Shown: positions 1-64,000 of the stretch, piece after piece
Position numbering within the stretch: the first letter of the stretch is position 1
Layout: each line of letters begins with the position of its first letter
Assembly (NCBI GenBank): GCA_031274525.1
Contig: JAISQA010000077.1
Span: 1,194 to 65,193, forward strand
Length of the DNA stretch: 64,000 nt
Source: Candidatus Margulisiibacteriota bacterium
Lineage (GTDB): Bacteria > Margulisbacteria > Termititenacia > Termititenacales > Termititenacaceae
Direction of reading: 5' to 3'
Notes under the pieces: model-generated
The model's input: only the letters and a program-made list of their open reading frames with translations
What the model was told of the DNA's origin: nothing
Database searches by the model: none
Position numbers and translations under genes: made by a program

Positions 1-155
1 GATGAATGAATAGACATTATGCGGCTGAGCCTGCGCAAGCGCAGGACATCTGCATTCTGTTCTTCGCTGATTTTTACACGCTCCAGCAAGGCGTGTATTG
101 ACCCGATTTTGGCATACCATTCCGGCGATTCTGAAAAGAAAATTTCATCAGCCAT
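1..155 (-). CDS. hypothetical protein, N-terminal part (gene continues beyond window start)
   Basis: Open frame on minus strand starting with ATG at 153-155 (MADEIFFSESPEWYAKIGSIHALLERVK...) and running off the window edge. No recognisable family and no clear Shine-Dalgarno sequence. Confidence 0.25.
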   Translation of the reverse strand, partial: MADEIFFSESPEWYAKIGSIHALLERVKISEEQNADVLRLRRLSRIMSIHS

Positions 156-188
156 ACGAAATCATTTTAGCATAAAGCAGACCCAGGC

Positions 189-1616
189 TTAGGCAGCGCC
201 CACAAAATCTGCTATCGCCCGGGCCGCTCTTTTGCCCGCGCCCATAGCCAGAATGACCGTGGCTGCGCCGCTGGCGATGTCACCGCCGGCGTACACCCCA
301 GGTTTGGTGGTCTTGCCGCTGTCGTCCACTATTATATAACCTCTGTCCGTCGTCCCCAGCTCCGGCGTCGTGTCTTTGATAAGCGGATTGGCCTGGGTGC
401 CGACCGCGACAATCACCACATCAACCGGCAGCTCATACTCGCTGCCCGCCAGCGGCGCCGGCCGGCGCCGGCCGGAAGTATCCGGTTCACCCAGGGTCAT
501 TTTCTGAACCACAGCCGCCCGCACAAAACCCTTTGAGTCGCCGAGATACTGCACAGGATTACTTAGAAACAAAAACTCGATGCCTTCTTCACCGGCATGG
601 TGTATTTCCTCCTGCCGCGCCGGCATCTCCGCGCGCGACCGGCGGTAAATAAGCCTGACCCGGTCCGCGCCCAGCCGCCGGGCCGCACGCGCCGCGTCCA
701 GCGCCACATTGCCGCCGCCGATGACCGCCACTTGCTGCCCGCGCAGGATAGGTGTCTCCGCCTCCGGCCGGTAGGCTTTCATCAGATTCACTCTGGTCAG
801 ATACTCATTTGCGGAATACACGCCGTTTAAGTCCTCGCCGGGCAGTCCCATAAAGACCGGGAAACCCGCACCGCTGGCGATGTACACCGCTGCAAAACCC
901 TGCTCCCGCAGCAGCTCGTCTACAGTAAAAAGCCTGCCGATGACAGTATTCGTCTCGAACCGCACACCGGCGGCGGCCAGCGCGTCTATCTCCCGGCGGA
1001 CTATATTTTTGGGCAGCCGAAATTCCGGTATGCCATAGGCCAGCACGCCGCCCGGCTCGTGCAGAGCTTCATACACAGTCACCTTAAAACCCGCCGCGTT
1101 CAGCTCCGCCGCGCAGGTCAGACCGGAAGGGCCGGAGCCAACGACGGCAATTTTCCGGCCGCCGGGTTTGGCTGACACTTCGGTTTCGCTCAATGCGGAC
1201 ATGTCCGCGGCGGCGGCGGCCGGGACACCCGCCGCGGCCATAGCCGTATCCGCGGCAAATCTTTCCAGATTACCGATGGCCACCGGCTCGCCTTTTTTGC
1301 CCAGCACGCAGCGGCCTTCGCACTGGGTCTCCTGCGGACAGACCCGGCCGCAAACCGCCGGCAGATAATTATCCGCGCGGATAGTTTTATACGCCGCCGC
1401 AAAATCGCCGTCCCGGATCTGCTGGATAAACTGCGGTATCTGCACATTGACCGGACAGCCCGCGACACAGAACGGTTTGGGGCATTGCAGACAGCGGCTG
1501 GCCTCCAGCCGGGCCTGCTCCGGCGTATAATTAAAAGCCACTTCCTCAAAATTCCGGCTCCGGAGCTGCGGGGCCTGTTCTTTTTTGCGCTGTCCGGGTA
1601 TCTTTTCCGCCATGAC
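189..1616 (-). CDS. NADPH-dependent glutamate synthase beta-chain-like oxidoreductase (NfnB/SudA-type large subunit) with two 4Fe-4S Cys clusters and FAD/NAD(P) Rossmann motifs
   Basis: Carries the CLQCPKPFCVAGCPV...CGRVCPQETQCEGRC motif, GSGPSG and GGGNVALD dinucleotide-binding motifs, and the GltD-like C-terminus. The ORF-track start at 1727 overlaps the upstream gene, so I take the internal ATG (MAEKIPGQ) at 1616, which abuts the stop of the partner subunit. There is an Ala-rich insertion of about 35 aa between the Fe-S region and the Rossmann fold. Confidence 0.8.
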   Translation of the reverse strand, partial: VMAEKIPGQRKKEQAPQLRSRNFEEVAFNYTPEQARLEASRCLQCPKPFCVAGCPVNVQIPQFIQQIRDGDFAAAYKTIRADNYLPAVCGRVCPQETQCEGRCVLGKKGEPVAIGNLERFAADTAMAAAGVPAAAAADMSALSETEVSAKPGGRKIAVVGSGPSGLTCAAELNAAGFKVTVYEALHEPGGVLAYGIPEFRLPKNIVRREIDALAAAGVRFETNTVIGRLFTVDELLREQGFAAVYIASGAGFPVFMGLPGEDLNGVYSANEYLTRVNLMKAYRPEAETPILRGQQVAVIGGGNVALDAARAARRLGADRVRLIYRRSRAEMPARQEEIHHAGEEGIEFLFLSNPVQYLGDSKGFVRAAVVQKMTLGEPDTSGRRRPAPLAGSEYELPVDVVIVAVGTQANPLIKDTTPELGTTDRGYIIVDDSGKTTKPGVYAGGDIASGAATVILAMGAGKRAARAIADFVGAA

Positions 1617-1617
1617 T

Positions 1618-2442
1618 TCAACCCTGCAAATAGGCGGCGAGGCGGTCCTGTTCGGCGCGCTTATAAGTGCCGGCGCGGCTGAGCAAGGCGTCAAAATCGA
1701 CCTGATGTCCGTCAAACTCCGGGCCATGCACGCAGGTAAATTTCGTCACGCCGCCGATCCTGACCCGGCAGCTGCCGCACATGCCTGTGCCGTCGATCAT
1801 CAGACTATTCAAACTCACCACCGTGGGAATGGCATACTGTTTGGTCAGCGCGGCGACAAACTTCATCATTATCAGCGGGCCGATGGCAATAACTTTTTTA
1901 ATATCCATTTTACTATCGATAAGCCGCTGCAAAGCAGCGGTGACAAGGCCTTTAATTCCGGCCGAGCCGTCGTCGGTAGTGACAATTAATTCCGCGCTGA
2001 GCGCCGCAAATTCTTTCTGCATAATTATCAAATCTTTATGCCGCGCGCCCAGAATAGAAATAATTTTATTACCGGCCGCCTGAAAGCCGCCGGCTATCGG
2101 ATACAGCGGGGCTATGCCCACCCCGCCGCCAACCACGACCACCGTGCCAAGTTTCTCGATATGCGTCGGCAGACCAAGCGGGCCGGCAATATCTTTAATG
2201 GCGCCGCCAGCCGGCAGCCGCGCCAGCTGATGCGTGGTCTTGCCGACAGTCTGCACGACTAGATCAATGGTGCCGGCCGCAGTATCTTTATCCGCGATAG
2301 TCAGCGGAATACGCTCGCCAGCCTCATCGATACGCAGAATGATGAATTGACCGGGCTGATGTTTGCGGGCAATCTCCGGCGCCTCTACAGTCAGGCGGTA
2401 AACGGCGGGAGAAAGCTGACAGGTAGATTTAATAACCGGCAT
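1618..2442 (-). CDS. NfnA/SudB/PyrK-like ferredoxin-NADP(+) reductase small subunit (FAD/NAD-binding, C-terminal 2Fe-2S Cys cluster)
   Basis: Size of 274 aa fits this family. It has an N-terminal flavin-binding beta-barrel motif (RLTVEAPEIARKHQPGQF), a glycine-rich NAD(P)-binding segment (VVVGGGVGIAPL) and a C-terminal CGSCRV...C cluster. It lies immediately upstream of, and is adjacent within 1 nt to, the large subunit, consistent with a two-gene operon. Confidence 0.8.
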   Translation of the reverse strand: MPVIKSTCQLSPAVYRLTVEAPEIARKHQPGQFIILRIDEAGERIPLTIADKDTAAGTIDLVVQTVGKTTHQLARLPAGGAIKDIAGPLGLPTHIEKLGTVVVVGGGVGIAPLYPIAGGFQAAGNKIISILGARHKDLIIMQKEFAALSAELIVTTDDGSAGIKGLVTAALQRLIDSKMDIKKVIAIGPLIMMKFVAALTKQYAIPTVVSLNSLMIDGTGMCGSCRVRIGGVTKFTCVHGPEFDGHQVDFDALLSRAGTYKRAEQDRLAAYLQG

Positions 2443-2480
2443 CTGGCAAAAATTTCCCCGCTTGAATAGAGTGAAAATAT

Positions 2481-2786
2481 TTATGCGGACGATCTCTCAT
2501 GGCAGAAATAATAGTACGAATGTCCGGAAAAATCTATGCGCTCCTCAAGCGGGGCTGTAAAATTAATTGCCTGAAACTCCCCGCTGTCCATATTTACGAA
2601 CACATTCTCATCTTTCGGCAATTCCGTATACTTCGCCAGAACAGCCTCCCACCATTTACGCTGATAGAATTTATGCAAATCCCTGCCGCTCAGATTCTCG
2701 ATCAGCTCCGCCAGATATTTGTGCGGGATCTTTTCGTCCAGCGTCGCCTCGCTCAGGGTGTCCTCGTCCTTAAAATCAAAGTTCAC
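2481..2786 (-). CDS. hypothetical protein
   Basis: 101-aa ORF with no recognisable motifs. It is co-oriented with the accessory tail-collar gene downstream. Confidence 0.35.
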   Translation of the reverse strand: MNFDFKDEDTLSEATLDEKIPHKYLAELIENLSGRDLHKFYQRKWWEAVLAKYTELPKDENVFVNMDSGEFQAINFTAPLEERIDFSGHSYYYFCHERSSA

Positions 2787-2824
2787 GGCTCCCGGAGCCA
2801 GCTCCGCGGGGAGCCCGCGCTAAA

Positions 2825-3586
2825 TCAGGCTACTCGCATAATATAAATTAACGTGTAATAACCCGGCACGGTGGACACCGCGGTTATTTCGGCATCAGCT
2901 TTCCCCGCGCTGGCATTGGTGATAGTAACACTGCCCGCTAAAGTATGTTTATGCGTATTGGTGGAGATAAAAGCTGTTCCATCCGGAGCTTTTTCATAAT
3001 AGTTATCATTAGCATATTTCGCATTTCTGCCAGCTATTTGATACGAGCCTGGCAATCCATCAGTATTTTGAGATCCCCATGAACCTCCTCTCAAAGAATG
3101 TCCATGCGTATGATCAGCAACACTCAGGGTATTTGCTATAGTATTGGCATGAGTGTGACCGGGCAGGTGATTGGTTGTTAATTTTACGCTATCCGCCCCG
3201 CCAGTACCCCCGGACGTCGCGCCGCCGCGGACAAATTTATTCACCAGATTTGGTGTGCCATTACTACCGTCGCATTTGTACCAGCCCGGCAGCGTGCTGT
3301 TATTTACCCAGCCGCTTCCGCTATACATCAGGATAGTCCCCACGGGCAGTTTGGCCTGTACATCGCCGGTGTTGGCTTTGGCGGCTAAAGCCGTGTATAC
3401 CGCTTTAGATGTGGGATATTCGGTGTCCGAGGTACTGGATATGCTGGTTTTTTTGTTGCTGGCGTCTTCTTTCAAGGCCAGCGCGCTGGTCATATCGCTG
3501 GCATTGGCTTTGAGGTCCAGTGCGGCTTCCACGTCGCTGGCTTTCATCTGTTTTCCCGCGGCTATTCCTGAATATTTTTCGGCCAT
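2825..3586 (-). CDS. phage tail-collar domain protein (MdpB-like)
   Basis: Motifs LPGWYKCDGSNGTPNLVNKFVRGG ... NHLPGHTH are typical of the phage tail collar domain. The N-terminal half is low-complexity and Ala/Ser/Thr-rich. I take the start at the second ATG (MAEKYSG), which sits 8 nt after a GGGAGG Shine-Dalgarno. Confidence 0.6.
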   Translation of the reverse strand: MAEKYSGIAAGKQMKASDVEAALDLKANASDMTSALALKEDASNKKTSISSTSDTEYPTSKAVYTALAAKANTGDVQAKLPVGTILMYSGSGWVNNSTLPGWYKCDGSNGTPNLVNKFVRGGATSGGTGGADSVKLTTNHLPGHTHANTIANTLSVADHTHGHSLRGGSWGSQNTDGLPGSYQIAGRNAKYANDNYYEKAPDGTAFISTNTHKHTLAGSVTITNASAGKADAEITAVSTVPGYYTLIYIMRVA

Positions 3587-3727
3587 ATGCATGTCCTCCC
3601 GGATTGATTTTTACTGACTGATCCAGCCTAGCATAAATATAGATAAAAGTCTATAAAATTTAATGAATACAATCTATAAAGAAATGCCGACTAAATAACT
3701 AAGCTCTACAAAATAAGGAGGCGCTTT

Positions 3728-4114
3728 ATGGATGGTGTTATCACGGATGGAGATTTGAAGCTGTTGATTAGCAGAAAACTGCGCCTGCTCAGAGAAAAAA
3801 GCAAAAAAACACTGGAAAACACCGCGGAAGATTTGAACTTAGATTATGCGCAATACTGCCGGATGTTAAAAGGAAATAGCCTGCCGCATCTGGTGACGCT
3901 GGCCAATATCAGTAAATTTTATAATCTGGATATAAACTGGTGGTTCAAGGGTCTGGAAGAGCGTGCCCCGGATAAGGCCAGAATTTACGAAAAAGCGGTG
4001 GAGTTTGAATTGGCGAGCAGTTTCAAAAAATTAGATATGCAGACCAAAGAGATCATTCTGGGCATGATAAACAATCTGACCCGTAAGCGCAAAAAATACA
4101 CGCGCCGGAAATAA
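3728..4114 (+). CDS. XRE-family helix-turn-helix transcriptional regulator
   Basis: AAGGAGG Shine-Dalgarno 7 nt upstream of the ATG. An HTH_3-like segment (KLRLLREKSKKTLENTAEDLNLDYAQYCRMLKGNSLPHLVTLANISKFYNLDINWWF) is present. The gene is AT-richer than its surroundings. Confidence 0.55.
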   Translation: MDGVITDGDLKLLISRKLRLLREKSKKTLENTAEDLNLDYAQYCRMLKGNSLPHLVTLANISKFYNLDINWWFKGLEERAPDKARIYEKAVEFELASSFKKLDMQTKEIILGMINNLTRKRKKYTRRK

Positions 4115-4230
4115 TTGCGTTTTACGGTGCATAGCACTGTATCGCTGTCCAATAAGAATTCTATAATTTTGTGCTTGTATGCGCTTTAATTGACATCGAT
4201 AGCCAGTAAAGTGTATAATTAATGCCAGTT

Positions 4231-4270
4231 AAGGGAGCACTGCGGAGCAGGACTCCCTTTATTATTTTGT
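4231..4270 (+). terminator. rho-independent terminator candidate after the HTH gene
   Basis: GC stem AAGGGAG..(loop with inner CTGC/GCAG pairing)..CTCCCTT followed by TATTATTTTGT. Confidence 0.4.
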
Positions 4271-5059
4271 CGGTTCTAATTGCTTTTCTAATATTTGCCA
4301 GGTTGCAGGAATTTTAGTCAGTTGGACCTTGTTTTTTATCACGCTAAAATCTAAGTAAGGTTTTTTATGCAGTAAAAAACGTCCGATTGGCGTTACAACT
4401 AGATCAGCAAGCTGTAACCCGGAAATATTTTCCTCCTTTTTAACCGGTTTGCAAAATTTGACCAGCCTGGAAATTTTTGAGGCGGATGATTCAAGGAACA
4501 AGTAGTTTGCCAGTAATTGCTTGTCTAATTCTTTATTTCTGCTTTCCGCGATAAAATCTATCGGTTCATTTAATCCCAGCTCTTGATAGGCAGTGCACGC
4601 GCTGTCTGCCAGCGGTTTAACAGATAATAAATAGGTATCTGGAGCTATTTCTTTATAATGTGCTAAATGATCCGGTTTACTTACCGCAATTGCCATAATC
4701 TTAAAATCAACACTTTTTATGAGATTTTCCAGGTCTCTAAAAAAATTATTACGCTTATCCGCGTCGCAAAACGGATAATAAACCGAGTTTTTATCTCTTG
4801 GGCGTAAGAAATCAATTGTGTGCAGAATAACGCTGGTGCGGCCGAAATGTTTTATTTTCAGATCGTTTAATAATTTTGTTAGTTTTTGGTCATGTTCTGC
4901 CTTGCTTAGCAATACCCCGCAAAGTATAAATATCGGATAATTCTGGTCTATCTTTAGGACATGGTCGCCAGATTCGTCTATATACAGGGAATACTTCATT
5001 GGCTGATTATATATTATTAAGTGGAACGGTAGAACATCATTCGATTTCAATCGAAACAT
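4262..5059 (-). CDS. DUF3800-family protein
   Basis: Contains the YIDESGD signature near the N-terminus (MKYSLYIDESGDH...), which is characteristic of DUF3800. The true start is probably the internal ATG at 4999 (MKYSLY). The gene is AT-rich with Lys/Asn/Ile-rich codon usage. Confidence 0.5.
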   Translation of the reverse strand: MFRLKSNDVLPFHLIIYNQPMKYSLYIDESGDHVLKIDQNYPIFILCGVLLSKAEHDQKLTKLLNDLKIKHFGRTSVILHTIDFLRPRDKNSVYYPFCDADKRNNFFRDLENLIKSVDFKIMAIAVSKPDHLAHYKEIAPDTYLLSVKPLADSACTAYQELGLNEPIDFIAESRNKELDKQLLANYLFLESSASKISRLVKFCKPVKKEENISGLQLADLVVTPIGRFLLHKKPYLDFSVIKNKVQLTKIPATWQILEKQLEPTK

Positions 5060-5079
5060 TTCGCTTGTGAAAAAAAAAG

Positions 5080-6219
5080 TTACAGCTTATACAAATTATG
5101 CATATCCTCCGCCAGTCTGGTTACTGCGTATAATTTCAGGATTTTACTCTGCGCTGCTTTACCGAGGCTTCTGCGCAGCGCCGCATTCCGGCTTAGCTCG
5201 ATAATTCTGTCCGCGAACACTTCCGGCTGGTTTTGCGGGCAGAGATAGCCGCTGATATTATTTTTGACAATATCCGGCACACCGCCGACTTCCGTGCTGA
5301 CTACCGGTTTGGCGCAGGCCATAGCCTCGATGAGCGTGACCGGTGTGCCCTCATTGCGCGAGGTCAGCACGACTATATCCAGATCCCCGTAGATTTTTTC
5401 CGGCTCCCGCAAAAATCCGGGCAAGAAAACCCTATCTTTCAGGCCTTTCAATTCCGCGGAACATTCCAGCTGCCGGCGCAGCTCGCCGTCGCCGATGATG
5501 ATAAACCTTATATTGTCCGTTTTGGCGCAGACAGCGGCGGCTATTTCCAGAAAATATTCAAAGTTTTTGACCGGCGTTAATCTGCCGACAATGCCGACCA
5601 GAATAGTGTCCGGCGGCAGGCCGTATTTCTTGTGCCAGCGTTTATTTTCCGGGAGGTTCTGGAATTTTTCCAGCTCAAACCCCAGCCGGATGACCGTGAT
5701 CTTTTCCGGTTTGGCGATGCCGTAATTGACCAGCTCGGCTTTTTGTTTATCAGAGACGGCGATAATTCTGGTGGTGCCCGGCGCCAGCAGTTTTTCGATA
5801 AGCATAAAAACCCGGCTTTTTAGCCGGCCAAAATAGCTGTGAAAAATATGCCCGTGAAAAGTGTGATAGATTTTTTTTACACCGGCCAGTCTGGCGGCCA
5901 GACGTCCGACCGTGCCGGCTTTGGCGGTGTGGGTGTGGACGATGTCCGGTTTTTCCCGGCGGATTATCCGGTAGAGCCGCCAGATAGTTTTGAGGTCTTT
6001 GCAGAAGCTGATTTCCCGCCCCAGTTCCGGCAGGACCAGCGTGCGCAGGTTTTTGTCTGCGGCCAGATATTCCATAGAGCCTTCCCCGGCGGCCAGCGAG
6101 CCGTAGACCAGCAGGGATTCATAACCGTAATTTTTGTCCAGATAATAATTGAGATTTGTGACATGTATCGCCGGGCCGCCGACATTGAGCCGGGCGATAA
6201 TGCGCAGGATCTTTGTCAT
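5080..6219 (-). CDS. glycosyltransferase family 4 (GT-B fold)
   Basis: N-terminal RLNVGGPAIHV motif and C-terminal GT1/GT4 nucleotide-sugar-binding region (EGTPVTLIEAMACAKPVVSTEVGG). It overlaps the upstream epimerase gene by 4 nt. Confidence 0.75.
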   Translation of the reverse strand: MTKILRIIARLNVGGPAIHVTNLNYYLDKNYGYESLLVYGSLAAGEGSMEYLAADKNLRTLVLPELGREISFCKDLKTIWRLYRIIRREKPDIVHTHTAKAGTVGRLAARLAGVKKIYHTFHGHIFHSYFGRLKSRVFMLIEKLLAPGTTRIIAVSDKQKAELVNYGIAKPEKITVIRLGFELEKFQNLPENKRWHKKYGLPPDTILVGIVGRLTPVKNFEYFLEIAAAVCAKTDNIRFIIIGDGELRRQLECSAELKGLKDRVFLPGFLREPEKIYGDLDIVVLTSRNEGTPVTLIEAMACAKPVVSTEVGGVPDIVKNNISGYLCPQNQPEVFADRIIELSRNAALRRSLGKAAQSKILKLYAVTRLAEDMHNLYKL

Positions 6220-7193
6220 AGGCTGCCGGACGGACTGCCCTGAACGCTTGCGGCAAGGGAAGCCCTGGCATAAAACTCAATGGTTTTGGCCAGACCTGCG
6301 TCAAAAGACACCAGCGGTTTGTAACCGAGCAGTTTTTCCGCTTTGCTGATGTCGGCCAGCGAGTGTTTGACATCCCCGGCGCGCTCCGCCGCGTACCGAG
6401 CGGTGATGTTTTTGCCGAAATACTTATTGATCTTTGCCACCAGCTGATTGAGGGATATTTCATAGCCGCAGGCGATATTGATAATCTGGCCGGCGGCGGC
6501 CGGGGGCGCAGCGCAGGCCAGCAGATTAGCCTGCACATTGTTGTCCACATAGGTGAAGTCCCGCGAGGTCAGCCCATCGCCGAAAATTACCGGCGGTGTG
6601 TCCTGCCCGATGGCCTTGATAAAGAGCGGAATGACCGCGGAATAGACAGAACAGGGATCCTGCCGGGGGCCGAAAACATTAAAATAACGCAGGATCACCG
6701 TCTCCAGTCCGTACAGAGCGCTGAAATTCTGGCAGTACAGCTCGCCGGCCAGTTTTTGAATAGCGTAGGGCGATTTGGGCCGGGTTTCCATGGTTTCCAC
6801 TTTGGGCATTACGGGCGAGTCGCCGTAAGCCGAGGACGACGCGGCGTACACCAGCCGTTTGGTTTTGGCGTCGCGCGCGGCGAGCAGCAGATTGAGCGTG
6901 CCGGTGATATTGGCGGCGTTGGTTTTGAGCGGGTCATCCACGGAGCGCGGCACGGAAGGTATGGCTCCGTGATGCAGGATATAATCCATGCTGTCCGCCG
7001 CCTTGCGGCAGGCCTTCAGGTCGGTCAGGTCCGCCTGTTGGAAGTCTATTTTACCCAGAAATGGCTCAATATTGGCTTTTTGGCCGGTGGCCAGATTGTC
7101 CAGCACGCGCACGGTGTCGCCGTTGTCGAGCAGGGCCTGGACTAGATTGGAGCCGATGAAGCCCGCTCCGCCAGTGACCAGAAATTTAGCCAT
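6216..7193 (-). CDS. NAD-dependent epimerase/dehydratase (UDP-sugar 4-epimerase-like short-chain dehydrogenase)
   Basis: N-terminal GGAGFIGSN Rossmann motif and the YAASSSAYG...YAIQK catalytic S/YxxxK arrangement. Confidence 0.8.
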   Translation of the reverse strand: MAKFLVTGGAGFIGSNLVQALLDNGDTVRVLDNLATGQKANIEPFLGKIDFQQADLTDLKACRKAADSMDYILHHGAIPSVPRSVDDPLKTNAANITGTLNLLLAARDAKTKRLVYAASSSAYGDSPVMPKVETMETRPKSPYAIQKLAGELYCQNFSALYGLETVILRYFNVFGPRQDPCSVYSAVIPLFIKAIGQDTPPVIFGDGLTSRDFTYVDNNVQANLLACAAPPAAAGQIINIACGYEISLNQLVAKINKYFGKNITARYAAERAGDVKHSLADISKAEKLLGYKPLVSFDAGLAKTIEFYARASLAASVQGSPSGSL

Positions 7194-8007
7194 TAAGTCC
7201 TCCGAAGTTTATCAGATTAAATTTATTGTAAATCATAGCGAAGAACTCCGGGTTTGTCATTAAAACGTACTCCTGCGCGGATATACCGGTGATCGCGGTC
7301 GGCGTATTATCCGCAGCGGCCAGCGGATGACACATGTACTCGGTGTTGTGCCGGGCCTGGCGCAAAATTAAGCGCAGGTGTTTCCCGGTCAGCTCCGCGG
7401 GCAGGGGCCAGAGCGCAAACACAGAAGTCAGGGCGCGGTTGGTCTGGACGCGGAGCAGTCTAGCTAGAAGACTGTTCCAGCGGCCGAAACAGAGAGAGAT
7501 AAATTTCCGCCAGAGCCGCTTGGCATCAGCGGGGTCGAACGGGTCGTATTTATTGAAAATAGTTTTTTCCAGCACCAGCCTGAGCGGGATGTTTTTCGCG
7601 CGGGCGAAGCGGGCAAATAAGGGAAATAATTGCGGCCAGTTGTGAATGTGCTGATGACTGTCCAGATGCGTCGGGGTCAGGCCGAAGTCCAGCATTTTCT
7701 GGTACTGGCGCGCCAGCTCGTCCTGAATAAATTTTTTTTTGATCTGTCCTTTTAGCAGCTGCCGTTCAAAATCGCCGCGATTTTTAAAGCAAGTCCCGGG
7801 CGGAGTCGAGGGGCTGCCCAGCGTCAGATTGAAATGCAGTCCGACGGGGATCCTGTCCCGCTTGGCCAGGTCGGCGGCGGCTTTGGAGTCCGGCAGGTCG
7901 ACCAGCAGCGTGGCCGAGGAAATGACGCCTTTTTTGTAAAGCTCCGCTATCGCTTTATTGGCGCTGGCGCTAATCCCGAAATCATCGGCGTTGATGATAA
8001 TATTCAT
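7186..8007 (-). CDS. ChbG/YdjC/HpnK-family carbohydrate deacetylase
   Basis: N-terminal NADDFGIS motif and HLDSHQHIH metal-binding motif typical of the YdjC family. It overlaps the epimerase gene by 8 nt, giving a three-gene operon with the GT4 gene. Confidence 0.7.
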   Translation of the reverse strand: MNIIINADDFGISASANKAIAELYKKGVISSATLLVDLPDSKAAADLAKRDRIPVGLHFNLTLGSPSTPPGTCFKNRGDFERQLLKGQIKKKFIQDELARQYQKMLDFGLTPTHLDSHQHIHNWPQLFPLFARFARAKNIPLRLVLEKTIFNKYDPFDPADAKRLWRKFISLCFGRWNSLLARLLRVQTNRALTSVFALWPLPAELTGKHLRLILRQARHNTEYMCHPLAAADNTPTAITGISAQEYVLMTNPEFFAMIYNKFNLINFGGLNG

Positions 8008-8069
8008 AAGACTAAAGATTATAGTTGATTTATGCTAAAATTCAAAAATCAAATTGGAGGGCGCATAAG

Positions 8070-8678
8070 ATGAAAAAATTCCGGGTGGTTTTCCTGAGCG
8101 CAGTCTGTCTGTCGCTGGCTTTTGCGGATGTTGTGCTGCCCCCGCCGGTCAAAAGCGACGGGCCTGGCCTCTGGACTCTGCTGGAGCGGCGGGCTTCCGG
8201 CACGCGCAATGCTTTTCCCGCCGGCGCGGTGTCCGATGCAGAGCTGGCTTCTATATTATGGGCGGCGACCGGCCGCAACCGCGGCGGACAGGGCTGGACA
8301 GTGCCGGTGGGTATGGGACGTCCTCCGCATGTCAAAGTGTACGCCGTGAAAAACAACGGCGCCTACCTCTATGACTGGCAGAAGCATGCGCTGGTCGAGG
8401 TAAATAATAAGAACGTAAAAGCGGAAGTGACCGCGGATGATTTTGTCCGGAATTCTTCCGTTATTCTGGTGTTCGTGGCGGATACCGCCGCTAACCAGCG
8501 GGCGGAAATGGATAATATTCTGGCCGGGGCGATGAGCCAGAATGTGTATCTGGCGGCGGACGCGCTGGGCATCAAGACCCGTTATCTGATGACGCTCAAT
8601 GCCGCCGGGATACGGCAGGGATTGAAACTAAATAAAACAGACACGCCCTTATGTATTATGCCGCTGGGAAAAAAATAG
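8070..8678 (+). CDS. nitroreductase-family protein (SagB-type-like) with predicted N-terminal signal peptide
   Basis: GGAGG Shine-Dalgarno 10 nt before the ATG at 8070. MKKFRVVFLSAVCLSLAFA looks like a signal peptide. The core has nitroreductase-fold motifs (RRASGTRNAF...ASILWAATG). Confidence 0.55.
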   Translation: MKKFRVVFLSAVCLSLAFADVVLPPPVKSDGPGLWTLLERRASGTRNAFPAGAVSDAELASILWAATGRNRGGQGWTVPVGMGRPPHVKVYAVKNNGAYLYDWQKHALVEVNNKNVKAEVTADDFVRNSSVILVFVADTAANQRAEMDNILAGAMSQNVYLAADALGIKTRYLMTLNAAGIRQGLKLNKTDTPLCIMPLGKK

Positions 8679-8906
8679 AATAACAGAATTATCCGGCTCG
8701 CGCTACCTGAGGGGGAAATTCTTATCTACAAAACTTAAACTATGCTCCCCGCTTTCGTCCAAGAAGTAATAATATTTCATTTACATATCATAACTTAATG
8801 AGTTAGTTAGACAATTAAGCCGCTTGTTCCCGCCTAAAAAAATGGGCTGATTGTCCGGAATCTTCGATAAACTAAGTGAACGGGGTTAAGCGAGAGGGTT
8901 GTTTTT

Positions 8907-11900
8907 GTGCAGAGGAAACAGATTGCTATTGTAGATTTGCTGCAAAAAGCCGCGCGCTTTCTGGCCAATCCGTTTGAGGAGGCGGTGAATTTTGCCGGGC
9001 TGCTGCGGCTGGATATTCCGGCGGCGGACAAGAGAGCTATTCTGGGCTTGAGCCTGAAATATAAGCAGTATGTGGAAACGCCTAAACAGACGGCGGGGCC
9101 GACGCAGTTAGCGCCGCGGCTGACGGAGCAGGAAAAAGAGGCCTATTATTTAGCTAATAAACAGCGCCAAACTGCGGCGGAAACCGCGCGGTACCGGAAG
9201 CTGCTGCGGGAAATTGCCCCGCTGCATGACCCGCTCCAGTATCTGGCTAAAGCGCAGGCCGCGGACTTTTCCGGTCTGGACGAATACGGCGCGGCGCTGG
9301 TGCGGCAGTTGATAGCATCCCGGCAGGCCATAGCGGCGCTGGATCAAAAACAAACCCGGAAGCAGGCTATAGTTTTTGTCTTTAGCGTGTACCGGGATAT
9401 TAACCGGCTGAAGAGGCCGACAGAAACTTTTACCGGAGAAAATTTTCTGGAAGTGAAGTGCCGGCAGCTGGCTTATCTTTTCCATGACATGCGCTATTTT
9501 GACTGGCGGCTTCTGATCGCGGAGGATGAAGCCTGCGCGGAGCCGGACAAAAGCACCGTCGAGGCGATCAACCGCCTGCTGGACAATCCCTTTCACTTGA
9601 GCCGTTTTGCTCCTAAAGTGCAGACATTTTTTCCGGAGGATTTGCTGCCGGAGCTGGAGCAGTATCAGAAACGTTCCGGAATTTTTAAGAGTATTTTTGA
9701 CGCGGCTGAGCCCCGGGAGCGGGCCAGACTTTTCACCGAAGCCAGTCATAAAGGCGGCATGATCCATTTGCTTTTGCGCAAAGCTCTGACTTACCGGCCG
9801 GCAGCCGTTGTTTATACGGACAGCGACACTTCGCATGATCTGGGGGTCAGCGGTTTGCTGCTAAAGGAATTGTACTCCGGCCGGGCCGACGCGGTGATCG
9901 CTTCCCGGCGTGTCCCCGGCGCGGTGGTAGCCAATAAATCCAGAGAACGCGAGCTTTATTCCGCCGGTTATCACCTGCTGGCGGAAACTTTATTTGGTCT
10001 GGGTATTAAAGACACGCAGTCCGGTTTAAAGGCGCTGCGCCCGCAGGCTGTGGAGACGGTACAGTCCCGGCTAACGGAGCTGGGCATGAGTTTTGAGGTA
10101 GAGCTACTGAAGCTGCTGAAAAAAGACGGCTGGACGATCGAAGAAATACCGGCAGTCTGGCGGGACTCCCCCTATGAATCCAAATCGTCCGATCAGGCAC
10201 AGGCGATGGCCGCAGGCCTGCTGCGTGTTTATAGAGAAATTTACCGCCCGGAGACAACGGCTGAATTGCCGGTTGATTTGCCGGCGCGGCTGCAGGCCGA
10301 GCCGGAATATCCGGCCCTGCGCCGGCTGGCGGAAGATCCGGAATTGACCGCTTTTACCAGAAACAGCTTCCGGTTATTTTCCGCGGTGCAGGTGAAAGAC
10401 TTCCGGGATTTTCTGCGGCAGGCCCAGCTGTTCATTGAGCGGCTGGCCTACAATCACGACGCGATCACGCAGGCCAGTCTGGAAGAGCTGCTGGCCGCGG
10501 GACGCCGCTGTTTCGCTATTTTACGCCGGCGCAAATTGTTCGGTTTTCTGGCCGGTAATTATCCTGACCTGGGGCCGGTGCTGGAATTACTCCGCAAAGA
10601 CCGTAAATATCTGAAAATTATTTTTCCCCTGTTTTTTGGCCGCAATATTATCAGCGCTTTGCTGGGCGTGGACGGCGCGGCAGCGCTACAGCGGAAGGAA
10701 ACCCTGTCCGGCTGGCTGGCTCATTATGCGGCGGATATTCAGGCCGTCCGCAGCTTCAAACCGGCGCCGCTGGTCAGGCAGGAATATACTCCCCGCCAGT
10801 TAGAGCGCATAGCCGCTGCGGCGCTTTCCCTGCGGAATACCCTGCCCGGACGGGAGAGACCGCTCCAGATCGGGCTGGCGCTTTTGCATAATCGTAAAAT
10901 AGATAAAACCGCGCTGGAGATCCTGCGCACGCAGGTGCAGGATCTGAGCCGTTACATTCAAGATCTGCCCCAGCTACAGTTTGAGCTGCTCATCGCCGGC
11001 GCCGATAAACACCGGCTGACCCCGGCCGAGGAGCAGAGCCATCTAAAAAGCCTGAACACAGCGCAGATCCGGGTGTCTTATCTGCCGGTCAGCGACGATT
11101 TTGAAAAAGGCAAATTTATCCGTTATACCTGGAATGTGCTGGACCACCAGCGTACCCTATCCGCCACGGAACGGGGTAACGCACAGTATTATGCTCCGGA
11201 TCTGCTGGCTTTTATGGATTATTCTTACAAGATCAGCATTCTGGAAACGCTGCCCATGCTGGCCTGGGTTATGGAAAATTACCGCAATCCCGAAGACGCG
11301 GTGCTCATCGGCTCCCGCCGGCTGGACTTGAGTGAAGTTCTGCATAAATCGCAGGCGCTGGAACTGCGCAGCATGGCCCTGAATATACTGGTCAAAAGTT
11401 TATTTCCCAAACTGCACGGCGTGGAGGACACCCAGACCGGCCTGAAAATAGTCGGGCGGAATGTCTGGCATAGAGTGGATGCAACACCATGGTCGGCTGA
11501 CGGCTACGGCTGGGAAATAGAGCTGCTCAACAAAATAGCGGTCATTTATGACCGGGATAAAGAATTTAAGGAACGGGTGGACAGGCTGGCGGCCCTGCCG
11601 GCCAAACATGAAAAGTTGCTCAAGAAGCTGCTGAACGAATCATTCTGGACAGCGGAAAATCCCGGCAGGGCTGGCCGGGACGCGCTGGCGCAGAGCGTAG
11701 CGCGGTATAAAAAAATTATCCGGGATTTGCAGAAAGAAACTTTCTGGACAACGCAGAATAATATGCCCGCGGTGGATGCGCTGCTGGGCCAGCTGTATTC
11801 GGCCGCGCAGGACTACGACCGCATTATTCAAGAGCTGCTCGAGGCGCTTGACCCGGCAGTCCACGGGCCGGCCCTCAACGATTTGTTTCAGGAAACCTCC

Positions 11901-14618
11901 TGGGCCGCGGAAACCTGGTACCTGATCGCCAAAATAAAAAATAACAGCGCTTTACCGGAAGTCATCAAAGAAATGCCGGTGGCTTTTGATGACAATACCA
12001 GCCAGCTGAATATTACCTCCAGCGAGCAAGTGATCTGGAATGTGCTGGAGGAAATGCTCAAAATTCTGGCGCAGACCGCGGATTATACCTACTATGACCG
12101 GAGTAATGAACTGCGCTTTATCGCCGGCGGAGCCGACGGCATGGTGTTTGAGTACCGGAACAAAGTGGTCAAAATACCTAACGAAAACTTTGATGTGGAT
12201 TTTTATGATGTGCTGAAGAATCTGCTCCTGCCCGGCCAAAAAATCATGCAGCGGCACGAATACGCTCAGCGTTTGGTCGAACATACGCTGATCGATAAAC
12301 TGACGGCTCAGCCGGCGCTGGACAGATTGATCCCGCATCTGCGCGCCTGGCCGGAAGCCAATAGTTTTATTCTGCGGCTGATTGCTCTGCTGGAAAATAA
12401 AGATTTTAAATCTTCCGGCTATCCGCTGGCTTTTGCCCGCGGACAGGGGTTGATCATTCCTATGTCCCGGCAGGAAGAACCTTTTCAGGCCGTTTATCGA
12501 GGCCGGACTTATCACTTTACCCGGGAAGATAATATTCTGGTCATGGCCAAGGCCGAAGTGCTGAGGAACAGACTGCGCGAGATTATTATTAAGAACGATC
12601 TGCCCGGCTTCCGATCCCTGCTCAAAGATGTGACGGATTTGATGCGCAGGCTGTGGAGGCGCGGTTTGTTCGATATGGACACCAATATTATCGCGGATCT
12701 GGGCTATTACAAAGGGAAGCTGTACCTGCTGGATCCCGGGGAGATTATCGACAATCCGGGTCTGGATATTTTGCAACATTCAAAAGAATATCTTACCCGC
12801 CGCACAGACTACATAGAATTGCGCGGCCTGCTGTCCGGGACTGCGCAGGCCAAAATAATGCTGGGGGAATACCGCAGTCAGATGTACGGCTTGTTCGATT
12901 ATATGCTTGCCGATCTGGAACAGGGCGGCAAGTATTTTAATTCAGATAAGGGTGATTTTCACCTGCAAAATGTAGCCATTATTCAGGAGGAATATACTCC
13001 GGTTACGGATTACCGCGGAATTAAACAGCATTATCTGTTTCTCTCCAGAGCCGGAGTGAATAAAAGATACACGCCTTTTCGGGAGCATCTGCCCCTGATC
13101 AAGGCTCAGCCGCTGGCGGACATCGCGTATCTTTCCAATCCCGGCGACGCGCAGGTGAAGCAGGTTCTGGATTATGAGGCTCTGCAAAAACCCTTTAAAG
13201 GAAATGTTTTGTACGCGGAGCGGGGCGGCCAGGGCTTTCGGGCAGGTTTATTGAGCCTGGCTGCCGGCGGCAAAGAATATATTGCTTTCAACGGCAGGCC
13301 GTTGATCAAATGGGTCATGGGCAGCAATGCGGCGCTGGTCAGAGAGCTGCACAGTCCCGACACGGCGGATCCGCTGCTGATTATCGCTTCTATAGATAAT
13401 TATATGGATTACCGTCAGGAAGATATTGACCGCATAAATCAGTATTTTGCCCTGCCGGAAGCGCCGGGCGCCTTTTTTTATGATCTGCCGGCTTACAGCC
13501 ACGCCGAAAGAATGCCGGAGACTCTGGGCGCAATGGCGCATTATTTCAAGACCTCGAAAGTTTTTTGGCGGGATTATAGATATTTCATAGACAGCATTCC
13601 TTTTATAGCCGGTTTTGCCCGGCGTAAAAATAATCTGTCCGAGACCATCTTAAAAGCCGCTCTGACTAACTGGCGGGCTTTTTATGGCTCCCCGGAGCAG
13701 GCCAGGCAGGACGGGGGGGGGGGGGGTATGCCTTTTGCCACCCAGACAGCGGCCCTGCTGAAACGTTTTATTTTGTATGCTTCCAATCAAAAAAGAGGCA
13801 TCAAAGCCCCGTACACGCTCATTTTCAGACAGTCTTTTCTCCAGGATTTACGGGAAAGCATCGGGCCTAAAATACCGGATTATGCCGGACACGAGCTTAC
13901 CTGGTTCAATCTGCTGTGCGCCTGGAAATATGATCCGGCCCTATGGAGCATGCTCAAGCCCCGGCTGCTGAGCGCCGCCGTCTGGCAGGATATTTATGAG
14001 ACGATGCGCAGGCTGGCCGTCAAACATCATATTGATCTGTCCGATCATCAGCAGAATAAGCTCCGGGTTTTTTACGGCGACTGGGCGGCTCTGGATAATC
14101 CTTTTTATGATATTGTGAAATTTTTCAAACGCAACAGCGCCAGGCTCGGAAACACGCCCATTTATGTGGAAAAAAGATTTTTGGCGCCGCGCAGCAGCGA
14201 AAATGAGCAGCGCCGGGAAAACCTGTTTACGCCCGCTTACTATGCCAGAATAATTGAAAATTGTGAAAACAATGATGTGGTTATTGTAGGCAATCCGGGA
14301 TACATTAAAGGCCGGATTAAAATTACGGCGCAGGATTTCCGTTTGCAGCAGTCCCAGCGCAAAACCCTCCTGTACGAAGTCAGCCTGCCGCCGGGCTATG
14401 TCATCGAGGTGCCGAAAAATCATATGCTGGTGCAGTTAACCGATCCGGATAAAACGCGCCATTATTATTCGATGACCCTGCGCCCGTTATCCCGCACGGA
14501 TCTCGCTAAAGAAATGGTTTACCGTTATGAGCTGGCGGAAAACAGCACTACCTATACGCCCCGGAAATACCAGCCCTACGAAGAATTTTTTAACGAACGC
14601 TTCCGGAGCCAGCGCTAA
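8907..14618 (+). CDS. giant (1903 aa) multidomain protein with two GT2 (GT-A fold) glycosyltransferase modules, a protein-kinase-like motif set and about 700 aa of unassigned C-terminal sequence
   Basis: GTG start with GAGAGGG Shine-Dalgarno. First GT2 module, around nt 9350-10200: IVFVFSVYRD..LLIAEDEACAEPDKST..VVYTDSDTSHD..IKDTQSGLKAL. Second, degenerate GT2 module, around nt 11000-11550: ends with VEDTQTGLKIV. Kinase-like motifs, around nt 12110-12750: Gly-loop-like IAGGADGMVFEYRNKVVKIP, later DMDTNIIADLGYY..LLDPGE resembling HxD..N/DFG. No transmembrane segment is evident. The recognisable motifs are on this strand, so the antisense ORFs in the track are rejected. Confidence 0.7.
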   Translation: MQRKQIAIVDLLQKAARFLANPFEEAVNFAGLLRLDIPAADKRAILGLSLKYKQYVETPKQTAGPTQLAPRLTEQEKEAYYLANKQRQTAAETARYRKLLREIAPLHDPLQYLAKAQAADFSGLDEYGAALVRQLIASRQAIAALDQKQTRKQAIVFVFSVYRDINRLKRPTETFTGENFLEVKCRQLAYLFHDMRYFDWRLLIAEDEACAEPDKSTVEAINRLLDNPFHLSRFAPKVQTFFPEDLLPELEQYQKRSGIFKSIFDAAEPRERARLFTEASHKGGMIHLLLRKALTYRPAAVVYTDSDTSHDLGVSGLLLKELYSGRADAVIASRRVPGAVVANKSRERELYSAGYHLLAETLFGLGIKDTQSGLKALRPQAVETVQSRLTELGMSFEVELLKLLKKDGWTIEEIPAVWRDSPYESKSSDQAQAMAAGLLRVYREIYRPETTAELPVDLPARLQAEPEYPALRRLAEDPELTAFTRNSFRLFSAVQVKDFRDFLRQAQLFIERLAYNHDAITQASLEELLAAGRRCFAILRRRKLFGFLAGNYPDLGPVLELLRKDRKYLKIIFPLFFGRNIISALLGVDGAAALQRKETLSGWLAHYAADIQAVRSFKPAPLVRQEYTPRQLERIAAAALSLRNTLPGRERPLQIGLALLHNRKIDKTALEILRTQVQDLSRYIQDLPQLQFELLIAGADKHRLTPAEEQSHLKSLNTAQIRVSYLPVSDDFEKGKFIRYTWNVLDHQRTLSATERGNAQYYAPDLLAFMDYSYKISILETLPMLAWVMENYRNPEDAVLIGSRRLDLSEVLHKSQALELRSMALNILVKSLFPKLHGVEDTQTGLKIVGRNVWHRVDATPWSADGYGWEIELLNKIAVIYDRDKEFKERVDRLAALPAKHEKLLKKLLNESFWTAENPGRAGRDALAQSVARYKKIIRDLQKETFWTTQNNMPAVDALLGQLYSAAQDYDRIIQELLEALDPAVHGPALNDLFQETSWAAETWYLIAKIKNNSALPEVIKEMPVAFDDNTSQLNITSSEQVIWNVLEEMLKILAQTADYTYYDRSNELRFIAGGADGMVFEYRNKVVKIPNENFDVDFYDVLKNLLLPGQKIMQRHEYAQRLVEHTLIDKLTAQPALDRLIPHLRAWPEANSFILRLIALLENKDFKSSGYPLAFARGQGLIIPMSRQEEPFQAVYRGRTYHFTREDNILVMAKAEVLRNRLREIIIKNDLPGFRSLLKDVTDLMRRLWRRGLFDMDTNIIADLGYYKGKLYLLDPGEIIDNPGLDILQHSKEYLTRRTDYIELRGLLSGTAQAKIMLGEYRSQMYGLFDYMLADLEQGGKYFNSDKGDFHLQNVAIIQEEYTPVTDYRGIKQHYLFLSRAGVNKRYTPFREHLPLIKAQPLADIAYLSNPGDAQVKQVLDYEALQKPFKGNVLYAERGGQGFRAGLLSLAAGGKEYIAFNGRPLIKWVMGSNAALVRELHSPDTADPLLIIASIDNYMDYRQEDIDRINQYFALPEAPGAFFYDLPAYSHAERMPETLGAMAHYFKTSKVFWRDYRYFIDSIPFIAGFARRKNNLSETILKAALTNWRAFYGSPEQARQDGGGGGMPFATQTAALLKRFILYASNQKRGIKAPYTLIFRQSFLQDLRESIGPKIPDYAGHELTWFNLLCAWKYDPALWSMLKPRLLSAAVWQDIYETMRRLAVKHHIDLSDHQQNKLRVFYGDWAALDNPFYDIVKFFKRNSARLGNTPIYVEKRFLAPRSSENEQRRENLFTPAYYARIIENCENNDVVIVGNPGYIKGRIKITAQDFRLQQSQRKTLLYEVSLPPGYVIEVPKNHMLVQLTDPDKTRHYYSMTLRPLSRTDLAKEMVYRYELAENSTTYTPRKYQPYEEFFNERFRSQR
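13713..13726 (+). repeat. G14 homopolymeric tract inside the giant CDS (encodes DGGGGGM)
   Basis: Direct count of 14 consecutive G at 13713-13726. It is in frame as sequenced. Confidence 0.9.
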
Positions 14619-14723
14619 CTTCGCGCCCGCGGGCTGGTGGCCGAGCGCGTATTTCCCTGCGCGAACTCATTCAGCAGGTGCAGATTGACAATCCGCCGTT
14701 TTTCGCCGAAAATTTCCGGCAGA

Positions 14724-14915
14724 ATGAAAACACTGGATTGTGCCTGCCCGAATACCGACTGCGCAGATCACGGCGAATGTTCGGCCTGCGTTGCCAAACA
14801 CAGAGCCGCAGACAGCCTGACTTATTGTTTTTTTCCGAACAATGACGGCGACAAAAGTTTAGAAAATTTTTATCATCATTTAGAAAAACGTTTTACAAAG
14901 GAGACCGCAGAATGA
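14724..14915 (+). CDS. small cysteine-rich protein (CxCPx3Cx2HGxCx2C motif; putative metal-binding 'zf-like' domain)
   Basis: MKTLDCACPNTDCADHGECSACVAKH.. with 63 aa from the internal ATG. Its stop TGA overlaps the efp ATG (ATGA), which implies translational coupling. The start is uncertain and the ORF extends upstream to 14637. Confidence 0.4.
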   Translation: MKTLDCACPNTDCADHGECSACVAKHRAADSLTYCFFPNNDGDKSLENFYHHLEKRFTKETAE

Positions 14916-15478
14916 AAGAAGCTATCGACTGCAAACCCGGGCAGATTATCAAAAAAGACGGACAGCTCTTTGTCGTGATGAGCTGGTACCCGCACAAAAT
15001 CGGCGACCGCGGCGGCATCGTGGTGGATATGAAGCTCAAAAATCTGGACACCGGAAATATTTCCATGGTGCAGCCCCGCTCTCAGGACAAATTTGACGAT
15101 GTGGTGCTGGAACGCAAACAGGTGCAGTATTCCTATCAAGACGGCGAGATGTACGTGTTTATGGACAGGGCAACCTTTGACCAGATCTCCATCAATAAAG
15201 ATTTGATCGGCGATAATTTAGGTTTTTTAAGAGAAAACATGGAGCTGGATATTTTTTTCCACGAAGGCCGGGCTGTCTCTGTCGTATTCCCGACTTTTGT
15301 CGAAATGGAGATCAGCTATACCGAGAATGTGGCGCGCGGCGACACCTCCGGCAAAGTGATGAAGAAGGCCCAGCTGGAAAACTCCGGCTACGAGATAGAC
15401 GTGCCCAGCTTTTGCAATATCGGCGACAAAATAAAGATCGACACGCGCACGCAGGAGTACGTCGAAAGAGTAAAATAA
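14912..15478 (+). CDS. efp: elongation factor P
   Basis: Full-length similarity to EF-P, including the conserved C-terminal RGDTSGKVMKKAQLENSG...IDTRTQEYVERVK. The loop sequence HKIGDRGG replaces the common KPGKG motif. Confidence 0.9.
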   Translation: MKEAIDCKPGQIIKKDGQLFVVMSWYPHKIGDRGGIVVDMKLKNLDTGNISMVQPRSQDKFDDVVLERKQVQYSYQDGEMYVFMDRATFDQISINKDLIGDNLGFLRENMELDIFFHEGRAVSVVFPTFVEMEISYTENVARGDTSGKVMKKAQLENSGYEIDVPSFCNIGDKIKIDTRTQEYVERVK

Positions 15479-15707
15479 GCGGTTTAATCAGCGTCCAGCT
15501 TGTCAGAAACCGCCGCAGTTGCTATACTTTTTGCCTGTTTTTGCGGGCTTAGCTAACGGCGCTACGCTTGTGAAATTTGACGCACTTCACTGTCGCTTGC
15601 GACCGAGCCTGTATACCTATCAGGCGAGGAAGTCCTAGTGCGCAAAGGCGCACGGAGGTGAAGTTCAGGGCAGTTGGCAGTCTGTGTAGAATATGTGCTT
15701 CGTTTCT

Positions 15708-15783
15708 GCGGGCTTAGCTCAGTTGGTAGAGCGCGACCTTGCCAAGGTCGAGGTCGTCGGTTCGAGCCCGATAGCCCGCTCCA
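15708..15783 (+). tRNA. tRNA-Gly (anticodon GCC)
   Basis: Cloverleaf with 7-bp acceptor stem GCGGGCT/AGCCCGC, D-loop AGTTGGTAGAGC, anticodon stem-loop CGACC-TTGCCAA-GGTCG, T-arm GTCGG-TTCGAGC-CCGAT and encoded CCA. It is close to E. coli tRNA-Gly(GCC). Confidence 0.9.
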
Positions 15784-15918
15784 AATCACAAATAACGTTC
15801 ATAATTTAAAAAACAGTCTGTACAATTAGGCCGCCACAAACACTTTGCATAGCCTTAATGGAACATAAGCAAAATGTTTTCCCAACATTGATAATTTAAT
15901 GCTAAAATTATTTTATAT

Positions 15919-18900
15919 ATGGACAAAGCCGCCGCTAAACAAAGTATAGCCGAACTGGTCAGAAGATTTGGCGAAAACATAGCTTCCTATAAAAACGGTG
16001 TGTATAACGAAACTCAAACTAGAAGAGAATTTATCGACCCGTTCTTTGAAGCACTGGGCTGGGATGTGGATAATAAACAGGGCCTGGCGGAAGCCTACAA
16101 AGAAGTAATCCACGAATATAAAATAGATAATGTCAAACAGGATTTTCGCCAGTCACCGGATTATTGTTTTACTATCTACGGGCAGGAAAAATTTTTTGTC
16201 GAGGCCAAGAAACCCAGCGTAAATATCAAACAGGATGTCGCTCCAGCCTATCAGGTGAGAAGTTATGCGTGGAGCGCCGGACTGCCTATCTCTATTGTTA
16301 CCGATTTTGAGGAATTTGCGGTATATGACTGTGTGCCAAAACCCAATGCCAGAGACAAAGTGGAAACGGCGAGAATTGAATACCTGACTTTTAGAGAATA
16401 TATCGATAAATTCGATTTTCTCTGGGACACCTTCTCCAAAGAGCGGGTCTTGCAGGGCAGTTTTGATAAATATGTTGCCGCAGATAAAGGCAATCGCGGC
16501 AAAGAAACTGTCGGCAGGGAATTTCTAAAACTTATTGAGGAATGGCGCAGAAGCTTGGCCAATAACATCGCCGCTAATAATGACCTGTCCGATGAGGAGC
16601 TGAATTATGCTGTTCAGCAGACTATCGACAGGATAATTTTTTTGATTATCTGCGAAGATAGAAAAATTGAACCAGCCAATAGGTTAAAAGAATTAGCCGA
16701 AACCCCCAATATCTATAAAAATCTTTTCCGGCTTTTTAGCGAGGCAGACGAAAAATATAATTCCGGTCTGTTCGATTTCCGCAAAGACACTATTTCTGCC
16801 AGAATTGTTATTGATGATAAAAAATTAAAAACTCTGCTGGACGATTTATATAATAGCCCGTATCAGTTTTCGCGGATACCTGTTGAAATACTGGGCAGTG
16901 TGTACGAGCAATTTTTGGGTAAAGTTATCCGCAAAACCAAGACTGCGGCGGTCATTGACGATAAGCCGGAAGTAAAAGTCGCCGGCGGTGTTTTTTACAC
17001 GCCGCAATATGTGGTGAACTACATTGTCAGAAATACTGTTGGCACTGTTATCAGCGGCAAAACTCCGGCGGAAATAAGCAGGATAAAAATAGTTGACCCG
17101 GCCTGCGGCAGCGGCTCTTTTCTGATCGGCGCGTATAAATATCTGCTGGACTATCACCAAAAATATTATCTGGACAATCCGAAAAAAAACAGTCCGTTGA
17201 CCCCGGCCGGAGAACTGACCACAGCGGAAAAGAAAAGGATTTTGCTGAACAATCTCTACGGCGTGGACATCGACGCGCAGGCGGTGGAAGTAACCAAACT
17301 GAGTTTGTTATTGCAGGCTCTGGACGGCGAGACAGAGGCATCCATTAACACCCAATTATCTTTGCTCAAAGAACGGGTTTTGCCCACGCTGGACAATAAC
17401 ATCAAGTGCGGAAATTCGCTGGTCTCCAACGAGGGAACACTTTTTACAGTGGATAATTCGGTGAAGCCATTCGATTGGAAAATAAATTTTCCGGCAGTTT
17501 TCGCGCAGGCCGACCGCCAATGCGGCCGGCACGCCATCGCGGGCAGAGAATGTCCCGCTCGGCAGGGCGGCTTTGATATTGTCATCGGCAATCCGCCGTA
17601 TGTCAAAGAATACACAGCCAGAACCGCTTTTGAGCCGGTGAAAAATTCACATCTGGCCAGATATTATCAGGGCAAAATGGATTTATGGTATTTCTTTGTC
17701 TGCTGGGGATTGGATATTCTGAAAGAAAAAGGCCTCTTGAGTTTTATCGCGCCGAGCAACTGGATAACCAATGCCGGAGCTTCGATATTGCGGAATAAAG
17801 TTCTAACTGAAACAGAAATACAGAGATATTTTGATTTTAATGATTATAAAGTCTTTGAAAATGCTGGTATTCAGACAATGATATTCTGTTTGCAAAAGAA
17901 AACACCGCGCAGACAATATGCTTTTACATACAATAAGGTTACAGATAAAAAAATCGATGAGACTGCGTTAAAAAATGTGCTTATGGGCAGTGAAAAAAAT
18001 CCGGCTATTGAACAAGTGAAAATAAGAGTCCAGCCGGAAATAATGAAAGATAGACTGATTGCTTTTGTTGATGCAAGTATTGATGAAATATTAGAGAAAA
18101 TCATTAAAGCGAGTAATTATTTACTTACTGAAAAAAATGTCGCGCAAGGTATTGTTTGCCCACAAGATTTTGTTATAAAGAAACACTTAGAAGAATTGAA
18201 AAATTCAAGCATAAAAGAAAAAGATGGTGTTTTTATAATATCTTCTGAAGAGCTTCGAAAGCTTAAATTATCAAGCGCAGAAAGAAAAATTATTAAGCCA
18301 TATTATACTACTGAACAATTACACAACTATTATGGTGATGACAAAAACATATCGTGGGTGATTTATTCAGATATGAATGTAAGAAAGAATATTAAAGATT
18401 ATCCTAATATAAAAGCTCATCTTGATAAATATAAAAAGATTATAACTTCTGATTTTGCGCCTTATGGCTTGCACAGAGCAAGAGAACAGGCGTTTTTTGA
18501 GGGTAAAAAAATAATCTCTTTGCGTAAGACTGCCCGACCTTGTTTTACTTATACGGATTTTCCCTGTTATGTTTCGCAAACCTATTTTTCTATCAAACCA
18601 CAGGATATAAACTTGAAATATCTAACAGGCTTGCTTAACTCCTCGCTGGTTAATTTCTGGCTTTATCACAAAGGCAAAAAACAGGGTGAACAGTTGCAGG
18701 TCGACAAAGAGCCTCTGCTACAAATACCTATCGTAAAAACTGATGATAAGCAGGTAGAAAACACCATAATTAAATGCGTGGATGAGATTATCGCATTGAA
18801 AAAACAGCTGCAGGGTGTTTCGCTGGCAAATCAGAAAGAGCAGATAGAAAATAGGATTAAGTTTTTGGAGAATAGGATTGATGAGGTGGTTTTCAAGTTA

Positions 18901-18942
18901 TATGGATTAGTGGATGATGATATAAAAATTGTTAATAAATGA
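15919..18942 (+). CDS. type IIG (MmeI-like) restriction-modification enzyme: N-terminal PD-(D/E)xK endonuclease fused to gamma-class N6-adenine DNA methyltransferase and target-recognition domain
   Basis: Endonuclease motif: SPDYCFTIYGQEKFFVEAKKP (D..E.K). MTase motif I: IVDPACGSGSFL. Motif IV: IGNPPY. Length of 1007 aa and domain order match the MmeI/Eco57I-type single-chain enzymes. Confidence 0.85.
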   Translation: MDKAAAKQSIAELVRRFGENIASYKNGVYNETQTRREFIDPFFEALGWDVDNKQGLAEAYKEVIHEYKIDNVKQDFRQSPDYCFTIYGQEKFFVEAKKPSVNIKQDVAPAYQVRSYAWSAGLPISIVTDFEEFAVYDCVPKPNARDKVETARIEYLTFREYIDKFDFLWDTFSKERVLQGSFDKYVAADKGNRGKETVGREFLKLIEEWRRSLANNIAANNDLSDEELNYAVQQTIDRIIFLIICEDRKIEPANRLKELAETPNIYKNLFRLFSEADEKYNSGLFDFRKDTISARIVIDDKKLKTLLDDLYNSPYQFSRIPVEILGSVYEQFLGKVIRKTKTAAVIDDKPEVKVAGGVFYTPQYVVNYIVRNTVGTVISGKTPAEISRIKIVDPACGSGSFLIGAYKYLLDYHQKYYLDNPKKNSPLTPAGELTTAEKKRILLNNLYGVDIDAQAVEVTKLSLLLQALDGETEASINTQLSLLKERVLPTLDNNIKCGNSLVSNEGTLFTVDNSVKPFDWKINFPAVFAQADRQCGRHAIAGRECPARQGGFDIVIGNPPYVKEYTARTAFEPVKNSHLARYYQGKMDLWYFFVCWGLDILKEKGLLSFIAPSNWITNAGASILRNKVLTETEIQRYFDFNDYKVFENAGIQTMIFCLQKKTPRRQYAFTYNKVTDKKIDETALKNVLMGSEKNPAIEQVKIRVQPEIMKDRLIAFVDASIDEILEKIIKASNYLLTEKNVAQGIVCPQDFVIKKHLEELKNSSIKEKDGVFIISSEELRKLKLSSAERKIIKPYYTTEQLHNYYGDDKNISWVIYSDMNVRKNIKDYPNIKAHLDKYKKIITSDFAPYGLHRAREQAFFEGKKIISLRKTARPCFTYTDFPCYVSQTYFSIKPQDINLKYLTGLLNSSLVNFWLYHKGKKQGEQLQVDKEPLLQIPIVKTDDKQVENTIIKCVDEIIALKKQLQGVSLANQKEQIENRIKFLENRIDEVVFKLYGLVDDDIKIVNK

Positions 18943-19472
18943 AGATGCGAAAAATTAAGAAATTTTTAAATAACCAATGGACAATAGGTATTGGTACTGG
19001 GCTTACAGTATCTTTTATCATCTTGATAATTAACTCGGTAATACAAAGAATAAGCATACTGCAAAGCATATATAGTATTTTGTCATTGATTATTAAGTTT
19101 GTTTGGTGTGTATTAACATTTGGCATTCCAGTATGGCTTTTAATTATAGTGGGTTTAACATTGATACTAATACTAAAAATTATCCCAGAGCCTCAAGAAC
19201 AATGGGAAAAATATACTCTTGGGTATTATAAAAACTGGCTTTTTGAATGGAGTTACGTTGAGGATGCGTTTGGTCAAACGAGGATTAATAACTTGCGACC
19301 TGTTTGTACCAAGTGTCGATGTGATTTATCAACAAATTATCATGAGCTCTATTGTCCTAAATGTTCTAATAAATACTATATACTAGAATCGAATACATTA
19401 AGTGATTTGGAAAAAGTTATTATTGGAAATCTAAAAACCGGAGAATATAAATTAATAGATAAAAAGGAGTGA
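18939..19472 (+). CDS. small membrane protein (3 predicted TM helices) with C-terminal CxxC...CxxC zinc-ribbon
   Basis: Start ATG overlaps the RM stop codon (ATGA). Hydrophobic segments: IGIGTGLTVSFIILIINSVI, ILSLIIKFVWCVLTFGIPVWLLIIVGLTLILILKII. C-terminal CTKCRC...CPKC. Confidence 0.5.
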   Translation: MKMRKIKKFLNNQWTIGIGTGLTVSFIILIINSVIQRISILQSIYSILSLIIKFVWCVLTFGIPVWLLIIVGLTLILILKIIPEPQEQWEKYTLGYYKNWLFEWSYVEDAFGQTRINNLRPVCTKCRCDLSTNYHELYCPKCSNKYYILESNTLSDLEKVIIGNLKTGEYKLIDKKE

Positions 19473-19479
19473 TTTTAGT

Positions 19480-20502
19480 ATGTCTAAGAAAATACCAATA
19501 ATTGGCTACACTCACTTCTTCCAAGACATTAAACAGCGTATTAAATCCGCTCAATATGAAGCCTTAAAATCTGTAAATAAAGAGATGATTCGACTGTACT
19601 GGGACATTGGTAAAAAAATTGTAGATAGTCAGCAAAAACACGGCTGGGGAAAATCGATTGTGGAATCTTTGGCTAAAGATTTACAAGCTGAATTTTCTGG
19701 TATTTCTGGTTTTTCAGCAGATAATTTGTGGCGTATGCGGAAATTCTATCTGAATTATAAAAATAAGCCAAAACTTGCACCATTGGTGCAAGAAATTGCC
19801 TGGGCGCATAACATTGTTATCCTAGAGAAATGCAAAGACGATCTAGCTAGAGAATTTTATATCCGTATGACAAAGAAGTTTGGCTGGACGAAAAATGTAC
19901 TTATTCATCAGATTGAGAATCAGAGTTATGAGAAAACTTTGTTAAATCAAACAAATTTTAGTAAGACCTTACCAGCTAAGATAAAAGGACAGGCACAACT
20001 TGCTGTCCGTGATGAATATACTTTTGACTTTCTGGAATTATCAGATGAACACAGAGAAAAAGATCTTGAACGAGCAATGATAGCCAAAGTAAATCAATTT
20101 CTGATCGAAATGGGTGGTGCCTTTGCCTTCATGGGTAATCAATATCGATTAGAAATAGACGGTGAAGAATATTTTATAGATTTATTATTGTATCATCGCC
20201 GATTGAAATGTTTAGTGGCAATAGAATTAAAAATCGGCAAATTTTTACCGGAATATGTCGGGAAGATGCAGTTTTATCTCTCGGCATTAGATAATGTTAT
20301 TAAAGAAAAAACCGAAAATCCGTCTATCGGAATAATCTTATGCAAAGAGAAAAATCGCACTATTGTTGAATATGCGCTAAAAAATAGCAGAAAACCTATT
20401 GCCGTGGCAAATTATCGAATAACATCAACCCTGCCCAAAGAATTACGCAAAGAACTTCCGGCGCCGGATCAAATCAGACAGATTTTAGAAAAGATGCAAT
20501 AA
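19480..20502 (+). CDS. DUF1016/YhcG-family PD-(D/E)xK nuclease
   Basis: C-terminal YFIDLLLYHRRLKCLVAIELKIGKFLPEYVGKMQFYLSALD matches the YhcG/DUF1016 nuclease core (D..ELK). The N-terminal helical domain is typical of the family. Confidence 0.75.
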   Translation: MSKKIPIIGYTHFFQDIKQRIKSAQYEALKSVNKEMIRLYWDIGKKIVDSQQKHGWGKSIVESLAKDLQAEFSGISGFSADNLWRMRKFYLNYKNKPKLAPLVQEIAWAHNIVILEKCKDDLAREFYIRMTKKFGWTKNVLIHQIENQSYEKTLLNQTNFSKTLPAKIKGQAQLAVRDEYTFDFLELSDEHREKDLERAMIAKVNQFLIEMGGAFAFMGNQYRLEIDGEEYFIDLLLYHRRLKCLVAIELKIGKFLPEYVGKMQFYLSALDNVIKEKTENPSIGIILCKEKNRTIVEYALKNSRKPIAVANYRITSTLPKELRKELPAPDQIRQILEKMQ

Positions 20503-20521
20503 TTTATAAGAGGATAATTCA

Positions 20522-21688
20522 ATGGACAAAGTATTATTATATTATCGGCAATATAAAGATGCACCAGAATATATTTTAGCCGAGTATATTTCCACAAGAA
20601 AAATAAAGATAAGTTTTTATAAAAGAAGTCCGTGGTATTTCGAATATGAAGATGAGCAGGATTATAAAACGATGGATTATTCCTGCACATTTAAGAATAA
20701 AGATGCTACAAAATTTATAAGCCTGTTTACCAAGAATAAAAACCCGCAAGAGTTTTTACAAAGGCTCAAAGCAAAGTTTGCCAAAAGTACTTCACTGGAA
20801 AATATCTTAGAGTTTGCAGATAAACATAAGATAAATTATAAACTTTATGATAATTACTACCCGGAATGGCCAGAAAATATATTTCCATTAGATTATAGAT
20901 ATAAAAAACTCTATGACGAAAAAGGTCAATTTGTTATTCCAGAATTATACGAACCGCCTCAAAATGGTATCAGAAAACTCTTCGATTCTCGTGGAAACTT
21001 ATTTCTAGAAGCCAATTATGTACAAGGCAAGAAAAATGGTTTGTGTACTATATATGAGAATAATAAGATTAAGAAAGAGCGTTATTATGTAGACGATTTA
21101 TTGAGTGGTGTCTATAAAGAATATCATTCAAACGGTAAAGTCAAAATTGAGATGCTTTATACAAATGGTAATCGTGATGGTTTCGCTAAAGAGTACCATC
21201 CAAATGGTCGTATAAAACTGGATTCTTTTTTCAAAGATGATTTACAGGAATGTGTTTCAAACGAATACTATGACAATGGGAAATTAAAACTGGAATCAAC
21301 CTGGGCACGAGATAAAAGCGAAGGCGTAGTAATCACCTACGATATAAATGGAAATATTGAAAGTAAACTGCCTCGCAAGCACGGAAAATTAGACGGTGTA
21401 ATAAGAGATTATTATCCCAATGGTAAATTAAAGTGGGTAGAGGATTATAAAAAAGGACAAAGACACGGTAAGTCTATTAAGTATTATAAATCTGGTAAAA
21501 TAGCGTGTATACAGCATTGGCGTAATGACAAGAAGCGTAATAGCCTCGGCTATTACCAAAATGGAAATGTTTATTATAAATTTTTATTTGATAAAAACGG
21601 CAAAAGACACGGCACATCAAAAACCTATCATAAAAGCGGTAAAATACGAACAATAACAATATACAAAAATGGTAAAGTTGATGATTAG
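20522..21688 (+). CDS. MORN-variant (YwqK-family) repeat protein with a 150-aa unassigned N-terminal domain
   Basis: About 10 tandem repeats of the form Y..NGK.K.E..Y..GK..G....Y (e.g. YYPNGKLKWVEDYKKGQRHGKSIKYYKSGK). Confidence 0.65.
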   Translation: MDKVLLYYRQYKDAPEYILAEYISTRKIKISFYKRSPWYFEYEDEQDYKTMDYSCTFKNKDATKFISLFTKNKNPQEFLQRLKAKFAKSTSLENILEFADKHKINYKLYDNYYPEWPENIFPLDYRYKKLYDEKGQFVIPELYEPPQNGIRKLFDSRGNLFLEANYVQGKKNGLCTIYENNKIKKERYYVDDLLSGVYKEYHSNGKVKIEMLYTNGNRDGFAKEYHPNGRIKLDSFFKDDLQECVSNEYYDNGKLKLESTWARDKSEGVVITYDINGNIESKLPRKHGKLDGVIRDYYPNGKLKWVEDYKKGQRHGKSIKYYKSGKIACIQHWRNDKKRNSLGYYQNGNVYYKFLFDKNGKRHGTSKTYHKSGKIRTITIYKNGKVDD

Positions 21689-21711
21689 ATTTCAAATAGG
21701 AAATATAAATA

Positions 21712-22626
21712 ATGGCATTATTTAAGATAAATAATTTAAGCGTCGAGAAACTATCTGCCAGCCGGCCTGATCTAGAGCGTAGTTTACAGAAGCTCTTTGA
21801 AAACAATTTAGAAGAAATCCTAAATATTATTTTTCTAGCGCACGAATATACAACGAGTTTTGGCGGTAGGATTGATACTCTTGGCATAGATAAGAACGGA
21901 GCCCCTTGTATAATTGAATATAAAAAAACTAAAGATGATAATGTTATTAATCAAGGGTTGTCTTACTTGCGCTGGTTGCTTGACCATAAAGCTGATTTCG
22001 AAAAACTATGTAAAACTCATAAAGTAAATACTGATATTGATTGGGATTCACCGCGAGTTATTTGTATTGCTGAAAGTTATAATAAATTTGATATTGATAC
22101 AGCAGATATTTTACCGATTAAGATTGAATTGTTATGTTATAAACTTTATGAGGATAATATCTTATATATTGAGGCAGAAAATCATCAGAAAGTAAAAATT
22201 TCTACATCTGGCATAACAAAAAAAGCTAAACAATATAAAGAACAGGCCGAACATTTACAAAAGATTTATTCTATTGATGATCACCTCATTGGGATTAATA
22301 AGCAAACTAAAGAGTTATTTTATAACTTACGTGAAAAAATTATCTCGCTTGATAAAAACATTGTTGAGGAGGCAAAAGCTAAATATATTGCCTATAAAAC
22401 AGCAACAAATTTCACGGATATTGTGATTCAACGATCCGGATTGAAAATATTTATAAATATCAAAAGCGGACAACTTATTGATCCACAAGGATTGGCGCGT
22501 GATTTAACAAAACCAAAACATATCGGACATTGGGGGAATGGTGATTATGAAACAACTCTTGAAAAAGAAAATGAACTTGAAACAGTTTTTGCTTTAATCA
22601 AACAAGGATATGATTTAAATAAATAG
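21712..22626 (+). CDS. NucS/DUF91-like PD-(D/E)xK nuclease-fold protein with a C-terminal domain shared with the Bro-N protein at 33690..34319 (DUF5655-like)
   Basis: GRIDTLGIDKNGAPCIIEYKK..VINQGLSYLRWL fits the RecB-like core of NucS/DUF91. The C-terminal KAKYIAYKTATNF...HIGHWGNGDYETTLE aligns with the C-terminus of the 33690..34319 protein. Confidence 0.5.
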   Translation: MALFKINNLSVEKLSASRPDLERSLQKLFENNLEEILNIIFLAHEYTTSFGGRIDTLGIDKNGAPCIIEYKKTKDDNVINQGLSYLRWLLDHKADFEKLCKTHKVNTDIDWDSPRVICIAESYNKFDIDTADILPIKIELLCYKLYEDNILYIEAENHQKVKISTSGITKKAKQYKEQAEHLQKIYSIDDHLIGINKQTKELFYNLREKIISLDKNIVEEAKAKYIAYKTATNFTDIVIQRSGLKIFINIKSGQLIDPQGLARDLTKPKHIGHWGNGDYETTLEKENELETVFALIKQGYDLNK

Positions 22627-22793
22627 ATAAAAATTTCACTTTTTATTTACAAGTAGCTCACAAACACTCACGTCAAGGGTAATACAGAGCGACTAAAACT
22701 GCCCGGAAATCCGTGGAACAAAATTGTTTCGGGGATAATTCCGGGAAGTTAAAACGCCTGTAAATTCGCGCCATTTCCTCTATAATATCTGAC

Positions 22794-23234
22794 ATGCAAA
22801 CCCTCGCGCTGGCCGCCGATCACGGCGGATTTGAGTTAAAAGAAATTATCAAACAATTCCTGCAGGATGCAGGCGCTTATCAAATCCTCGATCTGGGCAC
22901 GAATTCCGCGGATCCCGTAGACTATCCCGCCTACGGCCGCAAAGCCGCGGAAGCGGTGGCCGGCGGACAGGCCGAGCGCGGGATAATATTCTGCGGCACC
23001 GGTATCGGGATCTCTATCGCCGCCAACAAAGTTAAGGGCATACGCGCGGCCAATTGCCTTACGGAATTTATGGCGGAGATGTCCCGCCGCCACAATGACG
23101 CCAATATTCTGGCGCTGGGCGGGCGCACTGTCGAACCGGAGCTGGCCCAAAAAATTGTCAAAGTCTGGCTGAACACGCCGTTTGCGGGCGGCCGCCATGA
23201 GCGGCGGGTCAAACAGCTTGACGCGCTGGACTGA
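22794..23234 (+). CDS. rpiB: ribose-5-phosphate isomerase B
   Basis: 146 aa with RpiB/LacAB motifs: HGGFELKE, IFCGTGIGISIAANK, and the C-terminal segment. Confidence 0.85.
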   Translation: MQTLALAADHGGFELKEIIKQFLQDAGAYQILDLGTNSADPVDYPAYGRKAAEAVAGGQAERGIIFCGTGIGISIAANKVKGIRAANCLTEFMAEMSRRHNDANILALGGRTVEPELAQKIVKVWLNTPFAGGRHERRVKQLDALD

Positions 23235-24720
23235 CCGCCGCGGCAGGAGCGGCCGGCTGCGCCTGTTTTACCGCCGGTAGTTTAATGGTGAAGGTCGTGC
23301 CGAAATTCACTTCGGATTCTACCTTAATGGCCCCGCCGTGTTCCTCGACGATCTTGCGCGCAATGGACAGGCCAAGTCCGGTGCCCTTTTGTTTAGTCGT
23401 GAAGAACGGCTGAAACAATTTTTCCTGATCCTCTCTGGAGATGCCGCCGCCGTTGTCTTTAACCATTATGTACACCGACCGGTCGGTCTGTCTGGCGCTC
23501 AGTTCCACATAGCCCTTGAACGGCCGGCCCGGCGGCATGGCCTGAATAGCATTGAGCAGCATATTGAGAATGACCTGCATAAATTTCTGCGTGTCGGCTC
23601 TGACCCGCACGCCGTCCTCGATGTTCAGCGCAATCTCCACATTTTCCCGGCGCGCCTGAGCTTTCACCAGTTTAAAAATTTTCTCCGCAATGTCCGTAAA
23701 ATTAACCGTCTGCATCTTGATCTCCGGCGTCCGCGCAAAACTTAAAAATTCCTCGATTATGGTCTCCAGCCGGCCGATCTCCGCGCCGATAATTGGCCCG
23801 AATTCGTCCCAGAACTGCCGGCTGCCTTTGTGCTCTTCCATCAGCTGGGTGAACATCTTCAGCGCGGTCAGGGGATTTTTTATCTCATGCGCTATGCCGG
23901 CGACCATGGTGCCCAGCGAGGACACGCGGTTTAAGCGCGTCAATTCCTTGATCTTCTCTCTGGCGTCAGCATACAGCCCGGCATTCTCAATAGCCACGGC
24001 CAGCTGTCCGGCCAGCGTCATCAAGAGCGCCATATTTAAATTGTGCAGCGGCCGTTTGGACAGCACATTGTCTATGGTCAAAAGGCCGATGACTTTTTCT
24101 TTCGCCTGCATCGGCACGGCCACATAGGTGTCGGCGCCCAGCCGTTTGACATACTCGGTGTTATAGGTGGGATGCGGCACCAGCACCGGATTGCCCGCTT
24201 TGAAGATCCGACCCAGCACGGAATTGTCAACCTGCAGTACCATGCCGCTGAAATCCTGAGCCTGCTGCTGGCCGGCCGCATAGCCCGCCGCGGAACGCAG
24301 CTCCTTGCGCTGCTCGTCATAGAGAAAAAGGATGCCCCGATCCACCTTAACCGCCCGGAGCACCGTCTGAATAACGCTGCTGTATATCTCCTGAATATCC
24401 AGCGTCGAATTAACCAGCCGCGACACTTCCAGCAGCATGGTCAATTCCCCCACCCGTTTTTGGGAGGTCTGGAGCAGGCGGATTATCTGCAAGACCAGCG
24501 CTGCGATCAGGGCGGTCAGGCCGACGGCCAGCGCAAAATATTCCAGCCGGTGCCGCAGCAAAGCCGCGCTGTAAAAAAGCGCCCCGCTATAGGCCAGCGC
24601 CAGCAGGCCAAGCAGGATAAAATCGCGCAAATTAGGCTGGACTTTGTGCTGTAAAGAAGTAAGCGGACGCATAATCCCCCCGAATAAATTATTATACCAT
24701 ACCATATAATACGCGTACAA
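23209..24720 (-). CDS. GAF-domain sensor histidine kinase (membrane-anchored, HisKA + HATPase_c)
   Basis: Two N-terminal TM segments, a GAF-like region and an H-box IAHEIKNPLTAL. The N, G1 and G2 boxes are present: NMLLNAIQAM, DNGGGI, GTGLGL. Confidence 0.8.
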   Translation of the reverse strand: MYAYYMVWYNNLFGGIMRPLTSLQHKVQPNLRDFILLGLLALAYSGALFYSAALLRHRLEYFALAVGLTALIAALVLQIIRLLQTSQKRVGELTMLLEVSRLVNSTLDIQEIYSSVIQTVLRAVKVDRGILFLYDEQRKELRSAAGYAAGQQQAQDFSGMVLQVDNSVLGRIFKAGNPVLVPHPTYNTEYVKRLGADTYVAVPMQAKEKVIGLLTIDNVLSKRPLHNLNMALLMTLAGQLAVAIENAGLYADAREKIKELTRLNRVSSLGTMVAGIAHEIKNPLTALKMFTQLMEEHKGSRQFWDEFGPIIGAEIGRLETIIEEFLSFARTPEIKMQTVNFTDIAEKIFKLVKAQARRENVEIALNIEDGVRVRADTQKFMQVILNMLLNAIQAMPPGRPFKGYVELSARQTDRSVYIMVKDNGGGISREDQEKLFQPFFTTKQKGTGLGLSIARKIVEEHGGAIKVESEVNFGTTFTIKLPAVKQAQPAAPAAAVSPARQAV

Positions 24721-24895
24721 TAAGAAAGTATAATTTAACAGGAACTTAGTAAAAATTAACTGTTATCTGCATGGCTATTTTTTTTATATTTACCCGGTTA
24801 TTGCTATTGACAAAAACAGGTTTTATTATATAATCTATTAGAAATAATTATTAGATATATTTACATTGTATTTAAAATTATTTCCTGTTATAATT

Positions 24896-24924
24896 AATTA
24901 AACAATTAATTAAGTTGTTTAATT
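24896..24924 (+). promoter_or_regulatory. 29-bp near-perfect palindrome (AATTAAACAA-TTAATTAA-G-TTGTTTAATT), candidate operator for the downstream RHH gene
   Basis: The 10-bp arms are exact reverse complements. The central TTAATTAA is itself palindromic. It lies 45 nt upstream of the ATG at 24969 within a very AT-rich 250-bp intergenic region. Confidence 0.4.
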
Positions 24925-24968
24925 ATTTAATGACCGGTGCGCTGCGGTCATTGCAGACAGGAGAGGTT

Positions 24969-25199
24969 ATGAGCAAGATTTTGTATGTATCTGATGAACT
25001 GCATCAGAAATTAAAATTTCTGGCGACCAAACTGGGAATTACGATGCAGGAGGCGACGGACGAGGCGATCGCGCGCTGGATCAGACAGCGGGAGAGCGAG
25101 GAAAAACAAAAAGAGCTTTTGCTGAACCGCATCGAGCAAAAACTCAGCAGCGAGGAAAAGCGGCTTCTGGAAGCGCTCCTCAGTAAACGCAACAATTAG
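24969..25199 (+). CDS. small ribbon-helix-helix-like DNA-binding protein (CopG/Arc-type) with charged coiled C-terminus
   Basis: AGGAGAG Shine-Dalgarno before the ATG. The N-terminal KILYVSDELHQKLKFLATKLGITMQEATDEAIARWI pattern is a beta-strand followed by two helices. Confidence 0.45.
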   Translation: MSKILYVSDELHQKLKFLATKLGITMQEATDEAIARWIRQRESEEKQKELLLNRIEQKLSSEEKRLLEALLSKRNN

Positions 25200-25233
25200 C
25201 TTATCTCTTTTTCGGGGGGAAAGGAGATAAAAT

Positions 25234-25266
25234 AAAAAACCCGGCTGGTTTAGCCGGGTTTTTTTT
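25234..25266. terminator. bidirectional rho-independent terminator
   Basis: An A6 run, then CCCGGCT-GGTTT-AGCCGGG hairpin, then a T8 run, between two convergent genes. Confidence 0.75.
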
Positions 25267-25284
25267 AACTTAATCCTCCGGCCG

Positions 25285-25941
25285 TTAATTAATGGTCTTG
25301 CCCGCCAGCCTGCCGTACAGATACGCCGAGGCATAGAAAGACACCGGCAGAGTGAAGAGCAAACCAAGGCCCAGACACAACAGGCCGGCTAAATTAAAAA
25401 TACCGATCGCCAGACTCCAGAGGAAAACAGGCCAGCGCTGACCGGATACCAGTTTACGGCTGGCCGCCAGCGCCTGGGTTACAGAAAGTTTTTTGTCGAT
25501 AACCAGCAGCGGAGCGAAAGCATACGTGATAGTCCAGACCAGACCGGGGATGACCAGCAGTATATAGCCGCCCAGTATGATCAAGGAGTATAAGATATTC
25601 GTGCCCAGCATAGTCCAGAAATATTTTAAATCAGCCCAGGAAAAATATTTCAGCGCCGGCTTCTGTCCGTTCAGCACAGCCAGCAGGATTTTGATCCAGC
25701 CAATGCTGATCAAAACGTTCACCACAATGCTGAACAGGCAGATAATCAGGCCAAAAATACCGGTCAACACCTGCAGCACACAAAGCAACCAGACCACCGC
25801 CTCGCAAAGCACCGCAAGGCCGATAGTGGGCCAGAAAAATTCCCCGGTTTTCTTCATCCCGTAACTAAACGAATCCGCGATCGAAAACTTCCAGCCGCCG
25901 CTGGTTTGCACCGCAGCTTCTTGCCCTGATTTTTTTACCAT
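25285..25941 (-). CDS. DUF975-like integral membrane protein
   Basis: Five or six hydrophobic helices. I take the start at the internal ATG (MVKKSGQE, 25941), because the longer ORF would run through the 3' end of the upstream gene. Confidence 0.45.
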   Translation of the reverse strand: MVKKSGQEAAVQTSGGWKFSIADSFSYGMKKTGEFFWPTIGLAVLCEAVVWLLCVLQVLTGIFGLIICLFSIVVNVLISIGWIKILLAVLNGQKPALKYFSWADLKYFWTMLGTNILYSLIILGGYILLVIPGLVWTITYAFAPLLVIDKKLSVTQALAASRKLVSGQRWPVFLWSLAIGIFNLAGLLCLGLGLLFTLPVSFYASAYLYGRLAGKTIN

Positions 25942-26083
25942 GTCCGCCTCCTTAGTAAAACTACTAATTTTAACAGATAATTTTATTTTGACAAATTTTA
26001 GCTTATTCCCGGTTGCGTTACCCAAGAGGGAAAGAGCCCCCGAATTCCCGCCCAACCGCTTCCGGCAGCGGCGGGGATTCCCC

Positions 26084-27088
26084 TCAGCCCTCAGACTTCG
26101 GGGCGCCGGCCGCCGCCGGAGCATTTCTACCGCCGATATAAAGTTTGTTATTCTCAAACATGAAAGCTCTGACCGTCCAGCTGGTGTCCGTCGGGTTTTT
26201 CTCGATAAACTCGTCAAAACCGACCAGCTTGGCGTCGATATTGTCTATATGATGCAGAGCAATGGCTTCTTTGGTCAGCGGGGTTTTGGGCGAGCCAAAT
26301 TCCGGCAGACCGTGATGCGCAAGGATCATGTGCTCCAGCAGCAATTTTTTCTGCGCGGGAAAATCCGGCAGCGCGGCCAGCTTTTCCTGCAGGATCTGCA
26401 CGCCAATCACGATATGCCCGACCAGACCGCCGGCATCTGTATAATCAAAGCTCAGCCGGGATTCCCCGGCCCGCGGATAACTCAACTCGCGCGTCTTGCC
26501 GATGTCATGCAGAAAAACACCGAGCAGCAATAAGTCCCGGTCCAGCGGGTACTGTCCGGCCAAAAACACCGCCAGCTCCAGCAGCGCGGCGGTATGCTCC
26601 AGCAGGCCGCCGAGACAGGCGGAGTGCAGATCCTTCGCCGCCGGCGCTCTGGCAAAGTCCGCCAGCAGCTCCCTGTCGCTCAAAAACAAAGCCGTTAATT
26701 TCTTGAGATCCGGATCGGTGATAGAGCCCAGAATATCTTTTACTTTTTGCAGGGTCTGCGGAATGTCTTTTTTGGTCTGCCGGATAAAATCCGCCAGTTC
26801 AACCTCGCCCTCCGCGGCCAGCCGGAGCTTTTCCACATTGAACTGTTTTTTGCCCTTGTACTCGCCCAGCGCGCCGCGGACTTTTACAAAAATATTTTCT
26901 TTGAGCTGCGGGAACAATTCGGCGTATTCTTTCCAGAGATTGGCATCGATCTCGCCGCTGGCGTCGGCCAGCCGCAGGACCAGATAGGGATCACCGGTCT
27001 TGGTCACGCGCTCCTGTTTTTGCACGACGAGCAAAAAAGTTTCCGCTGGTTCGTTTAGCTTCAGTTCTTTGAGCATGGGTTTAGGCAT
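26084..27088 (-). CDS. yhaM: 3'-5' exoribonuclease YhaM (OB-fold + HD domain)
   Basis: N-terminal OB-fold (DPYLVLRLADASGEIDANLW) and HD motif (LLGVFLHDIGK..HH). At 334 aa the length is typical. Confidence 0.8.
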   Translation of the reverse strand: MPKPMLKELKLNEPAETFLLVVQKQERVTKTGDPYLVLRLADASGEIDANLWKEYAELFPQLKENIFVKVRGALGEYKGKKQFNVEKLRLAAEGEVELADFIRQTKKDIPQTLQKVKDILGSITDPDLKKLTALFLSDRELLADFARAPAAKDLHSACLGGLLEHTAALLELAVFLAGQYPLDRDLLLLGVFLHDIGKTRELSYPRAGESRLSFDYTDAGGLVGHIVIGVQILQEKLAALPDFPAQKKLLLEHMILAHHGLPEFGSPKTPLTKEAIALHHIDNIDAKLVGFDEFIEKNPTDTSWTVRAFMFENNKLYIGGRNAPAAAGAPKSEG

Positions 27089-27233
27089 AAATACTCCTTG
27101 CGGGAATTATAACGCAAAACCCCGGCAAAAGTCAGATTGGCCGCGCGATATATTTCAGGGCCGCCGTGGTCAAAAATCCCGAGCGGCTTTCGCCGGTTTT
27201 GCCGGCCAGCGCGTCAATCTTGGGCCGCGCAGC

Positions 27234-28016
27234 TCAGACCTCTGCTAAATTAATTCTGGTTATTTTCGTGCATTTGCCCTGCACATCGATTTCCAGATAC
27301 ACGGCGTTGAAAACCAGCACGCCGTTTTCGACAACGTCAAACTTAGCTTTGAGGCCGGTCAAGAATCTTTTTTGCGCGGCCTCAGCGCTCATGCCGAGAT
27401 TGGAATCCCGCGCACCGGCCATGCCGGCATCCGTAAGGTAACCGGTGCCGCCGGGCAGGATCTGCTCGTCCGCGGTCTGCACATGCGTGTGCGTGCCCAG
27501 CACAGCGGACACCCGGCCGTCCAGATAAAAACCGAGAGCCTTTTTCTCCGAAGTAGCTTCGGCGTGAAAATCCACCAGCGTCGCGTCCGCCGGCGTCTTG
27601 CGTAAAAAATTATCCATAGTCTGGAAGGGACAATCCAGCGGCGTCTCGATAAAAGTCCGGCCCAGCACATTAACCACCGCCACCCGCATACCCTCGATGT
27701 CCAGCAGCACAAATCCCGCTCCGTATGTACATTTGGGATAATTCAGCGGCCGCGCCAGCAAAGGCATATTGACTATATCCTTGAAAATCTCTTTTTTGTC
27801 CCAGATATGATTGCCGCCGGTCAGGACTTGAATGCCCGGCTTATCCATCAACTCCTGATACACCGGCAAAGTCAGGCCAAACCCGCCCGCCGCGTTCTCG
27901 GCATTGGCAATGACCAGATTGGGCGCGTACTGTTCCCGCAGCTCCGGCAGGACTCTGGCCGCGGCTTTGCGCCCCGCCCCGCCGACAATATCGCCGATGA
28001 AGAGGACTTTTAGCAT
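27234..28016 (-). CDS. ymdB: 2',3'-cyclic-nucleotide 2'-phosphodiesterase YmdB (metallophosphoesterase)
   Basis: MLKVLFIGDIVG...ANAENAAGGFG...GGNHIWD...GTHTHVQTAD motifs of the YmdB/TIGR00282 family. It lies downstream of rny, as in Bacillus. Confidence 0.85.
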   Translation of the reverse strand: MLKVLFIGDIVGGAGRKAAARVLPELREQYAPNLVIANAENAAGGFGLTLPVYQELMDKPGIQVLTGGNHIWDKKEIFKDIVNMPLLARPLNYPKCTYGAGFVLLDIEGMRVAVVNVLGRTFIETPLDCPFQTMDNFLRKTPADATLVDFHAEATSEKKALGFYLDGRVSAVLGTHTHVQTADEQILPGGTGYLTDAGMAGARDSNLGMSAEAAQKRFLTGLKAKFDVVENGVLVFNAVYLEIDVQGKCTKITRINLAEV

Positions 28017-28037
28017 AAAAAATATCTATTCATTTAA

Positions 28038-28577
28038 TTAATGAAACGCATCTACATTTTGAGACACAGGAAAAGTCTTCATAAGCTCTACTTCCGCTGG
28101 ATTTAATAGGGCTGAACCGCCAAGCAAACCTATTACCACATCATAATTATAGAGCATTTGTAAAAAAATACTTGGTTGAGGATTTTCCGTATCACGCAAT
28201 TGATACCGTTCCATATTTTGCAAAACACCATCTCTCTTTTCGGCAAGAAATCTAAGAAAATTATCTTTGGCAGCTCCTTTATTTTGAATAGTATTAACAA
28301 ATCCCCTTACCGTTGACAACTCCACAAACCCATCTTCCTCTCCATCTAAAGTATCAACATAATCCAAAATTGTTCCAACAACTTCTTCATCACCATTTCT
28401 CATAACAGAAGCAAAACCAAACCCTATGGAAATAATTTTCACTGCTTGATTAAGTTCCGCATTGGTAGTTAAAAAATCTCTTTTTATAGATATCCTACCA
28501 TCTTTTTCTTTAACACCATTTGCACGATAAATATCCGCACTATTAAGTCTATTTAATATAGCATTTATTTCTACCAT
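28038..28577 (-). CDS. hypothetical protein (orphan, AT-rich)
   Basis: 179-aa ORF with no recognisable motif. Its base composition is clearly AT-richer than the flanking rny and ymdB. Confidence 0.45.
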   Translation of the reverse strand: MVEINAILNRLNSADIYRANGVKEKDGRISIKRDFLTTNAELNQAVKIISIGFGFASVMRNGDEEVVGTILDYVDTLDGEEDGFVELSTVRGFVNTIQNKGAAKDNFLRFLAEKRDGVLQNMERYQLRDTENPQPSIFLQMLYNYDVVIGLLGGSALLNPAEVELMKTFPVSQNVDAFH

Positions 28578-28590
28578 ACATCTCCTTTAT

Positions 28591-30123
28591 TTACTTTGCA
28601 AAATCCTGCACGCGGGTCTCGCGGATGACCGACACTTTGATCTGGCCGGGGTACTCCAGCTCGGCCTCGATCTTGCGCGCGATGTCGCGGGCGGTTTTCA
28701 GGGCGGCGCCGTCATCGACCACATCCGGCTTGACCATCACGCGGATCTCGCGGCCGGCCTGTATCGCAAAACTTTTCTCTACGCCGTTGAAGCTATTGGC
28801 GATCTGCTCCAGTTTTTCCATGCGCTTGATGTACGACTCGATAGCCTCGCGCCGCGCGCCCGGACGCGCCGCCGAGATCGCGTCAGCCACCATGACAATA
28901 ACCGCTTCGATCGTCTGCGGCGGCACTTCCTCGTGATGCGCCACCACCGCGTGAATGACCTCCTCGGACTCGCCGAGTTTTTTGAGCACCACGCCGCCCA
29001 GCTGCGCGTGCGTGCCTTCGTTCTCAAAATCAATGCCTTTGCCAATATCGTGCAGCAGTCCGGCGCGTTTGGCCAGCCGGTGATTGACGCCCAGCTCCTG
29101 AGCGATCAGATCGGCGATATGCGCCACCTCGATCGAGTGCTGCAGACAGTTCTGGCCGTAACTGGTGCGATAGGCCAACCGTCCGATCAAATCATAGGCT
29201 TTGGGCGAAAGATTCTGCACATCCAGATCCAGCGCTGTTTTCTCGCCGATCTCCTGAACTCTTTTGCTCAGTTCTTTGCGCATCTTTTCGACAGTTTCCT
29301 CAATGCGCGCCGGGTGAATACGCCCGTCCGTCACCAGCTGTTTCAAAGTCAATCTGGCGATCTCCCGGCGGATCGGGTCAAAACCGGAAAGCACCACGGC
29401 TTCCGGCGTATCATCGACCACCACATCAATGCCGGTCAGCTGCTCAAAAGTGCGGATATTGCGCCCCTCGCGGCCGATGATCCGGCCTTTCATATCATCA
29501 TTGGGCAGTTCGACCACAGAAGTCGTGTTTTCCACAATATTATCTATGGCGCAGCGCTTAATGGCCAGAGCCACGATATCCCGGGCCTTGCGCTCGCTGT
29601 TGCGTCTGGTCTCTTCTTCATAATCGCTGATCATTTTGGCGGCTTTGCTTTTTAATTCCTGTTCCAGATTGTCCATCAGCTGGCGCTTGGCTTCGTCTCT
29701 GGACAACGCAGCGATATTTTCCAGTTTATCCACCTGTTCTTTATACAGAACGTCCAGCTTACTGCGCTGGGTTTCCAGATTAACTTTGAGCTCGGTCACG
29801 GTTTTATCTTTATTCAGCAGATTAACTTCTTTTTCATCGATGCGGATTTCTTTCTGCGTCAGCCGCTGCTCGATCTGATTGAGCTCCGAACGGCGGTCGC
29901 GGACTTCTTTTTCAAACTCATTGCGCAGTTTGAGCAGCTCGTCCTTGTTTTTGATCTCGGCGCTTTTGGTAATATTTTCCGCTTTGAGCTCCGCTTCGGC
30001 GAGCATTTTCTTGACCTGCAGATCGGCGTTTTTCAGCTCCGAATCCGAAAGATATTTGGAATAAAGCAGCACCACCACGCCGCCGACCACCAATCCGACC
30101 ACTACTAAAATAAACTCTAACAT
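28591..30123 (-). CDS. rny: ribonuclease Y
   Basis: N-terminal TM helix, long coiled coil, KH domain (GREGRNIRTFEQLTGID) and HD domain (HSIEVAHIA...LLHDIGK). Confidence 0.9.
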   Translation of the reverse strand: MLEFILVVVGLVVGGVVVLLYSKYLSDSELKNADLQVKKMLAEAELKAENITKSAEIKNKDELLKLRNEFEKEVRDRRSELNQIEQRLTQKEIRIDEKEVNLLNKDKTVTELKVNLETQRSKLDVLYKEQVDKLENIAALSRDEAKRQLMDNLEQELKSKAAKMISDYEEETRRNSERKARDIVALAIKRCAIDNIVENTTSVVELPNDDMKGRIIGREGRNIRTFEQLTGIDVVVDDTPEAVVLSGFDPIRREIARLTLKQLVTDGRIHPARIEETVEKMRKELSKRVQEIGEKTALDLDVQNLSPKAYDLIGRLAYRTSYGQNCLQHSIEVAHIADLIAQELGVNHRLAKRAGLLHDIGKGIDFENEGTHAQLGGVVLKKLGESEEVIHAVVAHHEEVPPQTIEAVIVMVADAISAARPGARREAIESYIKRMEKLEQIANSFNGVEKSFAIQAGREIRVMVKPDVVDDGAALKTARDIARKIEAELEYPGQIKVSVIRETRVQDFAK

Positions 30124-30182
30124 TTCCTACCTCCTGTTTTAGGGCGCGATCCCGGTTCGAGGGCCGCGCCCCGGCAAAGCCT

Positions 30183-31292
30183 TTAGGCTTTTACTTTTGC
30201 TACCTGCTCCGTTTTTTCCGCCAGCTGCACCGGCGAAATACTCTGGATGTCCGGCTCATCGTCAAACAATTCCGGCTTAATTACTTCCCGGACTTTTTTA
30301 TCGAGCTCCTTGAACAGCGCCGGATTGTCTTTGAGATATTTCCGGGCATTCTCTTTGCCCTGCAGTCTGGTTTCACCGTAAATGAACCAGGCGCCGGACT
30401 TATCTATAATATTGAGTTTGACCGCCAGATCCAGCAAATCGCCTTCCCTTGAAATACCTGTGCCGAACATAATATCAAACTCGGCGGTTTTAAACGGCGG
30501 CGCGACTTTATTCTTGGCGACCTTTACTTTTACGCGATTACCCAGAAATTCCTCGCCGTCCTTCAGTATCTCTATACGGCGCACATCCAGCCGCACCGAA
30601 GAATAAAATTTCAGCGCCCGTCCGCCCGGCGTCGTCTCAGGATTGCCGAACATCACACCGATTTTTTCCCGCAGCTGATTGACAAAAACCACCACACAGC
30701 TGGATTTATTCACTATGGCCGTCAGCTTGCGCAAAGCCTGCGACATCAATCTGGCCTGCAGGCCCATAAACTGATCGCCCATTTCGCCCTCGATCTCGCT
30801 CTTGGGCACCAGCGCGGCGACCGAATCTATCACGATAATATCCACCGCGCCGCTGCGCACCAGCGTCTCGCAGATATCCAGCGCCTGCTCGCCGTAATCC
30901 GGCTGGGAGATCAAAAGATTATCCACATCCACGCCCAGATTTTTGGCGTAAGCCGGATCCATGGAGTTTTCCGCGTCGATATACGCCGCCGTGCCGCCTC
31001 TTTTCTGCGCCTCGGCCACGACATGCAGACAGACTGTCGTTTTGCCGGAAGACTCCGGCCCGTAAATCTCCACAATACGGCCTTTGGGTATGCCGCCGAT
31101 ACCCAGCGCATAATCCAGCGAGATAGACCCGGTCGGGATCGCGTCAACCACCATTTTGGTCGCCTCACCCATTTTCATAATCGCGCCTTTGCCGTGATTT
31201 TTTTCGATCTGTCCCAGCGCGATCTTCAGAGCCTTCAGCTTATCGCCGCTCATTTCACCTTTTTCTTCTTTTAAATTTTCTTTTACACTCAT
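30183..31292 (-). CDS. recA: recombinase RecA
   Basis: Walker [10 protein letters not shown], the L1/L2 regions and full-length conservation. I take the start at MSVKEN, which is preceded by AGGAGG. The longer ORF-track start lacks a Shine-Dalgarno sequence. Confidence 0.95.
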
Positions 31293-31355
31293 AATTCCTC
31301 CTAAAAATAATATTGTCTTGCAGGACAATTATCCGGGCAAAGGCCAATTTACCCG

Positions 31356-31889
31356 CTACTCCACATCTTTCAAATACAGCCAGAGGACGCTTAAAGCCGC
31401 CTGCGCCGCTTTTTTCTGGATCTCCTCGCGGCTGCCCTCCAGCGCAAACTCTTTAACTATGTCCCGTTCCTTATCCACCACGGCCACAAAAACCGTGCCG
31501 ACCGGACGGCCGCCGTGGGCTTCCGGTCCGGCCACCCCCGTGACCCCCAGCCCGATCTGCGTATACAAACGCCGGCTGATCCCCCGCGCCAGACCCAGCG
31601 CCGCCTGCTCCGACACCAGACCGTGTTCGGCAATGGTTTTCGGCGCTATGCCGGTCTGAATAATCTTGGCCTGCGGCGTATAACAAACCGCGCCGCCGAC
31701 AAAATATTCCGAACTGCCCGGCTGAGAGGTCAACATTCTGCTGAGCAGGCCGCCGGTGAGCGATTCGGCCACCGCCAGAGAGCTTTTTTTTTCTCTCAGC
31801 GTGTTATAAATCCGCTGTTCCAGACTGGCGTCAAACTCCAGATTGGCGCGATCCATAAAAAACTGAAACTGCTCCGTCTGTTCAGCCAT
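31356..31889 (-). CDS. CinA C-terminal domain protein (nicotinamide-nucleotide amidohydrolase PncC-like)
   Basis: LAVAESLTGGLLS motif and conserved C-terminal region. Located upstream of recA as in many Gram-positives. Confidence 0.8.
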   Translation of the reverse strand: MAEQTEQFQFFMDRANLEFDASLEQRIYNTLREKKSSLAVAESLTGGLLSRMLTSQPGSSEYFVGGAVCYTPQAKIIQTGIAPKTIAEHGLVSEQAALGLARGISRRLYTQIGLGVTGVAGPEAHGGRPVGTVFVAVVDKERDIVKEFALEGSREEIQKKAAQAALSVLWLYLKDVE

Positions 31890-31890
31890 A

Positions 31891-32391
31891 CTATCTCAAA
31901 TAACCCCGGTTCACCCAGAAGTATTCCACTCCCGAAGCGAGCGCCAGCACCACAGACCCGTAATATACTTCTTTGCCCAGCGGCCAGGAGGCCAAAAGCA
32001 AAAACAAGGCCAGCATTTGCGCGGCGGTTTTCCATTTGGCCAGCGGACTGGCCGCCAGCATTGCGCCGCCCTTTTCCCGTACCGCCAGCCGCAGACCCAT
32101 TACCGCAAATTCCCGGCCGACCAGAGCGAGCACGGAAAAAACCTCGACCCGCAGCTGCACCGCCAGCAAGATCAGAACCGTCAGCACCAAAAGCTTATCC
32201 GCCAGCGGGTCCAGAAATTTACCCAGCTCCGTGGCCTGCGCAAATTTTCTGGCAACAAAACCGTCCAGCCAGTCGGTCAACGCCGCCAGCGCAAAGACCA
32301 GCGCCGACCACAGGTCGTTCACATACATCAGCAATATAACGACAGGAATGAACAGGACGCGCAGCAGAGTCAACGCCAGCGCGTAATTCAA
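31891..32391 (-). CDS. pgsA: CDP-diacylglycerol--glycerol-3-phosphate 3-phosphatidyltransferase
   Basis: CDP-alcohol phosphotransferase motif D.LDG..AR......G...D..AD in a 166-aa membrane protein. Confidence 0.85.
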   Translation of the reverse strand: MNYALALTLLRVLFIPVVILLMYVNDLWSALVFALAALTDWLDGFVARKFAQATELGKFLDPLADKLLVLTVLILLAVQLRVEVFSVLALVGREFAVMGLRLAVREKGGAMLAASPLAKWKTAAQMLALFLLLASWPLGKEVYYGSVVLALASGVEYFWVNRGYLR

Positions 32392-33689
32392 GGCAGGGCT
32401 TCTGCTTTCAGGATATAACCCTGCGCGCCGGTAATTTTAACCCCGGCGAAAGAGCCCGGAGACAGGCGGGGCGTAATTGTCACGCCGCCGTCGATATCCG
32501 GCGCCTCATACTGGCTGCGGCCAAATTGAGGCATATCCATTAAAACTTTTACATGCAGGCCTATCATTTTTTTATTCTTCCTATCAATTACTCTGCTTTG
32601 CGCTGCTGTCAATTCCGCACTACGGCGGTCTTTTACCGCCCGGGGCAGCTGTCCTGTCAACGCTGCCGCTTTAGTGCCCTTTTCCCGGCAGTAGGCGAAA
32701 ACACCTACTTTACTAAACTCGTACTCCTCCACAAAATCTTTCAGCCGCTTAAAATCCGCTTCGGTCTCCCCCGGATACCCGACAATAAAATTCGTCCGGA
32801 GCGCCAGATCGGGGATCAATTCCCGGATCAGCTTAATTTTGGCTCTAATAAGCGCTTCCGTATCAGACCGGCCCATGCTTTGCAGAACATTATTCGAGAC
32901 GTGCTGAAGCGGCATATCCAGATAATGGCAAATTTTCGCTTCCCCGGCCATTACCTCCAGTATCTCCGGCGTGATCCGCTCTGGATAGGCATACATCAGC
33001 CGTATCCACACCAGCCCCTCGACTTTCGTCAGGCTTTTGAGCAAATCCGCCAGCCGATACGCGCTGTAAAGATCAATACCGTAAGAGGTAGTATCCTGTG
33101 CCACCAGAGATACCTCCCGGACACCTCTGGAAGCCATACTTTCGGCTTCCAAAATTATATCATCTATCGGCTTGGAGCGGTAGCCCCCGCGCAAACGCGG
33201 TATAGTGCAAAAAGTGCAGGAATTGTCGCAGCCGTCGGCGATCTTGAGATAGGCGCTGTGCGGCAGGGTCGCCGGAAAACGGTATTCCTGACGGGTCAAA
33301 ATACGGGGAATAGATAAATTGAGCGCCGAGCGGAGTCGAGGCGCGCCCTCGACCGCCTTGATAATACCTCTGGCATCACCCACGCCGACCAGCGCGTCGA
33401 TTTCGGGGAATTTTTTTAATAATTTCTCCCTTTCCCGCTGCACCAGACAGCCCGCCACAATTATGCGGCCAAAATAACCCTGTTTTTTCAGCGCGATCAG
33501 CTTTTTTATTTCCGCCTGCGCCTCTTTGACAGCCGGGCCGATAAAAGCGCAGGTGTTGAGCAGGGCGATATCCGCCGGCGGCTCACCGGTCACCACCCGG
33601 TACCCGCTGGCCTGCAAAATACCGAGCATCTCCTCGGTGTCGGTGAGGTTTTTGGGACAGCCCAGACTAATGGGGAAGATGGAAGGCAT
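32388..33689 (-). CDS. rimO: ribosomal protein S12 methylthiotransferase RimO (MiaB-family radical SAM)
   Basis: N-terminal MTTase domain (SLGCPKNLTDTE), radical SAM CDNSCTFC cluster and a TRAM-like C-terminus. The rimO-pgsA-cinA-recA synteny is intact. Confidence 0.8.
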   Translation of the reverse strand: MPSIFPISLGCPKNLTDTEEMLGILQASGYRVVTGEPPADIALLNTCAFIGPAVKEAQAEIKKLIALKKQGYFGRIIVAGCLVQREREKLLKKFPEIDALVGVGDARGIIKAVEGAPRLRSALNLSIPRILTRQEYRFPATLPHSAYLKIADGCDNSCTFCTIPRLRGGYRSKPIDDIILEAESMASRGVREVSLVAQDTTSYGIDLYSAYRLADLLKSLTKVEGLVWIRLMYAYPERITPEILEVMAGEAKICHYLDMPLQHVSNNVLQSMGRSDTEALIRAKIKLIRELIPDLALRTNFIVGYPGETEADFKRLKDFVEEYEFSKVGVFAYCREKGTKAAALTGQLPRAVKDRRSAELTAAQSRVIDRKNKKMIGLHVKVLMDMPQFGRSQYEAPDIDGGVTITPRLSPGSFAGVKITGAQGYILKAEALP

Positions 33690-34319
33690 TTAGCCGCCTA
33701 TGTTTGCAAAAGCGATTCTTATGTACTCTTTAGACGCCTCTGCTTCTTCCGCATTAGTAATCTCCAGCTCAAAATCACCAGTTCCATAATGACCGATATT
33801 AGACACATCACGACCATTATGCGGAATTGGCCCATCAACTCCGGGCTTAACTTTTAAATACATTATTAATTTATTTTTCTTTATTTCCACACATACAAAA
33901 TTTTGACTCAATTTATAGGCAATATAAAACTTCTTAGGTACTTCTTCTATTTCTTTCGTACGCTCGTAGCCTACTCTGGCCAGCCAGCGCTTAAACGGCT
34001 CGGCCTTAGAACTGGGAATAGATTGAATAATACGAAAAACACCCTCGGTATTAGCACAATTTAGTTTTTGCGCTCCTCCGGCAGTATCCAATAAAAGGGG
34101 GGTGGCAATTTGCCCCCACCCTTTGGCCAGCTCAGGATCACGCCGCCGCATATCTTTCAAATATCCAGCCGGCTGTAAAGAATCTGTCAAGGCCGCGACA
34201 ACATCCACTATACAAAACCACCATTCAGCATTGTGCAGGATACGGCGGATTTTCTTGTCCCTAAAAACAACCAGCTGACTGGCGCTGTCCATATGCGGAT
34301 TGTCTGTCTGCTTGCTCAT
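33690..34319 (-). CDS. Bro-N (phage antirepressor N-terminal) domain protein with C-terminal DUF5655-like domain
   Basis: N-terminal FRDKKIRRILHNAEWWFCIVDVVAAL resembles the Bro-N motif. The C-terminal YIAYKLSQNF...NIGHYGTGDFELE is homologous to the C-terminus of the 21712..22626 protein. The gene is lower in GC and abuts rimO with no gap. Confidence 0.5.
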   Translation of the reverse strand: MSKQTDNPHMDSASQLVVFRDKKIRRILHNAEWWFCIVDVVAALTDSLQPAGYLKDMRRRDPELAKGWGQIATPLLLDTAGGAQKLNCANTEGVFRIIQSIPSSKAEPFKRWLARVGYERTKEIEEVPKKFYIAYKLSQNFVCVEIKKNKLIMYLKVKPGVDGPIPHNGRDVSNIGHYGTGDFELEITNAEEAEASKEYIRIAFANIGG

Positions 34320-34343
34320 CTCAAATAGTTTAACAGAAACTTC

Positions 34344-34775
34344 TCAGTATTTCAGCGGTATCCCAAAATCTTCTGATTGGAAGTTTGCATAATATCGGCC
34401 TGAATTTGCCGTAAATTTCAGCACGCAATAATCCGGGGCGGTGACGCCTTTAGAGTAATACATAGTGTCGCCGTCCCGCCAAATCATTTTTTTGCTGGCG
34501 GCGTCGGTCAGCACCTGCATTTTGCCGGTCAGCAGCACGCCGCGGAAAAATCTCGCGTCACAAAAGTAAATACAGGCTTGCGGATTTTTACGGTACTGCT
34601 TAACCCGCAGAGACGAAGTATTGGTCGTGAAATAAAAGGCCTGCCAGCCCTCGCGCTGGCGCGGCGGGAGCATAGCTTTGACATTGGGGAAACCGTTCGC
34701 ATCTATTGAGCCGATAAAGGCCGTGCTTTGTTTATCGATCAGCTTGCCGATGGTCTGTTCCGGGTCTTTCAGCAT
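34344..34775 (-). CDS. pyridoxamine 5'-phosphate oxidase-family FMN-binding protein (general stress protein 26-like)
   Basis: 143 aa with a split-barrel pattern (AFIGSIDANGFPNVKAM...ACIYFCD). Confidence 0.55.
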   Translation of the reverse strand: MLKDPEQTIGKLIDKQSTAFIGSIDANGFPNVKAMLPPRQREGWQAFYFTTNTSSLRVKQYRKNPQACIYFCDARFFRGVLLTGKMQVLTDAASKKMIWRDGDTMYYSKGVTAPDYCVLKFTANSGRYYANFQSEDFGIPLKY

Positions 34776-34791
34776 TACTTTTGCCCGCCTC

Positions 34792-35283
34792 TTATCGATA
34801 ATTCGTAAATGTCAGTGCAATACCCAAACCGGCGCCGCGCAGAGCCTGCATAACTTTCTGCAGGTCGTCCTTGCTTTTGCCGGAAACCCGTATGGCTTCG
34901 CCCTGTATCTGGGAATTAACTTTCAGTTTCAAATCCTTGATGTATTGATTTATTTCTCTGGCTTTTTCACGGTCAATGCCTTTTTTTATTTTGACCTGCT
35001 GCTTGACCGTGCCGCCCAGTGCATCCTCGGTCTTCTGTCCAAAATCAAAAAAAGCCGGATCGACGCCCTGTTTGATAGCCTTTAGTTTGAACATATCCAG
35101 CATCGCGCCGACTTTGTAATCGTCCTCCGCTTTGAAAAGCAGCTCCAGATCGTTCAGCTCGACCGCGGCCGCGCTCCCGCGAAAATCATAACGCGTGCCG
35201 ATCTCCTTACGCGTCGTGTTCAGCGCATTATTGATGAGCTGCATGTCCGGCTCAGAAACTACATCAAAAGAACTATCCGCCAT
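34792..35283 (-). CDS. yajQ: YajQ-family (UPF0234) nucleotide-binding protein
   Basis: SFDVVSE..D.QL.NA....KE...RYDF motif and a 163-aa length. Confidence 0.8.
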   Translation of the reverse strand: MADSSFDVVSEPDMQLINNALNTTRKEIGTRYDFRGSAAAVELNDLELLFKAEDDYKVGAMLDMFKLKAIKQGVDPAFFDFGQKTEDALGGTVKQQVKIKKGIDREKAREINQYIKDLKLKVNSQIQGEAIRVSGKSKDDLQKVMQALRGAGLGIALTFTNYR

Positions 35284-35328
35284 AGGCAGGAATTATAGCA
35301 TAAATTTGTAAGAAGCCGCGGCGCGCGC

Positions 35329-36138
35329 CTACAGAATTATCGTCCTGTTCCCGCAGACGAACAAGCGGTCATGGAGAAAATAACGCACGGCCGCCGCCAG
35401 CACCTGCCGCTCCAGATCGCGGCCTTTGGTGATGAGGTCAGCCACCGTGTCGCGGTGCGAGATCTCGGCGACATTCTGCTGAATGATCGGCCCCTGATCC
35501 AGATCCGCCGTGGCAAAATGCGCCGTCGCGCCGATAATCTTCACGCCGCGCTGATAGGCCTGATGATAGGGTTTCGCGCCCTTAAAAGCCGGCAGAAAAG
35601 AATGATGCACATTGATAATCTTCTGCGGATAGGCGCGGATAAATGCCGGGCTGAGGATCTGCATATATCTGGCCAGAATAATCAGCTCAATTTTCTGCTC
35701 TTTGAGCAGCGCTAGCTGCTTTTTTTCATTGCCCGGCAGACAGTAAAATTCTTTCCCAAAAGCGGCGGCGATATAACGCAAATCCTCGTGATTGCTGATC
35801 ACCGCCCCGAACTCGCAATTCAGCTCGCCGCTGCGCTGGCGCAAAAGCAAATCATACAGACAATGGTCATATTTAGAAACAAATACCGCCGCGCGCTTTT
35901 TCTGATCAGAAAAAGTCAGGGAGATCCGGCCAAATTTTTGCAGAGCGCTGGCGATCTCTGCGGCGGGCAGTTTGAAGCCGGTCAAATCCCACTCCAGCCG
36001 CATAAAGAACCTTTTCCGGGCCGGGTCGGTGTACTGGTCAAGGTTGATAATATTCCCGCCGTTTTTCGCAATAAAATTGGTAACGGCGGCGACCAGTCCT
36101 TTTTTGTCCGGGCAGGTCAGTCGGAGCACGGCATTCAC
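35329..36138 (-). CDS. purU: formyltetrahydrofolate deformylase
   Basis: N-terminal ACT domain (LRLTCPDKKGLVAAVTNFIAKNGGNI) followed by a formyltransferase domain with NVHHSFLPAFKG. Confidence 0.85.
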   Translation of the reverse strand: MNAVLRLTCPDKKGLVAAVTNFIAKNGGNIINLDQYTDPARKRFFMRLEWDLTGFKLPAAEIASALQKFGRISLTFSDQKKRAAVFVSKYDHCLYDLLLRQRSGELNCEFGAVISNHEDLRYIAAAFGKEFYCLPGNEKKQLALLKEQKIELIILARYMQILSPAFIRAYPQKIINVHHSFLPAFKGAKPYHQAYQRGVKIIGATAHFATADLDQGPIIQQNVAEISHRDTVADLITKGRDLERQVLAAAVRYFLHDRLFVCGNRTIIL

Positions 36139-36869
36139 AGCAGTTTCTCCAGACCGTAAATCAGGCCCTGTTTAGCAATAATTTTTTTACAGGCCAGCAG
36201 GACGCCGGGCATAAAAGACTCCCGGTCTATCGTCTCATGGCGCAAAACGAGCCGCTGGCCCGGCGCACCCAGGATCACTTCCTGCGTGGCGACAAACCCG
36301 GGCAGCCGCACCGCGTGGATGCGCACATTGCCGACCCGCGCGCCCTGCGAACGCTCCGCTAAAAACTCCCTGCTTTCCACCGCCGGCGGTCTGGTCTGAC
36401 CGACAGCTTCGTTAATTAACTGTGCGGTCTTAATGGCCGTGCCGGACGGCGCGTCGGCTTTGTGCTCGTGATGATATTCGACGATCTCCACGCTGGACAT
36501 ATATCTGGCCGCCTGCGCCGCAAACTGCATCAGCAGCACCGCGCCGATGCCGAAATTGGGCGCAATGAGCACACCGCGTTTTAATTTTTTGCTTTCCGCA
36601 TCAATAGCCTGCAAATCCTCGTCCGTAAAACCGGTCGTGCCGACTACGGCCTGCGCGCCGTTATTGATAATCGTCCGCACGCTGGCCATGCGCGCCTCGG
36701 GATGTGTGAAGTCAATAACCACGTCCGCTCCGGTCTTTTTGAGCAGCGCGCCGAGGTCGTCGCCGGCATCAGTCTGCCCCGCCAGCTCCAGTTCCGCGTC
36801 AGCCTGCACCGCGGCAACGCTGGTCTGTCCCATTTTACCTTTGGCGCCGTTGACGATAATTTTGAGCAT
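36135..36869 (-). CDS. dapB: 4-hydroxy-tetrahydrodipicolinate reductase
   Basis: N-terminal GAKGKMG Rossmann motif and DapB C-terminal region. I take the start at MLKII, which is preceded by GGAG. Confidence 0.85.
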   Translation of the reverse strand: MLKIIVNGAKGKMGQTSVAAVQADAELELAGQTDAGDDLGALLKKTGADVVIDFTHPEARMASVRTIINNGAQAVVGTTGFTDEDLQAIDAESKKLKRGVLIAPNFGIGAVLLMQFAAQAARYMSSVEIVEYHHEHKADAPSGTAIKTAQLINEAVGQTRPPAVESREFLAERSQGARVGNVRIHAVRLPGFVATQEVILGAPGQRLVLRHETIDRESFMPGVLLACKKIIAKQGLIYGLEKLL

Positions 36870-36938
36870 AAGGCACTCCCTGTCCGTTATTATATAGCCT
36901 TTGCGCTCATCCGTCACAGGCTGTAAAATATATCCGGC

Positions 36939-37298
36939 ATGAAAAAAATTCTCGTGGTCGATGATGAAAAAAATATCCGCAAGACTTTTCAGAAGCTACT
37001 GGAAGCGGACGGTTACCTTGTCGATACCGCGGAAAACGGCGCGGAAAGTCTGGCCAAAGCCGCCCGGACCAAATACGCCGCGGCGCTGCTGGATATTCAG
37101 CTGCCGGATATGCTCGGCACCAGATTATTAAAAGAGCTGAAAAAAATCCAGCCGGATATGGTAAAAATAATGGTGACCGGCGACCCGGCCGTACAAAACG
37201 CCGTGGACGCGCTCAATGACGGCGCGGAAGCCTATATCCGCAAACCTATCCACAAAGAGCAGCTGCTGGCTGTTATCAAAGAAAAACTTGCTCGCTAA
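36939..37298 (+). CDS. single-domain response regulator (CheY-like receiver)
   Basis: KILVVDDE...D..LPDM....K (phospho-acceptor Asp in LLDIQLPD), 119 aa, no output domain. Confidence 0.75.
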   Translation: MKKILVVDDEKNIRKTFQKLLEADGYLVDTAENGAESLAKAARTKYAAALLDIQLPDMLGTRLLKELKKIQPDMVKIMVTGDPAVQNAVDALNDGAEAYIRKPIHKEQLLAVIKEKLAR

Positions 37299-38743
37299 TA
37301 CGCGCCGGAGCCCTTGAGCACCACCGGAATAGTTTTAAATAAAATGACCAGATCCTGCCAGAAAGACCAGGTGTCAATATACTGCGCATCCAGCGCGACC
37401 CAGCGGTCAAAATCGGCATTGTCGCTGCGGCCGGAGATCTGCCACAAGCCCGTGATACCCGGACGCACAGCGATGCGCTTACGGTAATCGTCCGTGTATT
37501 TTTTCACCTCTTCCGGCAGCGCGGGGCGCGGCCCGACCAGACTCATCTGCCCCAGAAATACATTAAATAACTGCGGCAATTCATCGATGCTGGTGCGGCG
37601 CAGAAAACGGCCGGGGCCGGTAAGGCGCGGGTCATTTTTGATCTTAAAAGTAATACCGTTCTTATTTTCATTTTTGCGCAGCAGTCCGGCTTTTTGTGCT
37701 TCGGCGTCAAGGACCATGGTGCGGAACTTGTAAATCTTAAACAACCGGTTGCGCGCGCCGACCCTCTCCTGCCGGAAAAACACCGGCCCGCGCGAGGTCA
37801 GTTTGATCAGCACAGCCACCGGCAAAAACACCAGCGGCAGCAGGAACAGCAGCCCCAGCCCGGCAGCGGCAATATCAAACAGGCGTTTCAGCAGCAGGCC
37901 GCAGGAGCCGGCCGGATAAGTCACAAAAGAGATGCACTGCATATTACCGATATAATCCAGCAGCGCTCTGGTCCGCGGCCGCTGTAAAAAAGTCATCAGT
38001 TCTTTAACTTTGATATTGATACCCATCGCTTCGCAGGTAAGTATGGCTTCCTGCACCAGCAGATGATCGGCCGGATTAATGGCAATCAGCACGTCATCGA
38101 TCACCTGACTGCGCAGCAGGTCGCCGATAATTTCGATCCGGCCCAAAATTTTGGTTTTGGGCACCGCCGCCGAACTGCGGGAGCGGGCATTGAGCGCGAC
38201 ATACCCGGCGATCGCCGCGCCCCATTCTTTATTATTGGTCTTGATCTCTCTGGTCACCGCCGCGGCTTCCCGTCCCGTGCCGATGATCAGCGTCCGGCGG
38301 ATATTCTGCCCGCGCCGTCGGCGCCAGCGGAGCCAGAGCCTGATGAGATAGCGCGCCGCGCACACGCCGGACAGGGACAAAACCAGATAAACCAGCAAAA
38401 AATATTTGAGCAAATAAAATAATAAAAAATATTCAGGCGAGAAAAAACACAAAATGAAAAACACCGTCAAATAGGCCCGGTAAAAAATACCGCTGATCTC
38501 GCGGATTTCCTGCCGAATGGAAATAATCCGGTGCGAACTGTACAGCGGGTGCCAGCTGCCAAAAAACAAAACCGCGGCGATCGTAAACAACGGCAGCCAG
38601 AGCAGTAGACCCGGCGTAAATACCGCCAGCCGGCCAAAGAGCCAGGCTGCCAGGTCAAAAGCCAGCAGATTAACCGCGGCGTCCACCAGCTTGTGCTTGA
38701 AATTCACCGTGACAAAATCCCGCATACTTTTATAGTATATCAA
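37295..38743 (-). CDS. undecaprenyl-phosphate sugar phosphotransferase (bacterial sugar transferase, WbaP/WcaJ-like)
   Basis: Multiple N-terminal TM helices and the C-terminal conserved KRLFD....LPLV....K..SRGP.FF.QERVG...F.I.KFRTM motif. Confidence 0.8.
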   Translation of the reverse strand: MIYYKSMRDFVTVNFKHKLVDAAVNLLAFDLAAWLFGRLAVFTPGLLLWLPLFTIAAVLFFGSWHPLYSSHRIISIRQEIREISGIFYRAYLTVFFILCFFSPEYFLLFYLLKYFLLVYLVLSLSGVCAARYLIRLWLRWRRRRGQNIRRTLIIGTGREAAAVTREIKTNNKEWGAAIAGYVALNARSRSSAAVPKTKILGRIEIIGDLLRSQVIDDVLIAINPADHLLVQEAILTCEAMGINIKVKELMTFLQRPRTRALLDYIGNMQCISFVTYPAGSCGLLLKRLFDIAAAGLGLLFLLPLVFLPVAVLIKLTSRGPVFFRQERVGARNRLFKIYKFRTMVLDAEAQKAGLLRKNENKNGITFKIKNDPRLTGPGRFLRRTSIDELPQLFNVFLGQMSLVGPRPALPEEVKKYTDDYRKRIAVRPGITGLWQISGRSDNADFDRWVALDAQYIDTWSFWQDLVILFKTIPVVLKGSGAY

Positions 38744-40896
38744 GACAGCAGGCGGCAGACATCATAAACATCTTTGATTTTTTTCAAAGCGCCCAGCAGA
38801 TTGAGCAGCTGATCCAGATCCCGCACGTCCACGACCAAATGCGAGCGAAATTCCCCGTGGCCGGTCTTGCGCGCCGTCGCTTCCTGCACATTGATACCGG
38901 TGTCCGCGACCACGTTCAGAATATCCTTGAAAATCCCGACCCGGTCAAAACCAGCCACTTCCAGAGCTGCCGCATAGGTGTGCTGCGGCGTGTTGTTCCA
39001 GAAGACGGCAATTTTTCTTTCTTTGAGCTTGCTGACATTTTTACAGGAAGCGCGGTGCACAGTAATCCCGTAGCCCATAGTCACAAAACCGGTGATCGCG
39101 TCGCCGGGCAGCGGATGGCAGCAATTGGCCAGCCGGATCATCACCGTATCCACGCCGTCCACGGCCACGCCGGCGCTGTTGGCTTTGCGCGGTTTCTCAA
39201 AAATCGGTCTGGCTTCCTCGACCGGTTTATTTTTTTCCTTATAATTTTCCAGAAAAGTTCTGGCCACCGCACGGGAAGCGACATCGCCGTGGCCGATCGC
39301 CACATACAAATCTTCCAGACTGTGCAAAGCATAACGCTTCAAAATCGGCGGCAGATATTTGGCGCTGGAGGCCAGCGCCGGATCCAGCAAAAGCTCTTTC
39401 AAGGCCGTGGCCAGCATTTCCCGGCCAACATCCAGATGCTGCTGTTTGTTCTGTTTGGCTACCCAGCTCTTAATTTTGGTCTTGGTCCGCGGACTCTGCA
39501 CAAAAGACAGCCAGTCGCTGTTGGGACGCGCGGTCTTGCTGGTCAGGATTTCCACCACATCGCCGTTGTGCAGCTCGGAGTCCAGCGGCACAATTTTGTT
39601 ATTGACCTTCGCGCCGATGCAGCGGTTGCCGACTTCGGTGTGCACCTGATAGGCAAAATCCACCGGCGTGGCGCCGTGACAGAGCGAATAGATATCGCCT
39701 TTAGGCGTCGCCACATAAACCTCATCAAAAATAATGTCGGTTTTCAGCGTGTCCATAAATTCCGAACTGTCTGTTTTTTCTTCCGCCAGCCGGCGCAGCC
39801 AGGTCATTTTGTCGATATAATCCAGATCTTTTTGTTTCAAACGCTGCCGGCCGGTTCTGGTCTTATCCGCCTGCTTATAGAGCCAGTGCGAGGCCACGCC
39901 GTACTCCGCCTGCTGATGCATCTCAAAAGTGCGGATCTGGATCTCCACCTGCTTGCCTTCCGGGCCGATCACCGTCGTGTGCAGGGATTGATACATATTT
40001 TCTTTGGGCATCGCGATGTAGTCTTTGATCTTGCCGGGCAGCGGCCGCCAGCGCGCGTGGATCAAACCCAGCAGTCCGTAACAGTCATGCTGCGTATCGA
40101 CCAAAACCCTGACCGCGGATAGATCATAGATCTGCTCAAACTCCAGATGCTGGGTCTGCATCTTGCGGAAAATAGAATAAAAATGCTTGGCCCGGCCGGA
40201 CACTTCGCCGTGGATCTTATGGTCGCGCAAAATGTTTTTAACCTGTTCGCTAAACTCCTGAATATAACTTTCCCGCTCGCGTCTTTTCTCCGCCACTTTT
40301 TTGCGGACCATCTGAAAATTCTCCGGATCCAGATAACGGAAAGAAAGGTCTTCCAGCTCCCATTTGATCAGGCCCAGCCCCAGACGGTGCGCCAGCGGCG
40401 CGAAAATATCCATGGTCTCCTGCGCATTCTCGATCTGTTTGGGCCGGGTGAGATATTCCAGCGTGCGCATATTGTGCAGGCGGTCGGCCAGCTTGATAAA
40501 AACAATGCGGATATCCTTGGCCATGGCCAGCAGCATTTTGCGCGTGTTCTCCGCGTGCATTTCTTCGCGCGAACGGGAAATTTTCAGCTCGGTCAGCTTC
40601 GTCACACCTTTGACCAAAAAGAGTATCTGCGGGCCGAAAGTTTTTTTGATCTCCTCTTCAGAAACCGGCGTATCTTCCACCACATCATGGAGCAGCGCGG
40701 CGCAGAGCGTGTCCGCGTCCTGTTTGAGTCCGGCCAGAATTAAAGCCACACCGGAGGGATGCACCATGTACGGCTCGCCGGACAGACGCTGCTGGCCGCT
40801 GTGCGCCTGCTCGGCAAAAGCGTAAGCCTGCGCGAGCTTATGCCGGTCTTCCGGCGCAAGATATTCTTTGGTCTGTTCTAAAATCTGTTCCAGCAT
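38740..40896 (-). CDS. relA: bifunctional (p)ppGpp synthetase/hydrolase RelA/SpoT
   Basis: HD hydrolase motif (HPSGVALILA..LLHDVVEDT), RelA_SpoT synthetase domain, and TGS and ACT C-terminal domains. Length 718 aa. Confidence 0.9.
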   Translation of the reverse strand: MLEQILEQTKEYLAPEDRHKLAQAYAFAEQAHSGQQRLSGEPYMVHPSGVALILAGLKQDADTLCAALLHDVVEDTPVSEEEIKKTFGPQILFLVKGVTKLTELKISRSREEMHAENTRKMLLAMAKDIRIVFIKLADRLHNMRTLEYLTRPKQIENAQETMDIFAPLAHRLGLGLIKWELEDLSFRYLDPENFQMVRKKVAEKRRERESYIQEFSEQVKNILRDHKIHGEVSGRAKHFYSIFRKMQTQHLEFEQIYDLSAVRVLVDTQHDCYGLLGLIHARWRPLPGKIKDYIAMPKENMYQSLHTTVIGPEGKQVEIQIRTFEMHQQAEYGVASHWLYKQADKTRTGRQRLKQKDLDYIDKMTWLRRLAEEKTDSSEFMDTLKTDIIFDEVYVATPKGDIYSLCHGATPVDFAYQVHTEVGNRCIGAKVNNKIVPLDSELHNGDVVEILTSKTARPNSDWLSFVQSPRTKTKIKSWVAKQNKQQHLDVGREMLATALKELLLDPALASSAKYLPPILKRYALHSLEDLYVAIGHGDVASRAVARTFLENYKEKNKPVEEARPIFEKPRKANSAGVAVDGVDTVMIRLANCCHPLPGDAITGFVTMGYGITVHRASCKNVSKLKERKIAVFWNNTPQHTYAAALEVAGFDRVGIFKDILNVVADTGINVQEATARKTGHGEFRSHLVVDVRDLDQLLNLLGALKKIKDVYDVCRLLS

Positions 40897-40906
40897 AAAT
40901 ACCCTA

Positions 40907-42139
40907 TCATATCTCTATATTCAGCAGCAGAAAATCTTTCAAATGCATACAGCGCACACCCTTAGAGCTGACGCCCACCGCATCTTCGTCCATAGTCACC
41001 ACATATTTGGGAAATTGATCGGGAACCTGTTCGAGATTGCCAAATTCCCGGCGCCGGGTATCCTCATTGTCAATGCGGTAAACCACCTGGACATAAATTC
41101 TTCGCCCCTGTTTTGCTCCCACAAAATCTATTTCCTTATTTTCCAGCTTGCCGACAGTCACCGTCAAGCCGCGCTGGAGCAGAAAACTATAGACCGCATT
41201 CTCCATGAGTTTGGCCAAATCCCCGGCGGGATTATGCACCAGCGCATTGCGCAGGCCAATATCTTCAAAATAATATTTTTCGCCTATTTCAAAAATTTTG
41301 AGGCCGCCGATATTGGAACGCGGCACTTTGTGAATGAGAAAAGCTTTTTCCAGCGCCGTCAGATAGTTTATTACGGTCTGCACCGGCATATTGATCCGCT
41401 GGTTTTTGAGGTATCTGCTGATATTGCTGGCGGAAAAAAGACTGCCGATATTATCCGCCAGATAAGCCGTCAGATTTTCCAGGAACCGGCTGTTGCGGAT
41501 ATTTTCCCGGGCAATAACATCACGCAGCAAAATCGATTCATAAATATTACGCAGATAATCAAAAGCCAGAGTTTCCAGCTGCGCCGTCCGGGGTAGAGAG
41601 GCCAGATACGGCAGACCGCCGATCTTTAAATACTTATGCAAAGCTTCGTTAGTATTTTTCAAGCGGTGAAAGAACAAAAACTCGGCATAACTCAGAGGAT
41701 GCACCTGTATCTGCACATATCGGCCGGCCAGATAGGTGGCCAGTTCCCCGGAAAGCAGATGCGCATTGCTGCCCGTACAGTATATATCGCACTGCCCCGC
41801 GGCAAAAAGCGATTTTAGAGCATGCTCAAATTGCGCGATTTCCTGTATCTCATCAACAAATAAATAATTGCGGCGTTTTTTTTGCAGCCGTGCCGCGACC
41901 AACTGCTGCAGGTCAGCGGCGGTTTTGACAGAACGAAATTCTGCCAGCTCGGTATTGATGTAGATAATATTAGCTCTGGGCTTGAATTTTTTTATTTCGG
42001 CCATCAGCTGATACAGGATATAGCTTTTACCGGAGCGGCGCTGGCCGGTAAATACTTTAATAATAGGCGAATCCATAAAAGGACGCACGCGCTCCAGATA
42101 TTCCAGACGCGGCAAGTAATTCAACCCGGCTTCAATCAT
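40907..42139 (-). CDS. AAA-superfamily ATPase with DUF4143 (AAA_14 family, ATP-binding protein)
   Basis: Walker A GQRRSGKS. The C-terminal region is typical of the DUF4143 family. I take the start at ATG 42139 (MIEAGLNYL) rather than the TTG at 42175. Confidence 0.7.
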   Translation of the reverse strand: MIEAGLNYLPRLEYLERVRPFMDSPIIKVFTGQRRSGKSYILYQLMAEIKKFKPRANIIYINTELAEFRSVKTAADLQQLVAARLQKKRRNYLFVDEIQEIAQFEHALKSLFAAGQCDIYCTGSNAHLLSGELATYLAGRYVQIQVHPLSYAEFLFFHRLKNTNEALHKYLKIGGLPYLASLPRTAQLETLAFDYLRNIYESILLRDVIARENIRNSRFLENLTAYLADNIGSLFSASNISRYLKNQRINMPVQTVINYLTALEKAFLIHKVPRSNIGGLKIFEIGEKYYFEDIGLRNALVHNPAGDLAKLMENAVYSFLLQRGLTVTVGKLENKEIDFVGAKQGRRIYVQVVYRIDNEDTRRREFGNLEQVPDQFPKYVVTMDEDAVGVSSKGVRCMHLKDFLLLNIEI

Positions 42140-42193
42140 AATTGAAACTTTAGCATATATTACCACCAGTTTCAATCACAATTGAAACTTTAG
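42131..42193 (-). promoter_or_regulatory. two 23-bp direct repeats, each containing the palindrome TTCAAT-N4-ATTGAA, spanning the start codon and promoter of the DUF4143 ATPase gene (candidate tandem operators)
   Basis: TTCAATCATAATTGAAACTTTAG at 42131..42153 and TTCAATCACAATTGAAACTTTAG at 42171..42193 differ by 1 mismatch. The centre-to-centre spacing is 40 bp. Confidence 0.45.
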
Positions 42194-42238
42194 ATTACAC
42201 GTTATTCTGTCTGCTGCCCTATAATTGTTGGCTGTAGC

Positions 42239-44737
42239 CTACCCCTGCAGCAGCTCTTTCATCTTATTATTCAGGTCTTCGATCGTCGGATATTGGTCGG
42301 GATCCAGTTTATCGTGCACATTCAGAGAGGATTGTTTGGCGGCAATAAGTTTAGGCAGCCATCTCTTGCGCGGAAATATTTCATAAGCGCCCTTGATCGT
42401 GATCGGGATTATTTTTTTGTGCAGATTTTTGGCGAGATAGGCCACGCCGTTTTTGAACTGGCCGATCTTGCCGTCATAGGAACGCGTGCCTTCGGGGAAA
42501 ACAAGCAAAGACTTGCCCTGCCGCAGCACGTCCGCCGCAGCTTTCAAGGCCGGAATATAGTTGCCCTGCCGGTCGACATAAATAATATGCACGCCGGGAA
42601 AGATCAATTTCAGCGGCCAGAGCTCACGCTTGCCGGCGATGCAGATATTCTTGCGTTTATGAAAAGGCAGAATGCACAGCAGCCAGAGAATATCCAGATA
42701 GGACTGATGATTGGCGATGATCAGATCATTATTGATCTCCAGCTTCTCGCCATGCTTGATCTGCAAACGCCAGAAAACCCTGGAGTAAATTTTGATCAGC
42801 CACAAGCCCAGCTCAATGCAGGGATTATAAAAATTATAAGTCCGGGTCGTGATCCGGCCGGCAAAAATCTCTTCCTGAATATTGCGCCCGCTGAGATCCG
42901 GACAGGCGGCCAGCACCTCGATCAGCGCCTCGATCGTCGGCGCGGCAATGAACTGGCTGGGGTTGATCCGGATATTGAGCTGTGATTCCAGCCGGGCGAT
43001 CAGCTCGATATAATTCAGCGAGTCGATCGTAAAATCACCCAGCGTTTGATTGGCATAAAAAACATCCGTGGCCAGCGCGCGTTTCAAAGTATTGATGATC
43101 TTCTCCAGCTCCGGCGTTTTACCCACGATCTCCTTGACCACAAAATTGGGATCGGCGGCCGAGACCTGATAACTGCCGGACTCCAGATTTTTAATCACTT
43201 CAAAAACCTGCACTTTCTGCGTGGAAGTCCGCGGCAGGGCATCATAAGACACGGCAAAATCGCCGATAATTTTATAGGTCGGCAGGCCTTGATTCATTTT
43301 TTTGAATTCCGTTTTGAGCCGGGCATAGCAGTCTCTGGTCTTAAAAGTCGGCACGACCACGGCATAGACCGTCTCGCGCCCGTCGAGCCGCCGGCCAAAA
43401 ACCGTGATTTCCGCCACCAGCGGCGACATCATATAAAAAGCCTCCAGATCTTCGGGATACACATTCTTGCCGGAATCCAGCACGATCACATTTTTTTTGC
43501 GGCCGCGGATATGCAGCTCGCCGTTTTTGTCGAGGAAACCCAGATCACCGGTGCGAAACCAGCCGTTTTCATCAAAAGCCGCTTTGGTCGCTTCCGGATT
43601 ATGGTAATAACCGGGTGTCACCGACTCGCCTTTGAGCCAGATCTCGCCGATGTCATCTTCATTCAGGTCGCGCACCTCGACAAAATTACGGCCGATCGGT
43701 TTGCCCACGCAGATCGGTGTAGGGTTGAGCGGATCGCTGCCGCAGATCGGCCCGGTAGTCTCGGTCAAACCATAGCCCTCCATCAAAGTAAAGCCCATAT
43801 GTTTGTAGTAAAGGCAGTACCGCCGGGCAATCCGCGAGCCGCCGCACAGCAGCTTGCGCAGACGCAGACCGAATACTTTATGCACCGGATAAAAAATCTT
43901 GTCCACCAGCCGCCCCAGACCGATATGCCGTAAATCCGGAGCGTACCGGAGAAAGAACATAAATAATTTATATTTCAGCTTGGACTCATTTTTAATCTTT
44001 TTGGCCAGACGGTCAAAAAACAATTCCCACATCTGCGGCACGGCGGAAAAAATAGTGATCGGATATTTGGCCAGCGTGCCCAGAATGTCCGGGCCTTTCA
44101 GCGAATTCTGAAAAACCACCGAGGCACCGCTCAGGTATGCGCCTAAGAAGCCGGCCACCAGACCATAAACGTGGTACAGCGGCAGGATCGTGATGAACAT
44201 ATCCGCCGGACCGGCCTCGACCAGTTTTATACAGGCCTGTGAAGTATGAATAATATTATTGTGGGTTAATTGCACGACTTTAGGCGTGCCGGTAGTGCCG
44301 GAAGTATAGAACAAAGCCGCGGGGTCAGAGTCCAGTACTTCCTCCGCCGGCGTAAAAGTATGCGGCGGATCGGCCGCTTCGATAGGCAGTTTTTCCACGC
44401 CGTAATCAGTCTGCGCAAAATCTTTTGAAACATAGACCAGTTTAGCCGCCACATGGCCGAGCATTGGTTTATACATATCCGCGCGCAGATTGCTGTCCAG
44501 CAGGAGCGCCAGCGCGCCCAGACTGAGTATCGCCGTAAAGGTAACGCACCAGTCGGGAGAATTTTTGCTCAAAAGGCCGACCACGTCGCCTTTTTTGACG
44601 CCGCGCGCCTGCAACGCCGCCGCACGGGCCTGCACCAGCTGCCAGACCTCGCCGTAATTTTGCTCCCGGTCTACGAAACACAGCGCGTCAGGCTGACGTT
44701 TAACAATTTCCTGCACCGCGGAAAAGAAATTCGACAT
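42239..44737 (-). CDS. tri-domain fusion: AMP-dependent acyl synthetase/ligase + acyl-carrier (PP-binding)-like segment + PlsC-type acyltransferase (Aas-like, permuted order)
   Basis: N-terminal AMP-binding motifs (YTSGTTGTPKVV; GYGLTET). Middle DSLNYIELIARLE resembles the phosphopantetheine site. C-terminal NHQSYLDILWL is the H(X)4D acyltransferase motif, with FPEGTRS. Confidence 0.7.
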   Translation of the reverse strand: MSNFFSAVQEIVKRQPDALCFVDREQNYGEVWQLVQARAAALQARGVKKGDVVGLLSKNSPDWCVTFTAILSLGALALLLDSNLRADMYKPMLGHVAAKLVYVSKDFAQTDYGVEKLPIEAADPPHTFTPAEEVLDSDPAALFYTSGTTGTPKVVQLTHNNIIHTSQACIKLVEAGPADMFITILPLYHVYGLVAGFLGAYLSGASVVFQNSLKGPDILGTLAKYPITIFSAVPQMWELFFDRLAKKIKNESKLKYKLFMFFLRYAPDLRHIGLGRLVDKIFYPVHKVFGLRLRKLLCGGSRIARRYCLYYKHMGFTLMEGYGLTETTGPICGSDPLNPTPICVGKPIGRNFVEVRDLNEDDIGEIWLKGESVTPGYYHNPEATKAAFDENGWFRTGDLGFLDKNGELHIRGRKKNVIVLDSGKNVYPEDLEAFYMMSPLVAEITVFGRRLDGRETVYAVVVPTFKTRDCYARLKTEFKKMNQGLPTYKIIGDFAVSYDALPRTSTQKVQVFEVIKNLESGSYQVSAADPNFVVKEIVGKTPELEKIINTLKRALATDVFYANQTLGDFTIDSLNYIELIARLESQLNIRINPSQFIAAPTIEALIEVLAACPDLSGRNIQEEIFAGRITTRTYNFYNPCIELGLWLIKIYSRVFWRLQIKHGEKLEINNDLIIANHQSYLDILWLLCILPFHKRKNICIAGKRELWPLKLIFPGVHIIYVDRQGNYIPALKAAADVLRQGKSLLVFPEGTRSYDGKIGQFKNGVAYLAKNLHKKIIPITIKGAYEIFPRKRWLPKLIAAKQSSLNVHDKLDPDQYPTIEDLNNKMKELLQG

Positions 44738-44805
44738 ACCTCTATATGATAATACAAAACCGGTATATAATCACCTCCAAATTACAACCCCAAAGGCGGC
44801 TAATA

Positions 44806-45816
44806 ATGCAAAAATATAATGTGGCGGTGGTCGGCGCGACCGGCGTGGTCGGGCAGGAAATGCTCAAAGTGCTGGAAGAAAGAAAATTTCCGGTCAATAA
44901 AATTATACCGCTGGCCTCCTCCCGCAGCGCGGGCGCCAGAGTAGAATTTCAGGGCCGGGAAATCGTCGTGCAGGAGCTGAAAGCCGGTTCTTTTCAGGAC
45001 GTGCAGCTCGCGCTATTTTCCGCCGGGTCGGCTGTCTCGGAGAAATTCGCGCCTGTGGCGGCCCAAGCCGGGGCCGTGGTCATCGACAACACGGCTTTTT
45101 ACCGTATGGATCCGCAGGTGCCGCTGGTCGTGCCGGAAGTCAACGCCGGAGCCCTAAAAAACCGGCCCAAAGGCATTATCGCCAACCCCAACTGTTCCAC
45201 CGCGCAAATGGTTGTCGCGCTCAAACCGATCTATGCCGCGGCCGGCATCCGGCGGCTGGTCATCTCGACTTATCAGGCCGTATCCGGCACGGGTAAAGAA
45301 GCCATAGATGAGCTTCAGCAGGAAGTCCTCGATATATTACAGATGAAACCGGTCAAACCGGCGGTTTATCCGCATCAAATCGCCTTTAATATTCTGCCGC
45401 ACATCGATGATTTTCTGGACAGCGGCTACAGCAAAGAAGAAATGAAAATGGTCAATGAGACCAAAAAGATCTTCGGCGACGACAGTATCCGCGTCACCGC
45501 GACGACCTGCCGCGTGCCGGTGTTTTACTGCCACTCGGAGTGCGTGAATATCGAGACCAGAGAAAAAATCACCGCCGCCGAAGTCCGCGCGCTGCTGGCT
45601 AAAGCGGAAAACGTGATCGTGCAGGATGAGCCGCAGAAAAACATTTATCCGATGCCGCTGCTGGCCGCCGGCCGGAATGAGACTTTTGTCGGGCGCATCC
45701 GCGAGGATATTTCTATAGATAACGGCATTGAACTATTTATCGTTTCGGACAATCTGCGCAAAGGCGCGGCTTTCAACGCCGTGCAGATAGCGGAAGAGGT
45801 AATTAAAGATTTTTAA
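44806..45816 (+). CDS. asd: aspartate-semialdehyde dehydrogenase
   Basis: NVAVVGATGVVGQEML N-terminal Rossmann motif, active-site NPNCST and the C-terminal dimerisation domain. I take the start at MQKYNV. Confidence 0.9.
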   Translation: MQKYNVAVVGATGVVGQEMLKVLEERKFPVNKIIPLASSRSAGARVEFQGREIVVQELKAGSFQDVQLALFSAGSAVSEKFAPVAAQAGAVVIDNTAFYRMDPQVPLVVPEVNAGALKNRPKGIIANPNCSTAQMVVALKPIYAAAGIRRLVISTYQAVSGTGKEAIDELQQEVLDILQMKPVKPAVYPHQIAFNILPHIDDFLDSGYSKEEMKMVNETKKIFGDDSIRVTATTCRVPVFYCHSECVNIETREKITAAEVRALLAKAENVIVQDEPQKNIYPMPLLAAGRNETFVGRIREDISIDNGIELFIVSDNLRKGAAFNAVQIAEEVIKDF

Positions 45817-45877
45817 AGAGCTGCTGCATTTTTACCGCGGTCTGCTCCGCCTGCACGGCGGCAATTCAGTCCATACC

Positions 45878-46426
45878 GTGTCGTATCAATCCCGCACCAC
45901 CCAGTACGCGCGCTTTAATGTGCTGGCGCAAAACACCATTCCCAATAAGACGGACCAATTTACGCTGCTCGACCTGGGCTGCGGGCTGGGTGATCTGTAC
46001 GGCTATTTGCAGGACAACCAATACCACCACATCGCCTACACCGGCGTGGACATAGTGCCGGAAATGCTGGACGCCGCCCGGCAGAATTACCCCGCCGCTA
46101 CATTCAAAACAATGAATTTTGTCACGGACGAACTGCCGGAATACGATATTATTCTGGCTTCCGGCAGCTTGAATATTTTATTTGACCGGGCCGCCGCGCA
46201 CGCGCAGTACATCAAAGCGGTCAGCGCCAAAATGTACGCCAGCGCCCGCCTGGCCTGCGCTTTCAATCTGCTGGATAAAGACGTGGAATATATGTACGAA
46301 CAGGATCCCCGGTTTTACTACGCCGACAAACAGGAATTCTTAAAATACTGCCGGACGCTCTGCCCGGCCGCGCGGCTGATCGACGGTTATCTGGTCAATG
46401 ATTTTACGCTGGTCTTAAAGCATTAA
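45878..46426 (+). CDS. class I SAM-dependent methyltransferase
   Basis: LLDLGCGLGDL motif I. GTG start with no Shine-Dalgarno. The frame is open for another 25 codons upstream (ELLHFYRGLLRLHGG...), so the start is uncertain. Confidence 0.55.
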   Translation: MSYQSRTTQYARFNVLAQNTIPNKTDQFTLLDLGCGLGDLYGYLQDNQYHHIAYTGVDIVPEMLDAARQNYPAATFKTMNFVTDELPEYDIILASGSLNILFDRAAAHAQYIKAVSAKMYASARLACAFNLLDKDVEYMYEQDPRFYYADKQEFLKYCRTLCPAARLIDGYLVNDFTLVLKH

Positions 46427-46441
46427 ATCAGCGCCAATAGC

Positions 46442-47152
46442 TTATTCGGGCAATAGAAGCCAGTATACAGCATCTTCCTTATAGTACGGATAGCTCCAGG
46501 TGTCGATCCAGGTCATTTTAGAACCAGCGTATTCATAAGTTTTTTTTCTGCTGACCGGATGATGTCCGACCACCTGATTTAAGCCGCCCAGCCAGCTCTC
46601 CGGTCTGGGAGTCCAGGTATCTGCATTTACAAATTCCCGCAGATCCGCCCAAAAAATACTGCCGTATTCAGCCGCGCCGCCTCTATACCCGGAAGCCAGA
46701 GCAAACCGGTCAAACTTATATTTGAACATTTCATTGAGCGCCGCGGCGTACTCAGCGCCGGCGCCCTGCAGCTCATTCTGCCAGAACTGCCTGGACAAAC
46801 CGGCGTGCGTGAACAGCCAGTTTTCCTGCTGATAAGCCGCCTGAAACAAAGCAAAATTACTGGCCAGCATTTTCCGTACTTTACGAGCATACGAAGGTCT
46901 GTACCCGGAACAGGAAAAGGTCTTAGGGAGCAAATAGGCCAGATCATGATTGCCCCATAATAAAACCACTTTTTCCGGGTTGCTTTGCTTGAAAGCCAGC
47001 AGGGCGGTTAGATTGTCCAGAATCTGCTCATCAGTCAGGGCGAACTCATCCACATAATCGCCCAGAAAAATAATTTTAGCGGCGGAGACGTCCAGTTTAT
47101 CCTGCCAGAGACTCCGGCCGTGCAGATCGCCAAAGACCTGCAGCTTTCTCAT
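46442..47152 (-). CDS. calcineurin-like metallophosphoesterase
   Basis: Motifs GDLHG, GDYVDE/GNHD and the FTHAG region. I take the start at MRKLQVFGDLHG. Confidence 0.6.
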   Translation of the reverse strand: MRKLQVFGDLHGRSLWQDKLDVSAAKIIFLGDYVDEFALTDEQILDNLTALLAFKQSNPEKVVLLWGNHDLAYLLPKTFSCSGYRPSYARKVRKMLASNFALFQAAYQQENWLFTHAGLSRQFWQNELQGAGAEYAAALNEMFKYKFDRFALASGYRGGAAEYGSIFWADLREFVNADTWTPRPESWLGGLNQVVGHHPVSRKKTYEYAGSKMTWIDTWSYPYYKEDAVYWLLLPE

Positions 47153-47275
47153 TGCAATGTGCTTGCAATACATAAGGCGCGAGTATAGCACACCCGGCAA
47201 AAAATCTAACCAGTGCTGGCAGCGCTAGGCGTTATTGATCGTACCGGCATAGAGAATATTACGGCAAACCTTGCT

Positions 47276-47434
47276 GCCTCGCTGACGCGAGGCAGGACAG
47301 TACAGTTAACCTAAAATATCTTCAAACGAAGAAACTTTCTGTTAACACATACTGTCCGTTACGGCAAAACCATATCTCCAAGCACAACGCGAAGCGTTGT
47401 GCTTGGAGAGCCGGTACAGTTCACAGGAAATATC
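47276..47434. repeat. structured repeat module: two GC hairpins each followed by a GTACAGTT..AAATATC unit, plus an imperfect inverted repeat (GGACAGTACAGTTAAC / GTTAACACATACTGTCC)
   Basis: Hairpin 47276..47293 (GCCTCGC-TGAC-GCGAGGC) and hairpin 47376..47408 (15-bp perfect stem). Units at 47294..47320 and 47409..47434. Inverted-repeat arms at 47296..47310 and 47341..47357. Confidence 0.3.
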
Positions 47435-47464
47435 ATTTAACGCAATAACTATCCAGCAATCAAG

Positions 47465-47792
47465 TTAACAATACGGCAGCCCGGTAAGCCGGGTTCTGTT
47501 TTGCAGACGATCATTTATCTAGGCCGGACGTTGCCGTCCGGCTCAAGCAAGCAACCCGGAACTGCTAACGAGGCGGGCGCTCTCGTCCCCTATTTGCTCT
47601 TGCTCCGCGCAGAGTTTACCTCTTTTCACTACAGCACTTTTTACAAAGCCTGTACATCGTCTCTGTGGCACTGGTCCTCGCCTTTTGGCTTACGCCCACG
47701 GCGGACGGCCGTTAGCCGCTGCGCTGCCCGCAGGAGCCCGGACTTTCCTCGGCGGCAATAAAATGCCAACGCGATCGTCCCGGTCTGCCGCA
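47465..47792 (-). ncRNA. rnpB: RNase P RNA (bacterial type A, compact)
   Basis: The minus strand contains the universally conserved P4 strands GAGGAAAGTCCGGGCTCC (revcomp of about 47737..47754) and ACAGAACCCGGCTTACC near the 3' end (revcomp of about 47474..47492). It also has GGCCTAGATAAATGA, which matches E. coli GGCCUAGAUGAAUGA. P1 is inferred as CGGCAG/CTGCCG. The 5' and 3' ends are approximate. Confidence 0.85.
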
Positions 47793-47958
47793 AGAAGAAG
47801 TATAGCACTAAAATAACTTCAGGGAATATCCACGGTCTAGAATAATATTTTACCGGAGTGCGTTTTGGCTCAAACTTAACACCCCTGGCCTGTCGCCTGC
47901 GGGTACCTCCTCCGCGGCTTGCAACTGCATGCGGCATCCAGCCGCCGCGACAGGGGGA

Positions 47959-48336
47959 TTATCTGACTATCCTGTACAGATCCGCCGTCTGAATAGTCCG
48001 GTCGTAAAAATAAATGCCGGCATATTCCAGCAAACAAACCGCCAGCGCGCCCGCCGCCGCCAGTATTTCCGGCGCACCGGCCCTCAACAGCACGCTCAGT
48101 CCAGCTATTAAAGTCAGCAGGGGCAGGATTATCAGCAAACCCAGCGCGCGCCAGAAATATACAGCATTGAGCTCCACCTGCACGATCCGGCCTCTGGCGT
48201 ATTTGCGGCGGGTTTTGATCACCAGTTTGTCCGCTCCGGGCCGGCAGACTTTGCAGCCGCCGCAGTCTCGCGGCGGGCAGGTTTCCAGTTCCAAGCCGGT
48301 TTTGGTTTGCCGGATAACTCTAGCCTGAATTAACAC
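47959..48336 (-). CDS. RseC/MucC-family small membrane protein
   Basis: N-terminal CGGCKVC motif followed by two TM helices. Length 125 aa. It overlaps the upstream phosphomutase gene by 7 nt. Confidence 0.45.
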   Translation of the reverse strand: MLIQARVIRQTKTGLELETCPPRDCGGCKVCRPGADKLVIKTRRKYARGRIVQVELNAVYFWRALGLLIILPLLTLIAGLSVLLRAGAPEILAAAGALAVCLLEYAGIYFYDRTIQTADLYRIVR

Positions 48337-49721
48337 TGCCGCGCCAATTGTCCAGCCGCAGCCAGCAGACGCGCCACTTCGGCATCTGACGCCGCCTCGC
48401 AGTAGATCCGCAGCAGCGGCTCGGTGCCGGAAGCCCGGAACAAAATCCAGCTGTCATCGGTAAAATGTATTTTAAGGCCGTCCAGTTCTTCTTTATTCTT
48501 TACGGATTTGCCCAGAAATTCCGCCGGTAAATCTTCTGCCAGAATTTGCCCTATCTTTTCTTTCTGCGCGTTGTCCAGCCGCAGATCCAGCCGGTCATAG
48601 CGGTGCGCGCCAAATCTCGCTTCCAGACCGGCGTAGATTTGCTCCAGAGTTTTCCGCTCCGCCGCCGCCACCTCGCAAAGATACAGCGAATTTAAAATGC
48701 CGTCGCGGTCGGGAATATTGCCGGAGGCCGCATAACCGCCGGACTCCTCGCCGCCCAGCAGCACGCCGCCGCGCAGGATCTCCCCGGCGATATACTTAAA
48801 GCCTATTTTGGTCACGCTCACTTCCCGGCCGAGACCGGCCGCCAGTTTGTCCAGCAGCTTCGTGCCGTTGAAAGCATGCACCAGCTTGCCCGGCTTTTGC
48901 AGATTTTCGGCAAAGTGGTGGAAGAGCACCGCAAAAACTTTCTGCGAATTAATGAACTGGCCGTCGCTGCCGCAGGCGCCGTTGCGGTCGGCGTCGCCGT
49001 CCAGCACCAGACCTATGGCAAAATCCTGCCCCGCGCTCTGGATAGCCGCCATAAAATCCGGCACATTGCAGGCCAGCGGTTCCGGATTGAAACCGCCGAA
49101 TTTAGTATCGCGCTGAGCGTTCATCTCCACACTTGCGATGCCGTGCCGCGCCAGAATAGTGGAGAGATAACCGGAGCCGGAGCCGTAAAGCGGATCAATA
49201 AAAATCCGCAGGCCGCTTTTCTGGATCCCGGCAAAGTCAATGCGCTGCTCGACATATTGAAAATACTTCTCGCGCGGATCGTACAGCTCAACTTTACCGC
49301 CTTTTTTAACCGGATTTTTATCGAGGAACCGCATTATGCCGTCTGTCGTTTCCGGGAAAGAGGAACAGCCCTGCGGCTCTTTGACCTTGAAGCCGTTGTA
49401 CTGCGGCGGATTGTGCGAGGCGGTGATCATCACGCCGGAAGCCAGCCCCCGCTCGCGCACCACAAAAGAGACGACCTGGGTCGGACAGGCAGCGGCGGAC
49501 AAAAAAACCGGATAGCCGCTGGCCGCGATGATCTCCGCGGCTGTCCGGGCGAACACTTCGGAATTGGCGCGGCAGTCATAGCCGACAAAAAAACCTTTAT
49601 CCGCCGTGCCCAGCCCGCGGTAATAATCCACATAAGCCTGCGCCACGCGCTCCACATTGGCCGGAGAAAAATCCCCGTCCATGGTGTCCCGCCAGCCGTC
49701 CGTGCCGAATTTTACAGGCAT
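48330..49721 (-). CDS. alpha-D-phosphohexomutase (phosphoglucomutase/phosphomannomutase/GlmM-like)
   Basis: N-terminal FGTDGWRD, active-site Ser loop TASHNPPQYNGFK, metal-binding DGDADR and sugar-binding GEESGG. Confidence 0.8.
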   Translation of the reverse strand: MPVKFGTDGWRDTMDGDFSPANVERVAQAYVDYYRGLGTADKGFFVGYDCRANSEVFARTAAEIIAASGYPVFLSAAACPTQVVSFVVRERGLASGVMITASHNPPQYNGFKVKEPQGCSSFPETTDGIMRFLDKNPVKKGGKVELYDPREKYFQYVEQRIDFAGIQKSGLRIFIDPLYGSGSGYLSTILARHGIASVEMNAQRDTKFGGFNPEPLACNVPDFMAAIQSAGQDFAIGLVLDGDADRNGACGSDGQFINSQKVFAVLFHHFAENLQKPGKLVHAFNGTKLLDKLAAGLGREVSVTKIGFKYIAGEILRGGVLLGGEESGGYAASGNIPDRDGILNSLYLCEVAAAERKTLEQIYAGLEARFGAHRYDRLDLRLDNAQKEKIGQILAEDLPAEFLGKSVKNKEELDGLKIHFTDDSWILFRASGTEPLLRIYCEAASDAEVARLLAAAGQLARQC

Positions 49722-49739
49722 CGCCCGGCGCTCCCCGGT

Positions 49740-50939
49740 CTAAAGCTGGCGCAGATAGTCAAGGGCATACTGCAATTGCACATCTTTTTCCTCGCTGTAT
49801 TTGTAATCCGGATCGTTCAGCGCTTCCTCTATGGAGGCGGTCGGAATCTCCACGACAAAATTCGGCGAAATGCCGACTTTGTTGATGTCCGTGCCGTCCG
49901 GGGTCAGATACTTGGCGACAGTCACGAGTATCGCCGAGCCGTCGGACAGCGGCCGGATATTCTGCACCGAAGCCTTGCCAAAAGACTGCGTGCCGACCAG
50001 CTGGCCGCGGCCGTTATTTGCCACCGCGCCGGCCAGTATCTCCGACGCCGACGCCGAACCGCCGTTGATCAGAATGACCAGCGGTTTGGTATACCATTGA
50101 TAATCCACAGCCACGGACTGAAAGGTTTCTTTGTTGCCGTAACGATCGACCGTATGCACGATCTCGCCGTTCTGGATAAATATAGACGAAATAGCGATCG
50201 CCTCATCCAGCAGGCCGCCGCCGTTGTTGCGCAGATCCAGGATCAGCCGCTGCAGGCCTTTTTTCTCCAGACCCTGAATAGCCTCGACCAATTCAGCATA
50301 AGTCAGCTTGCTTTCAAAAGTAGACAGCATAATATAACCGATCTTGTTTTTTTCATCGAGCATTTTCTGGCGGTACACGGATTTGATCTTGATATTGTCG
50401 CGCACCAGCGTGTAGTCTTTGGCTTTTTCATTGAGATTGCGCAGCACCAGCAGGGTGACTTTGGTGCCCTTGGGGCCGCGGATCAGCGACACCGCCTGCT
50501 CCAGCGACATATCCTCGGTGGACTTGCCGTTGATTTCCAGTATCCGGTCACCGGTTTTAAAGCCCGCCCGATCCGCCGGTGTGTCCTCGATCGGCGCGAT
50601 GACGGTCAGCACACTGTCTTTCATGCCGATCTGGATGCCGATGCCGGCAAAGTTGCCGTTGAGATGCGTCTGCATATCCGCATAGCCTTCCGGATCGACA
50701 AAACGGGTATAAGGATCATCCAGCGCGCGCAGCATACCGCGGATCGAGCCGTAGATCAGCTTGTCATCCTTGACCTCCGTCTCGACGAACTGCGTGCGCA
50801 CAATACTCAGCGCCTGATAAAGCAGTCCCCAGGTGGCGTCCACGCGTGCGGCCGCCAAAAACTGCACGCTCAAACCCAGTACAAAGGCCAGCACGCAGCA
50901 GATAACCGCCGCCGATATTTTAATTTTAGGTTTCAACAT
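49740..50939 (-). CDS. ctpA: carboxyl-terminal processing protease (S41, CtpA) with PDZ domain
   Basis: Signal/anchor sequence, PDZ (GDRILEINGKSTE) and the S41 catalytic region (GGSASASEI ... K). Confidence 0.85.
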   Translation of the reverse strand: MLKPKIKISAAVICCVLAFVLGLSVQFLAAARVDATWGLLYQALSIVRTQFVETEVKDDKLIYGSIRGMLRALDDPYTRFVDPEGYADMQTHLNGNFAGIGIQIGMKDSVLTVIAPIEDTPADRAGFKTGDRILEINGKSTEDMSLEQAVSLIRGPKGTKVTLLVLRNLNEKAKDYTLVRDNIKIKSVYRQKMLDEKNKIGYIMLSTFESKLTYAELVEAIQGLEKKGLQRLILDLRNNGGGLLDEAIAISSIFIQNGEIVHTVDRYGNKETFQSVAVDYQWYTKPLVILINGGSASASEILAGAVANNGRGQLVGTQSFGKASVQNIRPLSDGSAILVTVAKYLTPDGTDINKVGISPNFVVEIPTASIEEALNDPDYKYSEEKDVQLQYALDYLRQL

Positions 50940-50965
50940 AATGGTACTATTCTAACATACTAAGG

Positions 50966-52078
50966 CTAGGGCAGATACTGCTGGGGGTTGACAGTCTCGC
51001 CATTTAGCCGCACTTCAAAATGCAGATGCGGGCCGGTGGCATAGCCGGTGGCTCCTACATTGCCGATAGTCTGGCCTTTGTTGACTTTTTCGCCTTTTTT
51101 GACCTCTTGTTTGGACATATGGGCGTACAGCGTGGAATAACCGCGGCCGTGATCCAGAATCACACAACGGCCGTAGCCGCCCCACCAGTCAGAATAAGTC
51201 ACCACTCCGGAATCCGCGGCCTTGATCGGCGTGCCGTGCGCCACGCCGATATCCAGCCCGGTGTGCATCTTGGCTACTTTGAAGATCGGATGCACTCGCT
51301 TGCCGTACAGCGAGGTGATGACCCCGCGCACCGGCCAGATATATTTACCGGAGCCGCGCGCTTCCGCCCGGGGATTTTCCAGGATCATTTTCTTGAGCAT
51401 CGCTTCGACTTCCTGAGAATTTTTCAGCAGGCTGTCCGCTTCTCTTTCGTATTTGAGACGCTCGGCGCGCAGCGAGGCATGCAGCTGCTCCTGACGCCTG
51501 GTCCTCTGCTCATAGAGCTGTTTTTGCTGTTCAATGCTTTTTTTGGTCGATTCGATAATATTTTTCTGATATTCCAGATTTTCTTTTTTACGCGCGATGT
51601 CCTGCTTGATCGAACGCACCTGTTCCAGATTTTGCAGATCGCGCCCCAGCAGCCGACGGTAATAATAGGTATTCTCTACCAGACTGGAAAAAGAACGGTT
51701 GGTCAGCAGCAAAGTCAGCCAGCCCAGATCCTGAGTCTTGTACATTTCCCGGATACGCAGCCGGCTCAGGCTCAAACGCCGCCGGTACTCCGCGTCATTG
51801 CGGTTTAATTCTTCGCTGGTCTGCTGCAGCACCTGCGTATGCTGGGTTAATTTTTGCTGATTGTATTTCAGCTCATTCTGGACTTTGTTCAGACTGCGGC
51901 TGAGCAGGGTCAGGTCGCGCAGCGAAGCGTTTTCTTTGACCTTAGTCTGCTGGAGCAGGCGCTGATTGCGCTGAAGCTCTGACTGCAAACGCTGCAGTTC
52001 TTTTTGTTTGTCGGCGATGCTGTCCGCCGGCGCCAGCGCCAGAAGCAGACTGAACAGCAATAAAACCCGGAACAGCAA
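50966..52078 (-). CDS. M23-family peptidase with N-terminal coiled coil (EnvC/murein hydrolase activator-like), secreted
   Basis: C-terminal M23 motifs (HTGLDIG..G.PI.A...G.V; H.H). The long coiled coil is rich in Q/L/R. I take the start at TTG 52078 (MLFRVLLLFSLLLALAPA signal peptide), which has a GGGGGGG Shine-Dalgarno 6 nt upstream. The ORF-track start at 52165 runs through the att-like repeat. Confidence 0.7.
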   Translation of the reverse strand: MLFRVLLLFSLLLALAPADSIADKQKELQRLQSELQRNQRLLQQTKVKENASLRDLTLLSRSLNKVQNELKYNQQKLTQHTQVLQQTSEELNRNDAEYRRRLSLSRLRIREMYKTQDLGWLTLLLTNRSFSSLVENTYYYRRLLGRDLQNLEQVRSIKQDIARKKENLEYQKNIIESTKKSIEQQKQLYEQRTRRQEQLHASLRAERLKYEREADSLLKNSQEVEAMLKKMILENPRAEARGSGKYIWPVRGVITSLYGKRVHPIFKVAKMHTGLDIGVAHGTPIKAADSGVVTYSDWWGGYGRCVILDHGRGYSTLYAHMSKQEVKKGEKVNKGQTIGNVGATGYATGPHLHFEVRLNGETVNPQQYLP

Positions 52079-52128
52079 ACTAATCCCCCCCTGTATGCTT
52101 CCGCAGGCCGGACCCGCCGGCTGTCCAT

Positions 52129-52157
52129 AGCACACTAAGTGCCGAAGGCCGGACTCG
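52129..52157. repeat. 29-bp direct repeat copy 1, identical to the 3' 18 nt of tRNA-Leu plus 11 nt of flank (att-like)
   Basis: AGCACACTAAGTGCCGAAGGCCGGACTCG matches 52320..52348 perfectly. Confidence 0.85.
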
Positions 52158-52319
52158 CCGCTCATCTCGCCTGCCGGACGGCAGGCTTCGCTCGCGGGCG
52201 GGTCTCGCTGACTTTGCCTGTAGCAAAGCCAGCTCCGACTGTTCGAGTCCAGCCGCAGACAGCCACAGGCTGCCTGCTTCAGGTACTATTCTTCAAAACC
52301 ACAGGTTAAATCTTAACAC

Positions 52320-52348
52320 AAGCACACTAAGTGCCGAAGGCCGGACTC
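52320..52348. repeat. 29-bp direct repeat copy 2 (overlaps the tRNA-Leu 3' end)
   Basis: Same 29-mer. Positions 52331..52348 are the tRNA T-arm/acceptor 3' strand. Confidence 0.85.
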
Positions 52349-52418
52349 GAACCGGCACGGGCGTTTGACTTCCCTCAGGATTTTAAGTCCTGTGTGTCTA
52401 CCAATTCCACCACTTCGG
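52331..52418 (-). tRNA. tRNA-Leu (anticodon UAA), class II with long variable arm, CCA not encoded
   Basis: Minus-strand sequence GCCGAAG-TG-GTG-GAATTGGTAGA-CAC-A-CAGGA-CTTAAAA-TCCTG-(19-nt variable arm)-GCCGG-TTCGAGT-CCGGC-CTTCGGC-A. Length 88 nt. Confidence 0.85.
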
Positions 52419-52434
52419 CGCGAAACTTCTGGCC

Positions 52435-52920
52435 CTACTCGTCCCGGCGTTTTTTCTGGCCTTTGCGTCTGGAGCCCTGACGGTACTGGAGATTGCGCCG
52501 CACATCCAGCTGCACTTCCTCGCTGGTTTTCATAAAATTGTGCATCAGCTCGTCAAAAGAACCCGGTTCGAAATTTTTGTCCCGCCGTTTGCCGCCGCCG
52601 TCCTCCGCGCGGGCAGTATACTGCGGCGCCGGGGCGGGATTGGCCTGTTTGATCGAGAGGTCGTATTTGCCCTTGTTGTTTTTACCCAGGACACGCACGG
52701 TGATCTCTTGATTCAGTTTGACAAAATTATCAATATTCGTCACATAGGTATTGGCGATCTCGGAAATGTGCACCAGCCCTTCCCGCCCGTCCGGCAGCCG
52801 GACAAAAGCGCCAAAACTGGTAATGCCGGTCACCGTGCCTTTTAATAATTCTCCGGGGGAATACTCTCTTGCTTCCGCGTTTTCCGCGGTATTCTGCTCG
52901 GCCATTGTGTTAAAACTCAA
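52435..52920 (-). CDS. S1 domain RNA-binding protein (general stress protein 13/YugI-like)
   Basis: S1 motif GTVTGITSFGAFVRLPDGREGLVHISEI...VRVLG with a basic C-terminal tail. Confidence 0.7.
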   Translation of the reverse strand: MSFNTMAEQNTAENAEAREYSPGELLKGTVTGITSFGAFVRLPDGREGLVHISEIANTYVTNIDNFVKLNQEITVRVLGKNNKGKYDLSIKQANPAPAPQYTARAEDGGGKRRDKNFEPGSFDELMHNFMKTSEEVQLDVRRNLQYRQGSRRKGQKKRRDE

Positions 52921-53198
52921 TCCTCCTCAATAATCTTGTACGCCGTCTCGCCGGGCTTGACCAGCCCCAGACGGTCGCGCGCGTTTAATTCAATAAATTC
53001 GTCGCTCTGCGCTTCGGTCAGGCTGAGCTTCAGCTCCTCATTGCGCCTGGTCATCGCGGCATATCGGGCTTCCAGCGCCGCATAACGCCGCAGCACCGCG
53101 CGGTTACGCGCAAAACCATTCAGCAGAGCATAACCAATATACAGGATGAATAACCCCAGAGCAAAAACAAAAAGCCTTCTTTTGACATATATATTCAT
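52917..53198 (-). CDS. septum formation initiator FtsB/DivIC-family protein
   Basis: N-terminal TM helix and coiled coil, with the C-terminal motif DE.IE..AR..LGLVKPGE. Confidence 0.7.
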   Translation of the reverse strand: MNIYVKRRLFVFALGLFILYIGYALLNGFARNRAVLRRYAALEARYAAMTRRNEELKLSLTEAQSDEFIELNARDRLGLVKPGETAYKIIEED

Positions 53199-53474
53199 CC
53201 CTGAACCGGATGATTATACCAATATACAGCCGGAATTGCTACAACCGCCGGGACTAACCCCAGATAGCCGGGTTTTTTTCGGAGGAGCCCTTGACCGCCG
53301 CCGTTTTGCTCAGACCCAGAGAAAAAGGCAGTAAGCAAGCGGATAGAAAAGCCAGCGCCTTAAAATTCTTGATCAAAGACCGTCTTTTTCGCGTATCCAC
53401 CTGGATTTTTTTCATAATGCCTCCCTCACGCCCATTTTAACTCGCTTTTGCTGTCCTTGTCAATTTTTTTGTCT

Positions 53475-54266
53475 TCAATTCCAGACCGCGCCAAAGACAC
53501 CCTGGCCAGCAGCTGTGGCATAAGAATCACTACCCACTTTGTCCAGTACTTTAATATCCCCCGACACACGCATAGTTCCGCTTGATAACATATTTCCGTT
53601 CACCACCAGCTTGGCCGCGGCTAGATTGCCAGTGGCCACCGTATCATCACCACTTTTACTAAAAGTACCCAGCGCCACATTTCCGGAGACCACCAGCCCG
53701 TTTTTCGCATTGACAGGTGTCACGGCCTGAAACTTTTGGCCAATCTTGAGCGTGTTTATTTCCGCCTTACTATCACCAATAGCCTGATAATACAGCCCCC
53801 GCACCGCCAGGGCATAAGTTACGGCATTGAGCTGCACTCTGGGCAGCAGCATATTGGCCGTAGTGTTTAAGTGCGTGGTCGAATCAGGTGGAGCATACCC
53901 GCTTGCTTGCCACGACATCTTGGTTTTGTCCCTCTCCGAATAAACTTCGACCCAGACATCGCCGCCAGCGTTCAGGACACTATTCAGGGCTTTAAAAGCA
54001 GCAGGCGTAAATTTGAACTTGGTAGCATATTGCCCGTTGTACACGGCCACCTTGCGGGGGGATTCAACGCCATTATAGAGTTCTTTGACCCCGTCAATAG
54101 TGTCATAAAATTTGAAACCCATAGCCACGGTACCAAAATAAGGCCGTCCGGCGTTGTCGGTCAGATAACCTTGAAAGAGGATCGAGTCACTCGTGCGGGC
54201 TGGCTCGGCACAGGAAAGCGGCACCGCCAGTAAAAAAACAATAAAAATTATTCTCCATTTTTGCAT
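53475..54266 (-). CDS. secreted hypothetical protein (paralog A; fibre/adhesin-like beta-rich)
   Basis: Signal peptide MQKWRIIFIVFLLAVPLSCA. FQGYLTDNAGRPYFG and PRVQLNAVTYALAVRGLYY motifs are shared with the upstream paralog. It is Gly/Ser/Thr/Asn-rich. Confidence 0.45.
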   Translation of the reverse strand: MQKWRIIFIVFLLAVPLSCAEPARTSDSILFQGYLTDNAGRPYFGTVAMGFKFYDTIDGVKELYNGVESPRKVAVYNGQYATKFKFTPAAFKALNSVLNAGGDVWVEVYSERDKTKMSWQASGYAPPDSTTHLNTTANMLLPRVQLNAVTYALAVRGLYYQAIGDSKAEINTLKIGQKFQAVTPVNAKNGLVVSGNVALGTFSKSGDDTVATGNLAAAKLVVNGNMLSSGTMRVSGDIKVLDKVGSDSYATAAGQGVFGAVWN

Positions 54267-54282
54267 AAGTTCACCTGTTATT

Positions 54283-54984
54283 TTAGTCCCATTTAACGTT
54301 ATAGACTCTATCGGCATATATCGTGTTGGCGGTTATGTTATAGCCGTTGTCTACCAGTATAGCTATATTGGTAGTCACGCCCGAGTTAGCGGTGGTTACG
54401 TGCAGCATCGCGCCCTCAGGATTACTTGTGCCAACGCCGACAGGGCCCTCGACGATCATGCCTTGTGCTGCCGCCTGGCTGCTTGAAGTTTTATAGCTTT
54501 CTCCCACGCGCAGTATGCTGCCAGAAGTATTGAAGTACACACCCCGGGCGGCAAAGGCCACCGGCACGGCCATAATCTGCATGCGGGGGGAGAGTTTATA
54601 GGAGGGATCGCCTTTAAGGGTATTTTCATCGATATCGCCTTTACCTACATATACCTGTAAAAAAAATCCATCCGTATTATTTCTATTGAGCTCGTCTATG
54701 TCTGCATCGGTTAAGACAAAGGACAGGGTATAGCTGCCATTAGCAATATTTAATTTTTGAGAAACTGCCTTGCCGCCCAAAAGCAGATTGCCATTGGCAT
54801 TGGCCGAGACATGATCGTACAGCTGGGCATATGTGGAAATTTTTCCCGAATAAGGGCTGCCATCCGCATTACTGAGCGTACCCTGAAAGTCTATGCGCTT
54901 GGTATCCGCGGATAAAAAAGCGCAAAGCGCCAGTAAGATAACCGAATATCGCATCCCCATCCCCCCAAAACGATAATATAACAT
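54283..54984 (-). CDS. secreted hypothetical protein (paralog B)
   Basis: Signal peptide MRYSVILLALCAFLSA. It carries the DFQGTLSNADGSPYSG and PRMQIMAVPVAFAARGVYF motifs. Confidence 0.45.
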   Translation of the reverse strand: MLYYRFGGMGMRYSVILLALCAFLSADTKRIDFQGTLSNADGSPYSGKISTYAQLYDHVSANANGNLLLGGKAVSQKLNIANGSYTLSFVLTDADIDELNRNNTDGFFLQVYVGKGDIDENTLKGDPSYKLSPRMQIMAVPVAFAARGVYFNTSGSILRVGESYKTSSSQAAAQGMIVEGPVGVGTSNPEGAMLHVTTANSGVTTNIAILVDNGYNITANTIYADRVYNVKWD

Positions 54985-55089
54985 AGTCCTCCCTGCTGTG
55001 TCATATATATCGGCTCAATAGCCGTTTATTATGCATCGATTGTTTGTGTTGTTTGTGTTATTCAGGATTTGCATATAAAATACTGCGCT

Positions 55090-57930
55090 ATGGGCGAGGC
55101 CAAGAAATTTAAAGACACGCTTAATCTGCCGTGGACGGACTTTCCGATCCGTGCCGGTCTGGCCGCCAGAGAGCCGGAACTCCTGCAGGAAATGCAGGCC
55201 AAGGACCTGTACGGCCGGCTGCTAGCACAGAACCGGGCCGGCCCCCGGGCAATACTGCACGACGGGCCGCCGTATCCCAACGGCGATATTCATCTGGGAC
55301 ACGCCCTGAACAAAACACTCAAAGATATCGTCAATAAATATCTGGCCATGACCGGGCATTACACGCCCTATGTGCCGGGCTGGGACTGCCATGGCCTGCC
55401 CATCGAGACCCAGCTGCTCAAAGACCTGAGCAAAACCCGGACACCGGTGCCGGGAAAAACGGAATTCCGCGCAAAGTGCCGGGAATACGCGCTCGGCTAT
55501 GTAAACAAACAGCGCGCGCAATTTCAGCGGCTGGGCGTGCTGGCGGACTGGGAGCATCCTTATCTGACCCTCCAGCCGGAATACGAAGCCGAAGTCCTGC
55601 GGGTTTTCAAGGAGCTGGCGCTGGGCGGCTACGTCTACAAAGGCAATAAGCCCGTTCACTGGTGTCTGGAGTGCCAGACCGCGCTGGCCGAGGCGGAGAT
55701 TGAGTACGCCGCACACAGCTCCGCGTCTATCTATATGAAATTCCCGCTCACCGGGACACAAAAGACCGGGAAACAGCTTTACGCCGGGCCGGCGGCGGGC
55801 GGGACGGCCGGTCTGGCGGATCTTATTCCGCCGGGACATACCGCCAGTCTCATAGTCTGGACGACCACGCCCTGGACTCTGCCGGCCAATACCGCCGTCG
55901 CGGTCAATCCAGAGCTGCGCTACGCTGTAGCAGCCGTAAAGCCGGACGCTTCGCCTGCGCCCGGTGTCCGGAAAGACGAGCTCCTGGTGGTCGGCGAGCC
56001 GCTGGCCGCGCAGGTCTTTAAGGAGCTCGGCCTGACCTGCACCATTCGCGGCACGCTCTCCGGCCGCGAGCTGGAAGGCCTGATCTGCCGCCACCCGTTT
56101 ATTGACCGTCCGGCGCCGGTGGTCTGCGCGGAATACGTCACCGCCGGGGACGGCACGGGCTGCGTGCATATCGCGCCCGGACACGGTCAGGAAGACCATG
56201 CTGTCGGACTCAAATATGATCTGCCGGTGCTGATGCCGGTCGATGCCCGCGGGATCTTCACCGCGGAGGCCGGACAGTTTGCCGGGCTGAAAGTCACCGC
56301 CGCCGATCAGGCCGTCATCGCGCAGCTGCAGGCTGCCGGCTCCCTGCTCAAGGTCAAAAAACTCGAACACTCTTACCCGCACTGCTGGCGCTGCAAAAAG
56401 CCGGTGATCTTCCGCGCCACGCCGCAGTGGTTTGTCTCCATGGACAGGGAGGGCCGGCACGGCGGTATCCGCACGCAGGCTCTGGCCGCGATCCAGCACA
56501 AAGTAAAATGGATCCCCGACTGGGGACAGAACCGCATATACACGATGATCGAGAACCGCCCCGACTGGTGCATTTCCCGCCAGCGCTCCTGGGGCATACC
56601 GATACCGGTGTTTTACTGCGAGGAGTGCGGGGAGCCGCAGTTTGAGCCGCAGTTTTTCGACGCGGTGATCGAGCGCACGGCGCGGGACGGCCTGGACAGC
56701 TGGTTCAAGCTGCCGGCGGCGGAGATTCTGCCCGCGGGCTTGAGCTGCAAGTGCGGCGGGCAAAAATTCCGCAAAGAGACGGATATTCTGGATGTCTGGT
56801 TCGAGTCCGGCGCGTCACAGGCCGCGGTGCTGCGCTCCCGCCCCGAATTAAGCTGGCCGGCGGATCTCTATCTCGAAGGCTCCGATCAGCACCGGGGCTG
56901 GTTTCATTCCTCGCTGCTGGTATCTATCGGCTGCACCGGCGAGCCGCCGTACCGGGCGGTCCTGACCCACGGCTTCACCGTGGACGAAAAAGGCCGTAAA
57001 TTATCCAAATCCCTGGGCAATACCGTGGACATACTCCAGACTATCGGAACTTACGGTGCGGATGTGCTGCGTTTCTGGACAGCCTCTGTGGATTTTAAGA
57101 ATGATCTGGCTGCGTCGGATTCTATTTTCAAGCAGGTGCAGGAATGCTACGCCAAGATCCGTAACACCTGGCGTTTTTTGCTGTCCAACCTATATGACTA
57201 TAAGCCCGCGGGGCCGGGCGTCGAGGCGCCGCTCGACAAATGGATCATCTCGCGGCTGCAGGGGCTGGTCGCCGAGGCCAACGACGCCTATCAAAATTAT
57301 GATTATCACAAGCTCTGCCACCGCGCGCATGATTTCTGCGCCAATGAATTGTCCGCGCTGTATCTCGATCTGCAAAAAGACAATCTCTACTGCAACGCGC
57401 CGGACGCGCCGGAGCGCCGGAGCTGCCAGGCCGCACTGAAAATAATTCTGGTCACGCTGGTAAAGCTGCTCACGCCGGTTTTAAGCTACACCTGCGAGGA
57501 TATTTACAAATACATCAAGCAGGTCGCGCCGGACGAAAAGGCGGAGTTCGTCCTGCTGACCGCTATGCCGCAGGCCGATCCGGCGCTGGTCGATACGGAG
57601 CTGGAGGCCAGATATGAGCGGCTGCTAAAAATCCGCACCGAAGTATACAAAGTGCTGGAGGCCAGACGCGCGGAAAAAGTTCTGACTTCCTCGACCGAAG
57701 CGGAGATAGTGCTGACCGCGCCGGCCGGGCTGCTGGCCGGTATCACGCCCCGGGAACTGGAAACCTTTTTGATCGTCTCCAGCGTAAAGCTCCAGACCGG
57801 CGACCTGCACGTAGAGGTCAGCAAATCCGCCGGCGTCAAATGCCTGCGCTGCTGGAAGTTTTATCCGGAATTAAACAGCGACGGACTCTGCCCCCGCTGC
57901 GCGGCGGCGGTAACACAACAGAGCCTATAA
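55090..57930 (+). CDS. ileS: isoleucine--tRNA ligase
   Basis: KDTLNLPWTDFPIRAGL N-terminus, HIGH (PYPNGDIHLGHA), KMSKS (KLSKSLGN) and the C-terminal CxxC...CPRC zinc finger. Start ATG at 55090. The ORF track's TTG at 55069 is less likely. Confidence 0.95.
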   Translation: MGEAKKFKDTLNLPWTDFPIRAGLAAREPELLQEMQAKDLYGRLLAQNRAGPRAILHDGPPYPNGDIHLGHALNKTLKDIVNKYLAMTGHYTPYVPGWDCHGLPIETQLLKDLSKTRTPVPGKTEFRAKCREYALGYVNKQRAQFQRLGVLADWEHPYLTLQPEYEAEVLRVFKELALGGYVYKGNKPVHWCLECQTALAEAEIEYAAHSSASIYMKFPLTGTQKTGKQLYAGPAAGGTAGLADLIPPGHTASLIVWTTTPWTLPANTAVAVNPELRYAVAAVKPDASPAPGVRKDELLVVGEPLAAQVFKELGLTCTIRGTLSGRELEGLICRHPFIDRPAPVVCAEYVTAGDGTGCVHIAPGHGQEDHAVGLKYDLPVLMPVDARGIFTAEAGQFAGLKVTAADQAVIAQLQAAGSLLKVKKLEHSYPHCWRCKKPVIFRATPQWFVSMDREGRHGGIRTQALAAIQHKVKWIPDWGQNRIYTMIENRPDWCISRQRSWGIPIPVFYCEECGEPQFEPQFFDAVIERTARDGLDSWFKLPAAEILPAGLSCKCGGQKFRKETDILDVWFESGASQAAVLRSRPELSWPADLYLEGSDQHRGWFHSSLLVSIGCTGEPPYRAVLTHGFTVDEKGRKLSKSLGNTVDILQTIGTYGADVLRFWTASVDFKNDLAASDSIFKQVQECYAKIRNTWRFLLSNLYDYKPAGPGVEAPLDKWIISRLQGLVAEANDAYQNYDYHKLCHRAHDFCANELSALYLDLQKDNLYCNAPDAPERRSCQAALKIILVTLVKLLTPVLSYTCEDIYKYIKQVAPDEKAEFVLLTAMPQADPALVDTELEARYERLLKIRTEVYKVLEARRAEKVLTSSTEAEIVLTAPAGLLAGITPRELETFLIVSSVKLQTGDLHVEVSKSAGVKCLRCWKFYPELNSDGLCPRCAAAVTQQSL

Positions 57931-58599
57931 AGTAATAACGCCGGTTTTGGTCTGCGCCGCCAGCAGATAAAGCACAGCCCGCAGCTGCTCGATATTCCCC
58001 GGCCACTCGCGGCGGCTCAAGGCGATCAGGGTTTCCGGCGCCAAACCGTCCGCCTTATAGCCGTACTGCCGGTTAAGCTCTTCCAGCAGGTTCTGGCAAA
58101 TCTCCGCGAAATTTTCCCGCTCGCTCAAAGCCGGCAGATAAAGCTCTTTGCCCAGAATCAGGCGGTACAGGCCCTCGTCAAAACGGCCTTCCAGCACGGC
58201 GGGCCGCAGCCTGGCCGAGGCCAGAAAAATAAACTTCACATCCAGCGGATTATTGAGCAGCAGGAGCTTGAGCTGCTGCTGCACCGGCGCGGTGAAAAAA
58301 GCGCAGTCCCCGAAAACCGCATAACCGCCGACCGCAGCGTTGAGAAAAGAAATATCCTCCAGATCTTCCGGCTCCTGCAGATAACGCACCAGACAGGACT
58401 CCTCCGGCCAGACCGCGTCCCGGGACAGACAGGCGATCCGTCTGGCCACGGCTTCTTTTTCGGTGCCGCGCCCGCCGATGATCAGGATCCGGGGTTCACC
58501 GGCCGCGGACTGGATCTGCCGACCGAGCGCGGCCCGCTCCCCGCCGGTCAGCCAGAGTTCCAGGCCGCGCACCGTATCCAGCAGTAAAGGATTGATCAT
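57925..58599 (-). CDS. hypothetical protein with degenerate sigma-54-interaction (bEBP AAA+) domain features
   Basis: ILIIGGRGTEKEAVARRI resembles a Walker A but is not canonical. LYRLILGKELYLPALSEREN resembles the LYYRLNV..LPPLRER segment of sigma-54 activators. I see no GAFTGA motif and no HTH. Confidence 0.35.
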   Translation of the reverse strand: MINPLLLDTVRGLELWLTGGERAALGRQIQSAAGEPRILIIGGRGTEKEAVARRIACLSRDAVWPEESCLVRYLQEPEDLEDISFLNAAVGGYAVFGDCAFFTAPVQQQLKLLLLNNPLDVKFIFLASARLRPAVLEGRFDEGLYRLILGKELYLPALSERENFAEICQNLLEELNRQYGYKADGLAPETLIALSRREWPGNIEQLRAVLYLLAAQTKTGVITL

Positions 58600-58641
58600 T
58601 TTAGAATTTTACCACGAACCCGGAATATAGTATTATCTAGC

Positions 58642-59217
58642 GTGGTCATGTGTAAAAAATATTTATTATTATTACTTATCCTGCTCTGCACTCTGGCCCT
58701 GACCGGATTCAAGCCCTGGGACGCGCTGCGCAACGCCCTGCGTTTTGGCGAGGTCACGGAATTTGATTACAGCGTGTCCGCCCTGCAGTGGCTGCCGGAA
58801 ATCCAGCAAAAAGCTAAAGAGTGGCGCGCCGACGCCTATCTTTTTGCCATTCTGGAATCCGAGATCGATCTGAACGGCAACAGCGGCAAATGGACGTATC
58901 TTTTTTATTCGCCCGGCTCCGGTAAATCGCTGCAATATATTTACGACTCCGGTTTTATCGCCCAAAAAGAAACCGTGGTTTCGCCGCTCAATCCGGTGTA
59001 CAGCCTGCGCATCGACACGCCGACCGCCCTGTACCGCGCCACAGAGGCAGCCAGAGGTTTTACGGGAAGTAATGAAATCACCGCCCGGGTCATTTCGCTG
59101 ATCGGCCCGCCTTACGACAGCCGGCAGACGATCAGCCGCTGGCAGGTGGTTTTTCACGGCCTGAACGGCACGCACCGCGTCAATATCAACGCCACCACCG
59201 GCGCGGTAATACCCTGA
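58642..59217 (+). CDS. secreted hypothetical protein
   Basis: N-terminal hydrophobic signal (KKYLLLLLILLCTLALTG). No recognisable family. Confidence 0.4.
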   Translation: MVMCKKYLLLLLILLCTLALTGFKPWDALRNALRFGEVTEFDYSVSALQWLPEIQQKAKEWRADAYLFAILESEIDLNGNSGKWTYLFYSPGSGKSLQYIYDSGFIAQKETVVSPLNPVYSLRIDTPTALYRATEAARGFTGSNEITARVISLIGPPYDSRQTISRWQVVFHGLNGTHRVNINATTGAVIP

Positions 59218-59244
59218 AAGACCGACCAAATATATTTTCTGCGC

Positions 59245-60489
59245 TTATTCGTCCCGATTATCGATAGCGCGGGAGAGTTTATATTTACGAAAGAGAGCGC
59301 CGGCCAGATGAAAAGAACCGGCCGCCGCGGCGACACCGTGCAGTTTTTGGGCTTCCCGGCCGGCCAGCGCGCAGGCCAGCGCGATATCCGGCTGGCAGAC
59401 TGCTTTGAGCCCTGCCGCCTGCGCGGCCTGCGTTATCTCCCGCGCGGTATAAGCCTCCGCCGCCGGCAGAGATACGGCGATCAGCAAAGCCAGACGCGGC
59501 CGCAAAACCTCCAGAATTTTGGCCAGATTTTTTCTGCGCAGCAGGCCCAGCACCAGCACCTGGGGCTTAAAAGGATATTCCTGCGCCAAAACTGTGCTCA
59601 AGTTTTGCAGAGCCTGCGGATTGTGCGCCACATCGATAAAAAACGGCGGGCTGTTCCGCCACAGCTGGACACGGCCGGGCAGGCGCGTTTTCTGAATACC
59701 GTTGAGAATGAGCCGCCGGGGGATATAAAAATTTTTGGTCAAAAGCAGGCGCATCGCTTCCAGCACCAGCGCCGCATTGCAGGTCTGCTGCGCCCCGTGC
59801 AGCGCGAGCTGGAATTGCAGCGGACGATTGACGAACTTAATTTCTGTCTCGCACTGCTCTGCTCTGCGCATGAGCTCGGCCAGCGCTTCCGGCTCCTGCG
59901 CGGCGGAAGCGACCGGAACGCCGGGTTTGATAATGCCGGCTTTTTCGCGCGCGATCCCGGCCAGGCTCCGCCCCAGCACCGCCTCGTGGTCATAGGCGAT
60001 CGGCGTGATAATAGCCAGTATTGACCGGCAGACATTGGTCGCGTCGTACAGCCCGCCCAGACCCACTTCCAGGACGGCGACATCGACTTTGTTTTCCTGA
60101 AAATAGACAAAAGCCATGGCGGTCAGTATTTCAAATTCAGTCACACCCCGCACCGCGCGCGCGGCCCTGTCCACCCGGGCAAAAATCCGGGCAAAGTCCG
60201 CCCGGGAAATCTCTGCGCCGTCTAATAAAAACCGCTCGGTATACTCGACCAGATGCGGCGAGAGATACGTGCCCACCCGGTAATCACATTCCCGCAGCAC
60301 ATTGGTCGTCAGCAAAGTGACCGAACCTTTGCCGTTGGTGCCGGCGACATGAATAACCGGCAGAGCGGCCTGCGGAGCGCCCAGCAGAGACAATAATTTG
60401 GTAATGCGCTGCAAACCGGGTTTGACACCGGCCAGGCGGACATAGCTTTCCAGTTTATGGACAGCCCGGGTATACTGCATTTTTTTCAA
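59245..60489 (-). CDS. folC: bifunctional folylpolyglutamate synthase/dihydrofolate synthase
   Basis: Mur-ligase ATP-binding GTNGKGS, the central domain and the C-terminal domain. Length 414 aa. Confidence 0.85.
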   Translation of the reverse strand: MKKMQYTRAVHKLESYVRLAGVKPGLQRITKLLSLLGAPQAALPVIHVAGTNGKGSVTLLTTNVLRECDYRVGTYLSPHLVEYTERFLLDGAEISRADFARIFARVDRAARAVRGVTEFEILTAMAFVYFQENKVDVAVLEVGLGGLYDATNVCRSILAIITPIAYDHEAVLGRSLAGIAREKAGIIKPGVPVASAAQEPEALAELMRRAEQCETEIKFVNRPLQFQLALHGAQQTCNAALVLEAMRLLLTKNFYIPRRLILNGIQKTRLPGRVQLWRNSPPFFIDVAHNPQALQNLSTVLAQEYPFKPQVLVLGLLRRKNLAKILEVLRPRLALLIAVSLPAAEAYTAREITQAAQAAGLKAVCQPDIALACALAGREAQKLHGVAAAAGSFHLAGALFRKYKLSRAIDNRDE

Positions 60490-61169
60490 GGGCGCGCGTA
60501 TTTTAAATTGTCCGTGAGCGAGCGGGTAGTCCGGCCGATATGTTTGACCATGACCTGCACCGCGGCCTCCGCCGTATCTACGACCGTAAAAATAGTCATA
60601 TCGATCTTTTCGATCAGGCCGGCCTGCAGAATATGCCCGCGAAAATAACTGATGAGCGGCAGCCAGAAACTGGAGCCGACCAAAACCACCGGGATTTTTT
60701 TTATCTTGCCGGTCTGGATCAGGGTCATCACTTCAAAAAACTCATCCATGGTGCCGTAGCCGCCGGGCAGAATAATCACGCCTTTGGCATATTTGACGAA
60801 CATCACTTTGCGGATAAAAAAGTAATGAAAATTTTTGAGGTGGCTCAAAAAAGGATTGGGCGCCTGCTCATAAGGCAGCTCGATATTCAGACCGATAGAG
60901 CGGCCTTTTTTGCGACTTCTGGCCTGAAAGGCGCCTTTATTCGCCGCTTCCATAATGCCCGGCCCGCCGCCGGTGATCACCGAAATGCCTCTGGCCGCCA
61001 GCAGCCGGCCGATCTGCTCGCCGATTTTATAATATTTGGTGTCCGGCTTGAGCCGGGACGAGCCAAAAACCGACACAGAGGTACCGGCGCTGGCCATGAA
61101 CTGAATGGATTCGATAAACTCGGCCAGCACGCGCAGGACGCGCCACTGCTCGGTCATAAAATTTGCCAT
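60486..61169 (-). CDS. LOG-family protein (TIGR00730 Rossmann-fold nucleotide-binding, cytokinin riboside 5'-monophosphate phosphoribohydrolase-like)
   Basis: VFGSSR, GGGPGIMEAANKGA and PGGYGTMDE motifs. Confidence 0.8.
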   Translation of the reverse strand: MANFMTEQWRVLRVLAEFIESIQFMASAGTSVSVFGSSRLKPDTKYYKIGEQIGRLLAARGISVITGGGPGIMEAANKGAFQARSRKKGRSIGLNIELPYEQAPNPFLSHLKNFHYFFIRKVMFVKYAKGVIILPGGYGTMDEFFEVMTLIQTGKIKKIPVVLVGSSFWLPLISYFRGHILQAGLIEKIDMTIFTVVDTAEAAVQVMVKHIGRTTRSLTDNLKYARP

Positions 61170-61186
61170 GAGTCAGCCCCCGCAGT

Positions 61187-63058
61187 TTAAACCGGCACAT
61201 TATAGCAGAAACGGCGCGCCAGCGTCTCCGCATCCAGACCGCAGAGTTTGTGCAATTGCGCGATAGTCCCGCCTTCCACAAAATCCGGCGGTATGCCGAG
61301 GATAGTCTGCGGCACAGAGATATTCAGCCCGGACAGAGCTTCCGCCACCGCCGCGCCAAATCCGCCGCGGATAGAATTTTCCTCGACAGTGATCAGCCGT
61401 TTGGCCCGGCCGGCGGTCTGGCGCAGCAGGTCTGTGTCCAGCGGCGCCACGAACCGGGCATTGACGACGCAGATATCTTTTTGTGCAAGCCGCGCGGCCT
61501 GCACCGCCGGCGCGACCATGGAGCCCACCGCCCAGACCGCCGTCTCCGCTCCGGCCGCGCCATAGACCAGCTCCGCCCGGCCCAGCTCCAGCGGCCGCGC
61601 CTCCCGCTCCGGCTCCAGAAACAAAGCCGGGCCGCGCGGATAGCGGACGGCAAATAATTTTCCGCAGGCCAGCCCCAGCCGGATCAAATCTTTGAGTTCA
61701 TTGCCGTCCTGCGGTGCGGCCAGCACCAGCCCCGGCACCGTCCGCAAAAAAGCCAGATCAAAAACGCCGTGATGCGTGGGGCCGTCCTCGCCGACCAGTC
61801 CGGCGCGGTCGACAGCCAAAAAGAGCGGCAGTTTCTGCAAAGCCGCGTCGTGGATGATCTGGTCATAAGCCCGCTGCAAAAACGTGGAGTAAATCGCCAC
61901 CACCGGCCGCAAACCCTGTATGGCCAGACCGGCGGCAAAAGTCACCGCATGCGCTTCGGCAATACCCACGTCAAAAAAACGCGCCGGGTATTTTTCCGCA
62001 AAAGGCGTCAGGCCCGTGCCGTCGCCCATGGCCGCCGTGACCGCGCAGAGTTTTACATCCTGTTCCGCGCAGGCCAGCAGTTCCGCGCCAAAGACTTTAG
62101 TGTAAGTTTTTTCACTTTCTTCCAGTGCGCCGGTCTGCAGATCAAACCCGGACACGCCGTGAAAGCGGGAGGGTTCGGCTTCCGCCGGCGCAAATCCCCG
62201 GCCTTTCTGCGTGAGAACATGCAGGAGCACCGGGCGGTCATAATTTTTGGCGTATTTAATCGCCGCCATCAGGAGCGAAATATTGTGGCCGTCCAGCGGG
62301 CCAAAATAAGTAAAACCTAAATCCTGAAAAAATCCGGCTTTTTGATTTTTGGCCAGCTCCTGAATGAGCAGACCGCCGGTGCGTTTGAGCAGTTTGTCCA
62401 CCGCGTTGCGCAGGGGTCGGCCGATCCGGGGCACCAGACCGATCATAAATTCCGTCTGTTTTTTTAAACCCTGATACAGATTGGAAAGCCGCAGATTGGT
62501 GATCATGCGTGCCAGCGCGCCCACCGGCCTGGCGATAGACATGCCGTTGTCATTGAGAATGACCACGAATTTGCGCAAATGCTGCACATTGTTCAACGCT
62601 TCGAAAATCATGCCGCCGGAAAAAGAACCATCGCCCACCACCGCCAGCACCGCAAAATCCTCCCGCTGGATATCCCGCGCTCTGGCAATGCCCGCCGCCG
62701 CCGAGACCGAGGTCGAAGCGTGGCCGACCGTCAAAGGATCGTACTCCGACTCCTCGCGGTTAGGGAACCCGGACAGGCCTTTGTATTTGCGGATAGTGCC
62801 TATCCGGTCCAGCCGTCCGGTCAGGATTTTGTGCGCATAAGCTTGATGTCCGACATCCCAGAGAAGCCTGTCTTTGGGCGTGTCCAGCGCGGCATGCAGC
62901 GCGATCGCCAGCTCCACCGCGCCCAGCGACGCCGCCAGATGACCGCCGTTCGCGGCCACGGTCTCGATAATTTTCCGGCGGATATCCGCGGCCAGACTGT
63001 TCAGCTCGCTCAAACTGTATTTTTTCAAATCCCCGGTGTTGGCATACTGCTCCAGCAT
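61187..63058 (-). CDS. dxs: 1-deoxy-D-xylulose-5-phosphate synthase
   Basis: TPP-binding GDGSFSGGM..N, GHASTSVSAA and the transketolase-like pyrimidine and C-terminal domains. Length 623 aa. Confidence 0.95.
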   Translation of the reverse strand: MLEQYANTGDLKKYSLSELNSLAADIRRKIIETVAANGGHLAASLGAVELAIALHAALDTPKDRLLWDVGHQAYAHKILTGRLDRIGTIRKYKGLSGFPNREESEYDPLTVGHASTSVSAAAGIARARDIQREDFAVLAVVGDGSFSGGMIFEALNNVQHLRKFVVILNDNGMSIARPVGALARMITNLRLSNLYQGLKKQTEFMIGLVPRIGRPLRNAVDKLLKRTGGLLIQELAKNQKAGFFQDLGFTYFGPLDGHNISLLMAAIKYAKNYDRPVLLHVLTQKGRGFAPAEAEPSRFHGVSGFDLQTGALEESEKTYTKVFGAELLACAEQDVKLCAVTAAMGDGTGLTPFAEKYPARFFDVGIAEAHAVTFAAGLAIQGLRPVVAIYSTFLQRAYDQIIHDAALQKLPLFLAVDRAGLVGEDGPTHHGVFDLAFLRTVPGLVLAAPQDGNELKDLIRLGLACGKLFAVRYPRGPALFLEPEREARPLELGRAELVYGAAGAETAVWAVGSMVAPAVQAARLAQKDICVVNARFVAPLDTDLLRQTAGRAKRLITVEENSIRGGFGAAVAEALSGLNISVPQTILGIPPDFVEGGTIAQLHKLCGLDAETLARRFCYNVPV

Positions 63059-63071
63059 ACGCTAAACCCGC

Positions 63072-63557
63072 TTACACATTGAACATGAAATGATAGCCGA
63101 AGGCCAGAAAAATACCCAGCAACGCGCCGAAAAAAACTTCCAGCGGCGTATGGCCGAGCAGCTCTTTCAAGCGCATTTCGTTAATTCTTTTTCCGGTGAA
63201 AAGGTCTGCCATGAGCATATTGAGAATCCGGGCCTGCTTGCCCGCCGCGCGCCGCACGCCCGCCGCATCATACATCACGATGACCGCAAAAATCAGGGCA
63301 ATAGCAAAAACCTGGGAGTCCCAGCCGGCGCCATAGCCGATCGAAGCCGTCAGGGACATCACCATCGCCGTGTGCGAGCTGGGCATGCCGCTCGGCTGGA
63401 TCAACAGGCGGAAATTAAATTTCCGGTGTCTGAGATAATAAAAAAATATTTTCAGCACCTGCGCCGCGACCATCGCCAGCACCGCGATGCGGATATGTTC
63501 GTTGAGCGTGATCCCGTAGATCATCTCCAGAAATCTGGCGTAAATTCTCACCAGCAT
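63072..63557 (-). CDS. divergent PAP2/DUF212-family membrane protein (YuiD-like)
   Basis: SGMPSSHTA motif and four hydrophobic helices. Length 161 aa. Confidence 0.6.
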   Translation of the reverse strand: MLVRIYARFLEMIYGITLNEHIRIAVLAMVAAQVLKIFFYYLRHRKFNFRLLIQPSGMPSSHTAMVMSLTASIGYGAGWDSQVFAIALIFAVIVMYDAAGVRRAAGKQARILNMLMADLFTGKRINEMRLKELLGHTPLEVFFGALLGIFLAFGYHFMFNV

Positions 63558-64000
63558 TAGTTTTTCCTTTCCAGTAAATAACGCGCGATATCCAGCAGGC
63601 GGTTGCGCGCGCCGAAAAATTCCGCCGCTTCATAGGCTTTGGACATCTCCTGCCGCAGCAGCTCTCTGGCTTTGTCCAGCCCCAGCAAAGTCACATAGGT
63701 GTTTTTCTGTTGATCCAGATCTTTACCCGGCGTCTTGCCCAGACTCTCCGCCGTGCCTTCCACATCCAGAATATCGTCCTTGATCTGAAAAGCCAGCCCC
63801 ACCGCCTCGGCGTATTGATTGAGCGCCTGCCGCTGCGGCTTGGCGGTCTCCGCCACATACAGCGGAGCCAGCACCGCGTATTTGAGCAAAGCGCCGGTCT
63901 TGCGCTCGTGCATTTTTTGCAGATCCGGCAGAGCCAGCGCCGCGCCGGAGAGATCGGTCATCTGCCCGCCGGCCATGCCGTATATGCCGGAAGCCCGGCT
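63557..64000 (-). CDS. ispA: polyprenyl (farnesyl/geranylgeranyl) diphosphate synthase, C-terminal part (gene continues beyond window end)
   Basis: Second aspartate-rich motif FQIKDDILD and the conserved KTGALL...GK..GKDL region. The N-terminus lies outside the window. Confidence 0.8.
   Translation of the reverse strand, partial: SRASGIYGMAGGQMTDLSGAALALPDLQKMHERKTGALLKYAVLAPLYVAETAKPQRQALNQYAEAVGLAFQIKDDILDVEGTAESLGKTPGKDLDQQKNTYVTLLGLDKARELLRQEMSKAYEAAEFFGARNRLLDIARYLLERKN

Follow-up and report, generated by a model that had tools for sequence, protein, structure and literature searches.

What is a run of 14 consecutive G residues doing inside the reading frame of a very large gene: does it serve as a switch, is it an accident that the protein tolerates, or is it an error of sequencing? 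The gene lies in the window (the whole stretch of DNA analysed here, 64,000 nucleotides), and its product is on record at NCBI as [quoted passage not shown].

8907..14618, + strand: giant open reading frame, GTG start, 1903 amino acids, identical to NCBI MDR1998095.1
13713..13726, + strand: G14 homopolymer, the window's sole G or C run that reaches 9

Read directly, the tract stands on the + strand as c-G14-t at 13713-13726, and the frame passes through it as GAC (13710-12), four GGG, GGT (13725-27) and ATG (13728-30), that is, D1602, G1603-G1607 and M1608: the five glycines of the peptide DGGGGGM are encoded by G14 plus T13727. An earlier note on this DNA had pointed to just such an in-frame homopolymer within the giant gene, and had judged it far longer than chance would make it in a 60% GC genome. 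The homopolymer is there and the judgment holds: a first-order Markov model puts at 9e-4 the number of G or C runs expected to reach 14 in the window, the longest other runs are at most 6 (G) and 7 (C), and the 5 overlapping G10 matches observed were reached by none of 100 dinucleotide-preserving shuffles. The GC figure is mistaken (the window has 51.5% GC, the giant gene 53%). GGG accounts for only 13 of the gene's 89 other Gly codons, GGC being dominant; four of these minor codons in succession therefore indicate that the run arose by slippage, a mutational process, rather than by selection for glycine. As an intragenic mononucleotide repeat, G14 also lies above the poly-G/C threshold of 9 at which PhasomeIt calls phase-variable genes (PMC5953494).

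The computed consequences of slippage are those of a phase-variable gene: G14 keeps the frame open for 1903 amino acids, and gain or loss of one unit brings on a premature stop.

13759..13761, + strand: TGA stop for G13 or G16, 11 codons past the Gly run
13868..13870, + strand: TAA stop for G15 or G12, 47 codons past the Gly run
13728..14618, + strand: segment lost on a +1 or -1 slip, M1608-R1903, 296 amino acids

G13 and G16 would yield proteins of 1617 and 1618 amino acids, G12 and G15 proteins of 1653 and 1654, and G11 and G17, which keep the frame, 1902 and 1904. The truncation by some 300 residues that had been anticipated is thus confirmed, the exact loss being 296. Residues that are invariant or nearly so in the family go with it (G1631, K1633, P1635, W1666, K1674, D1676, W1680, R1720, W1726, H1839 and others), which we count as support for a switch. 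Since the tract lies 84% of the way into the gene, the OFF state would be a truncation and not a null.

We lean, without great confidence, toward reading G14 as a genuine, slippage-born, hypermutable repeat that gives the gene a translational phase-variation ("contingency") switch. Its cycle would run as follows: 1) with G14 (or G11 or G17), the whole 1903-residue protein is made, its disordered linker tolerating a penta-glycine; 2) at replication, slipped-strand mispairing lengthens or shortens the run by one G, which puts the sequence downstream out of frame; 3) translation then stops 11 (G13) or 47 (G15) codons farther on, and the last 296 residues are gone. What is lost would be half of a conserved C-terminal module, and what is kept would be two glycosyltransferase (GT2)-like regions and a kinase-like domain. 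Both the variation of tract length within the population and its use are here inferred.

What kind of protein would be switched in this way? It belongs to a rare family (relatives of its C-terminal 1200 residues form only ~42 clusters among 1.84 billion representative proteins), and four modules can be marked out in it, the two GT2-like ones being half-domains.

9771..10247, + strand: GT2-like region 1 (aa 289-447; DSD, aa 305-307; motifs ASRR...DTQSGLK)
11274..11531, + strand: GT2-like region 2, ~aa 790-875, which repeats region 1 within the protein (IGSRR...DTQTGLK)
12009..12941, + strand: protein-kinase-like domain, aa 1035-1345 (invariant residues, AF2 model, Foldseek)
13089..14615, + strand: conserved C-terminal module, aa 1395-1903, with a GGxGxR...K motif at aa 1440-1456

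Region 1 scores 12.9 bits against Pfam PF00535 in a scan of aa 1-500, below the cut-off of 23.3, and a PF00535 scan of the full-length protein gives no match; the same model matches 4 of 20 family members, with E down to 2e-5. NCBIfam AglJ matches region 1 at E=1e-3 and PpgS is also weak. The family profile matches dolichol-phosphate mannose synthase (5mlz) at E=3e-5, and, with the DxD motif in YTDSDTSHDL (aa 303-312), motif and profile together mark the region as GT2-like. Its duplicate is 36% identical to it (BLASTP, E=5e-9). The likeness to the GT2 polyprenyl-phosphate sugar synthases (DPM1/DPMS, AglJ, PpgS) lies in the DSD and in a recognizable C-terminal half of the GT-A fold. Unlike them, the region falls below the Pfam gathering threshold, is duplicated, sits inside a giant protein that also bears a kinase-like domain, and has no evident membrane anchor: neither a signal peptide nor a clear membrane segment was found in the giant protein. 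"Surface or modification gene", the class that had been suggested for it, is a weakly supported label, as is any tie to surface structures, since the GT2 similarity does not reach the Pfam threshold.

The segment aa 1035-1345 is predicted to adopt a bilobal, protein-kinase-like fold, with Gly-rich loop, Lys, D-x-D-x-N catalytic loop and DxG metal-binding motif in place. The residues invariant in the family are G1075, A1076, K1089, D1256, D1258, N1260 and D1276-P-G-E, and the AF2 model (pLDDT 82.5, pTM 0.81) finds, among its top 50 Foldseek matches in the PDB, only kinases of that fold (RIO, AceK, GCN2, PKA), with probabilities up to 1.0 and E values of only ~1e-3 at TM 0.3-0.4. The C-terminal module has no significant Foldseek match in the PDB; its GGxGxR...K motif is reminiscent of sugar nucleotidyltransferases. 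Its best biologically plausible match, FKP (L-fucokinase/GDP-fucose pyrophosphorylase, 9iit), likewise not significant (E=0.94, TM 0.30), joins a kinase to a sugar-nucleotidyltransferase in one chain; the GGxGxR motif is the feature of the module that recalls it. The kinase of FKP belongs to the GHMP superfamily, unlike the protein-kinase-like domain of the giant protein, and the resemblance is a lead only.

The setting of the tract within the C-terminal module permits a view of what five glycines would cost the protein.

13689..13736, + strand: length-variable, low-confidence loop, aa 1595-1610, which holds the Gly5 (AF2, family alignment)

The pLDDT of this loop is below 50 (AF2, model residues 201-216); the segment aligned to aa 1583-1630 ranges from 46 to 70 residues across the family and is unconserved and S/G/T-rich in homologues. 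Because the linker is so variable in length and sequence and its loop so poorly ordered in the model, Gly5 should be harmless in the ON state. There is also a neutral reading, which we regard as possible and clearly the less probable: a real, unstable, slippage-expanded poly-Gly in an insertion-tolerant linker, with frameshifted cells purged and switching not exploited. A disordered, length-variable, S/G-rich linker is what that reading asks for, and homologues commonly carry low-complexity insertions. Against it, purifying selection should have interrupted a pure G14 with synonymous changes (GGC being preferred), since every slip destroys the 1903-residue protein.

The history of the tract bears on all of these readings. 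An orthologue from another metagenome-assembled genome (P0002, locus L001) is 66% identical to the giant protein. The comparison of orthologues that the earlier note proposed brought to light no non-repetitive, GGx-coded glycine stretch: at the site in question P0002 reads SSSLPS, and it has an exact G14 of its own elsewhere in the gene, at L001 6741-6754 (aa 598-602), ~1000 codons upstream and 31% of the way into the gene. Against the window's gene and the copy in Ca. Termititenax spirochaetophilus, this second G14 stands out as a clean insertion of 15 nt, and it too lies in a linker that is length-variable and unconserved throughout the family. Slips in L001 would have the same kind of effect: G15 leads to an immediate TAA and G13 to a protein of 627 amino acids (computed). 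Both tracts are in frame and the frame downstream is conserved, with 55-71% amino-acid identity; both genes were therefore assembled in the ON state. The Termititenax copy has neither tract and no G or C run of 6 or more, which makes the tracts recent, lineage-specific gains. Runs of at least 5 Gly occur, among the 44 proteins retrieved, only in the two orthologues (and in P0003, a JGI copy of the first): among homologues, the repeat appears independently rather than as a conserved run of amino acids. In 133 kb (the window and five loci) there are only two G or C runs of 9 or more, and both are in the giant gene; if they were placed at random in their contigs, the probability that both would land in it is ~0.025. 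This argues for recurrent birth of slippage tracts in the giant gene, on a count of two among the three to four orthologues that exist.

The neutral reading gains from these comparisons in that both assemblies are in the ON frame, in that variant lengths were not found in the 90% clusters or in the protein collection, and in that the third relative does without any tract. It is hard to reconcile, as a matter of chance expansion, with two independent pure G14 in one gene and none elsewhere in 133 kb. (On the reach of these searches: there is a single contig for each genome, and a contig look-up for P0001 gave no record; G11 and G17 variants are absent from the 90% clusters; for both orthologues, the G13 and G15 products are absent from a collection of 15 billion proteins, these being exact look-ups that are uninformative for switching; of two metagenome scans, one used motifs on either side of the tract and brought up no relatives, and the other, with family motifs, found only the tract-free and 25% identical L005 and no further copy of the orthologous locus; a genome scan yielded L002 alone, whose 4.5-kb contig breaks off at ~aa 490, ahead of both tract sites; a profile search with A4 gave no match.)

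Might the tracts not exist at all? The earlier note had given equal weight to a sequencing or assembly hotspot. On an artefact reading, the true tract would be absent or much shorter. Two-colour Illumina chemistry does generate pure G runs, homopolymers can be mis-assembled, and the exact length of long G runs is error-prone; moreover both tract-bearing contigs come from JGI-type short-read metagenome assemblies, and both tracts are exactly 14 long with identical immediate flanks (C-G14-TA). We nevertheless think an artefact improbable: 1) poly-G errors fall at the ends of reads and contigs, and these are internal 14-nt runs; 2) collinear coding sequence conserved in the orthologues lies on both sides, with the frame preserved; 3) random errors would not strike one gene twice (the same probability of ~0.025 applies), in two independent assemblies and in frame each time; 4) similarity of the flanks does not extend past 1-2 nt, which speaks against a shared cassette or adapter. 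(A common inserted cassette, suggested by the shared C-G14-TA, is rejected on the same ground.) Both tracts are compatible with expansion of a Gly codon in the context ...C GGT A....

The two positions invite a more elaborate reading, which we hold to be rather unlikely: that two sister lineages independently gained G14 at different inter-domain linkers and shed different sets of domains, the P0002 protein being cut after its first GT2-like region and the window's protein within the C-terminal module. Phase variation would then be "modular" instead of simply on/off, and the G run might at the same time be the ribosome-binding site of the next ATG, splitting the protein. Taken by itself, this last element (the G run standing in for a Shine-Dalgarno sequence ahead of ATG 13728, the OFF state consisting of aa 1-1617 plus a 296-residue C-terminal piece, the C-terminal half-module thus uncoupled) is pure inference and very improbable. 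In its favor, this ATG keeps the original frame and comes just one base after the tract, whose 5' part precedes it by 8-14 nt, and GGAGG-like ribosome-binding sites are in use among the window's genes. The methionine, on the other hand, is not conserved (Phe in P0002, Leu or Phe in others), the cut would pass through a single predicted module, and the 296-residue restart product is not in the protein collection.

How does the contingency switch that we favor compare with known ones? Campylobacter jejuni, whose genome is low in GC and lacks mismatch repair, has poly-G contingency loci among its genes for capsule, LOS and flagellar glycosylation; tracts of this kind number ~30 per genome. The giant gene would resemble these as a carbohydrate-modification gene with a G homopolymer in a host-associated bacterium, and differs in that there is one tract per 64 kb. 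Nor is a genome-wide set of phase-variable genes demonstrated, since 84 kb of Margulisbacteria sequence outside the giant gene holds no other G or C tract of 9 or more. The poly-G genes of Neisseria encode small single-domain enzymes whose switching has been shown experimentally and whose tract position is shared between alleles; here, unlike there, the protein has 1903 residues and four modules, the tract stands at 84% of one gene and 31% of its orthologue, and switching is putative. The likeness to the Neisseria lgtA/C/D/G and pgl genes lies in the in-frame intragenic poly-G, in the glycosyltransferase type of gene, and in the premature stop that follows a +1 or -1 slip. It extends to the coexistence of tract-bearing and tract-free homologues and to tract length: Neisseria homology groups mix members with and without tracts, and the tracts of the lgt glycosyltransferase genes range from 9 to 15 (PMC5953494), a range that includes G14.

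The literature searched reports phase variation neither for Margulisbacteria nor for Termititenax; the described genus Termititenax, to which the host of the giant gene is related, comprises termite-gut symbionts. If heterogeneity of tract length is true, 1) classical poly-G phase variation would extend to Margulisbacteria, an uncultured candidate phylum; 2) it would be linked with giant GT2/kinase-like proteins, a family that is rare and uncharacterised; 3) the orthologue's independent tract would be a natural example of second-order selection for mutability; and 4) the giant protein would be one whose variation benefits the cells, and probably a factor in glycan-related interactions. A tract that is G14 throughout would be a mere curiosity of linker evolution.

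Some lesser observations may be added. In L003, whose contig has no G tract, the coding strand changes within the gene, being minus for aa 423-699 and plus from aa 692 on; a DNA-inversion switch at the inverted junction was considered, and a chimera of assembly or amplification seems more likely. L004, a distant homologue in a contig of 33% GC, has a triple-frame break at short T/A runs; a natural split at the same linker was considered there, and an indel error or decay, unrelated to poly-G, is more likely. The divergent neighbours of the giant gene are sugar-metabolism genes (YdjC, epimerase, GT4). Directly downstream lie the genes for EF-P and tRNA-Gly(GCC), an adjacency to the Gly run that we judge coincidental, since EF-P relieves stalling at consecutive prolines and GGG is not read by tRNA-Gly(GCC).

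The poly-G tract at 13713-13726 of the window (G14; c-GGGGGGGGGGGGGG-t on the + strand) is real, non-random, in frame and hypermutable, and the linker it lies in, part of a giant enzyme from a rare family, should tolerate it. The gene that holds it is:

8907-14618, + strand: giant open reading frame with a GTG start, 1903 aa

The codons across the tract are GAC GGG GGG GGG GGG GGT ATG, that is, D1602, G1603-G1607 and M1608, in frame with this gene, just as the earlier note had it. Across the 64 kb all other G runs are of 6 or fewer and C runs of 7 or fewer; under a first-order Markov model, 9e-4 G/C runs of at least 14 would be expected in the window, and the observed count of G10 matches was reached by 0 of 100 dinucleotide-preserving shuffles. 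The contention that the tract is longer than chance would provide is upheld on both counts; the 60% GC that went with it is wrong (the window is 51.5% GC, the gene 53%). Outside the tract, GGG supplies 13 of the gene's 89 Gly codons and GGC is preferred; for that reason, four GGG followed by GGT point to a G run that grew mutationally, by slippage, rather than to selection for a glycine linker. (A side note: after G14, the longest G/C run in the window is C7 at 52085-52091 on the + strand, or G7 in the sense of the gene; it falls close to the 5' end of a minus-strand Peptidase_M23 gene (50966-52165) and is below phase-variation thresholds.)

What is the giant protein? It is identical to NCBI MDR1998095.1 ([quoted passage not shown]); the sole difference in the JGI copy is V for M at residue 1. 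A Pfam scan of the full-length protein gave nothing above threshold. A GT2-type region (aa 289-447) is weakly matched by PF00535 (12.9 bits, cut-off 23.3) and by the AglJ and PpgS models; a profile of the family (20 aligned members) matches dolichol-phosphate mannose synthase 5mlz at E=3e-5, and a GT2-like segment is duplicated within the protein (aa ~320-404 and ~790-875, 36% identity, E=5e-9). Residues 1035-1345 are kinase-like: G1075, A1076, K1089, D1256-x-D1258-x-N1260 and D1276-P-G-E are invariant in the family alignment, the AlphaFold model has a pLDDT of 82.5, and the top 50 Foldseek matches in the PDB (prob up to 1.0, E ~1e-3) are protein-kinase-like enzymes without exception (RIO, AceK, GCN2, PKA). 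In the C-terminal module (aa 1395-1903) a GGxGxR...K motif is near-invariant, and the model reaches pLDDT 77.8 and pTM 0.75; Foldseek against the PDB returned no significant match for the module (best plausible: FKP, E=0.94). Neither a signal peptide nor a clear membrane segment was found in the protein; its most hydrophobic segment, IIFPLFFGRNIISALLGVD (aa 571-589, nt about 10617-10673; Kyte-Doolittle 1.53, just under the typical TM cut-off), is conserved in the family. Sequence and models together describe a putative enzyme built of two GT2-like regions, a kinase-like domain and this C-terminal module, and probably engaged in glycan chemistry.

Its family is rare and unannotated: searched exhaustively with HMMER, 1.84 billion representative proteins yielded only 42 clusters (defined at 50% identity) that match aa 704-1903, most of them giant proteins of 1300-2700 aa. 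Most members share the domain order GT2-like, GT2-like, kinase-like, conserved C-terminal module; some have extra N-terminal regions, in one case (P0013) with an apparent OTU-type motif, seen by eye only. A distant member on ENA ERZ21862061 contig_19 (33% GC) occupies three reading frames, with breaks at short runs of T and of A (nt 7650-8040), one break falling inside an LNGGTGSRL nucleotidyltransferase-like motif region; these breaks are either indel error or gene decay, and the flanking genes are Fic, RhuM and MmeI-type.

The consequences of slippage were read from the gene rebuilt in silico with 11 to 17 G. The frame is kept with G11, G14 and G17 (1902, 1903 and 1904 aa). G13 and G16 lead to TGA at 13759-13761, 11 codons past the glycines (1617 and 1618 aa), and G12 and G15 to TAA at 13868-13870, 47 codons past them (1653 and 1654 aa). 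A slip of +1 or -1 in the rebuilt gene does, as claimed, remove the last 300 or so residues: M1608-R1903, 296 in all. Since many positions among these are invariant or nearly so (G1631, K1633, P1635, W1666, K1674, D1676, W1680, R1720, W1726, H1839), a slip should inactivate the C-terminal module. Exact look-ups found no match to the predicted frame-broken products, an absence that is uninformative either way. The glycines themselves should be tolerated at aa 1603-1607: aa 1595-1610 (model residues 201-216) form one of two segments with pLDDT <50, and the segment aligned to aa 1583-1630 is unconserved, 46 to 70 residues long across the family and S/G/T-rich in distant homologues (e.g., SSSQGGGTTSG, RGSSSGGGT).

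The comparison with orthologues that the earlier note proposed gave a twofold answer. The only close full-length relative, P0002 from a second Margulisbacteria MAG (LBJ25_05210; 66-68% identity, 1903 aa), reads RQSSSLPSFPFA at the window's tract site, with no glycine and no repeat; it carries a G14 of its own elsewhere in the gene (aa 598-602), the single long homopolymer of its locus, L001 (6741-6754). This is a clean 15-nt insertion (window CAGCGG|AAGGAA, L001 CAGCGC-G14-T-AACGAA), directly downstream of the hydrophobic segment, in a linker whose length varies family-wide (28 to 129 residues aligned to aa 575-612). There G15 would run immediately into TAA (L001 6755-6757) and G13 would yield a 627-aa product. 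Both tracts have the context C-G14-TA, and a ...C GGT A... codon could have been the starting point of each; a common inserted cassette was rejected, the likeness ending 1-2 flanking bases out.

In the window and five loci (about 133 kb) these two tracts are the only G/C runs of at least 9; the chance that both land in the giant gene, one dropped randomly per contig, is about 0.089 x 0.277 = 0.025. Tract length was read from a single contig per genome, and two metagenome scans and one genome scan gave no further copies covering either site. Among 44 retrieved proteins, Gly runs of at least 5 occur only in the two MAG orthologues and the JGI copy. The Ca. Termititenax spirochaetophilus relative (contig BGZM01000003.1) carries ordinary residues at the two tract sites, and none of its G/C runs reaches 6. 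The two orthologues argue for G tracts arising repeatedly in this gene. (That contig breaks the orthologue at an inverted junction within nt 1-1300: the minus strand, from 834 to 16, codes for aa 423-699, and the plus strand, starting at 776, for everything from aa 692. In consequence, about 70 residues at the start of the annotated 1124-aa "putative glycosyl transferase" are out of frame; the junction is probably an assembly or amplification chimera, not a biological inversion.)

Recurrence in the same gene in two assemblies also makes a sequencing or assembly artefact unlikely, as does the placing of the run, internal and in frame, bracketed by collinear orthologue-conserved coding sequence; two-colour poly-G artefacts sit at read and contig ends. 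Because a tract of 14 G is hypermutable on mechanical grounds, frameshifted subpopulations are to be expected whatever its purpose. Poly-G/C tracts of 9 suffice for calling phase-variable genes, a threshold that G14 exceeds; those of the Neisseria lgt glycosyltransferases range from 9 to 15, which takes in G14, and phase-variable homology groups mix tract-bearing with tract-free members (PMC5953494). The window tract would probably add a member to the classical homopolymer phase-variation class, whose defining property is heterogeneity of tract length, as seen in reads; the literature searched contained no report of phase variation in Margulisbacteria. Neutral expansion of a linker is a possible explanation, ranked below a selected contingency switch, which we rate at slightly better than even: the tract has stayed uninterrupted in a gene of 5.7 kb, and the orthologue has gained one of its own. 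A speculative and quite improbable variant makes the G run a ribosome-binding site for the in-frame ATG at 13728, one base past the tract (13727-13730), in which case slippage would cut the protein in two rather than shorten it; the spacing suits and other window genes use GGAGG-like sites, but the Met is unconserved.

The surroundings are those of an ordinary bacterial chromosome (RNase P RNA, two tRNAs, RelA/SpoT, RNase Y, EF-P). Upstream of the giant gene and divergent from it come genes for YdjC, an NAD-epimerase and a GT4 glycosyltransferase. The next features downstream are the EF-P gene and tRNA-Gly(GCC) (14912-15783); we judge their adjoining a Gly5-encoding gene coincidental. A search of the window for a repeated stretch of at least 14 nt of this tRNA came up empty. 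Directly downstream of tRNA-Gly(GCC), 15708-22626 is a low-GC island (33-45%, about 52% elsewhere), which looks like a horizontally acquired defence island and contains:

15919-18942: type IIG restriction-modification enzyme (Eco57I/MmeI-like)
other island genes: a 177-aa open reading frame without assignment, a YhcG/DUF1016 PDDEXK nuclease, a MORN-repeat protein and a DUF5655 protein

Follow-up and report, generated by a model that had tools for sequence, protein, structure and literature searches.

The efp locus considered here lies in a 64,000-nucleotide stretch of a Candidatus Margulisiibacteriota genome assembly, referred to below as the window. It is a plain two-gene unit, in which a conserved predicted promoter is followed by the gene for a DUF6485-family mini-protein, by efp, and then by a tRNA-Gly gene. 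A giant open reading frame (ORF) ends upstream of the unit, and a cluster of three carbohydrate-related genes lies further upstream on the opposite strand. The features are listed by position in the window:

5080-8007, minus strand: genes for a YdjC protein, an NAD-dependent epimerase and a GT4 glycosyltransferase (the GT4 gene at 5080-6219), named from family matches
8907-14618, plus strand: giant ORF of 1903 amino acids, outside the efp unit
14685-14713, plus strand: predicted sigma-70-like promoter, TTGACA, 17-nt spacer, GAAAAT (promoter scan, 10 of 12 positions)
14724-14915, plus strand: gene for the DUF6485-family mini-protein (mini-ORF), 63 amino acids, with C6, C8, C13, C19, C22, H26 and C35
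14897-14903, plus strand: Shine-Dalgarno sequence AAAGGAG of efp, 8 nt 5' of its ATG and within the 3' end of the mini-ORF
14912-15478, plus strand: efp, elongation factor P (EF-P), 188 amino acids, with an arginine at the loop tip, a member of the clade with the GDRGG loop
14993-15016, plus strand: codons of the loop H28-K-I-G-D-R-G-G35, placed by alignment with reference EF-Ps
15708-15783, plus strand: tRNA-Gly(GCC), 3' of efp, found by ARAGORN and Rfam

The efp gene of the window encodes a bona fide EF-P. The three Pfam domains EFP_N, EFP and Elong-fact-P_C all match above their cutoffs (37.3, 80.3 and 74.3 bits, respectively), and the protein passes the NCBIfam model TIGR00038 'efp' with 201.1 bits against a cutoff of 185.8. 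Its AF2 model (pLDDT 89.7) has the EF-P fold, with a TM score of 0.76 to 3oyy_A, and domain I of the model superposes on domain I of EarP-bound EF-P (5wxk_B) at 1.3 A. The closest PDB matches are the P. aeruginosa EF-P entries 3oyy and 6j7m. An identity as EfpL/YeiP was rejected on the failure of both models for that protein (TIGR02178 and NF003392), the scores being 98.6 bits against a cutoff of 264 and 110.7 bits against a cutoff of 216. E. coli EfpL (PDB 8s8u) shares with the window EF-P an arginine at the loop tip, unmodified in EfpL, but the two proteins are only 28% identical. EfpL carries a longer loop of the SPTARGAAT type, which is not found in the window EF-P, where the predicted turn has four residues.

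Alignment with P. aeruginosa EF-P, E. coli EF-P and E. coli EfpL, checked against PDB 3oyy, 6enj and 8s8u, places R33 (codon 15008-15010) at the tip of the loop, in register with R32 of P. aeruginosa EF-P and K34 of E. coli EF-P. DSSP applied to the AF2 model gives a predicted turn of four residues, G31-D32-R33-G34, between strands 18-30 and 35-44. The residue preceding the tip arginine (position -1) is thus Asp32, and position -2 is occupied by G31, not by proline. Compared with the S-G-R-N turn of EarP-type EF-Ps, the glycine at -1 has been replaced by aspartate, and strand beta3 contains one extra residue. An unmodified Lys-type EF-P with the PGKGP loop (P30-G-K-G-P34) could be ruled out, as K-I-G-D-R-G-G has neither the tip lysine nor the flanking prolines. 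The motif GDRGG was kept in all nine of the GDRGG-clade sequences examined, and every clade member has aspartate at -1. In P. putida EF-P, the G31A substitution at the -1 position reduced the rhamnosylation rate to <1% and left the factor inactive (PMC6544042). Since glycine is critical at this position in P. putida, the aspartate argues, by analogy, that the GDRGG clade would no longer be a substrate of EarP.

The window EF-P is 86% identical to that of Ca. Termititenax aidoneus (locus L001) and 88% identical to that of Ca. T. persephonae (L002), both of them termite-gut Margulisbacteria, and 90% identical to the EF-P of two metagenome contigs (L081 and L082) with the same HKIGDRGG loop. The organism of the window is a Margulisbacterium from a termite gut, akin to Candidatus Termititenax, as judged by these identities and by an identical mini-ORF protein in a Margulisbacteria entry of NCBI. 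The remaining genome matches are EF-Ps of Alcaligenaceae or Burkholderiaceae, at 44-48% identity. A search of 5.8 billion proteins found the K[IK]GDRGG loop to be common to only six clusters (P0001-P0006), 64-90% identical. In a neighbor-joining tree the GDRGG clade is monophyletic (100/100) and groups with clusters P0007-P0010 as its sister (99/100), all inside the group of Arg/EarP-type EF-Ps. Members of the arginine-EarP type (P. aeruginosa, P. putida, S. oneidensis and N. meningitidis; 3oyy, 6j7m and 5wxk) are 43-50% identical to the window EF-P, which is phylogenetically nested among them. They share with it the three-domain fold, the tip arginine, the absence of proline at -2 and the C-terminal signature RGDTSGKVMK...IDTRT, but they have an SGRN loop with glycine at -1, whereas the window EF-P has GDRG with aspartate at -1 and a beta3 longer by one residue. 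The original prediction, which had described a loop reading HKIGDRGG instead of KPGKG (nt 14993-15016) in a protein resembling the EarP-type Arg subfamily, is therefore confirmed on both points, the resemblance by the nesting in the tree, by the alignment to EF-P subfamilies with R33 at the tip, and by the PDB matches 3oyy and 6j7m. EarP-type EF-Ps outside Betaproteobacteria have been taken as horizontal transfers, and many EF-Ps have no known modification (Brewer and Wagner, PMC11388002). A literature search found no link between EF-P and Margulisbacteria.

Genes for EarP are typically found directly upstream of efp in this type of EF-P, and the GDRGG clade departs from this pattern. In 76 of the 78 proteobacterial loci, the gene immediately 5' of efp, in the same orientation, encodes an EarP homologue, and earP is likewise directly 5' of efp in all four sister-clade contexts (L167 from cluster P0011, L168 from P0010, and L169 and L170 from P0009). 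In contrast, EarP was found in none of the seven GDRGG-clade contexts, namely the window, T. aidoneus, T. persephonae, L081, and the more distant loci L083, L164 and L171, where the search covered the 64-kb window and, in the relatives, up to 10 kb on either side of efp (less on short contigs). The EarP seed sequence was itself recognized by Pfam as PF10093 (389 bits), and the best hit in the window to an HMM built from more than 70 sequences had an E-value of 4.9. The claim that no earP lies nearby thus holds throughout the 64 kb. So does the companion claim that no EarP-like GT-B gene is present; the one GT4 gene of the GT-B fold, on the minus strand at 5080-6219 and thus 8.7 kb from efp, is not EarP-like. 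Pfam searches of the window's large ORFs (the listed ORFs apart from a short one at 36939-37298) turned up no genes of the EarP, Epm, DHS, YmfI-type or Rml families. When the sister-clade EarP was compared with 5.8 billion proteins, the best 120 matches named no Margulisbacteria or Termititenax, a weak negative result given that most of these matches are unnamed. Apart from EF-P, no protein family was common to more than two of the seven GDRGG-clade neighbourhoods, and a shared neighbour gene was on this basis rejected as a candidate EF-P modifier.

Upstream of efp, a conserved box (~14684-14717) of the form ATTGACAATCC...TTTTC[GA]CCGAAAATTTCC is present in four Termititenax-group genomes (the window, T. 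aidoneus, T. persephonae and L081). Judging from its sequence, the promoter-like element at 14685-14713 would act as a promoter, from which the mini-ORF and efp are most likely transcribed as one unit. An Rfam search for a leader or riboswitch around the efp operon returned nothing but the tRNA-Gly. The mini-ORF has no obvious Shine-Dalgarno sequence, and its ATG is 11 nt past the -10 hexamer. Its product begins MKTLDCACPNTDCADHGECSACVAKH, and its full sequence, MKTLDCACPNTDCADHGECSACVAKHRAADSLTYCFFPNNDGDKSLENFYHHLEKRFTKETAE, contains the pattern CxCPx3Cx2HGxCx2C. The match to Pfam PF20095 (DUF6485) is marginal, at 24.4 bits against a cutoff of 24; the score is 99.9 bits with a DUF6485 HMM built in this analysis, and the protein is 100% identical to an NCBI entry from a metagenome-assembled genome, 'DUF6485 family protein [Candidatus Margulisbacteria bacterium]'. 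The 63-residue ORF is a genuine DUF6485 gene.

The TGA of the mini-ORF (14913-14915) overlaps the ATG of efp (14912-14914) as ATGA. The 63-residue cysteine-rich ORF and its overlap had been read correctly from the DNA, and on this overlap the two genes had been described as translationally coupled. The overlap itself stands, but coupling is not required: efp has a Shine-Dalgarno sequence of its own, which is kept as AAAGGAG, TAAGGAG or AAAAGGAG in T. aidoneus, T. persephonae and L081, even where the mini-ORF is gone. Because this sequence is conserved in all four genomes, the ATGA overlap is unnecessary for the translation of efp.

The mini-ORF is decaying in close relatives of the window. Behind the same promoter box, L081 and L082 have a 44-residue copy with the C-terminal third missing; T. 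persephonae has only a frame-broken relic of the C-terminus, ...AEDKSLVNFYHKLVKNILL followed by a stop (HMM E=0.07); and in T. aidoneus the mini-ORF is absent, with ~40 nt separating the promoter box from the efp Shine-Dalgarno sequence. Despite this decay, the EF-Ps of the window and of all these relatives have an unchanged HKIGDRGG loop. Between the window and L081, dN is 0.37 for the mini-ORF and 0.07 for efp, a difference of about five-fold, with dN alone compared because dS is saturated. The Cys/His ligands are all kept in the mini-ORF copies of both the window (intact) and L081 (truncated). In the distant GDRGG-clade loci L083, L164 and L171, no DUF6485 gene was found. The DUF6485-efp arrangement is evidently ancestral within the genus. 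Some local function of DUF6485 with efp is formally conceivable; nevertheless, we read the mini-ORF as a passenger and not as a factor in the maturation of EF-P.

Members of DUF6485 (PF20095) are uncharacterised cysteine-rich mini-proteins that match the window mini-ORF in length and in their C-x-C-P...C...C-x2-C...H...C pattern. A scan of 1.84 billion representative sequences gave 87 matches at E<1e-3 (full HMMER), ~55 of which are proteins of 50-100 amino acids. The residues C6, C8, P9, C13, C19, C22, H26 and C35 are conserved across the DUF6485 alignment (A2). None of 80 metagenome DUF6485 loci (392 kb altogether, with 700 nt or more of downstream sequence in 54 of them) contained efp, the loci having been drawn with a narrower alignment (A3) and major-subfamily patterns (TDSLP[YF]CLF), such that the window's own subtype is possibly under-sampled. 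Neighbours that recur in these 80 loci are ArsR-type regulators (25 loci), a Fer4/CMD protein (15), ArsP_1 permeases (14), HgcB-like ferredoxins (9) and CdhD/HgcA-like proteins (7). The family thus keeps company elsewhere with ArsR, ArsP, ferredoxin, CMD and HgcA-like genes, and it precedes efp only in the Termititenax genus. This sequence pattern and these neighbours suggest that DUF6485 is most likely a small cysteine-rich protein with a metal- or metalloid-related role. No mention of DUF6485 was found in a literature search.

The giant ORF (8907-14618) ends 66 nt before the promoter of the efp operon and 106 nt before the mini-ORF, with the conserved promoter lying between. Its identity was sought by Pfam searches with the whole protein and with four pieces of it, and by NCBIfam, PADLOC and PDB sequence searches, with nothing above threshold: no Pfam family matched at E<=0.01, there was no PDB sequence match at E<=1, and PADLOC gave no match. 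Sub-threshold GT2 signals came from PF00535 (12.9 bits, cutoff 23.3) and from AglJ, TIGR04182 (18.6 bits, cutoff 325). Two diverged GT2-like cores can be recognized at about nt 9771-10247 and 11274-11531, and an internal repeat (BLASTP E=5e-8) contains the motif DTQ[ST]GLK. The weak GT2 scores together with this repeat make the description 'GT2-like' plausible, though below every curated threshold. Where a large GT2 protein had been reported immediately upstream, the 1903-residue ORF is indeed there, but its GT2 assignment is sub-threshold only. No homologue of the giant ORF was found in loci L001-L080, nor subsequently in T. aidoneus, T. persephonae, L081, L083, L164 and L171. Specific to this lineage and carrying degenerate GT2-like modules, the giant ORF is a neighbour that has no link to efp.

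The reading that we favour, with moderate confidence in its parts taken jointly, is that the window EF-P is an EarP-derived Arg-type EF-P that has lost its linkage to earP and is probably unmodified, with the mini-ORF and the giant ORF as incidental neighbours. The GDRGG clade would descend from EF-Ps of the EarP type, which are rhamnosylated on arginine; the earP-efp pair was most likely acquired by horizontal transfer, and earP would later have ceased to lie beside efp. In this genus, the DUF6485 gene would have been inserted between efp and its promoter, and sister lineages would now be losing it again; its product, rich in cysteine and histidine, is probably metal-binding and would have its family home in ArsR/ArsP/ferredoxin clusters. 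As for the factor itself, it would bind stalled ribosomes and most likely push an unmodified Arg33 loop toward the peptidyl-transferase centre, as may be supposed from unmodified Arg-type EF-Ps that have been tested. That this EF-P might carry no modification was the fallback idea of the original prediction, and it is still the most likely reading; for the window protein we consider it somewhat better than an even chance, the absence of EarP covering the 64-kb window and flanks of up to 10 kb in relatives. There is precedent for such a factor. A 2026 study in BMC Biology (PMC12931083) counts 206 EF-Ps of the Arg type, spread over 14 phyla, that have no known modifier; several of them work unmodified in E. 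coli. Given these proteins, the category of Arg-type EF-P without EarP is already known. The GDRGG clade resembles them in its arginine tip, in the lack of a co-located EarP and in being plausibly active unmodified; it differs in its apparent origin, as a secondary offshoot of the EarP-linked lineage and not as an Arg-type family in its own right.

Several other explanations have to be weighed against this one. The window EF-P could still be a normal EarP substrate, with Arg33 rhamnosylated through an unlinked earP and dTDP-rhamnose genes, and with adjacency alone lost. Its nesting in the EarP-type family, the retained tip arginine and the non-proline residue at -2 would all suit a substrate, as would the predicted fit of domain I to its EarP-bound counterpart, and EarP is reported to be fairly promiscuous toward loop variants when over-produced, tolerating several substitutions (PMC6544042, PMC12931083). 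However, adjacency that holds in almost all of the proteobacterial loci and in all four sister-clade loci fails in every GDRGG-clade context, the critical glycine at -1 is an aspartate here, the window has no Rml genes, and, for the little that mostly unnamed sequences can say, neither Margulisbacteria nor Termititenax appears by name among the best 120 EarP matches; we regard continued rhamnosylation by EarP as unlikely. Another enzyme, unlinked or only loosely linked to efp, might instead make a new arginine modification, the YdjC/epimerase/GT4 cluster being an example. Its GT4 protein has a GT-B fold like that of EarP, the loop appears to be under a specific constraint, given how strictly GDRGG is conserved, and in T. 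persephonae the three genes start 21 nt after efp (in the window they occupy 5080-8007). Yet T. aidoneus lacks the cluster within 10 kb of efp in both directions, the available sequence of L083, L164 and L171 does not contain it, and in the window it lies on the minus strand, 7 kb from efp with three genes between. Its best families are enzymes of polysaccharide and glycolipid metabolism (a TviC-like epimerase, a PEP-CTERM/EPS GT4 and a chitin disaccharide deacetylase), and simple synteny would be enough for two close relatives to share it. The presence of the cluster near efp is accordingly treated as plain synteny between close relatives combined with rearrangement, and its involvement with EF-P, or that of a similar enzyme, seems to us very improbable.

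The explanation put forward in the original prediction was that the DUF6485 mini-protein, by itself or together with the giant GT2-like protein, forms a new EF-P modification or maturation system for this loop type. The ATGA overlap, the shared conserved promoter, the ancestral adjacency of the mini-ORF to efp within the genus, and the GT2-like motifs of a giant ORF on the same strand would all fit such a system. Comparison among relatives largely refutes it. In genomes with the identical EF-P loop, the mini-ORF has been shortened, has decayed to a relic or has been lost; older members of the GDRGG clade are without DUF6485; efp is missing from all 80 DUF6485 loci; no relative has the giant ORF near efp, and the GT2 signals of that ORF fall below every curated threshold; and efp has its own conserved Shine-Dalgarno sequence. 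Neither ORF co-occurs with the HKIGDRGG subtype of EF-P, an outcome that the original prediction had itself named as counting against its idea, and the proposal finds no support; we consider it extremely improbable as an account of this EF-P. More generally, it is very likely that the neighbours of efp are not an EF-P modification system, and the window locus reveals no new one. For the K[IK]GDRGG clade as a whole, a further idea combines two variants: Arg33 may carry a novel modification made by an enzyme encoded away from efp (for example GT4/epimerase/YdjC), or Asp32 on the lengthened hairpin may serve as an intramolecular substitute for rhamnose after the loss of EarP. We hold this to be quite unlikely.

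The systems that modify EF-P are a textbook example of how a translation factor and the enzyme acting on it co-evolve. To our knowledge, about half of all bacteria are without a known EF-P modification system. Within this setting, the possible novelty is a clade that is nested in an EarP-linked lineage, is itself no longer linked to earP, and differs at a residue on which EarP depends; the lineage seems to have shed the rhamnosyltransferase from an EarP-type EF-P and remodelled the acceptor loop. If confirmed, the GDRGG clade would be a natural experiment in which a modification-dependent EF-P turned modification-independent, and it would help in engineering EF-P and in assessing EarP as a target for antibacterials. 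The survey of DUF6485 loci provides a first picture of the genomic context of that family, in ArsR/ArsP/ferredoxin/HgcA-like clusters. Downstream of efp, the same tRNA-Gly(GCC) occurs in T. aidoneus and L081 and is a conserved neighbour in this genus; in the window it forms the edge of a low-GC defence island.

The 63-residue protein encoded immediately upstream of efp belongs to DUF6485, an uncharacterised family on which no paper was found in the literature. In 80 metagenome loci around DUF6485 genes (L084-L163), many of them on contigs with termite-gut style JGI names, the recurrent neighbours were ArsR regulators, ArsP_1 permeases and Fer4/CMD proteins, together with a pair comprising a CdhD/HgcA-like protein and an HgcB-like ferredoxin; the recurrence of these genes alongside DUF6485 suggests that the family has a metal(loid)-related or redox function. 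The 1903-residue ORF further upstream (window 8907-14618) gave no above-threshold domain in Pfam, NCBIfam, PADLOC or PDB sequence space. Within it a GT2-like core is duplicated, at residues of about 320-400 and about 790-875.

A three-gene cluster is shared with Candidatus Termititenax persephonae, in which it lies immediately 3' of efp. The window carries it in inverted orientation, 7 kb upstream of efp, with a nitroreductase, the giant ORF and the DUF6485 mini-ORF in between.

Clusters of a YdjC deacetylase-like protein, an NAD-dependent sugar epimerase and a GT4 glycosyltransferase
Window 5080-8007, (-) strand: the three-gene cluster
T. persephonae efp locus (L002) 10583-13466, (+) strand: the same cluster

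On contig L083, which encodes the 67% identical EF-P P0003 (loop KKGDRGG), the genes at 10634-11909, directly after efp, encode a radical SAM/SPASM protein and a chagasin-like Inhibitor_I42 protein, a pair seen in none of the remaining members of the GDRGG-loop clade. In Candidatus Termititenax aidoneus, efp is adjoined by a gene for a tail-fibre-like protein (L001 8498-9607, (-) strand), which is 33% identical to a window protein (2825-3592, (-) strand) with a weak match to phage baseplate Gp10_C. The two may be what is left of prophages or tailocins close to the tmRNA/tRNA region.

Between efp and tRNA-Gly, window 15500-15561 holds a promoter-like site (TTGTCA-17-TATACT) and, after it, an incomplete copy of the 5' end of tRNA-Gly (GCGGGCTTAGCTAACGGCG). 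This element had no match in Rfam, and the same arrangement is found in T. aidoneus (L001 10568-10640); it may be a scar left by integration, or a small RNA that has escaped recognition. Immediately 3' of tRNA-Gly is a defence island (15919-22626) with a GC content of 33%, versus about 53% in the remaining window, which looks like a horizontal acquisition integrated at tRNA-Gly.

Defence island genes
15919-18942: Type IIG restriction-modification enzyme (PADLOC, 593 bits)
19480-20502: PDC-S02/YhcG nuclease-like protein
20522-21688: MORN-repeat protein
21712-22626: PDC-S18/DUF5655 protein

The other genes of the window are ordinary housekeeping genes, encoding RecA, RNase Y, RelA/SpoT, a MiaB-like protein, Dxs, DapB and a class I aminoacyl-tRNA synthetase that is probably IleS. 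The window also encodes an RNase P RNA.

47469-47791, (-) strand: bacterial class A RNase P RNA, scoring 209 bits

Follow-up and report, generated by a model that had tools for sequence, protein, structure and literature searches.

The 7-kb AT-rich stretch lying directly 3' of a tRNA-Gly(GCC) gene in this contig, from an uncultured, termite-gut-type member of the Margulisbacteria related to Candidatus Termititenax, is probably a horizontally acquired, composite and now non-autonomous defence island in a variable tRNA flank. It appears to be a fairly ordinary anti-phage island, immobile at present, that took two or more steps to assemble and did not arrive in one piece. It holds five co-oriented open reading frames, a restriction-modification (RM) gene and four genes downstream of it, with neighbours overlapping by 4 nt or sitting 7–23 nt apart. 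The gene types originally listed agree with the Pfam and PADLOC assignments. The whole stretch of DNA that was analysed, 64,000 nucleotides long, is called the window here, and the landmarks around the island are as follows.

14912–15478, + strand: efp (elongation factor P), the left core flank (Pfam EFP, EFP_N and Elong-fact-P_C).
15708–15783, + strand: tRNA-Gly(GCC), with its 3' end marking where the island begins on the left (ARAGORN; Rfam tRNA, 68 bits).
15784–15918, + strand: intergenic region on the left, where promoter-like sites precede the RM gene (hexamers at 15798–15826 and 15879–15908, consensus matches only).
15835–15844, + strand: left copy of the 10-nt direct repeat CACAAACACT, an exact match to 22659–22668 and a weak candidate insertion boundary.
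22627–22793, + strand: right intergenic region, in which composition (G+C) is back to core values.
22659–22668, + strand: right copy of the 10-nt direct repeat.
22794–23234, + strand: rpiB (ribose-5-phosphate isomerase B), the right core flank (Pfam LacAB_rpiB, 193.6 bits).

The low G+C content claimed for the island in the original prediction is evident: 0.356 for positions 15784–22790, compared with 0.535 for the remainder of the window. (Outside the island, 1-kb windows average 0.534 with an sd of 0.045, and the lowest 7-kb window clear of it is at 0.499.) On the left side, the steepest fall, measured with 400-nt flanks, is at 15782, the 3' end of the tRNA; on the right, core G+C is regained between the final stop codon (22626) and rpiB, which has a G+C of 0.59 and a GC3 of 0.67. 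The predicted shift in codon usage is equally clear, with GC3 of 0.42 in the RM gene and 0.26, 0.31, 0.28 and 0.23, in order, in the four genes that follow, against 0.62–0.70 in core genes (a 1903-aa gene, efp, rpiB and a histidine kinase). The dinucleotide signature distance is 106 for 17751–22700, compared with 35 ± 12 (maximum 59) for 5-kb core pieces. The switch was expected to be abrupt, and at the tRNA 3' end it is, but it is not uniform. Past the tRNA, G+C falls to only about 0.42–0.49 at first, and a second fall, to about 0.30–0.35, is found at about 17784, within the RM gene. Because this second fall is as large as the first, the island is non-uniform in composition. Short low-G+C patches also occur elsewhere in the window (3601–5200, 24401–25300 and 27901–28700), and they too hold genes of accessory type, which code for an HTH protein and a DUF3800 protein.

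The RM gene, in which the second fall lies, has three features of note.

15919–18942, + strand: Type IIG RM enzyme, 1007 aa (PADLOC REase_MTase_IIG, PDLC03604).
17505–17561, + strand: 57-nt in-frame insertion in the methyltransferase domain, with GCAGG repeats at both ends.
17784–18620, + strand: AT-rich target-recognition segment (about aa 620–900), apparently swapped, starting at the G+C change-point at 17784.

The enzyme matches PDLC03604 over its full length (593 bits; residues 1–1004 on model positions 1–1003 of 1011), and Pfam identifies Eco57I (138 bits), N6_Mtase, HSDR_N (35.8 bits) and TaqI_C (32.5 bits). It has the organization of the REase_MTase_IIG class: a single polypeptide with an N-terminal PD-ExK nuclease, a helical linker, a gamma-class N6-adenine methyltransferase with motif I and NPPY, and a C-terminal target-recognition domain (TRD), here of the TaqI_C type. 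A modular TRD is typical of this class. The motifs are intact (PD at 80–81, E95-x-K97, DPACGSGSF at 393–401 and NPPY at 558–561), and from its family membership the enzyme would methylate its own recognition sites and cut unmethylated incoming DNA. It departs from the class in a unique insertion of about 19 residues (ADRQCGRHAIAGRECPARQ, 531–549), ending 9 residues before NPPY, which might impair the methyltransferase. The corresponding 57 nt (G or C at 42 of 57 bases) occur once in the window and are missing from the three closest RM genes (L081–L083).

The enzyme had been described as an MmeI-like Type IIG enzyme, which is correct as to type and domain order but not as to family. MmeI_Mtase does score 62 bits (cut-off 27); however, the same stretch matches Eco57I more strongly, the TRD is of the TaqI_C type, MmeI_N reaches only 21.7 bits (cut-off 27), and MmeI_hel, MmeI_TRD and MmeI_C have no Pfam match in the enzyme. 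Membership of the MmeI family was rejected on the strength of the Eco57I match, the sub-threshold MmeI_N and the absence of the other MmeI domains; judged by its sequence, the enzyme resembles MmeI in the outline of its working without being a member. A structure search by sequence retrieved CamA, BseCI, PglX/BrxX and M.TaqI as the closest solved structures, for the methyltransferase and TRD parts only, and did not retrieve that of MmeI.

The homologs of this gene lie at three other loci in contigs of related Margulisbacteria. One is solitary, with UPF0182 and MatE genes on either side (L081), one has Rex before it and an AlbA_2 gene after it (L082), and one is followed by an Abi_C gene (L083). 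Protein identity to homologs P0002–P0004 is 84–94% over aa 1–500, drops to 16–60% over aa 651–900, and is again 82–86% over aa 901–950. At the DNA level, the gene is about 79% identical to those of the related contigs over 15918–17512, and homology to L083 starts at 15845. GC3 is 0.18–0.32 in the target-recognition segment versus 0.45–0.65 upstream in the same gene, and a pattern of 0.4–0.5 followed by 0.2–0.3 is common to all four RM genes (GC3 is about 0.6–0.7 in the host core). These comparisons show a mosaic gene, the scaffold of which circulates at other loci in the same host clade. The strongly AT-rich parts of the island are only the TRD and the four downstream genes, which match each other in AT-richness.

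The original prediction implied one homogeneous 7-kb insert, that is, a single element from one AT-rich donor that entered at the tRNA-Gly 3' end in one event, by means of a tRNA-targeting integrase, and then lost both the integrase and the distal attachment site. This would fit the position of the sharpest G+C fall, exactly at the tRNA 3' end, the co-orientation and tight packing of the five genes, and the partial tRNA 3' copies behind the same tRNA in a sister species (L001), such as integrative elements leave. It does not fit the G+C of 0.435 in 15784–17750 and 0.323 in 17751–22700, with the change-point inside the RM gene, nor the likeness of the RM scaffold, but not the TRD, to DNA at other loci of the host clade. 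As had been predicted, there is no match to integrase or recombinase families among the five island proteins and the scanned flanking and low-G+C-patch genes, and no second copy of the tRNA-Gly 3' end in the window with up to 3 mismatches allowed. The single-element picture is unlikely, being disfavoured by the RM mosaic. Nor was a tRNA-like sequence found in the right intergenic region (22627–22793), and phage and plasmid collections gave no match to the complete island.

Could the AT-rich block instead be foreign DNA joined to a Margulisbacteria contig during assembly or binning? The source is a metagenome-assembled contig, an identical protein (P0001) is named as MAG-derived, and the ends of one related contig (L083) are duplicated in inverted orientation in an artefact-like way. 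However, core-like sequence lies on both sides, and a chimera would therefore need two precise joins. The RM reading frame is unbroken across the G+C switch, the C-terminal 100 residues past the AT-rich TRD return to 82–86% identity with the Margulisbacteria homologs, and independent related contigs have the same G+C pattern in their RM genes. A chimera is consequently very improbable.

The island has no counterpart at this site in the relatives compared. EF-P is 86–90% identical to its counterparts in Ca. Termititenax aidoneus, Ca. Termititenax persephonae and two metagenome contigs, and in none of these four closest available relatives (L001, L002, L087 and L088) were the island genes found beside efp or tRNA-Gly, in line with the suggestion that they are not ancestral at this position. 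In Ca. T. aidoneus (L001), efp and tRNA-Gly are followed by partial tRNA 3' copies of 18, 15 and 12–17 nt and then by ftsW, murD and mraY; in L087, they are followed by unrelated DNA; and in L002 and L088, efp is present but the tRNA is missing. The tRNA-Gly 3' end is where homology to L001 and L087 stops, and each of the relatives has a different synteny on the right-hand side of the tRNA. The contiguous efp–tRNA-Gly–rpiB arrangement proposed for comparison was not found; neither a clean empty site, with tRNA-Gly directly followed by rpiB, nor a same-species genome was present among these relatives. That the segment is native and vertically inherited, its low G+C reflecting functional or expression constraints, is most improbable, and this reading is largely refuted. 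There are other low-G+C patches in the window, and heterogeneity is therefore not unique to the island, but those patches are likewise of accessory type. Besides the missing counterparts in the relatives, GC3, a synonymous-site measure, is 0.3–0.45 off the core genes, and the gene families are of a kind typically carried as mobile defence cargo.

How, then, would the composite island have been assembled? The first step starts from an RM scaffold of intermediate composition that circulates among related Margulisbacteria and settles at different chromosomal sites. In the present genome, recombination with DNA far richer in A+T then replaced its TRD. Most probably the four downstream genes, which are likewise AT-rich, arrived with this swap, although the tie between them is one of shared composition only, and a separate arrival is conceivable. 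Arrival at the tRNA flank would be the third step. Insertion at exactly the tRNA-Gly/rpiB site is suggested by the composition and by the non-syntenic relatives, and the 3' site looks like a hotspot because Ca. T. aidoneus has partial tRNA 3' copies there. The likeliest route would be site-specific integration, after which the integrase and the distal repeat were lost; alternatively, an RM-linked insertion may have left the 10-nt target duplication CACAAACACT, a repeat that is only marginally unlikely by chance (P ~0.03–0.07 in shuffles of the two intergenic regions). With no integrase, transposase or tRNA repeat, no particular insertion mechanism is backed. Like other tRNA-associated islands, this one abuts the tRNA 3' end exactly, has an atypical composition and defence cargo, and occupies a site whose content varies from one relative to another, the sister species having att-like tRNA fragments there; it differs in its lack of an integrase and of a tRNA 3' direct repeat, in being only 7 kb long, and in being composite.

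The four downstream genes are the following.

18939–19472, + strand: small membrane protein, 177 aa, with three predicted transmembrane helices and a C-terminal four-Cys zinc ribbon (CxxC at 123 and 139).
19480–20502, + strand: DUF1016/YhcG PD-(D/E)xK nuclease family protein (PADLOC candidate PDC-S02, 497 bits).
20522–21688, + strand: MORN_2 (YwqK-type) repeat protein (Pfam MORN_2, 96 bits).
21712–22626, + strand: DUF5655 protein with an N-terminal PD-(D/E)xK (NucS-C-like) domain (PADLOC candidate PDC-S18, 300 bits).

The PADLOC search that had been suggested thus gave REase_MTase_IIG, PDC-S02 and PDC-S18. Of the five products, the RM enzyme is the sole member of a validated defence class. PDC-S02 and PDC-S18 have candidate status by association, and an anti-phage role for these two, the MORN protein and the zinc-ribbon protein is putative. 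The DUF1016 protein has strong Pfam matches (DUF1016_N, 162.7 bits; YhcG_C, 217.2 bits) and a D...ELK motif, and its gene is 66–71% identical in nucleotide sequence to plasmid DUF1016 genes. Such genes are enriched beside RM genes, including Type I and Cj0031-like Type IIG (PMC9881135); one representative of PDC-S02 failed to protect against T4, T5 or T7 (PMC12881386). For the last gene, predicted to encode a NucS-like nuclease, the PD-(D/E)xK N-terminus is there (D55...E69-x-K71), but NucS_C scores 16.7 bits, below its cut-off of 24. NucS membership was rejected accordingly, and the protein is a DUF5655/PDC-S18 member (Pfam DUF5655, 39.4 bits). On the Acinetobacter plasmid pDETAB1, a homolog is part of a Type I RM operon, with hsdS on one side of it and hsdR on the other. 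The MORN_2 repeats liken the third protein to YwqK-type immunity or antitoxin proteins, and an identical protein is named YwqK family antitoxin at NCBI. Unlike those, its gene has no adjacent YwqJ/LXG-type toxin gene, and its N-terminal 140-aa region is unique, the best homologs being about 30% identical in the repeats only.

The RM gene and the four behind it probably share one transcript. It is quite unlikely, however, that all five form one multi-gene system, in which the RM enzyme has obligatory partners. The 4-nt RM/zinc-ribbon overlap, the short gaps between the other genes, the lack of + strand terminator-like sites in the gaps between the five genes, and the embedding of DUF1016 and DUF5655 genes in RM operons elsewhere would all suit such a system. 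Yet the closest RM homologs are solitary or precede the unrelated AlbA_2 and Abi_C genes, PADLOC has a separate single-gene candidate model for each of the DUF1016 and DUF5655 proteins, and the MORN protein has no close relatives. Like known RM-embedded accessory genes, the DUF1016 and DUF5655 genes give strong HMM matches and lie downstream of an RM gene; what differs is that here both occur together, alongside MORN_2 and membrane zinc-ribbon proteins. As nuclease-type proteins recurrent inside or beside RM operons, these two most likely act independently, in an accessory or back-up defence role.

The zinc-ribbon protein speaks on both sides of the one-system question. Its start overlaps the RM stop codon (ATGA), which suggests that it would be translationally coupled to the RM gene, and both close homologs found (2 of 2) are directly behind a DNA methyltransferase gene, whereas more distant members of the family are in islands with no adjacent methyltransferase. 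It has no family in Pfam, NCBIfam or PADLOC. Its AF2 model has a pLDDT of 88.8 and its family comprises 548 representative clusters, and this unannotated membrane family is the most novel element of the island.

The atypical composition of the island is real and lies well beyond chance. G+C over 15784-22790 is 0.356, against 0.535 in the rest of the window, where 1-kb windows have a mean of 0.534 (standard deviation 0.045) and the lowest value for any 7-kb window not overlapping the island is 0.499. The original prediction had placed an abrupt switch of base composition and codon usage at the 3' end of the tRNA, with a return to core values just before rpiB, and the computed profiles bear this out. 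Sliding G+C drops most steeply at 15782 (400-nt flanks), with the tRNA ending at 15783, and core G+C is regained within the 167-nt spacer ahead of rpiB (22794-23234). G+C at third codon positions (GC3) is 0.62-0.70 in the neighbouring core genes, 0.42 in the restriction-modification (RM) gene that opens the island, and 0.26, 0.31, 0.28 and 0.23 in the four genes behind it. The dinucleotide signature distance of 17751-22700 is 106, against a maximum of 59 among core pieces. Five co-oriented ORFs occupy the island, with one 4-nt overlap and gaps of 7-23 nt otherwise, and at its gathering thresholds Rfam finds only tRNA in or beside it:

15708-15783, + strand, tRNA-Gly(GCC), found by tRNA prediction and Rfam
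15919-18942, + strand, RM enzyme
18939-19472, + strand, zinc-ribbon membrane protein
19480-20502, + strand, DUF1016 protein
20522-21688, + strand, MORN_2-repeat protein
21712-22626, + strand, DUF5655 protein

How old is the island at this site? It would count as ancestral if relatives carried the same genes at the same position, and none of those available does. The EF-P of the window shares 86-88% identity with those of Ca. Termititenax aidoneus (L001) and Ca. T. persephonae (L002); beyond Termititenax, Burkholderiales come next at no more than 48%, and two metagenome contigs (L087 and L088) also carry efp. The RM protein is identical to one listed by NCBI for a MAG of a "Candidatus Margulisbacteria bacterium", and the window accordingly belongs to an uncultured relative of Termititenax within the Margulisbacteria. 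Exact look-ups in the contig index turned up no identical EF-P, RpiB, RM or zinc-ribbon protein and thus no same-species genome. All four relatives lack the island, and all differ in the tRNA-Gly 3' flank. Homology with Ca. T. aidoneus and with L087 (EF-P 90% identical) ends at the 3' end of tRNA-Gly. The former keeps efp and tRNA-Gly and continues with ftsW, murD and mraY about 540 nt further on, while in L087 the same pair is followed by 1.5 kb of unrelated, ORF-poor DNA; contiguity of efp, tRNA-Gly and rpiB is thus seen in neither. In Ca. T. persephonae and L088, efp stands without tRNA-Gly and is followed by an inverted homolog of window positions 5270-8007 and 5657-8007, respectively, which shows local rearrangement between species. 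(These inverted homologs, at 10589-13285 of L002 and 480-2770 of L088, are about 72% identical to the window at the nucleotide level.) The comparison of these flanks fits a hotspot of insertion and rearrangement 3' of tRNA-Gly.

The manner of arrival is harder to read. The island may have come by integrase-type integration at the tRNA-Gly 3' end, as its boundary lies exactly there and Ca. T. aidoneus carries what look like scars at the same place. Within the 540 nt that follow tRNA-Gly there (L001 10805-11310), the 3' part of the tRNA recurs in three partial copies of 18, 15 and 12-17 nt, the last of them followed by AATCA, identical to the nucleotides after tRNA-Gly in the window; two of the three are split in the T-loop by a common insert (about 70 nt, carrying inverted repeats), an element that is not found in the window. 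These copies may be att scars of earlier integrations, or they may belong to a small repeat element. Against integration of this type, no integrase, recombinase or transposase family was found among the five island proteins and the neighbouring ORFs scanned, and the tRNA 3' end is not repeated in the window, as had been noted at the outset: its terminal 32-mer has no second copy at up to 3 mismatches, and its 15-mer is unmatched inside the island. The island therefore shares with tRNA-integrated genomic islands the boundary at the tRNA 3' end, but lacks both their integrase and their distal tRNA repeat. A 10-nt direct repeat, CACAAACACT, unrelated to the tRNA 3' end, does lie near both edges (15835-15844 and 22659-22668), and DNA homology with the RM locus of a related Margulisbacteria contig (L083) begins at 15845, right after its left copy. 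Since 3-7% of shuffles contain a repeat of this length (P about 0.03-0.07), its statistics are too marginal for a proven target duplication, and it counts as no more than a lead. Fragments of the tRNA 5' end occur on the other side of the gene as well: an 18-nt copy, 6 nt of the upstream flank included, lies at 15537-15554, 165 nt upstream of the tRNA, and similar fragments precede tRNA-Gly in Ca. T. aidoneus (L001 10600-10692).

The 1007-aa product of the first gene is, as judged by its domains, a Type IIG RM enzyme, combining nuclease, methyltransferase and target-recognition domain (TRD) in one polypeptide. It aligns over residues 1-1004 with positions 1-1003 of 1011 in the PADLOC Type IIG model PDLC03604 (593 bits). 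An N-terminal PD-(D/E)xK endonuclease domain is matched by Pfam HSDR_N at residues 29-141 (35.8 bits, cut-off 25.1) and has an intact nuclease motif (PD at 80-81, E95-A-K97). The gamma-class N6-adenine methyltransferase (Pfam Eco57I 138 bits, N6_Mtase 69.9 bits) likewise retains its SAM-binding motif I (DPACGSGSF, 393-401) and catalytic NPPY (558-561), and the C-terminal TRD matches TaqI_C at 32.5 bits (cut-off 26.5). The enzyme had been described as MmeI-like; the Type IIG assignment stands, but membership of the MmeI family does not. MmeI_N scores 21.7 bits, under the Pfam cut-off of 27, the helical spacer, MmeI_TRD and MmeI_C are unmatched at E <= 0.01 where the TRD fits TaqI_C instead. For the methyltransferase domain, MmeI_Mtase is above its cut-off at 62 bits, and the overlapping Eco57I scores 138. 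A search of solved structures gave no MmeI chain at E <= 0.001. The BREX methyltransferase PglX was also considered and set aside, BREX_1_MTaseX scoring 107.6 bits against an NCBIfam cut-off of 500; Pfam and PADLOC find neither PglZ nor BrxC in the island. The methyltransferase domain carries an in-frame 57-nt insertion (17505-17561; 42 of its 57 nucleotides are G or C), bounded by GCAGG repeats, with two short palindromes inside and no further copy in the window. None of the three closest homologs has it. Only 9 codons separate its end from NPPY, and these 19 extra residues ahead of the catalytic motif may affect the activity of the enzyme.

The RM gene also shows that the island, previously read as a single piece, is composite. 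G+C is 0.435 over 15784-17750 and 0.323 over 17751-22700, with a change-point at 17784, inside this gene. Along its codons, GC3 runs from 0.45 (1-390) to 0.62 (390-570), falls to 0.18-0.32 (630-870) and returns to 0.45 (870-1007). The three closest homologs (P0002-P0004, one of them from another Margulisbacteria MAG) are 72% identical overall, and this identity is very unevenly distributed: 84-94% over residues 1-500 and 82-86% over 901-950, with only 16-60% over 651-900, where residues 801-900 are nearer to two other proteins (P0005 and P0006, 74-82%). In DNA, identity over the scaffold is about 79% between the start codon and 17512. All four RM genes share a GC3 pattern of about 0.4-0.5 followed by 0.2-0.3, host core GC3 being about 0.6-0.7. 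From the region-wise identities and the GC3 pattern, the clade has a circulating RM scaffold of intermediate composition, whose TRD has been swapped in this copy for a much more AT-rich one. Could the AT-rich block instead be a chimeric assembly? This is unlikely, because the RM frame is uninterrupted where the composition switches, and further on its sequence is again typical of the clade.

The four genes downstream of the RM gene share the AT-rich composition of its swapped TRD. The RM scaffold is mobile: in related Margulisbacteria contigs, its homologs occupy three other kinds of locus and have other neighbours. One is a solitary, single-gene island of low G+C flanked by UPF0182 and MatE genes (L081), another lies after Rex and ahead of an AlbA_2 (Schlafen-like) gene (L082), and a third is ahead of an Abi_C gene and an unknown gene (L083). 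The position right behind the RM gene is therefore a variable slot that takes differing defence-type cargo. (The ends of L083, the contig with RM, Abi_C and the unknown gene, are exact reverse complements, 1-197 and 4963-5159; either amplification or assembly may have produced this as an artefact, or a host gene may flank the island in two inverted copies.) Since the RM homologs stand alone or have different partners, an obligatory joint system of all five genes is disfavoured. Most likely, the genes form a single transcription unit, with the RM enzyme first and independent accessory genes behind it. A search of plasmid and phage collections with the DNA of the whole island matched the DUF1016 gene and one short stretch of the methyltransferase gene, and nothing else.

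Three of the accessory proteins belong to recognizable families, and the calls of a DUF1016 nuclease and a MORN-repeat protein hold. The former has DUF1016_N (162.7 bits) and YhcG_C (217.2 bits) in Pfam and a D...ELK motif, and is matched over its full length by PADLOC PDC-S02 (497 bits). Beside RM genes, Type IIG included, DUF1016 genes show significant enrichment (PMC9881135). In the only test located, a PDC-S02 representative gave E. coli B no protection against T4, T5 or T7 (PMC12881386). The MORN_2 repeats score 96.2 bits (cut-off 29.6) in a protein that NCBI names as a YwqK family antitoxin; its relatives, at about 30% identity, align with the repeats only, and the 140-residue N-terminal region is unique. 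Unlike YwqK/MORN_2 immunity proteins, it has no adjacent YwqJ/LXG-type toxin, its neighbours being the DUF1016 and DUF5655 genes, and none of the five island proteins has a toxin domain. The last protein had been called NucS-like, a label that does not extend to family membership: NucS_C reaches 16.7 bits (cut-off 24) over 45 residues only, the NCBIfam NucS model 18.2 bits against a cut-off of 216, and the NucS N-terminal domain is lacking. It is instead a DUF5655 protein (39.4 bits, cut-off 24) with an N-terminal D...ExK motif, matched by PADLOC PDC-S18 over residues 2-301 (300 bits). On an Acinetobacter plasmid, a DUF5655 gene sits between hsdS and hsdR. The defence character proposed for the island is thus reflected in PADLOC by matches to PDLC03604, PDC-S02 and PDC-S18. 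Of the five proteins, the Type IIG enzyme alone is of a class whose role in defence has been established by experiment; PDC-S02 is a candidate system only.

The newest element of the island is the zinc-ribbon membrane protein, which belongs to a sizeable, unannotated family. Translational coupling links its gene to the RM gene, and hydrophobic helices and two CxxC pairs are found in the 177-aa product. It is matched by no family in Pfam, NCBIfam or PADLOC, and the earlier description as a membrane and zinc-ribbon protein agrees with a confident structural model (pLDDT 88.8) of three membrane helices, a beta zinc-ribbon domain and C-terminal helices; structural searches with this model returned generic zinc ribbons only. 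A profile search gathered 548 representative clusters (162 at E <= 1e-10), mostly of 170-200 residues among the matches listed, and W104 and the four cysteines are invariant in an alignment of 65 sequences. Both close homologs (47-50% identity) are encoded directly 3' of a gene for a 575-aa N6_N4 Type II methyltransferase, so that all three genes, that of the window included, immediately follow one for a DNA methyltransferase. Remoter members occur in integrase/AlpA islands rich in candidate defence genes, with FRG (PDC-S15), SMODS-like and QueC-like genes, or beside Type I RM. Neither the protein nor two relatives had a match in the phage, plasmid and IMG/VR collections searched. From these five genomic contexts, it seems rather doubtful, if worth entertaining, that DNA-modification and defence modules have in this protein a hitherto overlooked partner or effector. 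A possible role is that of a membrane-anchored sensor, exclusion or abortive-infection factor working with the upstream methyltransferase or RM enzyme.

A constant partnership of the zinc-ribbon protein with nucleases was also considered and rejected, as the upstream genes at two distant loci do not agree. At one (L174), the upstream gene encodes an Endonuclease_NS protein with, by eye, a lipoprotein-type N-terminal signal sequence, which may be exported; at the other (L168), it encodes a 313-aa protein with no family match, replication-initiation-like by eye, that has nothing in common with that nuclease. The 575-aa methyltransferases of the two close relatives (L084 1440-3167 and L086 2428-4155) have a C-terminal extension of about 230 residues that matches no family. 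An Mrr-like nuclease tail on these enzymes, suggested by eye from GD.GLDG...IQVKR, is unsupported by Pfam or PADLOC.

The original reading thus largely holds: this is a small, immobile, composite defence island of a known kind at a tRNA-linked variable site, and as one more of these it changes no general picture by itself. It does record the traffic of defence genes among relatives of Ca. Termititenax in the Margulisbacteria, a lineage for which metagenomes are the only source. The composition of the RM gene preserves its own history, in the form of a clade-resident scaffold and a freshly swapped AT-rich specificity domain, and makes it a clear natural example of Type IIG specificity diversification, with cargo able to follow behind. 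The zinc-ribbon family, found beside methyltransferase genes, is a cheap candidate for defence screens.

Other parts of the window also depart from core composition. A second low-G+C patch (3601-5200, minimum 0.35) encodes an HTH protein weakly similar to PADLOC RmrA and a DUF3800 protein, adjoins a protein with a faint match to phage baseplate Gp10_C, and is probably another small accessory insert. In two shorter patches, at 24401-25300 and 27901-28700, the ORFs (94 aa and 179 aa) match nothing in Pfam. A 1903-aa ORF (8907-14618), directly upstream of a small DUF6485-like ORF and efp, has core-like composition and no Pfam match at E <= 0.01. A bacterial class A RNase P RNA (47469-47791, minus strand, 209 bits) and a tRNA-Leu(TAA) at 52331-52419 are ordinary core features.

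Follow-up and report, generated by a model that had tools for sequence, protein, structure and literature searches.

A duplicated tRNA-Leu(UAA) 3′ end bounds a small non-coding unit with attachment-site-like anatomy in a Margulisbacteria genome

Elements that occupy tRNA ends

The att sites that P4-family and other tyrosine integrases use at tRNA-Leu genes consist of a 3′-end repeat that begins in the T-loop and leaves the tRNA intact. P4 itself employs a core of this type in leuX. The locus described here, which lies in a 64-kb window (the whole stretch of DNA that was analysed), has the same anatomy: the 3′ part of tRNA-Leu(UAA) is present as a direct repeat, the tRNA is intact, and the block of identity runs from the T-loop past the tRNA 3′ end. 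It departs from P4-type sites in carrying neither integrase nor cargo, in having 163 bp between the sites, and in including 11 host-specific flank bases in the repeat; moreover, neither an attP nor an occupied site was found for it among eight relatives or in viral, metagenome, phage and plasmid scans.

CIMEs and other att-flanked island remnants likewise show two att-type repeats and no integrase of their own, and CIMEs can stand in tandem with other units at a shared tRNA or gene end, a layout also seen for two units in one relative of the window (L008, below). Known CIMEs, from the streptococcal ICE literature, are kilobases long and clearly derive from a co-resident ICE, whereas the window unit measures 192 bp and has no detectable parent element. 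REP/REPIN-like repeats resemble the window in their GC-rich intergenic hairpins, and a hairpin composite found in the relatives is also dispersed and structure-conserving; the tRNA-Leu spacer of the window, however, is single-copy in all data examined. REPs are not known to be flanked by 29-bp duplications. Casposons produce target duplications of 14–35 nt, some at tRNA-Leu, and leave solo remnants behind (PMC4779613). They resemble the clade of the window in targeting the 3′ end of tRNA-Leu, in inserting in tandem and in leaving small remnants (PMC4779613); the clade differs in the lack of terminal inverted repeats and Cas1, in a bacterial host of another lineage, and in a repeat length that varies between relatives. 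The kind of scar is known, and this one is unusual only for its small size and its recurrence in related genomes.

The duplicated tRNA-Leu end and the spacer

A repeat finder identified a 29-mer, AGCACACTAAGTGCCGAAGGCCGGACTCG, in two 100% identical copies whose starts are 192 bp apart (Table 1). Identity is lost sharply at either edge, no further copy occurs in the 64-kb window with up to 3 mismatches permitted, and 100 dinucleotide shuffles gave a chance expectation of 0 for such a pair. Read on the tRNA strand, the repeat is CGAGTCCGGCCTTCGGCA followed by CTTAGTGTGCT, that is, 18 nt of tRNA, with C56 of the T-loop at one end and the discriminator A73 at the other (52332–52349), and 11 nt of 3′ flank (52321–52331 in the tRNA-side copy), the latter specific to the source genome. 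This division agrees with the Rfam tRNA boundary, while ARAGORN gives 52331–52419, one base more. The initial annotation had described the last 18 nt of tRNA-Leu(UAA) and 11 nt of flank as perfectly repeated in direct orientation over 29 bp, and the repeat finder, the shuffles and the tRNA boundary bear this out; it had also set the copies 162 bp apart and ended the feature at 52348, which we correct to a gap of 163 bp (52158–52320) and an end at 52349.

Two lesser tRNA-derived segments accompany the perfect pair. The degenerate third copy, F2, matches the distal copy over a stretch that takes in bases outside the 29-mer. The second segment repeats the 3′ half of the T-arm in inverted form, GTTCGAGTCCAGCC; it is complementary to 52339–52352 (13/14), and thereby to both repeat copies, and is placed between the first and second hairpins of the spacer.

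Table 1. Positions of the tRNA-Leu locus, its neighbours and the hairpin composites (window coordinates unless a related locus is named)
Feature	Position	Strand	Basis or remark
Phosphoglucomutase	48330–49721	−	Pfam
CtpA-type S41 protease	49740–50939	−	Pfam
M23/EnvC-like peptidase gene	50966–52078	−	Pfam PF01551; 100% match to 370-aa P0001
Degenerate third copy (F2)	52101–52119	−	17/19 identical to 52142–52160, family D1
Distal direct-repeat copy (F1)	52129–52157	−	Repeat finder and mismatch search; attR under the integrase reading
Non-coding spacer, 163 bp	52158–52320	−	Sequence, folding, ORF and similarity searches
Inverted 3′ half of T-arm	52241–52254	+	Inverted repeat I5, 13/14
Extended −10-like box	52310–52320	−	Read by eye; resembles a box upstream of M23 in relatives
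tRNA-side direct-repeat copy	52321–52349	−	Repeat finder and mismatch search
tRNA-Leu(UAA)	52332–52419	−	Rfam RF00005, 63.4 bits; ARAGORN; intact, no encoded CCA
S1-domain gene	52435–52920	−	Pfam
DivIC-like gene	52917–53198	−	Pfam
tRNA-Gly(GCC)	15708–15783		
Hairpin composite, window	15553–15669	−	
Hairpin composite, L006	7206–7269	−	
Hairpin composite, L084	2925–2988	+	
Hairpin composites, L008	1467–1538, 1553–1625, 1769–1841	+	

Whether the distal copy is intergenic depends on where the M23 gene starts. The predicted peptidase matches the 370-aa protein P0001, from a Candidatus Margulisbacteria MAG, at 100% identity and 100% coverage, and its next-closest relatives come from other Margulisbacteria and Candidatus Termititenax. 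This full-length match sets the start at a TTG codon (52076–52078), so that the distal 29-mer falls in the intergenic DNA between tRNA-Leu and M23, where the initial annotation had put it. A run of G resembling a ribosome-binding site precedes the gene at 52085–52091. A 399-aa ORF that overlaps the repeat was considered as the M23 gene and is ruled out by the P0001 match; annotation calls for caution here, as the longest M23 ORF traverses the repeat and would be miscalled.

Along the minus strand the order is DivIC-like gene, S1-domain gene, tRNA-Leu, repeat region, M23, CtpA-type S41 protease and phosphoglucomutase. Pfam scans of the 53 ORFs across the 64-kb window detected no integrase, transposase or Cas protein, in line with the earlier statement that no integrase is nearby, nor did the window ORFs contain cas12k, tnsB, tnsC, tniQ, tnpB or iscB domains.

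Other features of the window are noted here for completeness. An RNase P RNA of class A (209 bits, 47469–47791, minus strand; region 47201–47791) is followed by two diverged tandem copies of a hairpin module with a period of ~114 bp. A 1903-aa ORF at 8907–14618 has no Pfam match at E≤0.001. A Bro-N/DUF5655 protein (33690–34319) and an AAA_14/DUF4143 ATPase (40907–42175), both of types often linked to mobile or defence DNA, stand among housekeeping genes.

The spacer is AT-rich toward the tRNA and GC-rich toward the distal copy. Followed in the direction of the tRNA, the locus comprises the tRNA, the 29-mer, an AT-rich stretch that starts with TGTGTTAAGAT directly after the tRNA-side copy, three strong hairpins on the GC-rich side (~52255–52277, 52208–52232 and 52169–52186), the second 29-mer, 9 nt, F2, the G-run and TTG. 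The 253 nt from tRNA to M23 fold at −119.2 kcal/mol (z = −4.1 against shuffles). The spacer holds no credible ORF; searched against Rfam at E≤1, the region returned the tRNA alone; and the window, the relatives' loci, phages and plasmids contain nothing similar to it. We also considered the spacer as a degenerate second tRNA, but neither ARAGORN nor Rfam calls one on either strand. No terminator-like site was seen on the minus strand between tRNA and M23. By eye, TGTGTTAAGAT reads as an extended −10-like box similar to one, TGTTATAAT, that relatives have upstream of M23, and a consensus promoter scan found nothing at 52310–52320. Today the insert is no more than a structured untranslated stretch, which probably belongs to the M23 leader or the tRNA trailer.

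The edges of the spacer bear on an origin by transposition, in which the 29 bp would be a target-site duplication made through staggered cuts 29 bp apart by a casposon-like or hairpin-dependent enzyme, or the distal copy would be a guide-like spacer of an RNA-guided transposon that homes to the tRNA. Fill-in duplication would give two perfect copies that extend into non-tRNA flank, as seen here, and the published casposon traits (14–35-nt duplications, tRNA-Leu targets, solo remnants; PMC4779613) fit. In addition, a hairpin precedes the distal copy, and GGTT precedes the matching stretch in the tRNA. Yet the spacer ends lack terminal inverted repeats, which together with the 29-bp length of the duplication also sets the unit apart from MITEs and IS-type elements. 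Neither the window nor the relatives' loci hold genes for Cas1, a polymerase, Cas12k, Tns or TnpB, and the repeat length varies by lineage (17, 20 or 29), unlike the product of a fixed molecular ruler. GGTT is universal in T-loops and hence uninformative. With no associated gene or domain and no Rfam match, the guide-RNA reading, whether as a type V-K CRISPR-associated transposon or as a TnpB or IscB system, was rejected, and we strongly doubt transposition as a whole.

The tRNA-Leu/M23 gap in relatives

We collected ten loci with M23 homologues by exact-protein look-up, and in 8/10 the tRNA-Leu(UAA) gene adjoins M23. Two loci with other synteny, in which tRNA-Leu does not adjoin M23 (L007 and L009), were left out; L082 was uninformative, as its contig begins within M23. 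A search of GTDB species genomes via the M23 protein returned two distant loci only, which are irrelevant here, and exact-protein look-ups with the CtpA and M23 proteins of the window yielded no record and no independent assembly of the species. The tRNA-Leu(UAA) sequence of the window is identical in L003, L008 and L083, and the gap that follows the tRNA is hypervariable across the eight relatives. In L005 it is an empty 41 nt, with tRNA followed by M23, and in L085 (T. persephonae) it is empty as well, at ~50–80 nt depending on the start codon chosen; these empty sites belong to different species, not strains. L083 has a gap of ~150 nt with hairpins and no tRNA fragment.

The gap of L008, at ~480 nt, contains AGTCCGGCCTTCGGCAC three times, as exact 17-nt copies with spacings of 161 and 157 nt. 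The flank after the last of them is homologous to the flank directly after the tRNA in L083, indicating that an insertion of ~318 bp in L008 consists of two tandem units, A and B. Each unit ends in a shared stretch of 51 nt, 98% identical between the two, which comprises a hairpin and the tRNA fragment. L008 and L083 thus form a clean occupied/empty pair. L008 also has an inverted 11-mer equivalent of the T-arm piece (1452–1462, I4). In L006, a 20-nt copy of the T-arm lies 51 nt downstream of the original and is followed by a 63-nt hairpin element, CGGCAC and the native flank. The fragment bears the T-loop variant of its own lineage, TTCAAGT, which means that it was copied from the L006 tRNA or has been kept matched to it. 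Judged from these sequences, extra copies of the tRNA-Leu 3′ end have arisen independently at one site in at least three lineages, and their left boundaries all lie within the T-arm, at about position 50 (L006), C56 (window) and A58 (L008).

Two further relatives show rearrangements of other kinds. In L084, the tRNA-Leu gene and a downstream hairpin composite of the L006 type (2921–3101) are inverted with respect to the flanking S1 and M23 genes, with one endpoint in the 5′ acceptor strand (GCCG) and the other in a pseudo 3′-end fragment (CGGC). In L003, a palindromic hairpin stands between tRNA and M23 together with an inserted ORF of 409 aa, whose only matches, to TPR, are weak. The L003 region 2370–2545 contains perfect palindromes with 20–22-bp arms on either side of tRNA-Leu that include the first few and last few bases of the gene, and four tandem 31-nt repeats lie upstream. 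ARAGORN also calls a tRNA-Ile(GAT) within the CtpA coding region of L003 (5832–5917) and L004 (2129–2214); the call, which Rfam does not confirm in L003, is likely a false positive.

The L003 ORF marks the sole gene-bearing insert among the relatives. The called genes of the relatives' loci include no integrase, transposase or Cas protein, and no site occupied by an integrase-bearing element occurs among the eight. A comparison intended to reveal an occupied version of the site hence returned empty sites (L005, L085) and extra 3′-end copies (L006, L008) but no gene island. As for the further check of whether the spacer resembles island ends, no island-like sequence turned up in the eight relatives or in viral or metagenome scans. 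Pairwise scores of the window spacer against the relatives' units were no higher than those of shuffles. Similarity of the flank after the tRNA-side copy to L006 is marginal (p about 0.03), and the likeness of the distal flank to L085 is not significant.

These loci also weigh on the possibility of an assembly artefact, in which the shared 29-mer served to join two strain variants or a collapsed island. The source is a MAG contig from a species for which we found no independent assembly, and 29 is a k-mer size used in some assemblers. Final assembly k-mers, however, are normally longer than 29, and the distal junction, where non-tRNA sequence meets the tRNA 3′ end and its flank, needs real DNA for any path through a graph. 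Comparable structures are present in assemblies made independently at JGI (L006) and NCBI (L008), and for this reason we consider it very unlikely that the repeat is an artefact.

A second tRNA in the window is associated with a duplication of a different type. The sequence GTTT(T/C)TGCGGGCTTAGCT occurs twice at tRNA-Gly(GCC), at 15537–15554 and 15702–15719, 165 nt apart; it comprises 6 nt of upstream flank and the first 12 nt of the tRNA, and the copies differ by 1 mismatch in 18 nt. Between them lies a hairpin composite that begins with the 17-mer AACGGCGCTACGCTTGT, which also follows the T-arm fragment of L006. After the composite the tRNA-Gly pseudo-copy resumes with CAGTTGGCAG, like a D-loop, so that the composite sits inside a duplicated tRNA fragment, as it does in L006. 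This 5′-end duplication is beyond what integrases of tRNA 3′ ends explain. A good promoter, TTGTCA-17-TATACT, lies upstream of the tRNA-Gly fragment copy and not of the intact tRNA. Directly after tRNA-Gly, a low-GC block (about 33%, 15919–22626) resembles a defence island and encodes an Eco57I/MmeI-like type IIG restriction-modification enzyme, a YhcG/DUF1016 nuclease, a MORN-repeat protein and a DUF5655 protein; an integrase is missing from it, and nowhere else in the window does the tRNA-Gly 3′ end recur over ≥12 nt.

The composite consists of two hairpins over ~65–115 nt, with an outer stem CTTMAC/GTKAAG, a GAGRG linker and the second hairpin. An alignment of the copies from the window, L008, L006 and L084 gave a conserved two-hairpin structure with compensatory changes in 10/20 pairs, and the copies in L008 unit A and L006 resemble each other closely (z = 20), although they face opposite ways with respect to the tRNA. 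A covariance model, R1, matches the composite next to tRNA-Leu or tRNA-Gly only, where it abuts tRNA-end fragments in either orientation; the composite has no Rfam family. Hairpins with strict AA/GAA loops occur in the L008 gap only, and a search with R1 gave no additional copies. The composite is a dispersed small element tied to tRNA-end fragments. Searched as composite E1 (M1-linker-M3 modules), the tRNA-Leu spacer shows no such element, R1 hits in the window being confined to 15553–15669. With no sequence link to the spacer, the tRNA-Gly element serves as context and as a caution, not as part of the tRNA-Leu feature.

The 17-mer AACGGCGCTACGCTTGT has 70 matches in metagenomes, about the chance level for a 17-mer by a rough estimate, and none is a Margulisbacteria element. 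In L017, L022, L027, L035, L036, L037 and L054 it forms the middle of a REP-like hairpin, GCCGG-17mer-TCCGGCCTAC. Its presence in unrelated soil and freshwater contigs is probably a coincidence amplified by a multicopy family.

These hairpins raise the question of whether selection for an RNA structure, such as a leader, trailer, terminator or processing element of a tRNA-Leu/M23 transcript, accounts for the locus, with the identity of the repeat kept by pairing with the inverted T-arm piece. Folding exceeds that of shuffles in L008 (z = −10) as it does in the window, the relatives' hairpin modules keep their pairing by the compensatory changes noted above, all L008 modules lie on the transcribed strand, and the minus strand is without a terminator-like site between tRNA and M23. 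The structure is missing, however, from the short gaps of the nearest relatives (L005 and L085), and so is not a conserved regulator; moreover, no Rfam family matches, and no sequence common to the window spacer and the relatives' modules is detectable. As an explanation we find it quite unlikely; it describes a present function and is compatible with any origin.

Alternatively, a local, recombinase-independent duplication, through slippage or template switching among hairpins, would have copied the 29 bp and the inverted T-arm piece into structured intergenic DNA that was already in place, with no mobile element involved. Many short direct and inverted duplications in the relatives contain terminal tRNA bases, as in the L003 palindromes and the inverted 11-mer of L008; the L006 copy has a 51-nt period; and the inverted tRNA segment of L084 has its endpoints in acceptor-stem sequences. 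Local duplication is further suggested by unit B of L008, which shares modules with the native flank (77% over 81 nt), and by the 11 bases of own flank inside the repeat. The tRNA-Gly duplication, which reaches into the D-loop, is of a kind that 3′-end integrases do not explain, and the tandem duplication after the RNase P RNA gene, with its 114-bp period, is an unrelated instance of copied hairpin modules. Against this, a simple tandem duplication predicts a second 163-bp spacer, and none is present, nor does the window contain a source for the spacer elsewhere. The left edge falls in the T-loop (window, L008) or at the start of the T-arm (L006), a place where integrases cross over and for which slippage has no reason. 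Finally, L008 differs from L083 by discrete units that each carry the same terminal fragment. On balance we regard local duplication as unlikely, if far from negligible.

Attachment-site anatomy and the origin of the insert

Viral sequences provide a parallel for the duplicated block. The 19-nt tRNA part of the repeat occurs in 39 IMG/VR contigs, with no tRNA called at the match in 13/39, and in at least six contigs (L088, L089, L096, L103, L109 and L122) tRNA likeness ends within ~2–22 nt upstream of the 19-mer. One 27.7-kb viral contig has both a full tRNA-Leu (L093) and a fragment (L122). The L109 fragment begins at CGAGTCC, the same T-loop base at which the window repeat begins, and a P4-like integrase gene with Arm-DNA-bind_3, Phage_int_M and Phage_integrase domains lies 165 bp downstream of it. 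The 3′ fragments in these contigs are of the type seen at prophage ends. In addition, the 3′-terminal 27 nt of tRNA-Leu(UAA) equal those of an enterobacterial-type tRNA-Leu(CAA) at prophage borders in IMG/VR contigs. By these matches, the duplicated block is, outside the window, a genuine attachment core of P4-like integrases, which speaks for a likeness and not for membership. The full 29-mer has 0 matches in viral contigs and 0 in JGI metagenome contigs, both spacer/repeat junction probes and the L008 junction have 0 matches in viral contigs, and no free element was found in viral contigs, JGI metagenomes, phages or plasmids.

We favor, with moderate confidence, the reading that the 192-bp unit (the 163-bp spacer and one 29-bp repeat) is a cargo-less insert between att-type recombination products at the 3′ end of tRNA-Leu(UAA). 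A recombinase acting at the T-loop/acceptor end would have joined DNA that had the same 29 bp, leaving an intact tRNA on one side (attL) and a displaced 3′-end copy on the other (attR). The insert may represent either (a) what was left at both ends of a larger island when its interior was deleted or (b) a miniature element of ~160–190 bp that is complete in itself and is moved in trans by an integrase encoded elsewhere; between island remnant and miniature element the split is roughly even. The degenerate third copy F2 may mark an earlier round at the same site, and as such it fits repeated events. For the 192-bp unit, we infer the enzyme, the direction of the event and any continuing mobility. 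Excision of the unit would give a circle junction GATGAGCGG-[29-mer]-TGTGTTAAG and restore an empty site of tRNA-[29-mer]-ATGGACAGCC.

An origin by integrase is the best reading, partly supported rather than demonstrated. The initial annotation had taken the tRNA 3′-end duplication as the attL and attR of a tyrosine integrase: the anatomy and the L109 parallel speak for this, as do the empty sites of L005, L085 and, relative to L008, L083, whereas an integrase, an attP and an occupied site were absent from the ORF-less spacer, the window ORFs, the eight relatives and the viral, metagenome, phage and plasmid scans. Similarly, of its alternatives of a scar or a minimal cargo-less element, the insert without genes holds, and the same searches revealed no parent element. 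A casposon remnant, with terminal inverted repeats beside the duplication and either Cas1 and polymerase genes or a solo inverted repeat, is not what the locus contains.

Several observations count against simple integration. Since the repeat includes 11 host-specific flank bases, the incoming DNA must already have had the flank of this genome. What follows the tRNA-side copy is like the M23 promoter of L006, L005, L003 and L084, which, if real, places the native flank at the "wrong" copy; with a test p of about 0.03, this likeness opposes simple integration weakly. The window spacer has neither similarity to the relatives' units nor a covariance-model match, so that its membership in one element family with them is at most putative.

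The sizes of the direct-repeat-bounded units bear on the choice between remnant and miniature element. At 157, 161 and 192 bp they are alike, and together with the 98% shared 51-nt end of the two L008 units this favors a defined small unit over random decay, making a defined miniature unit at least as likely as the leftover of a large island. Going further, the 192-bp unit, the 157–161-bp units of L008 and perhaps the composite of L006, L084 and tRNA-Gly might form an undescribed class of miniature non-coding tRNA-end elements in Termititenax-related Margulisbacteria, which would insert specifically where tRNA genes end, carry or create a 17–29-bp copy of the tRNA end and be moved in trans, possibly as ssDNA. 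Inverted and direct T-arm copies lie ~75–85 nt apart and would fold together, mimicking the target duplex, as happens at the single-stranded attachment sites that some filamentous phages and integron cassettes use. We offer this broader grouping tentatively and consider it doubtful.

If the 192-bp unit is a scar only, it would still show tRNA-Leu(UAA) to be a hotspot of repeated integration in an uncultured phylum about which little is known, and would point to where the mobile elements of that phylum may be sought. If the small units are mobile, they would be the att-site counterpart of MITEs, integrative elements reduced nearly to the attachment site, and would offer a handle on an unknown recombinase in Margulisbacteria.
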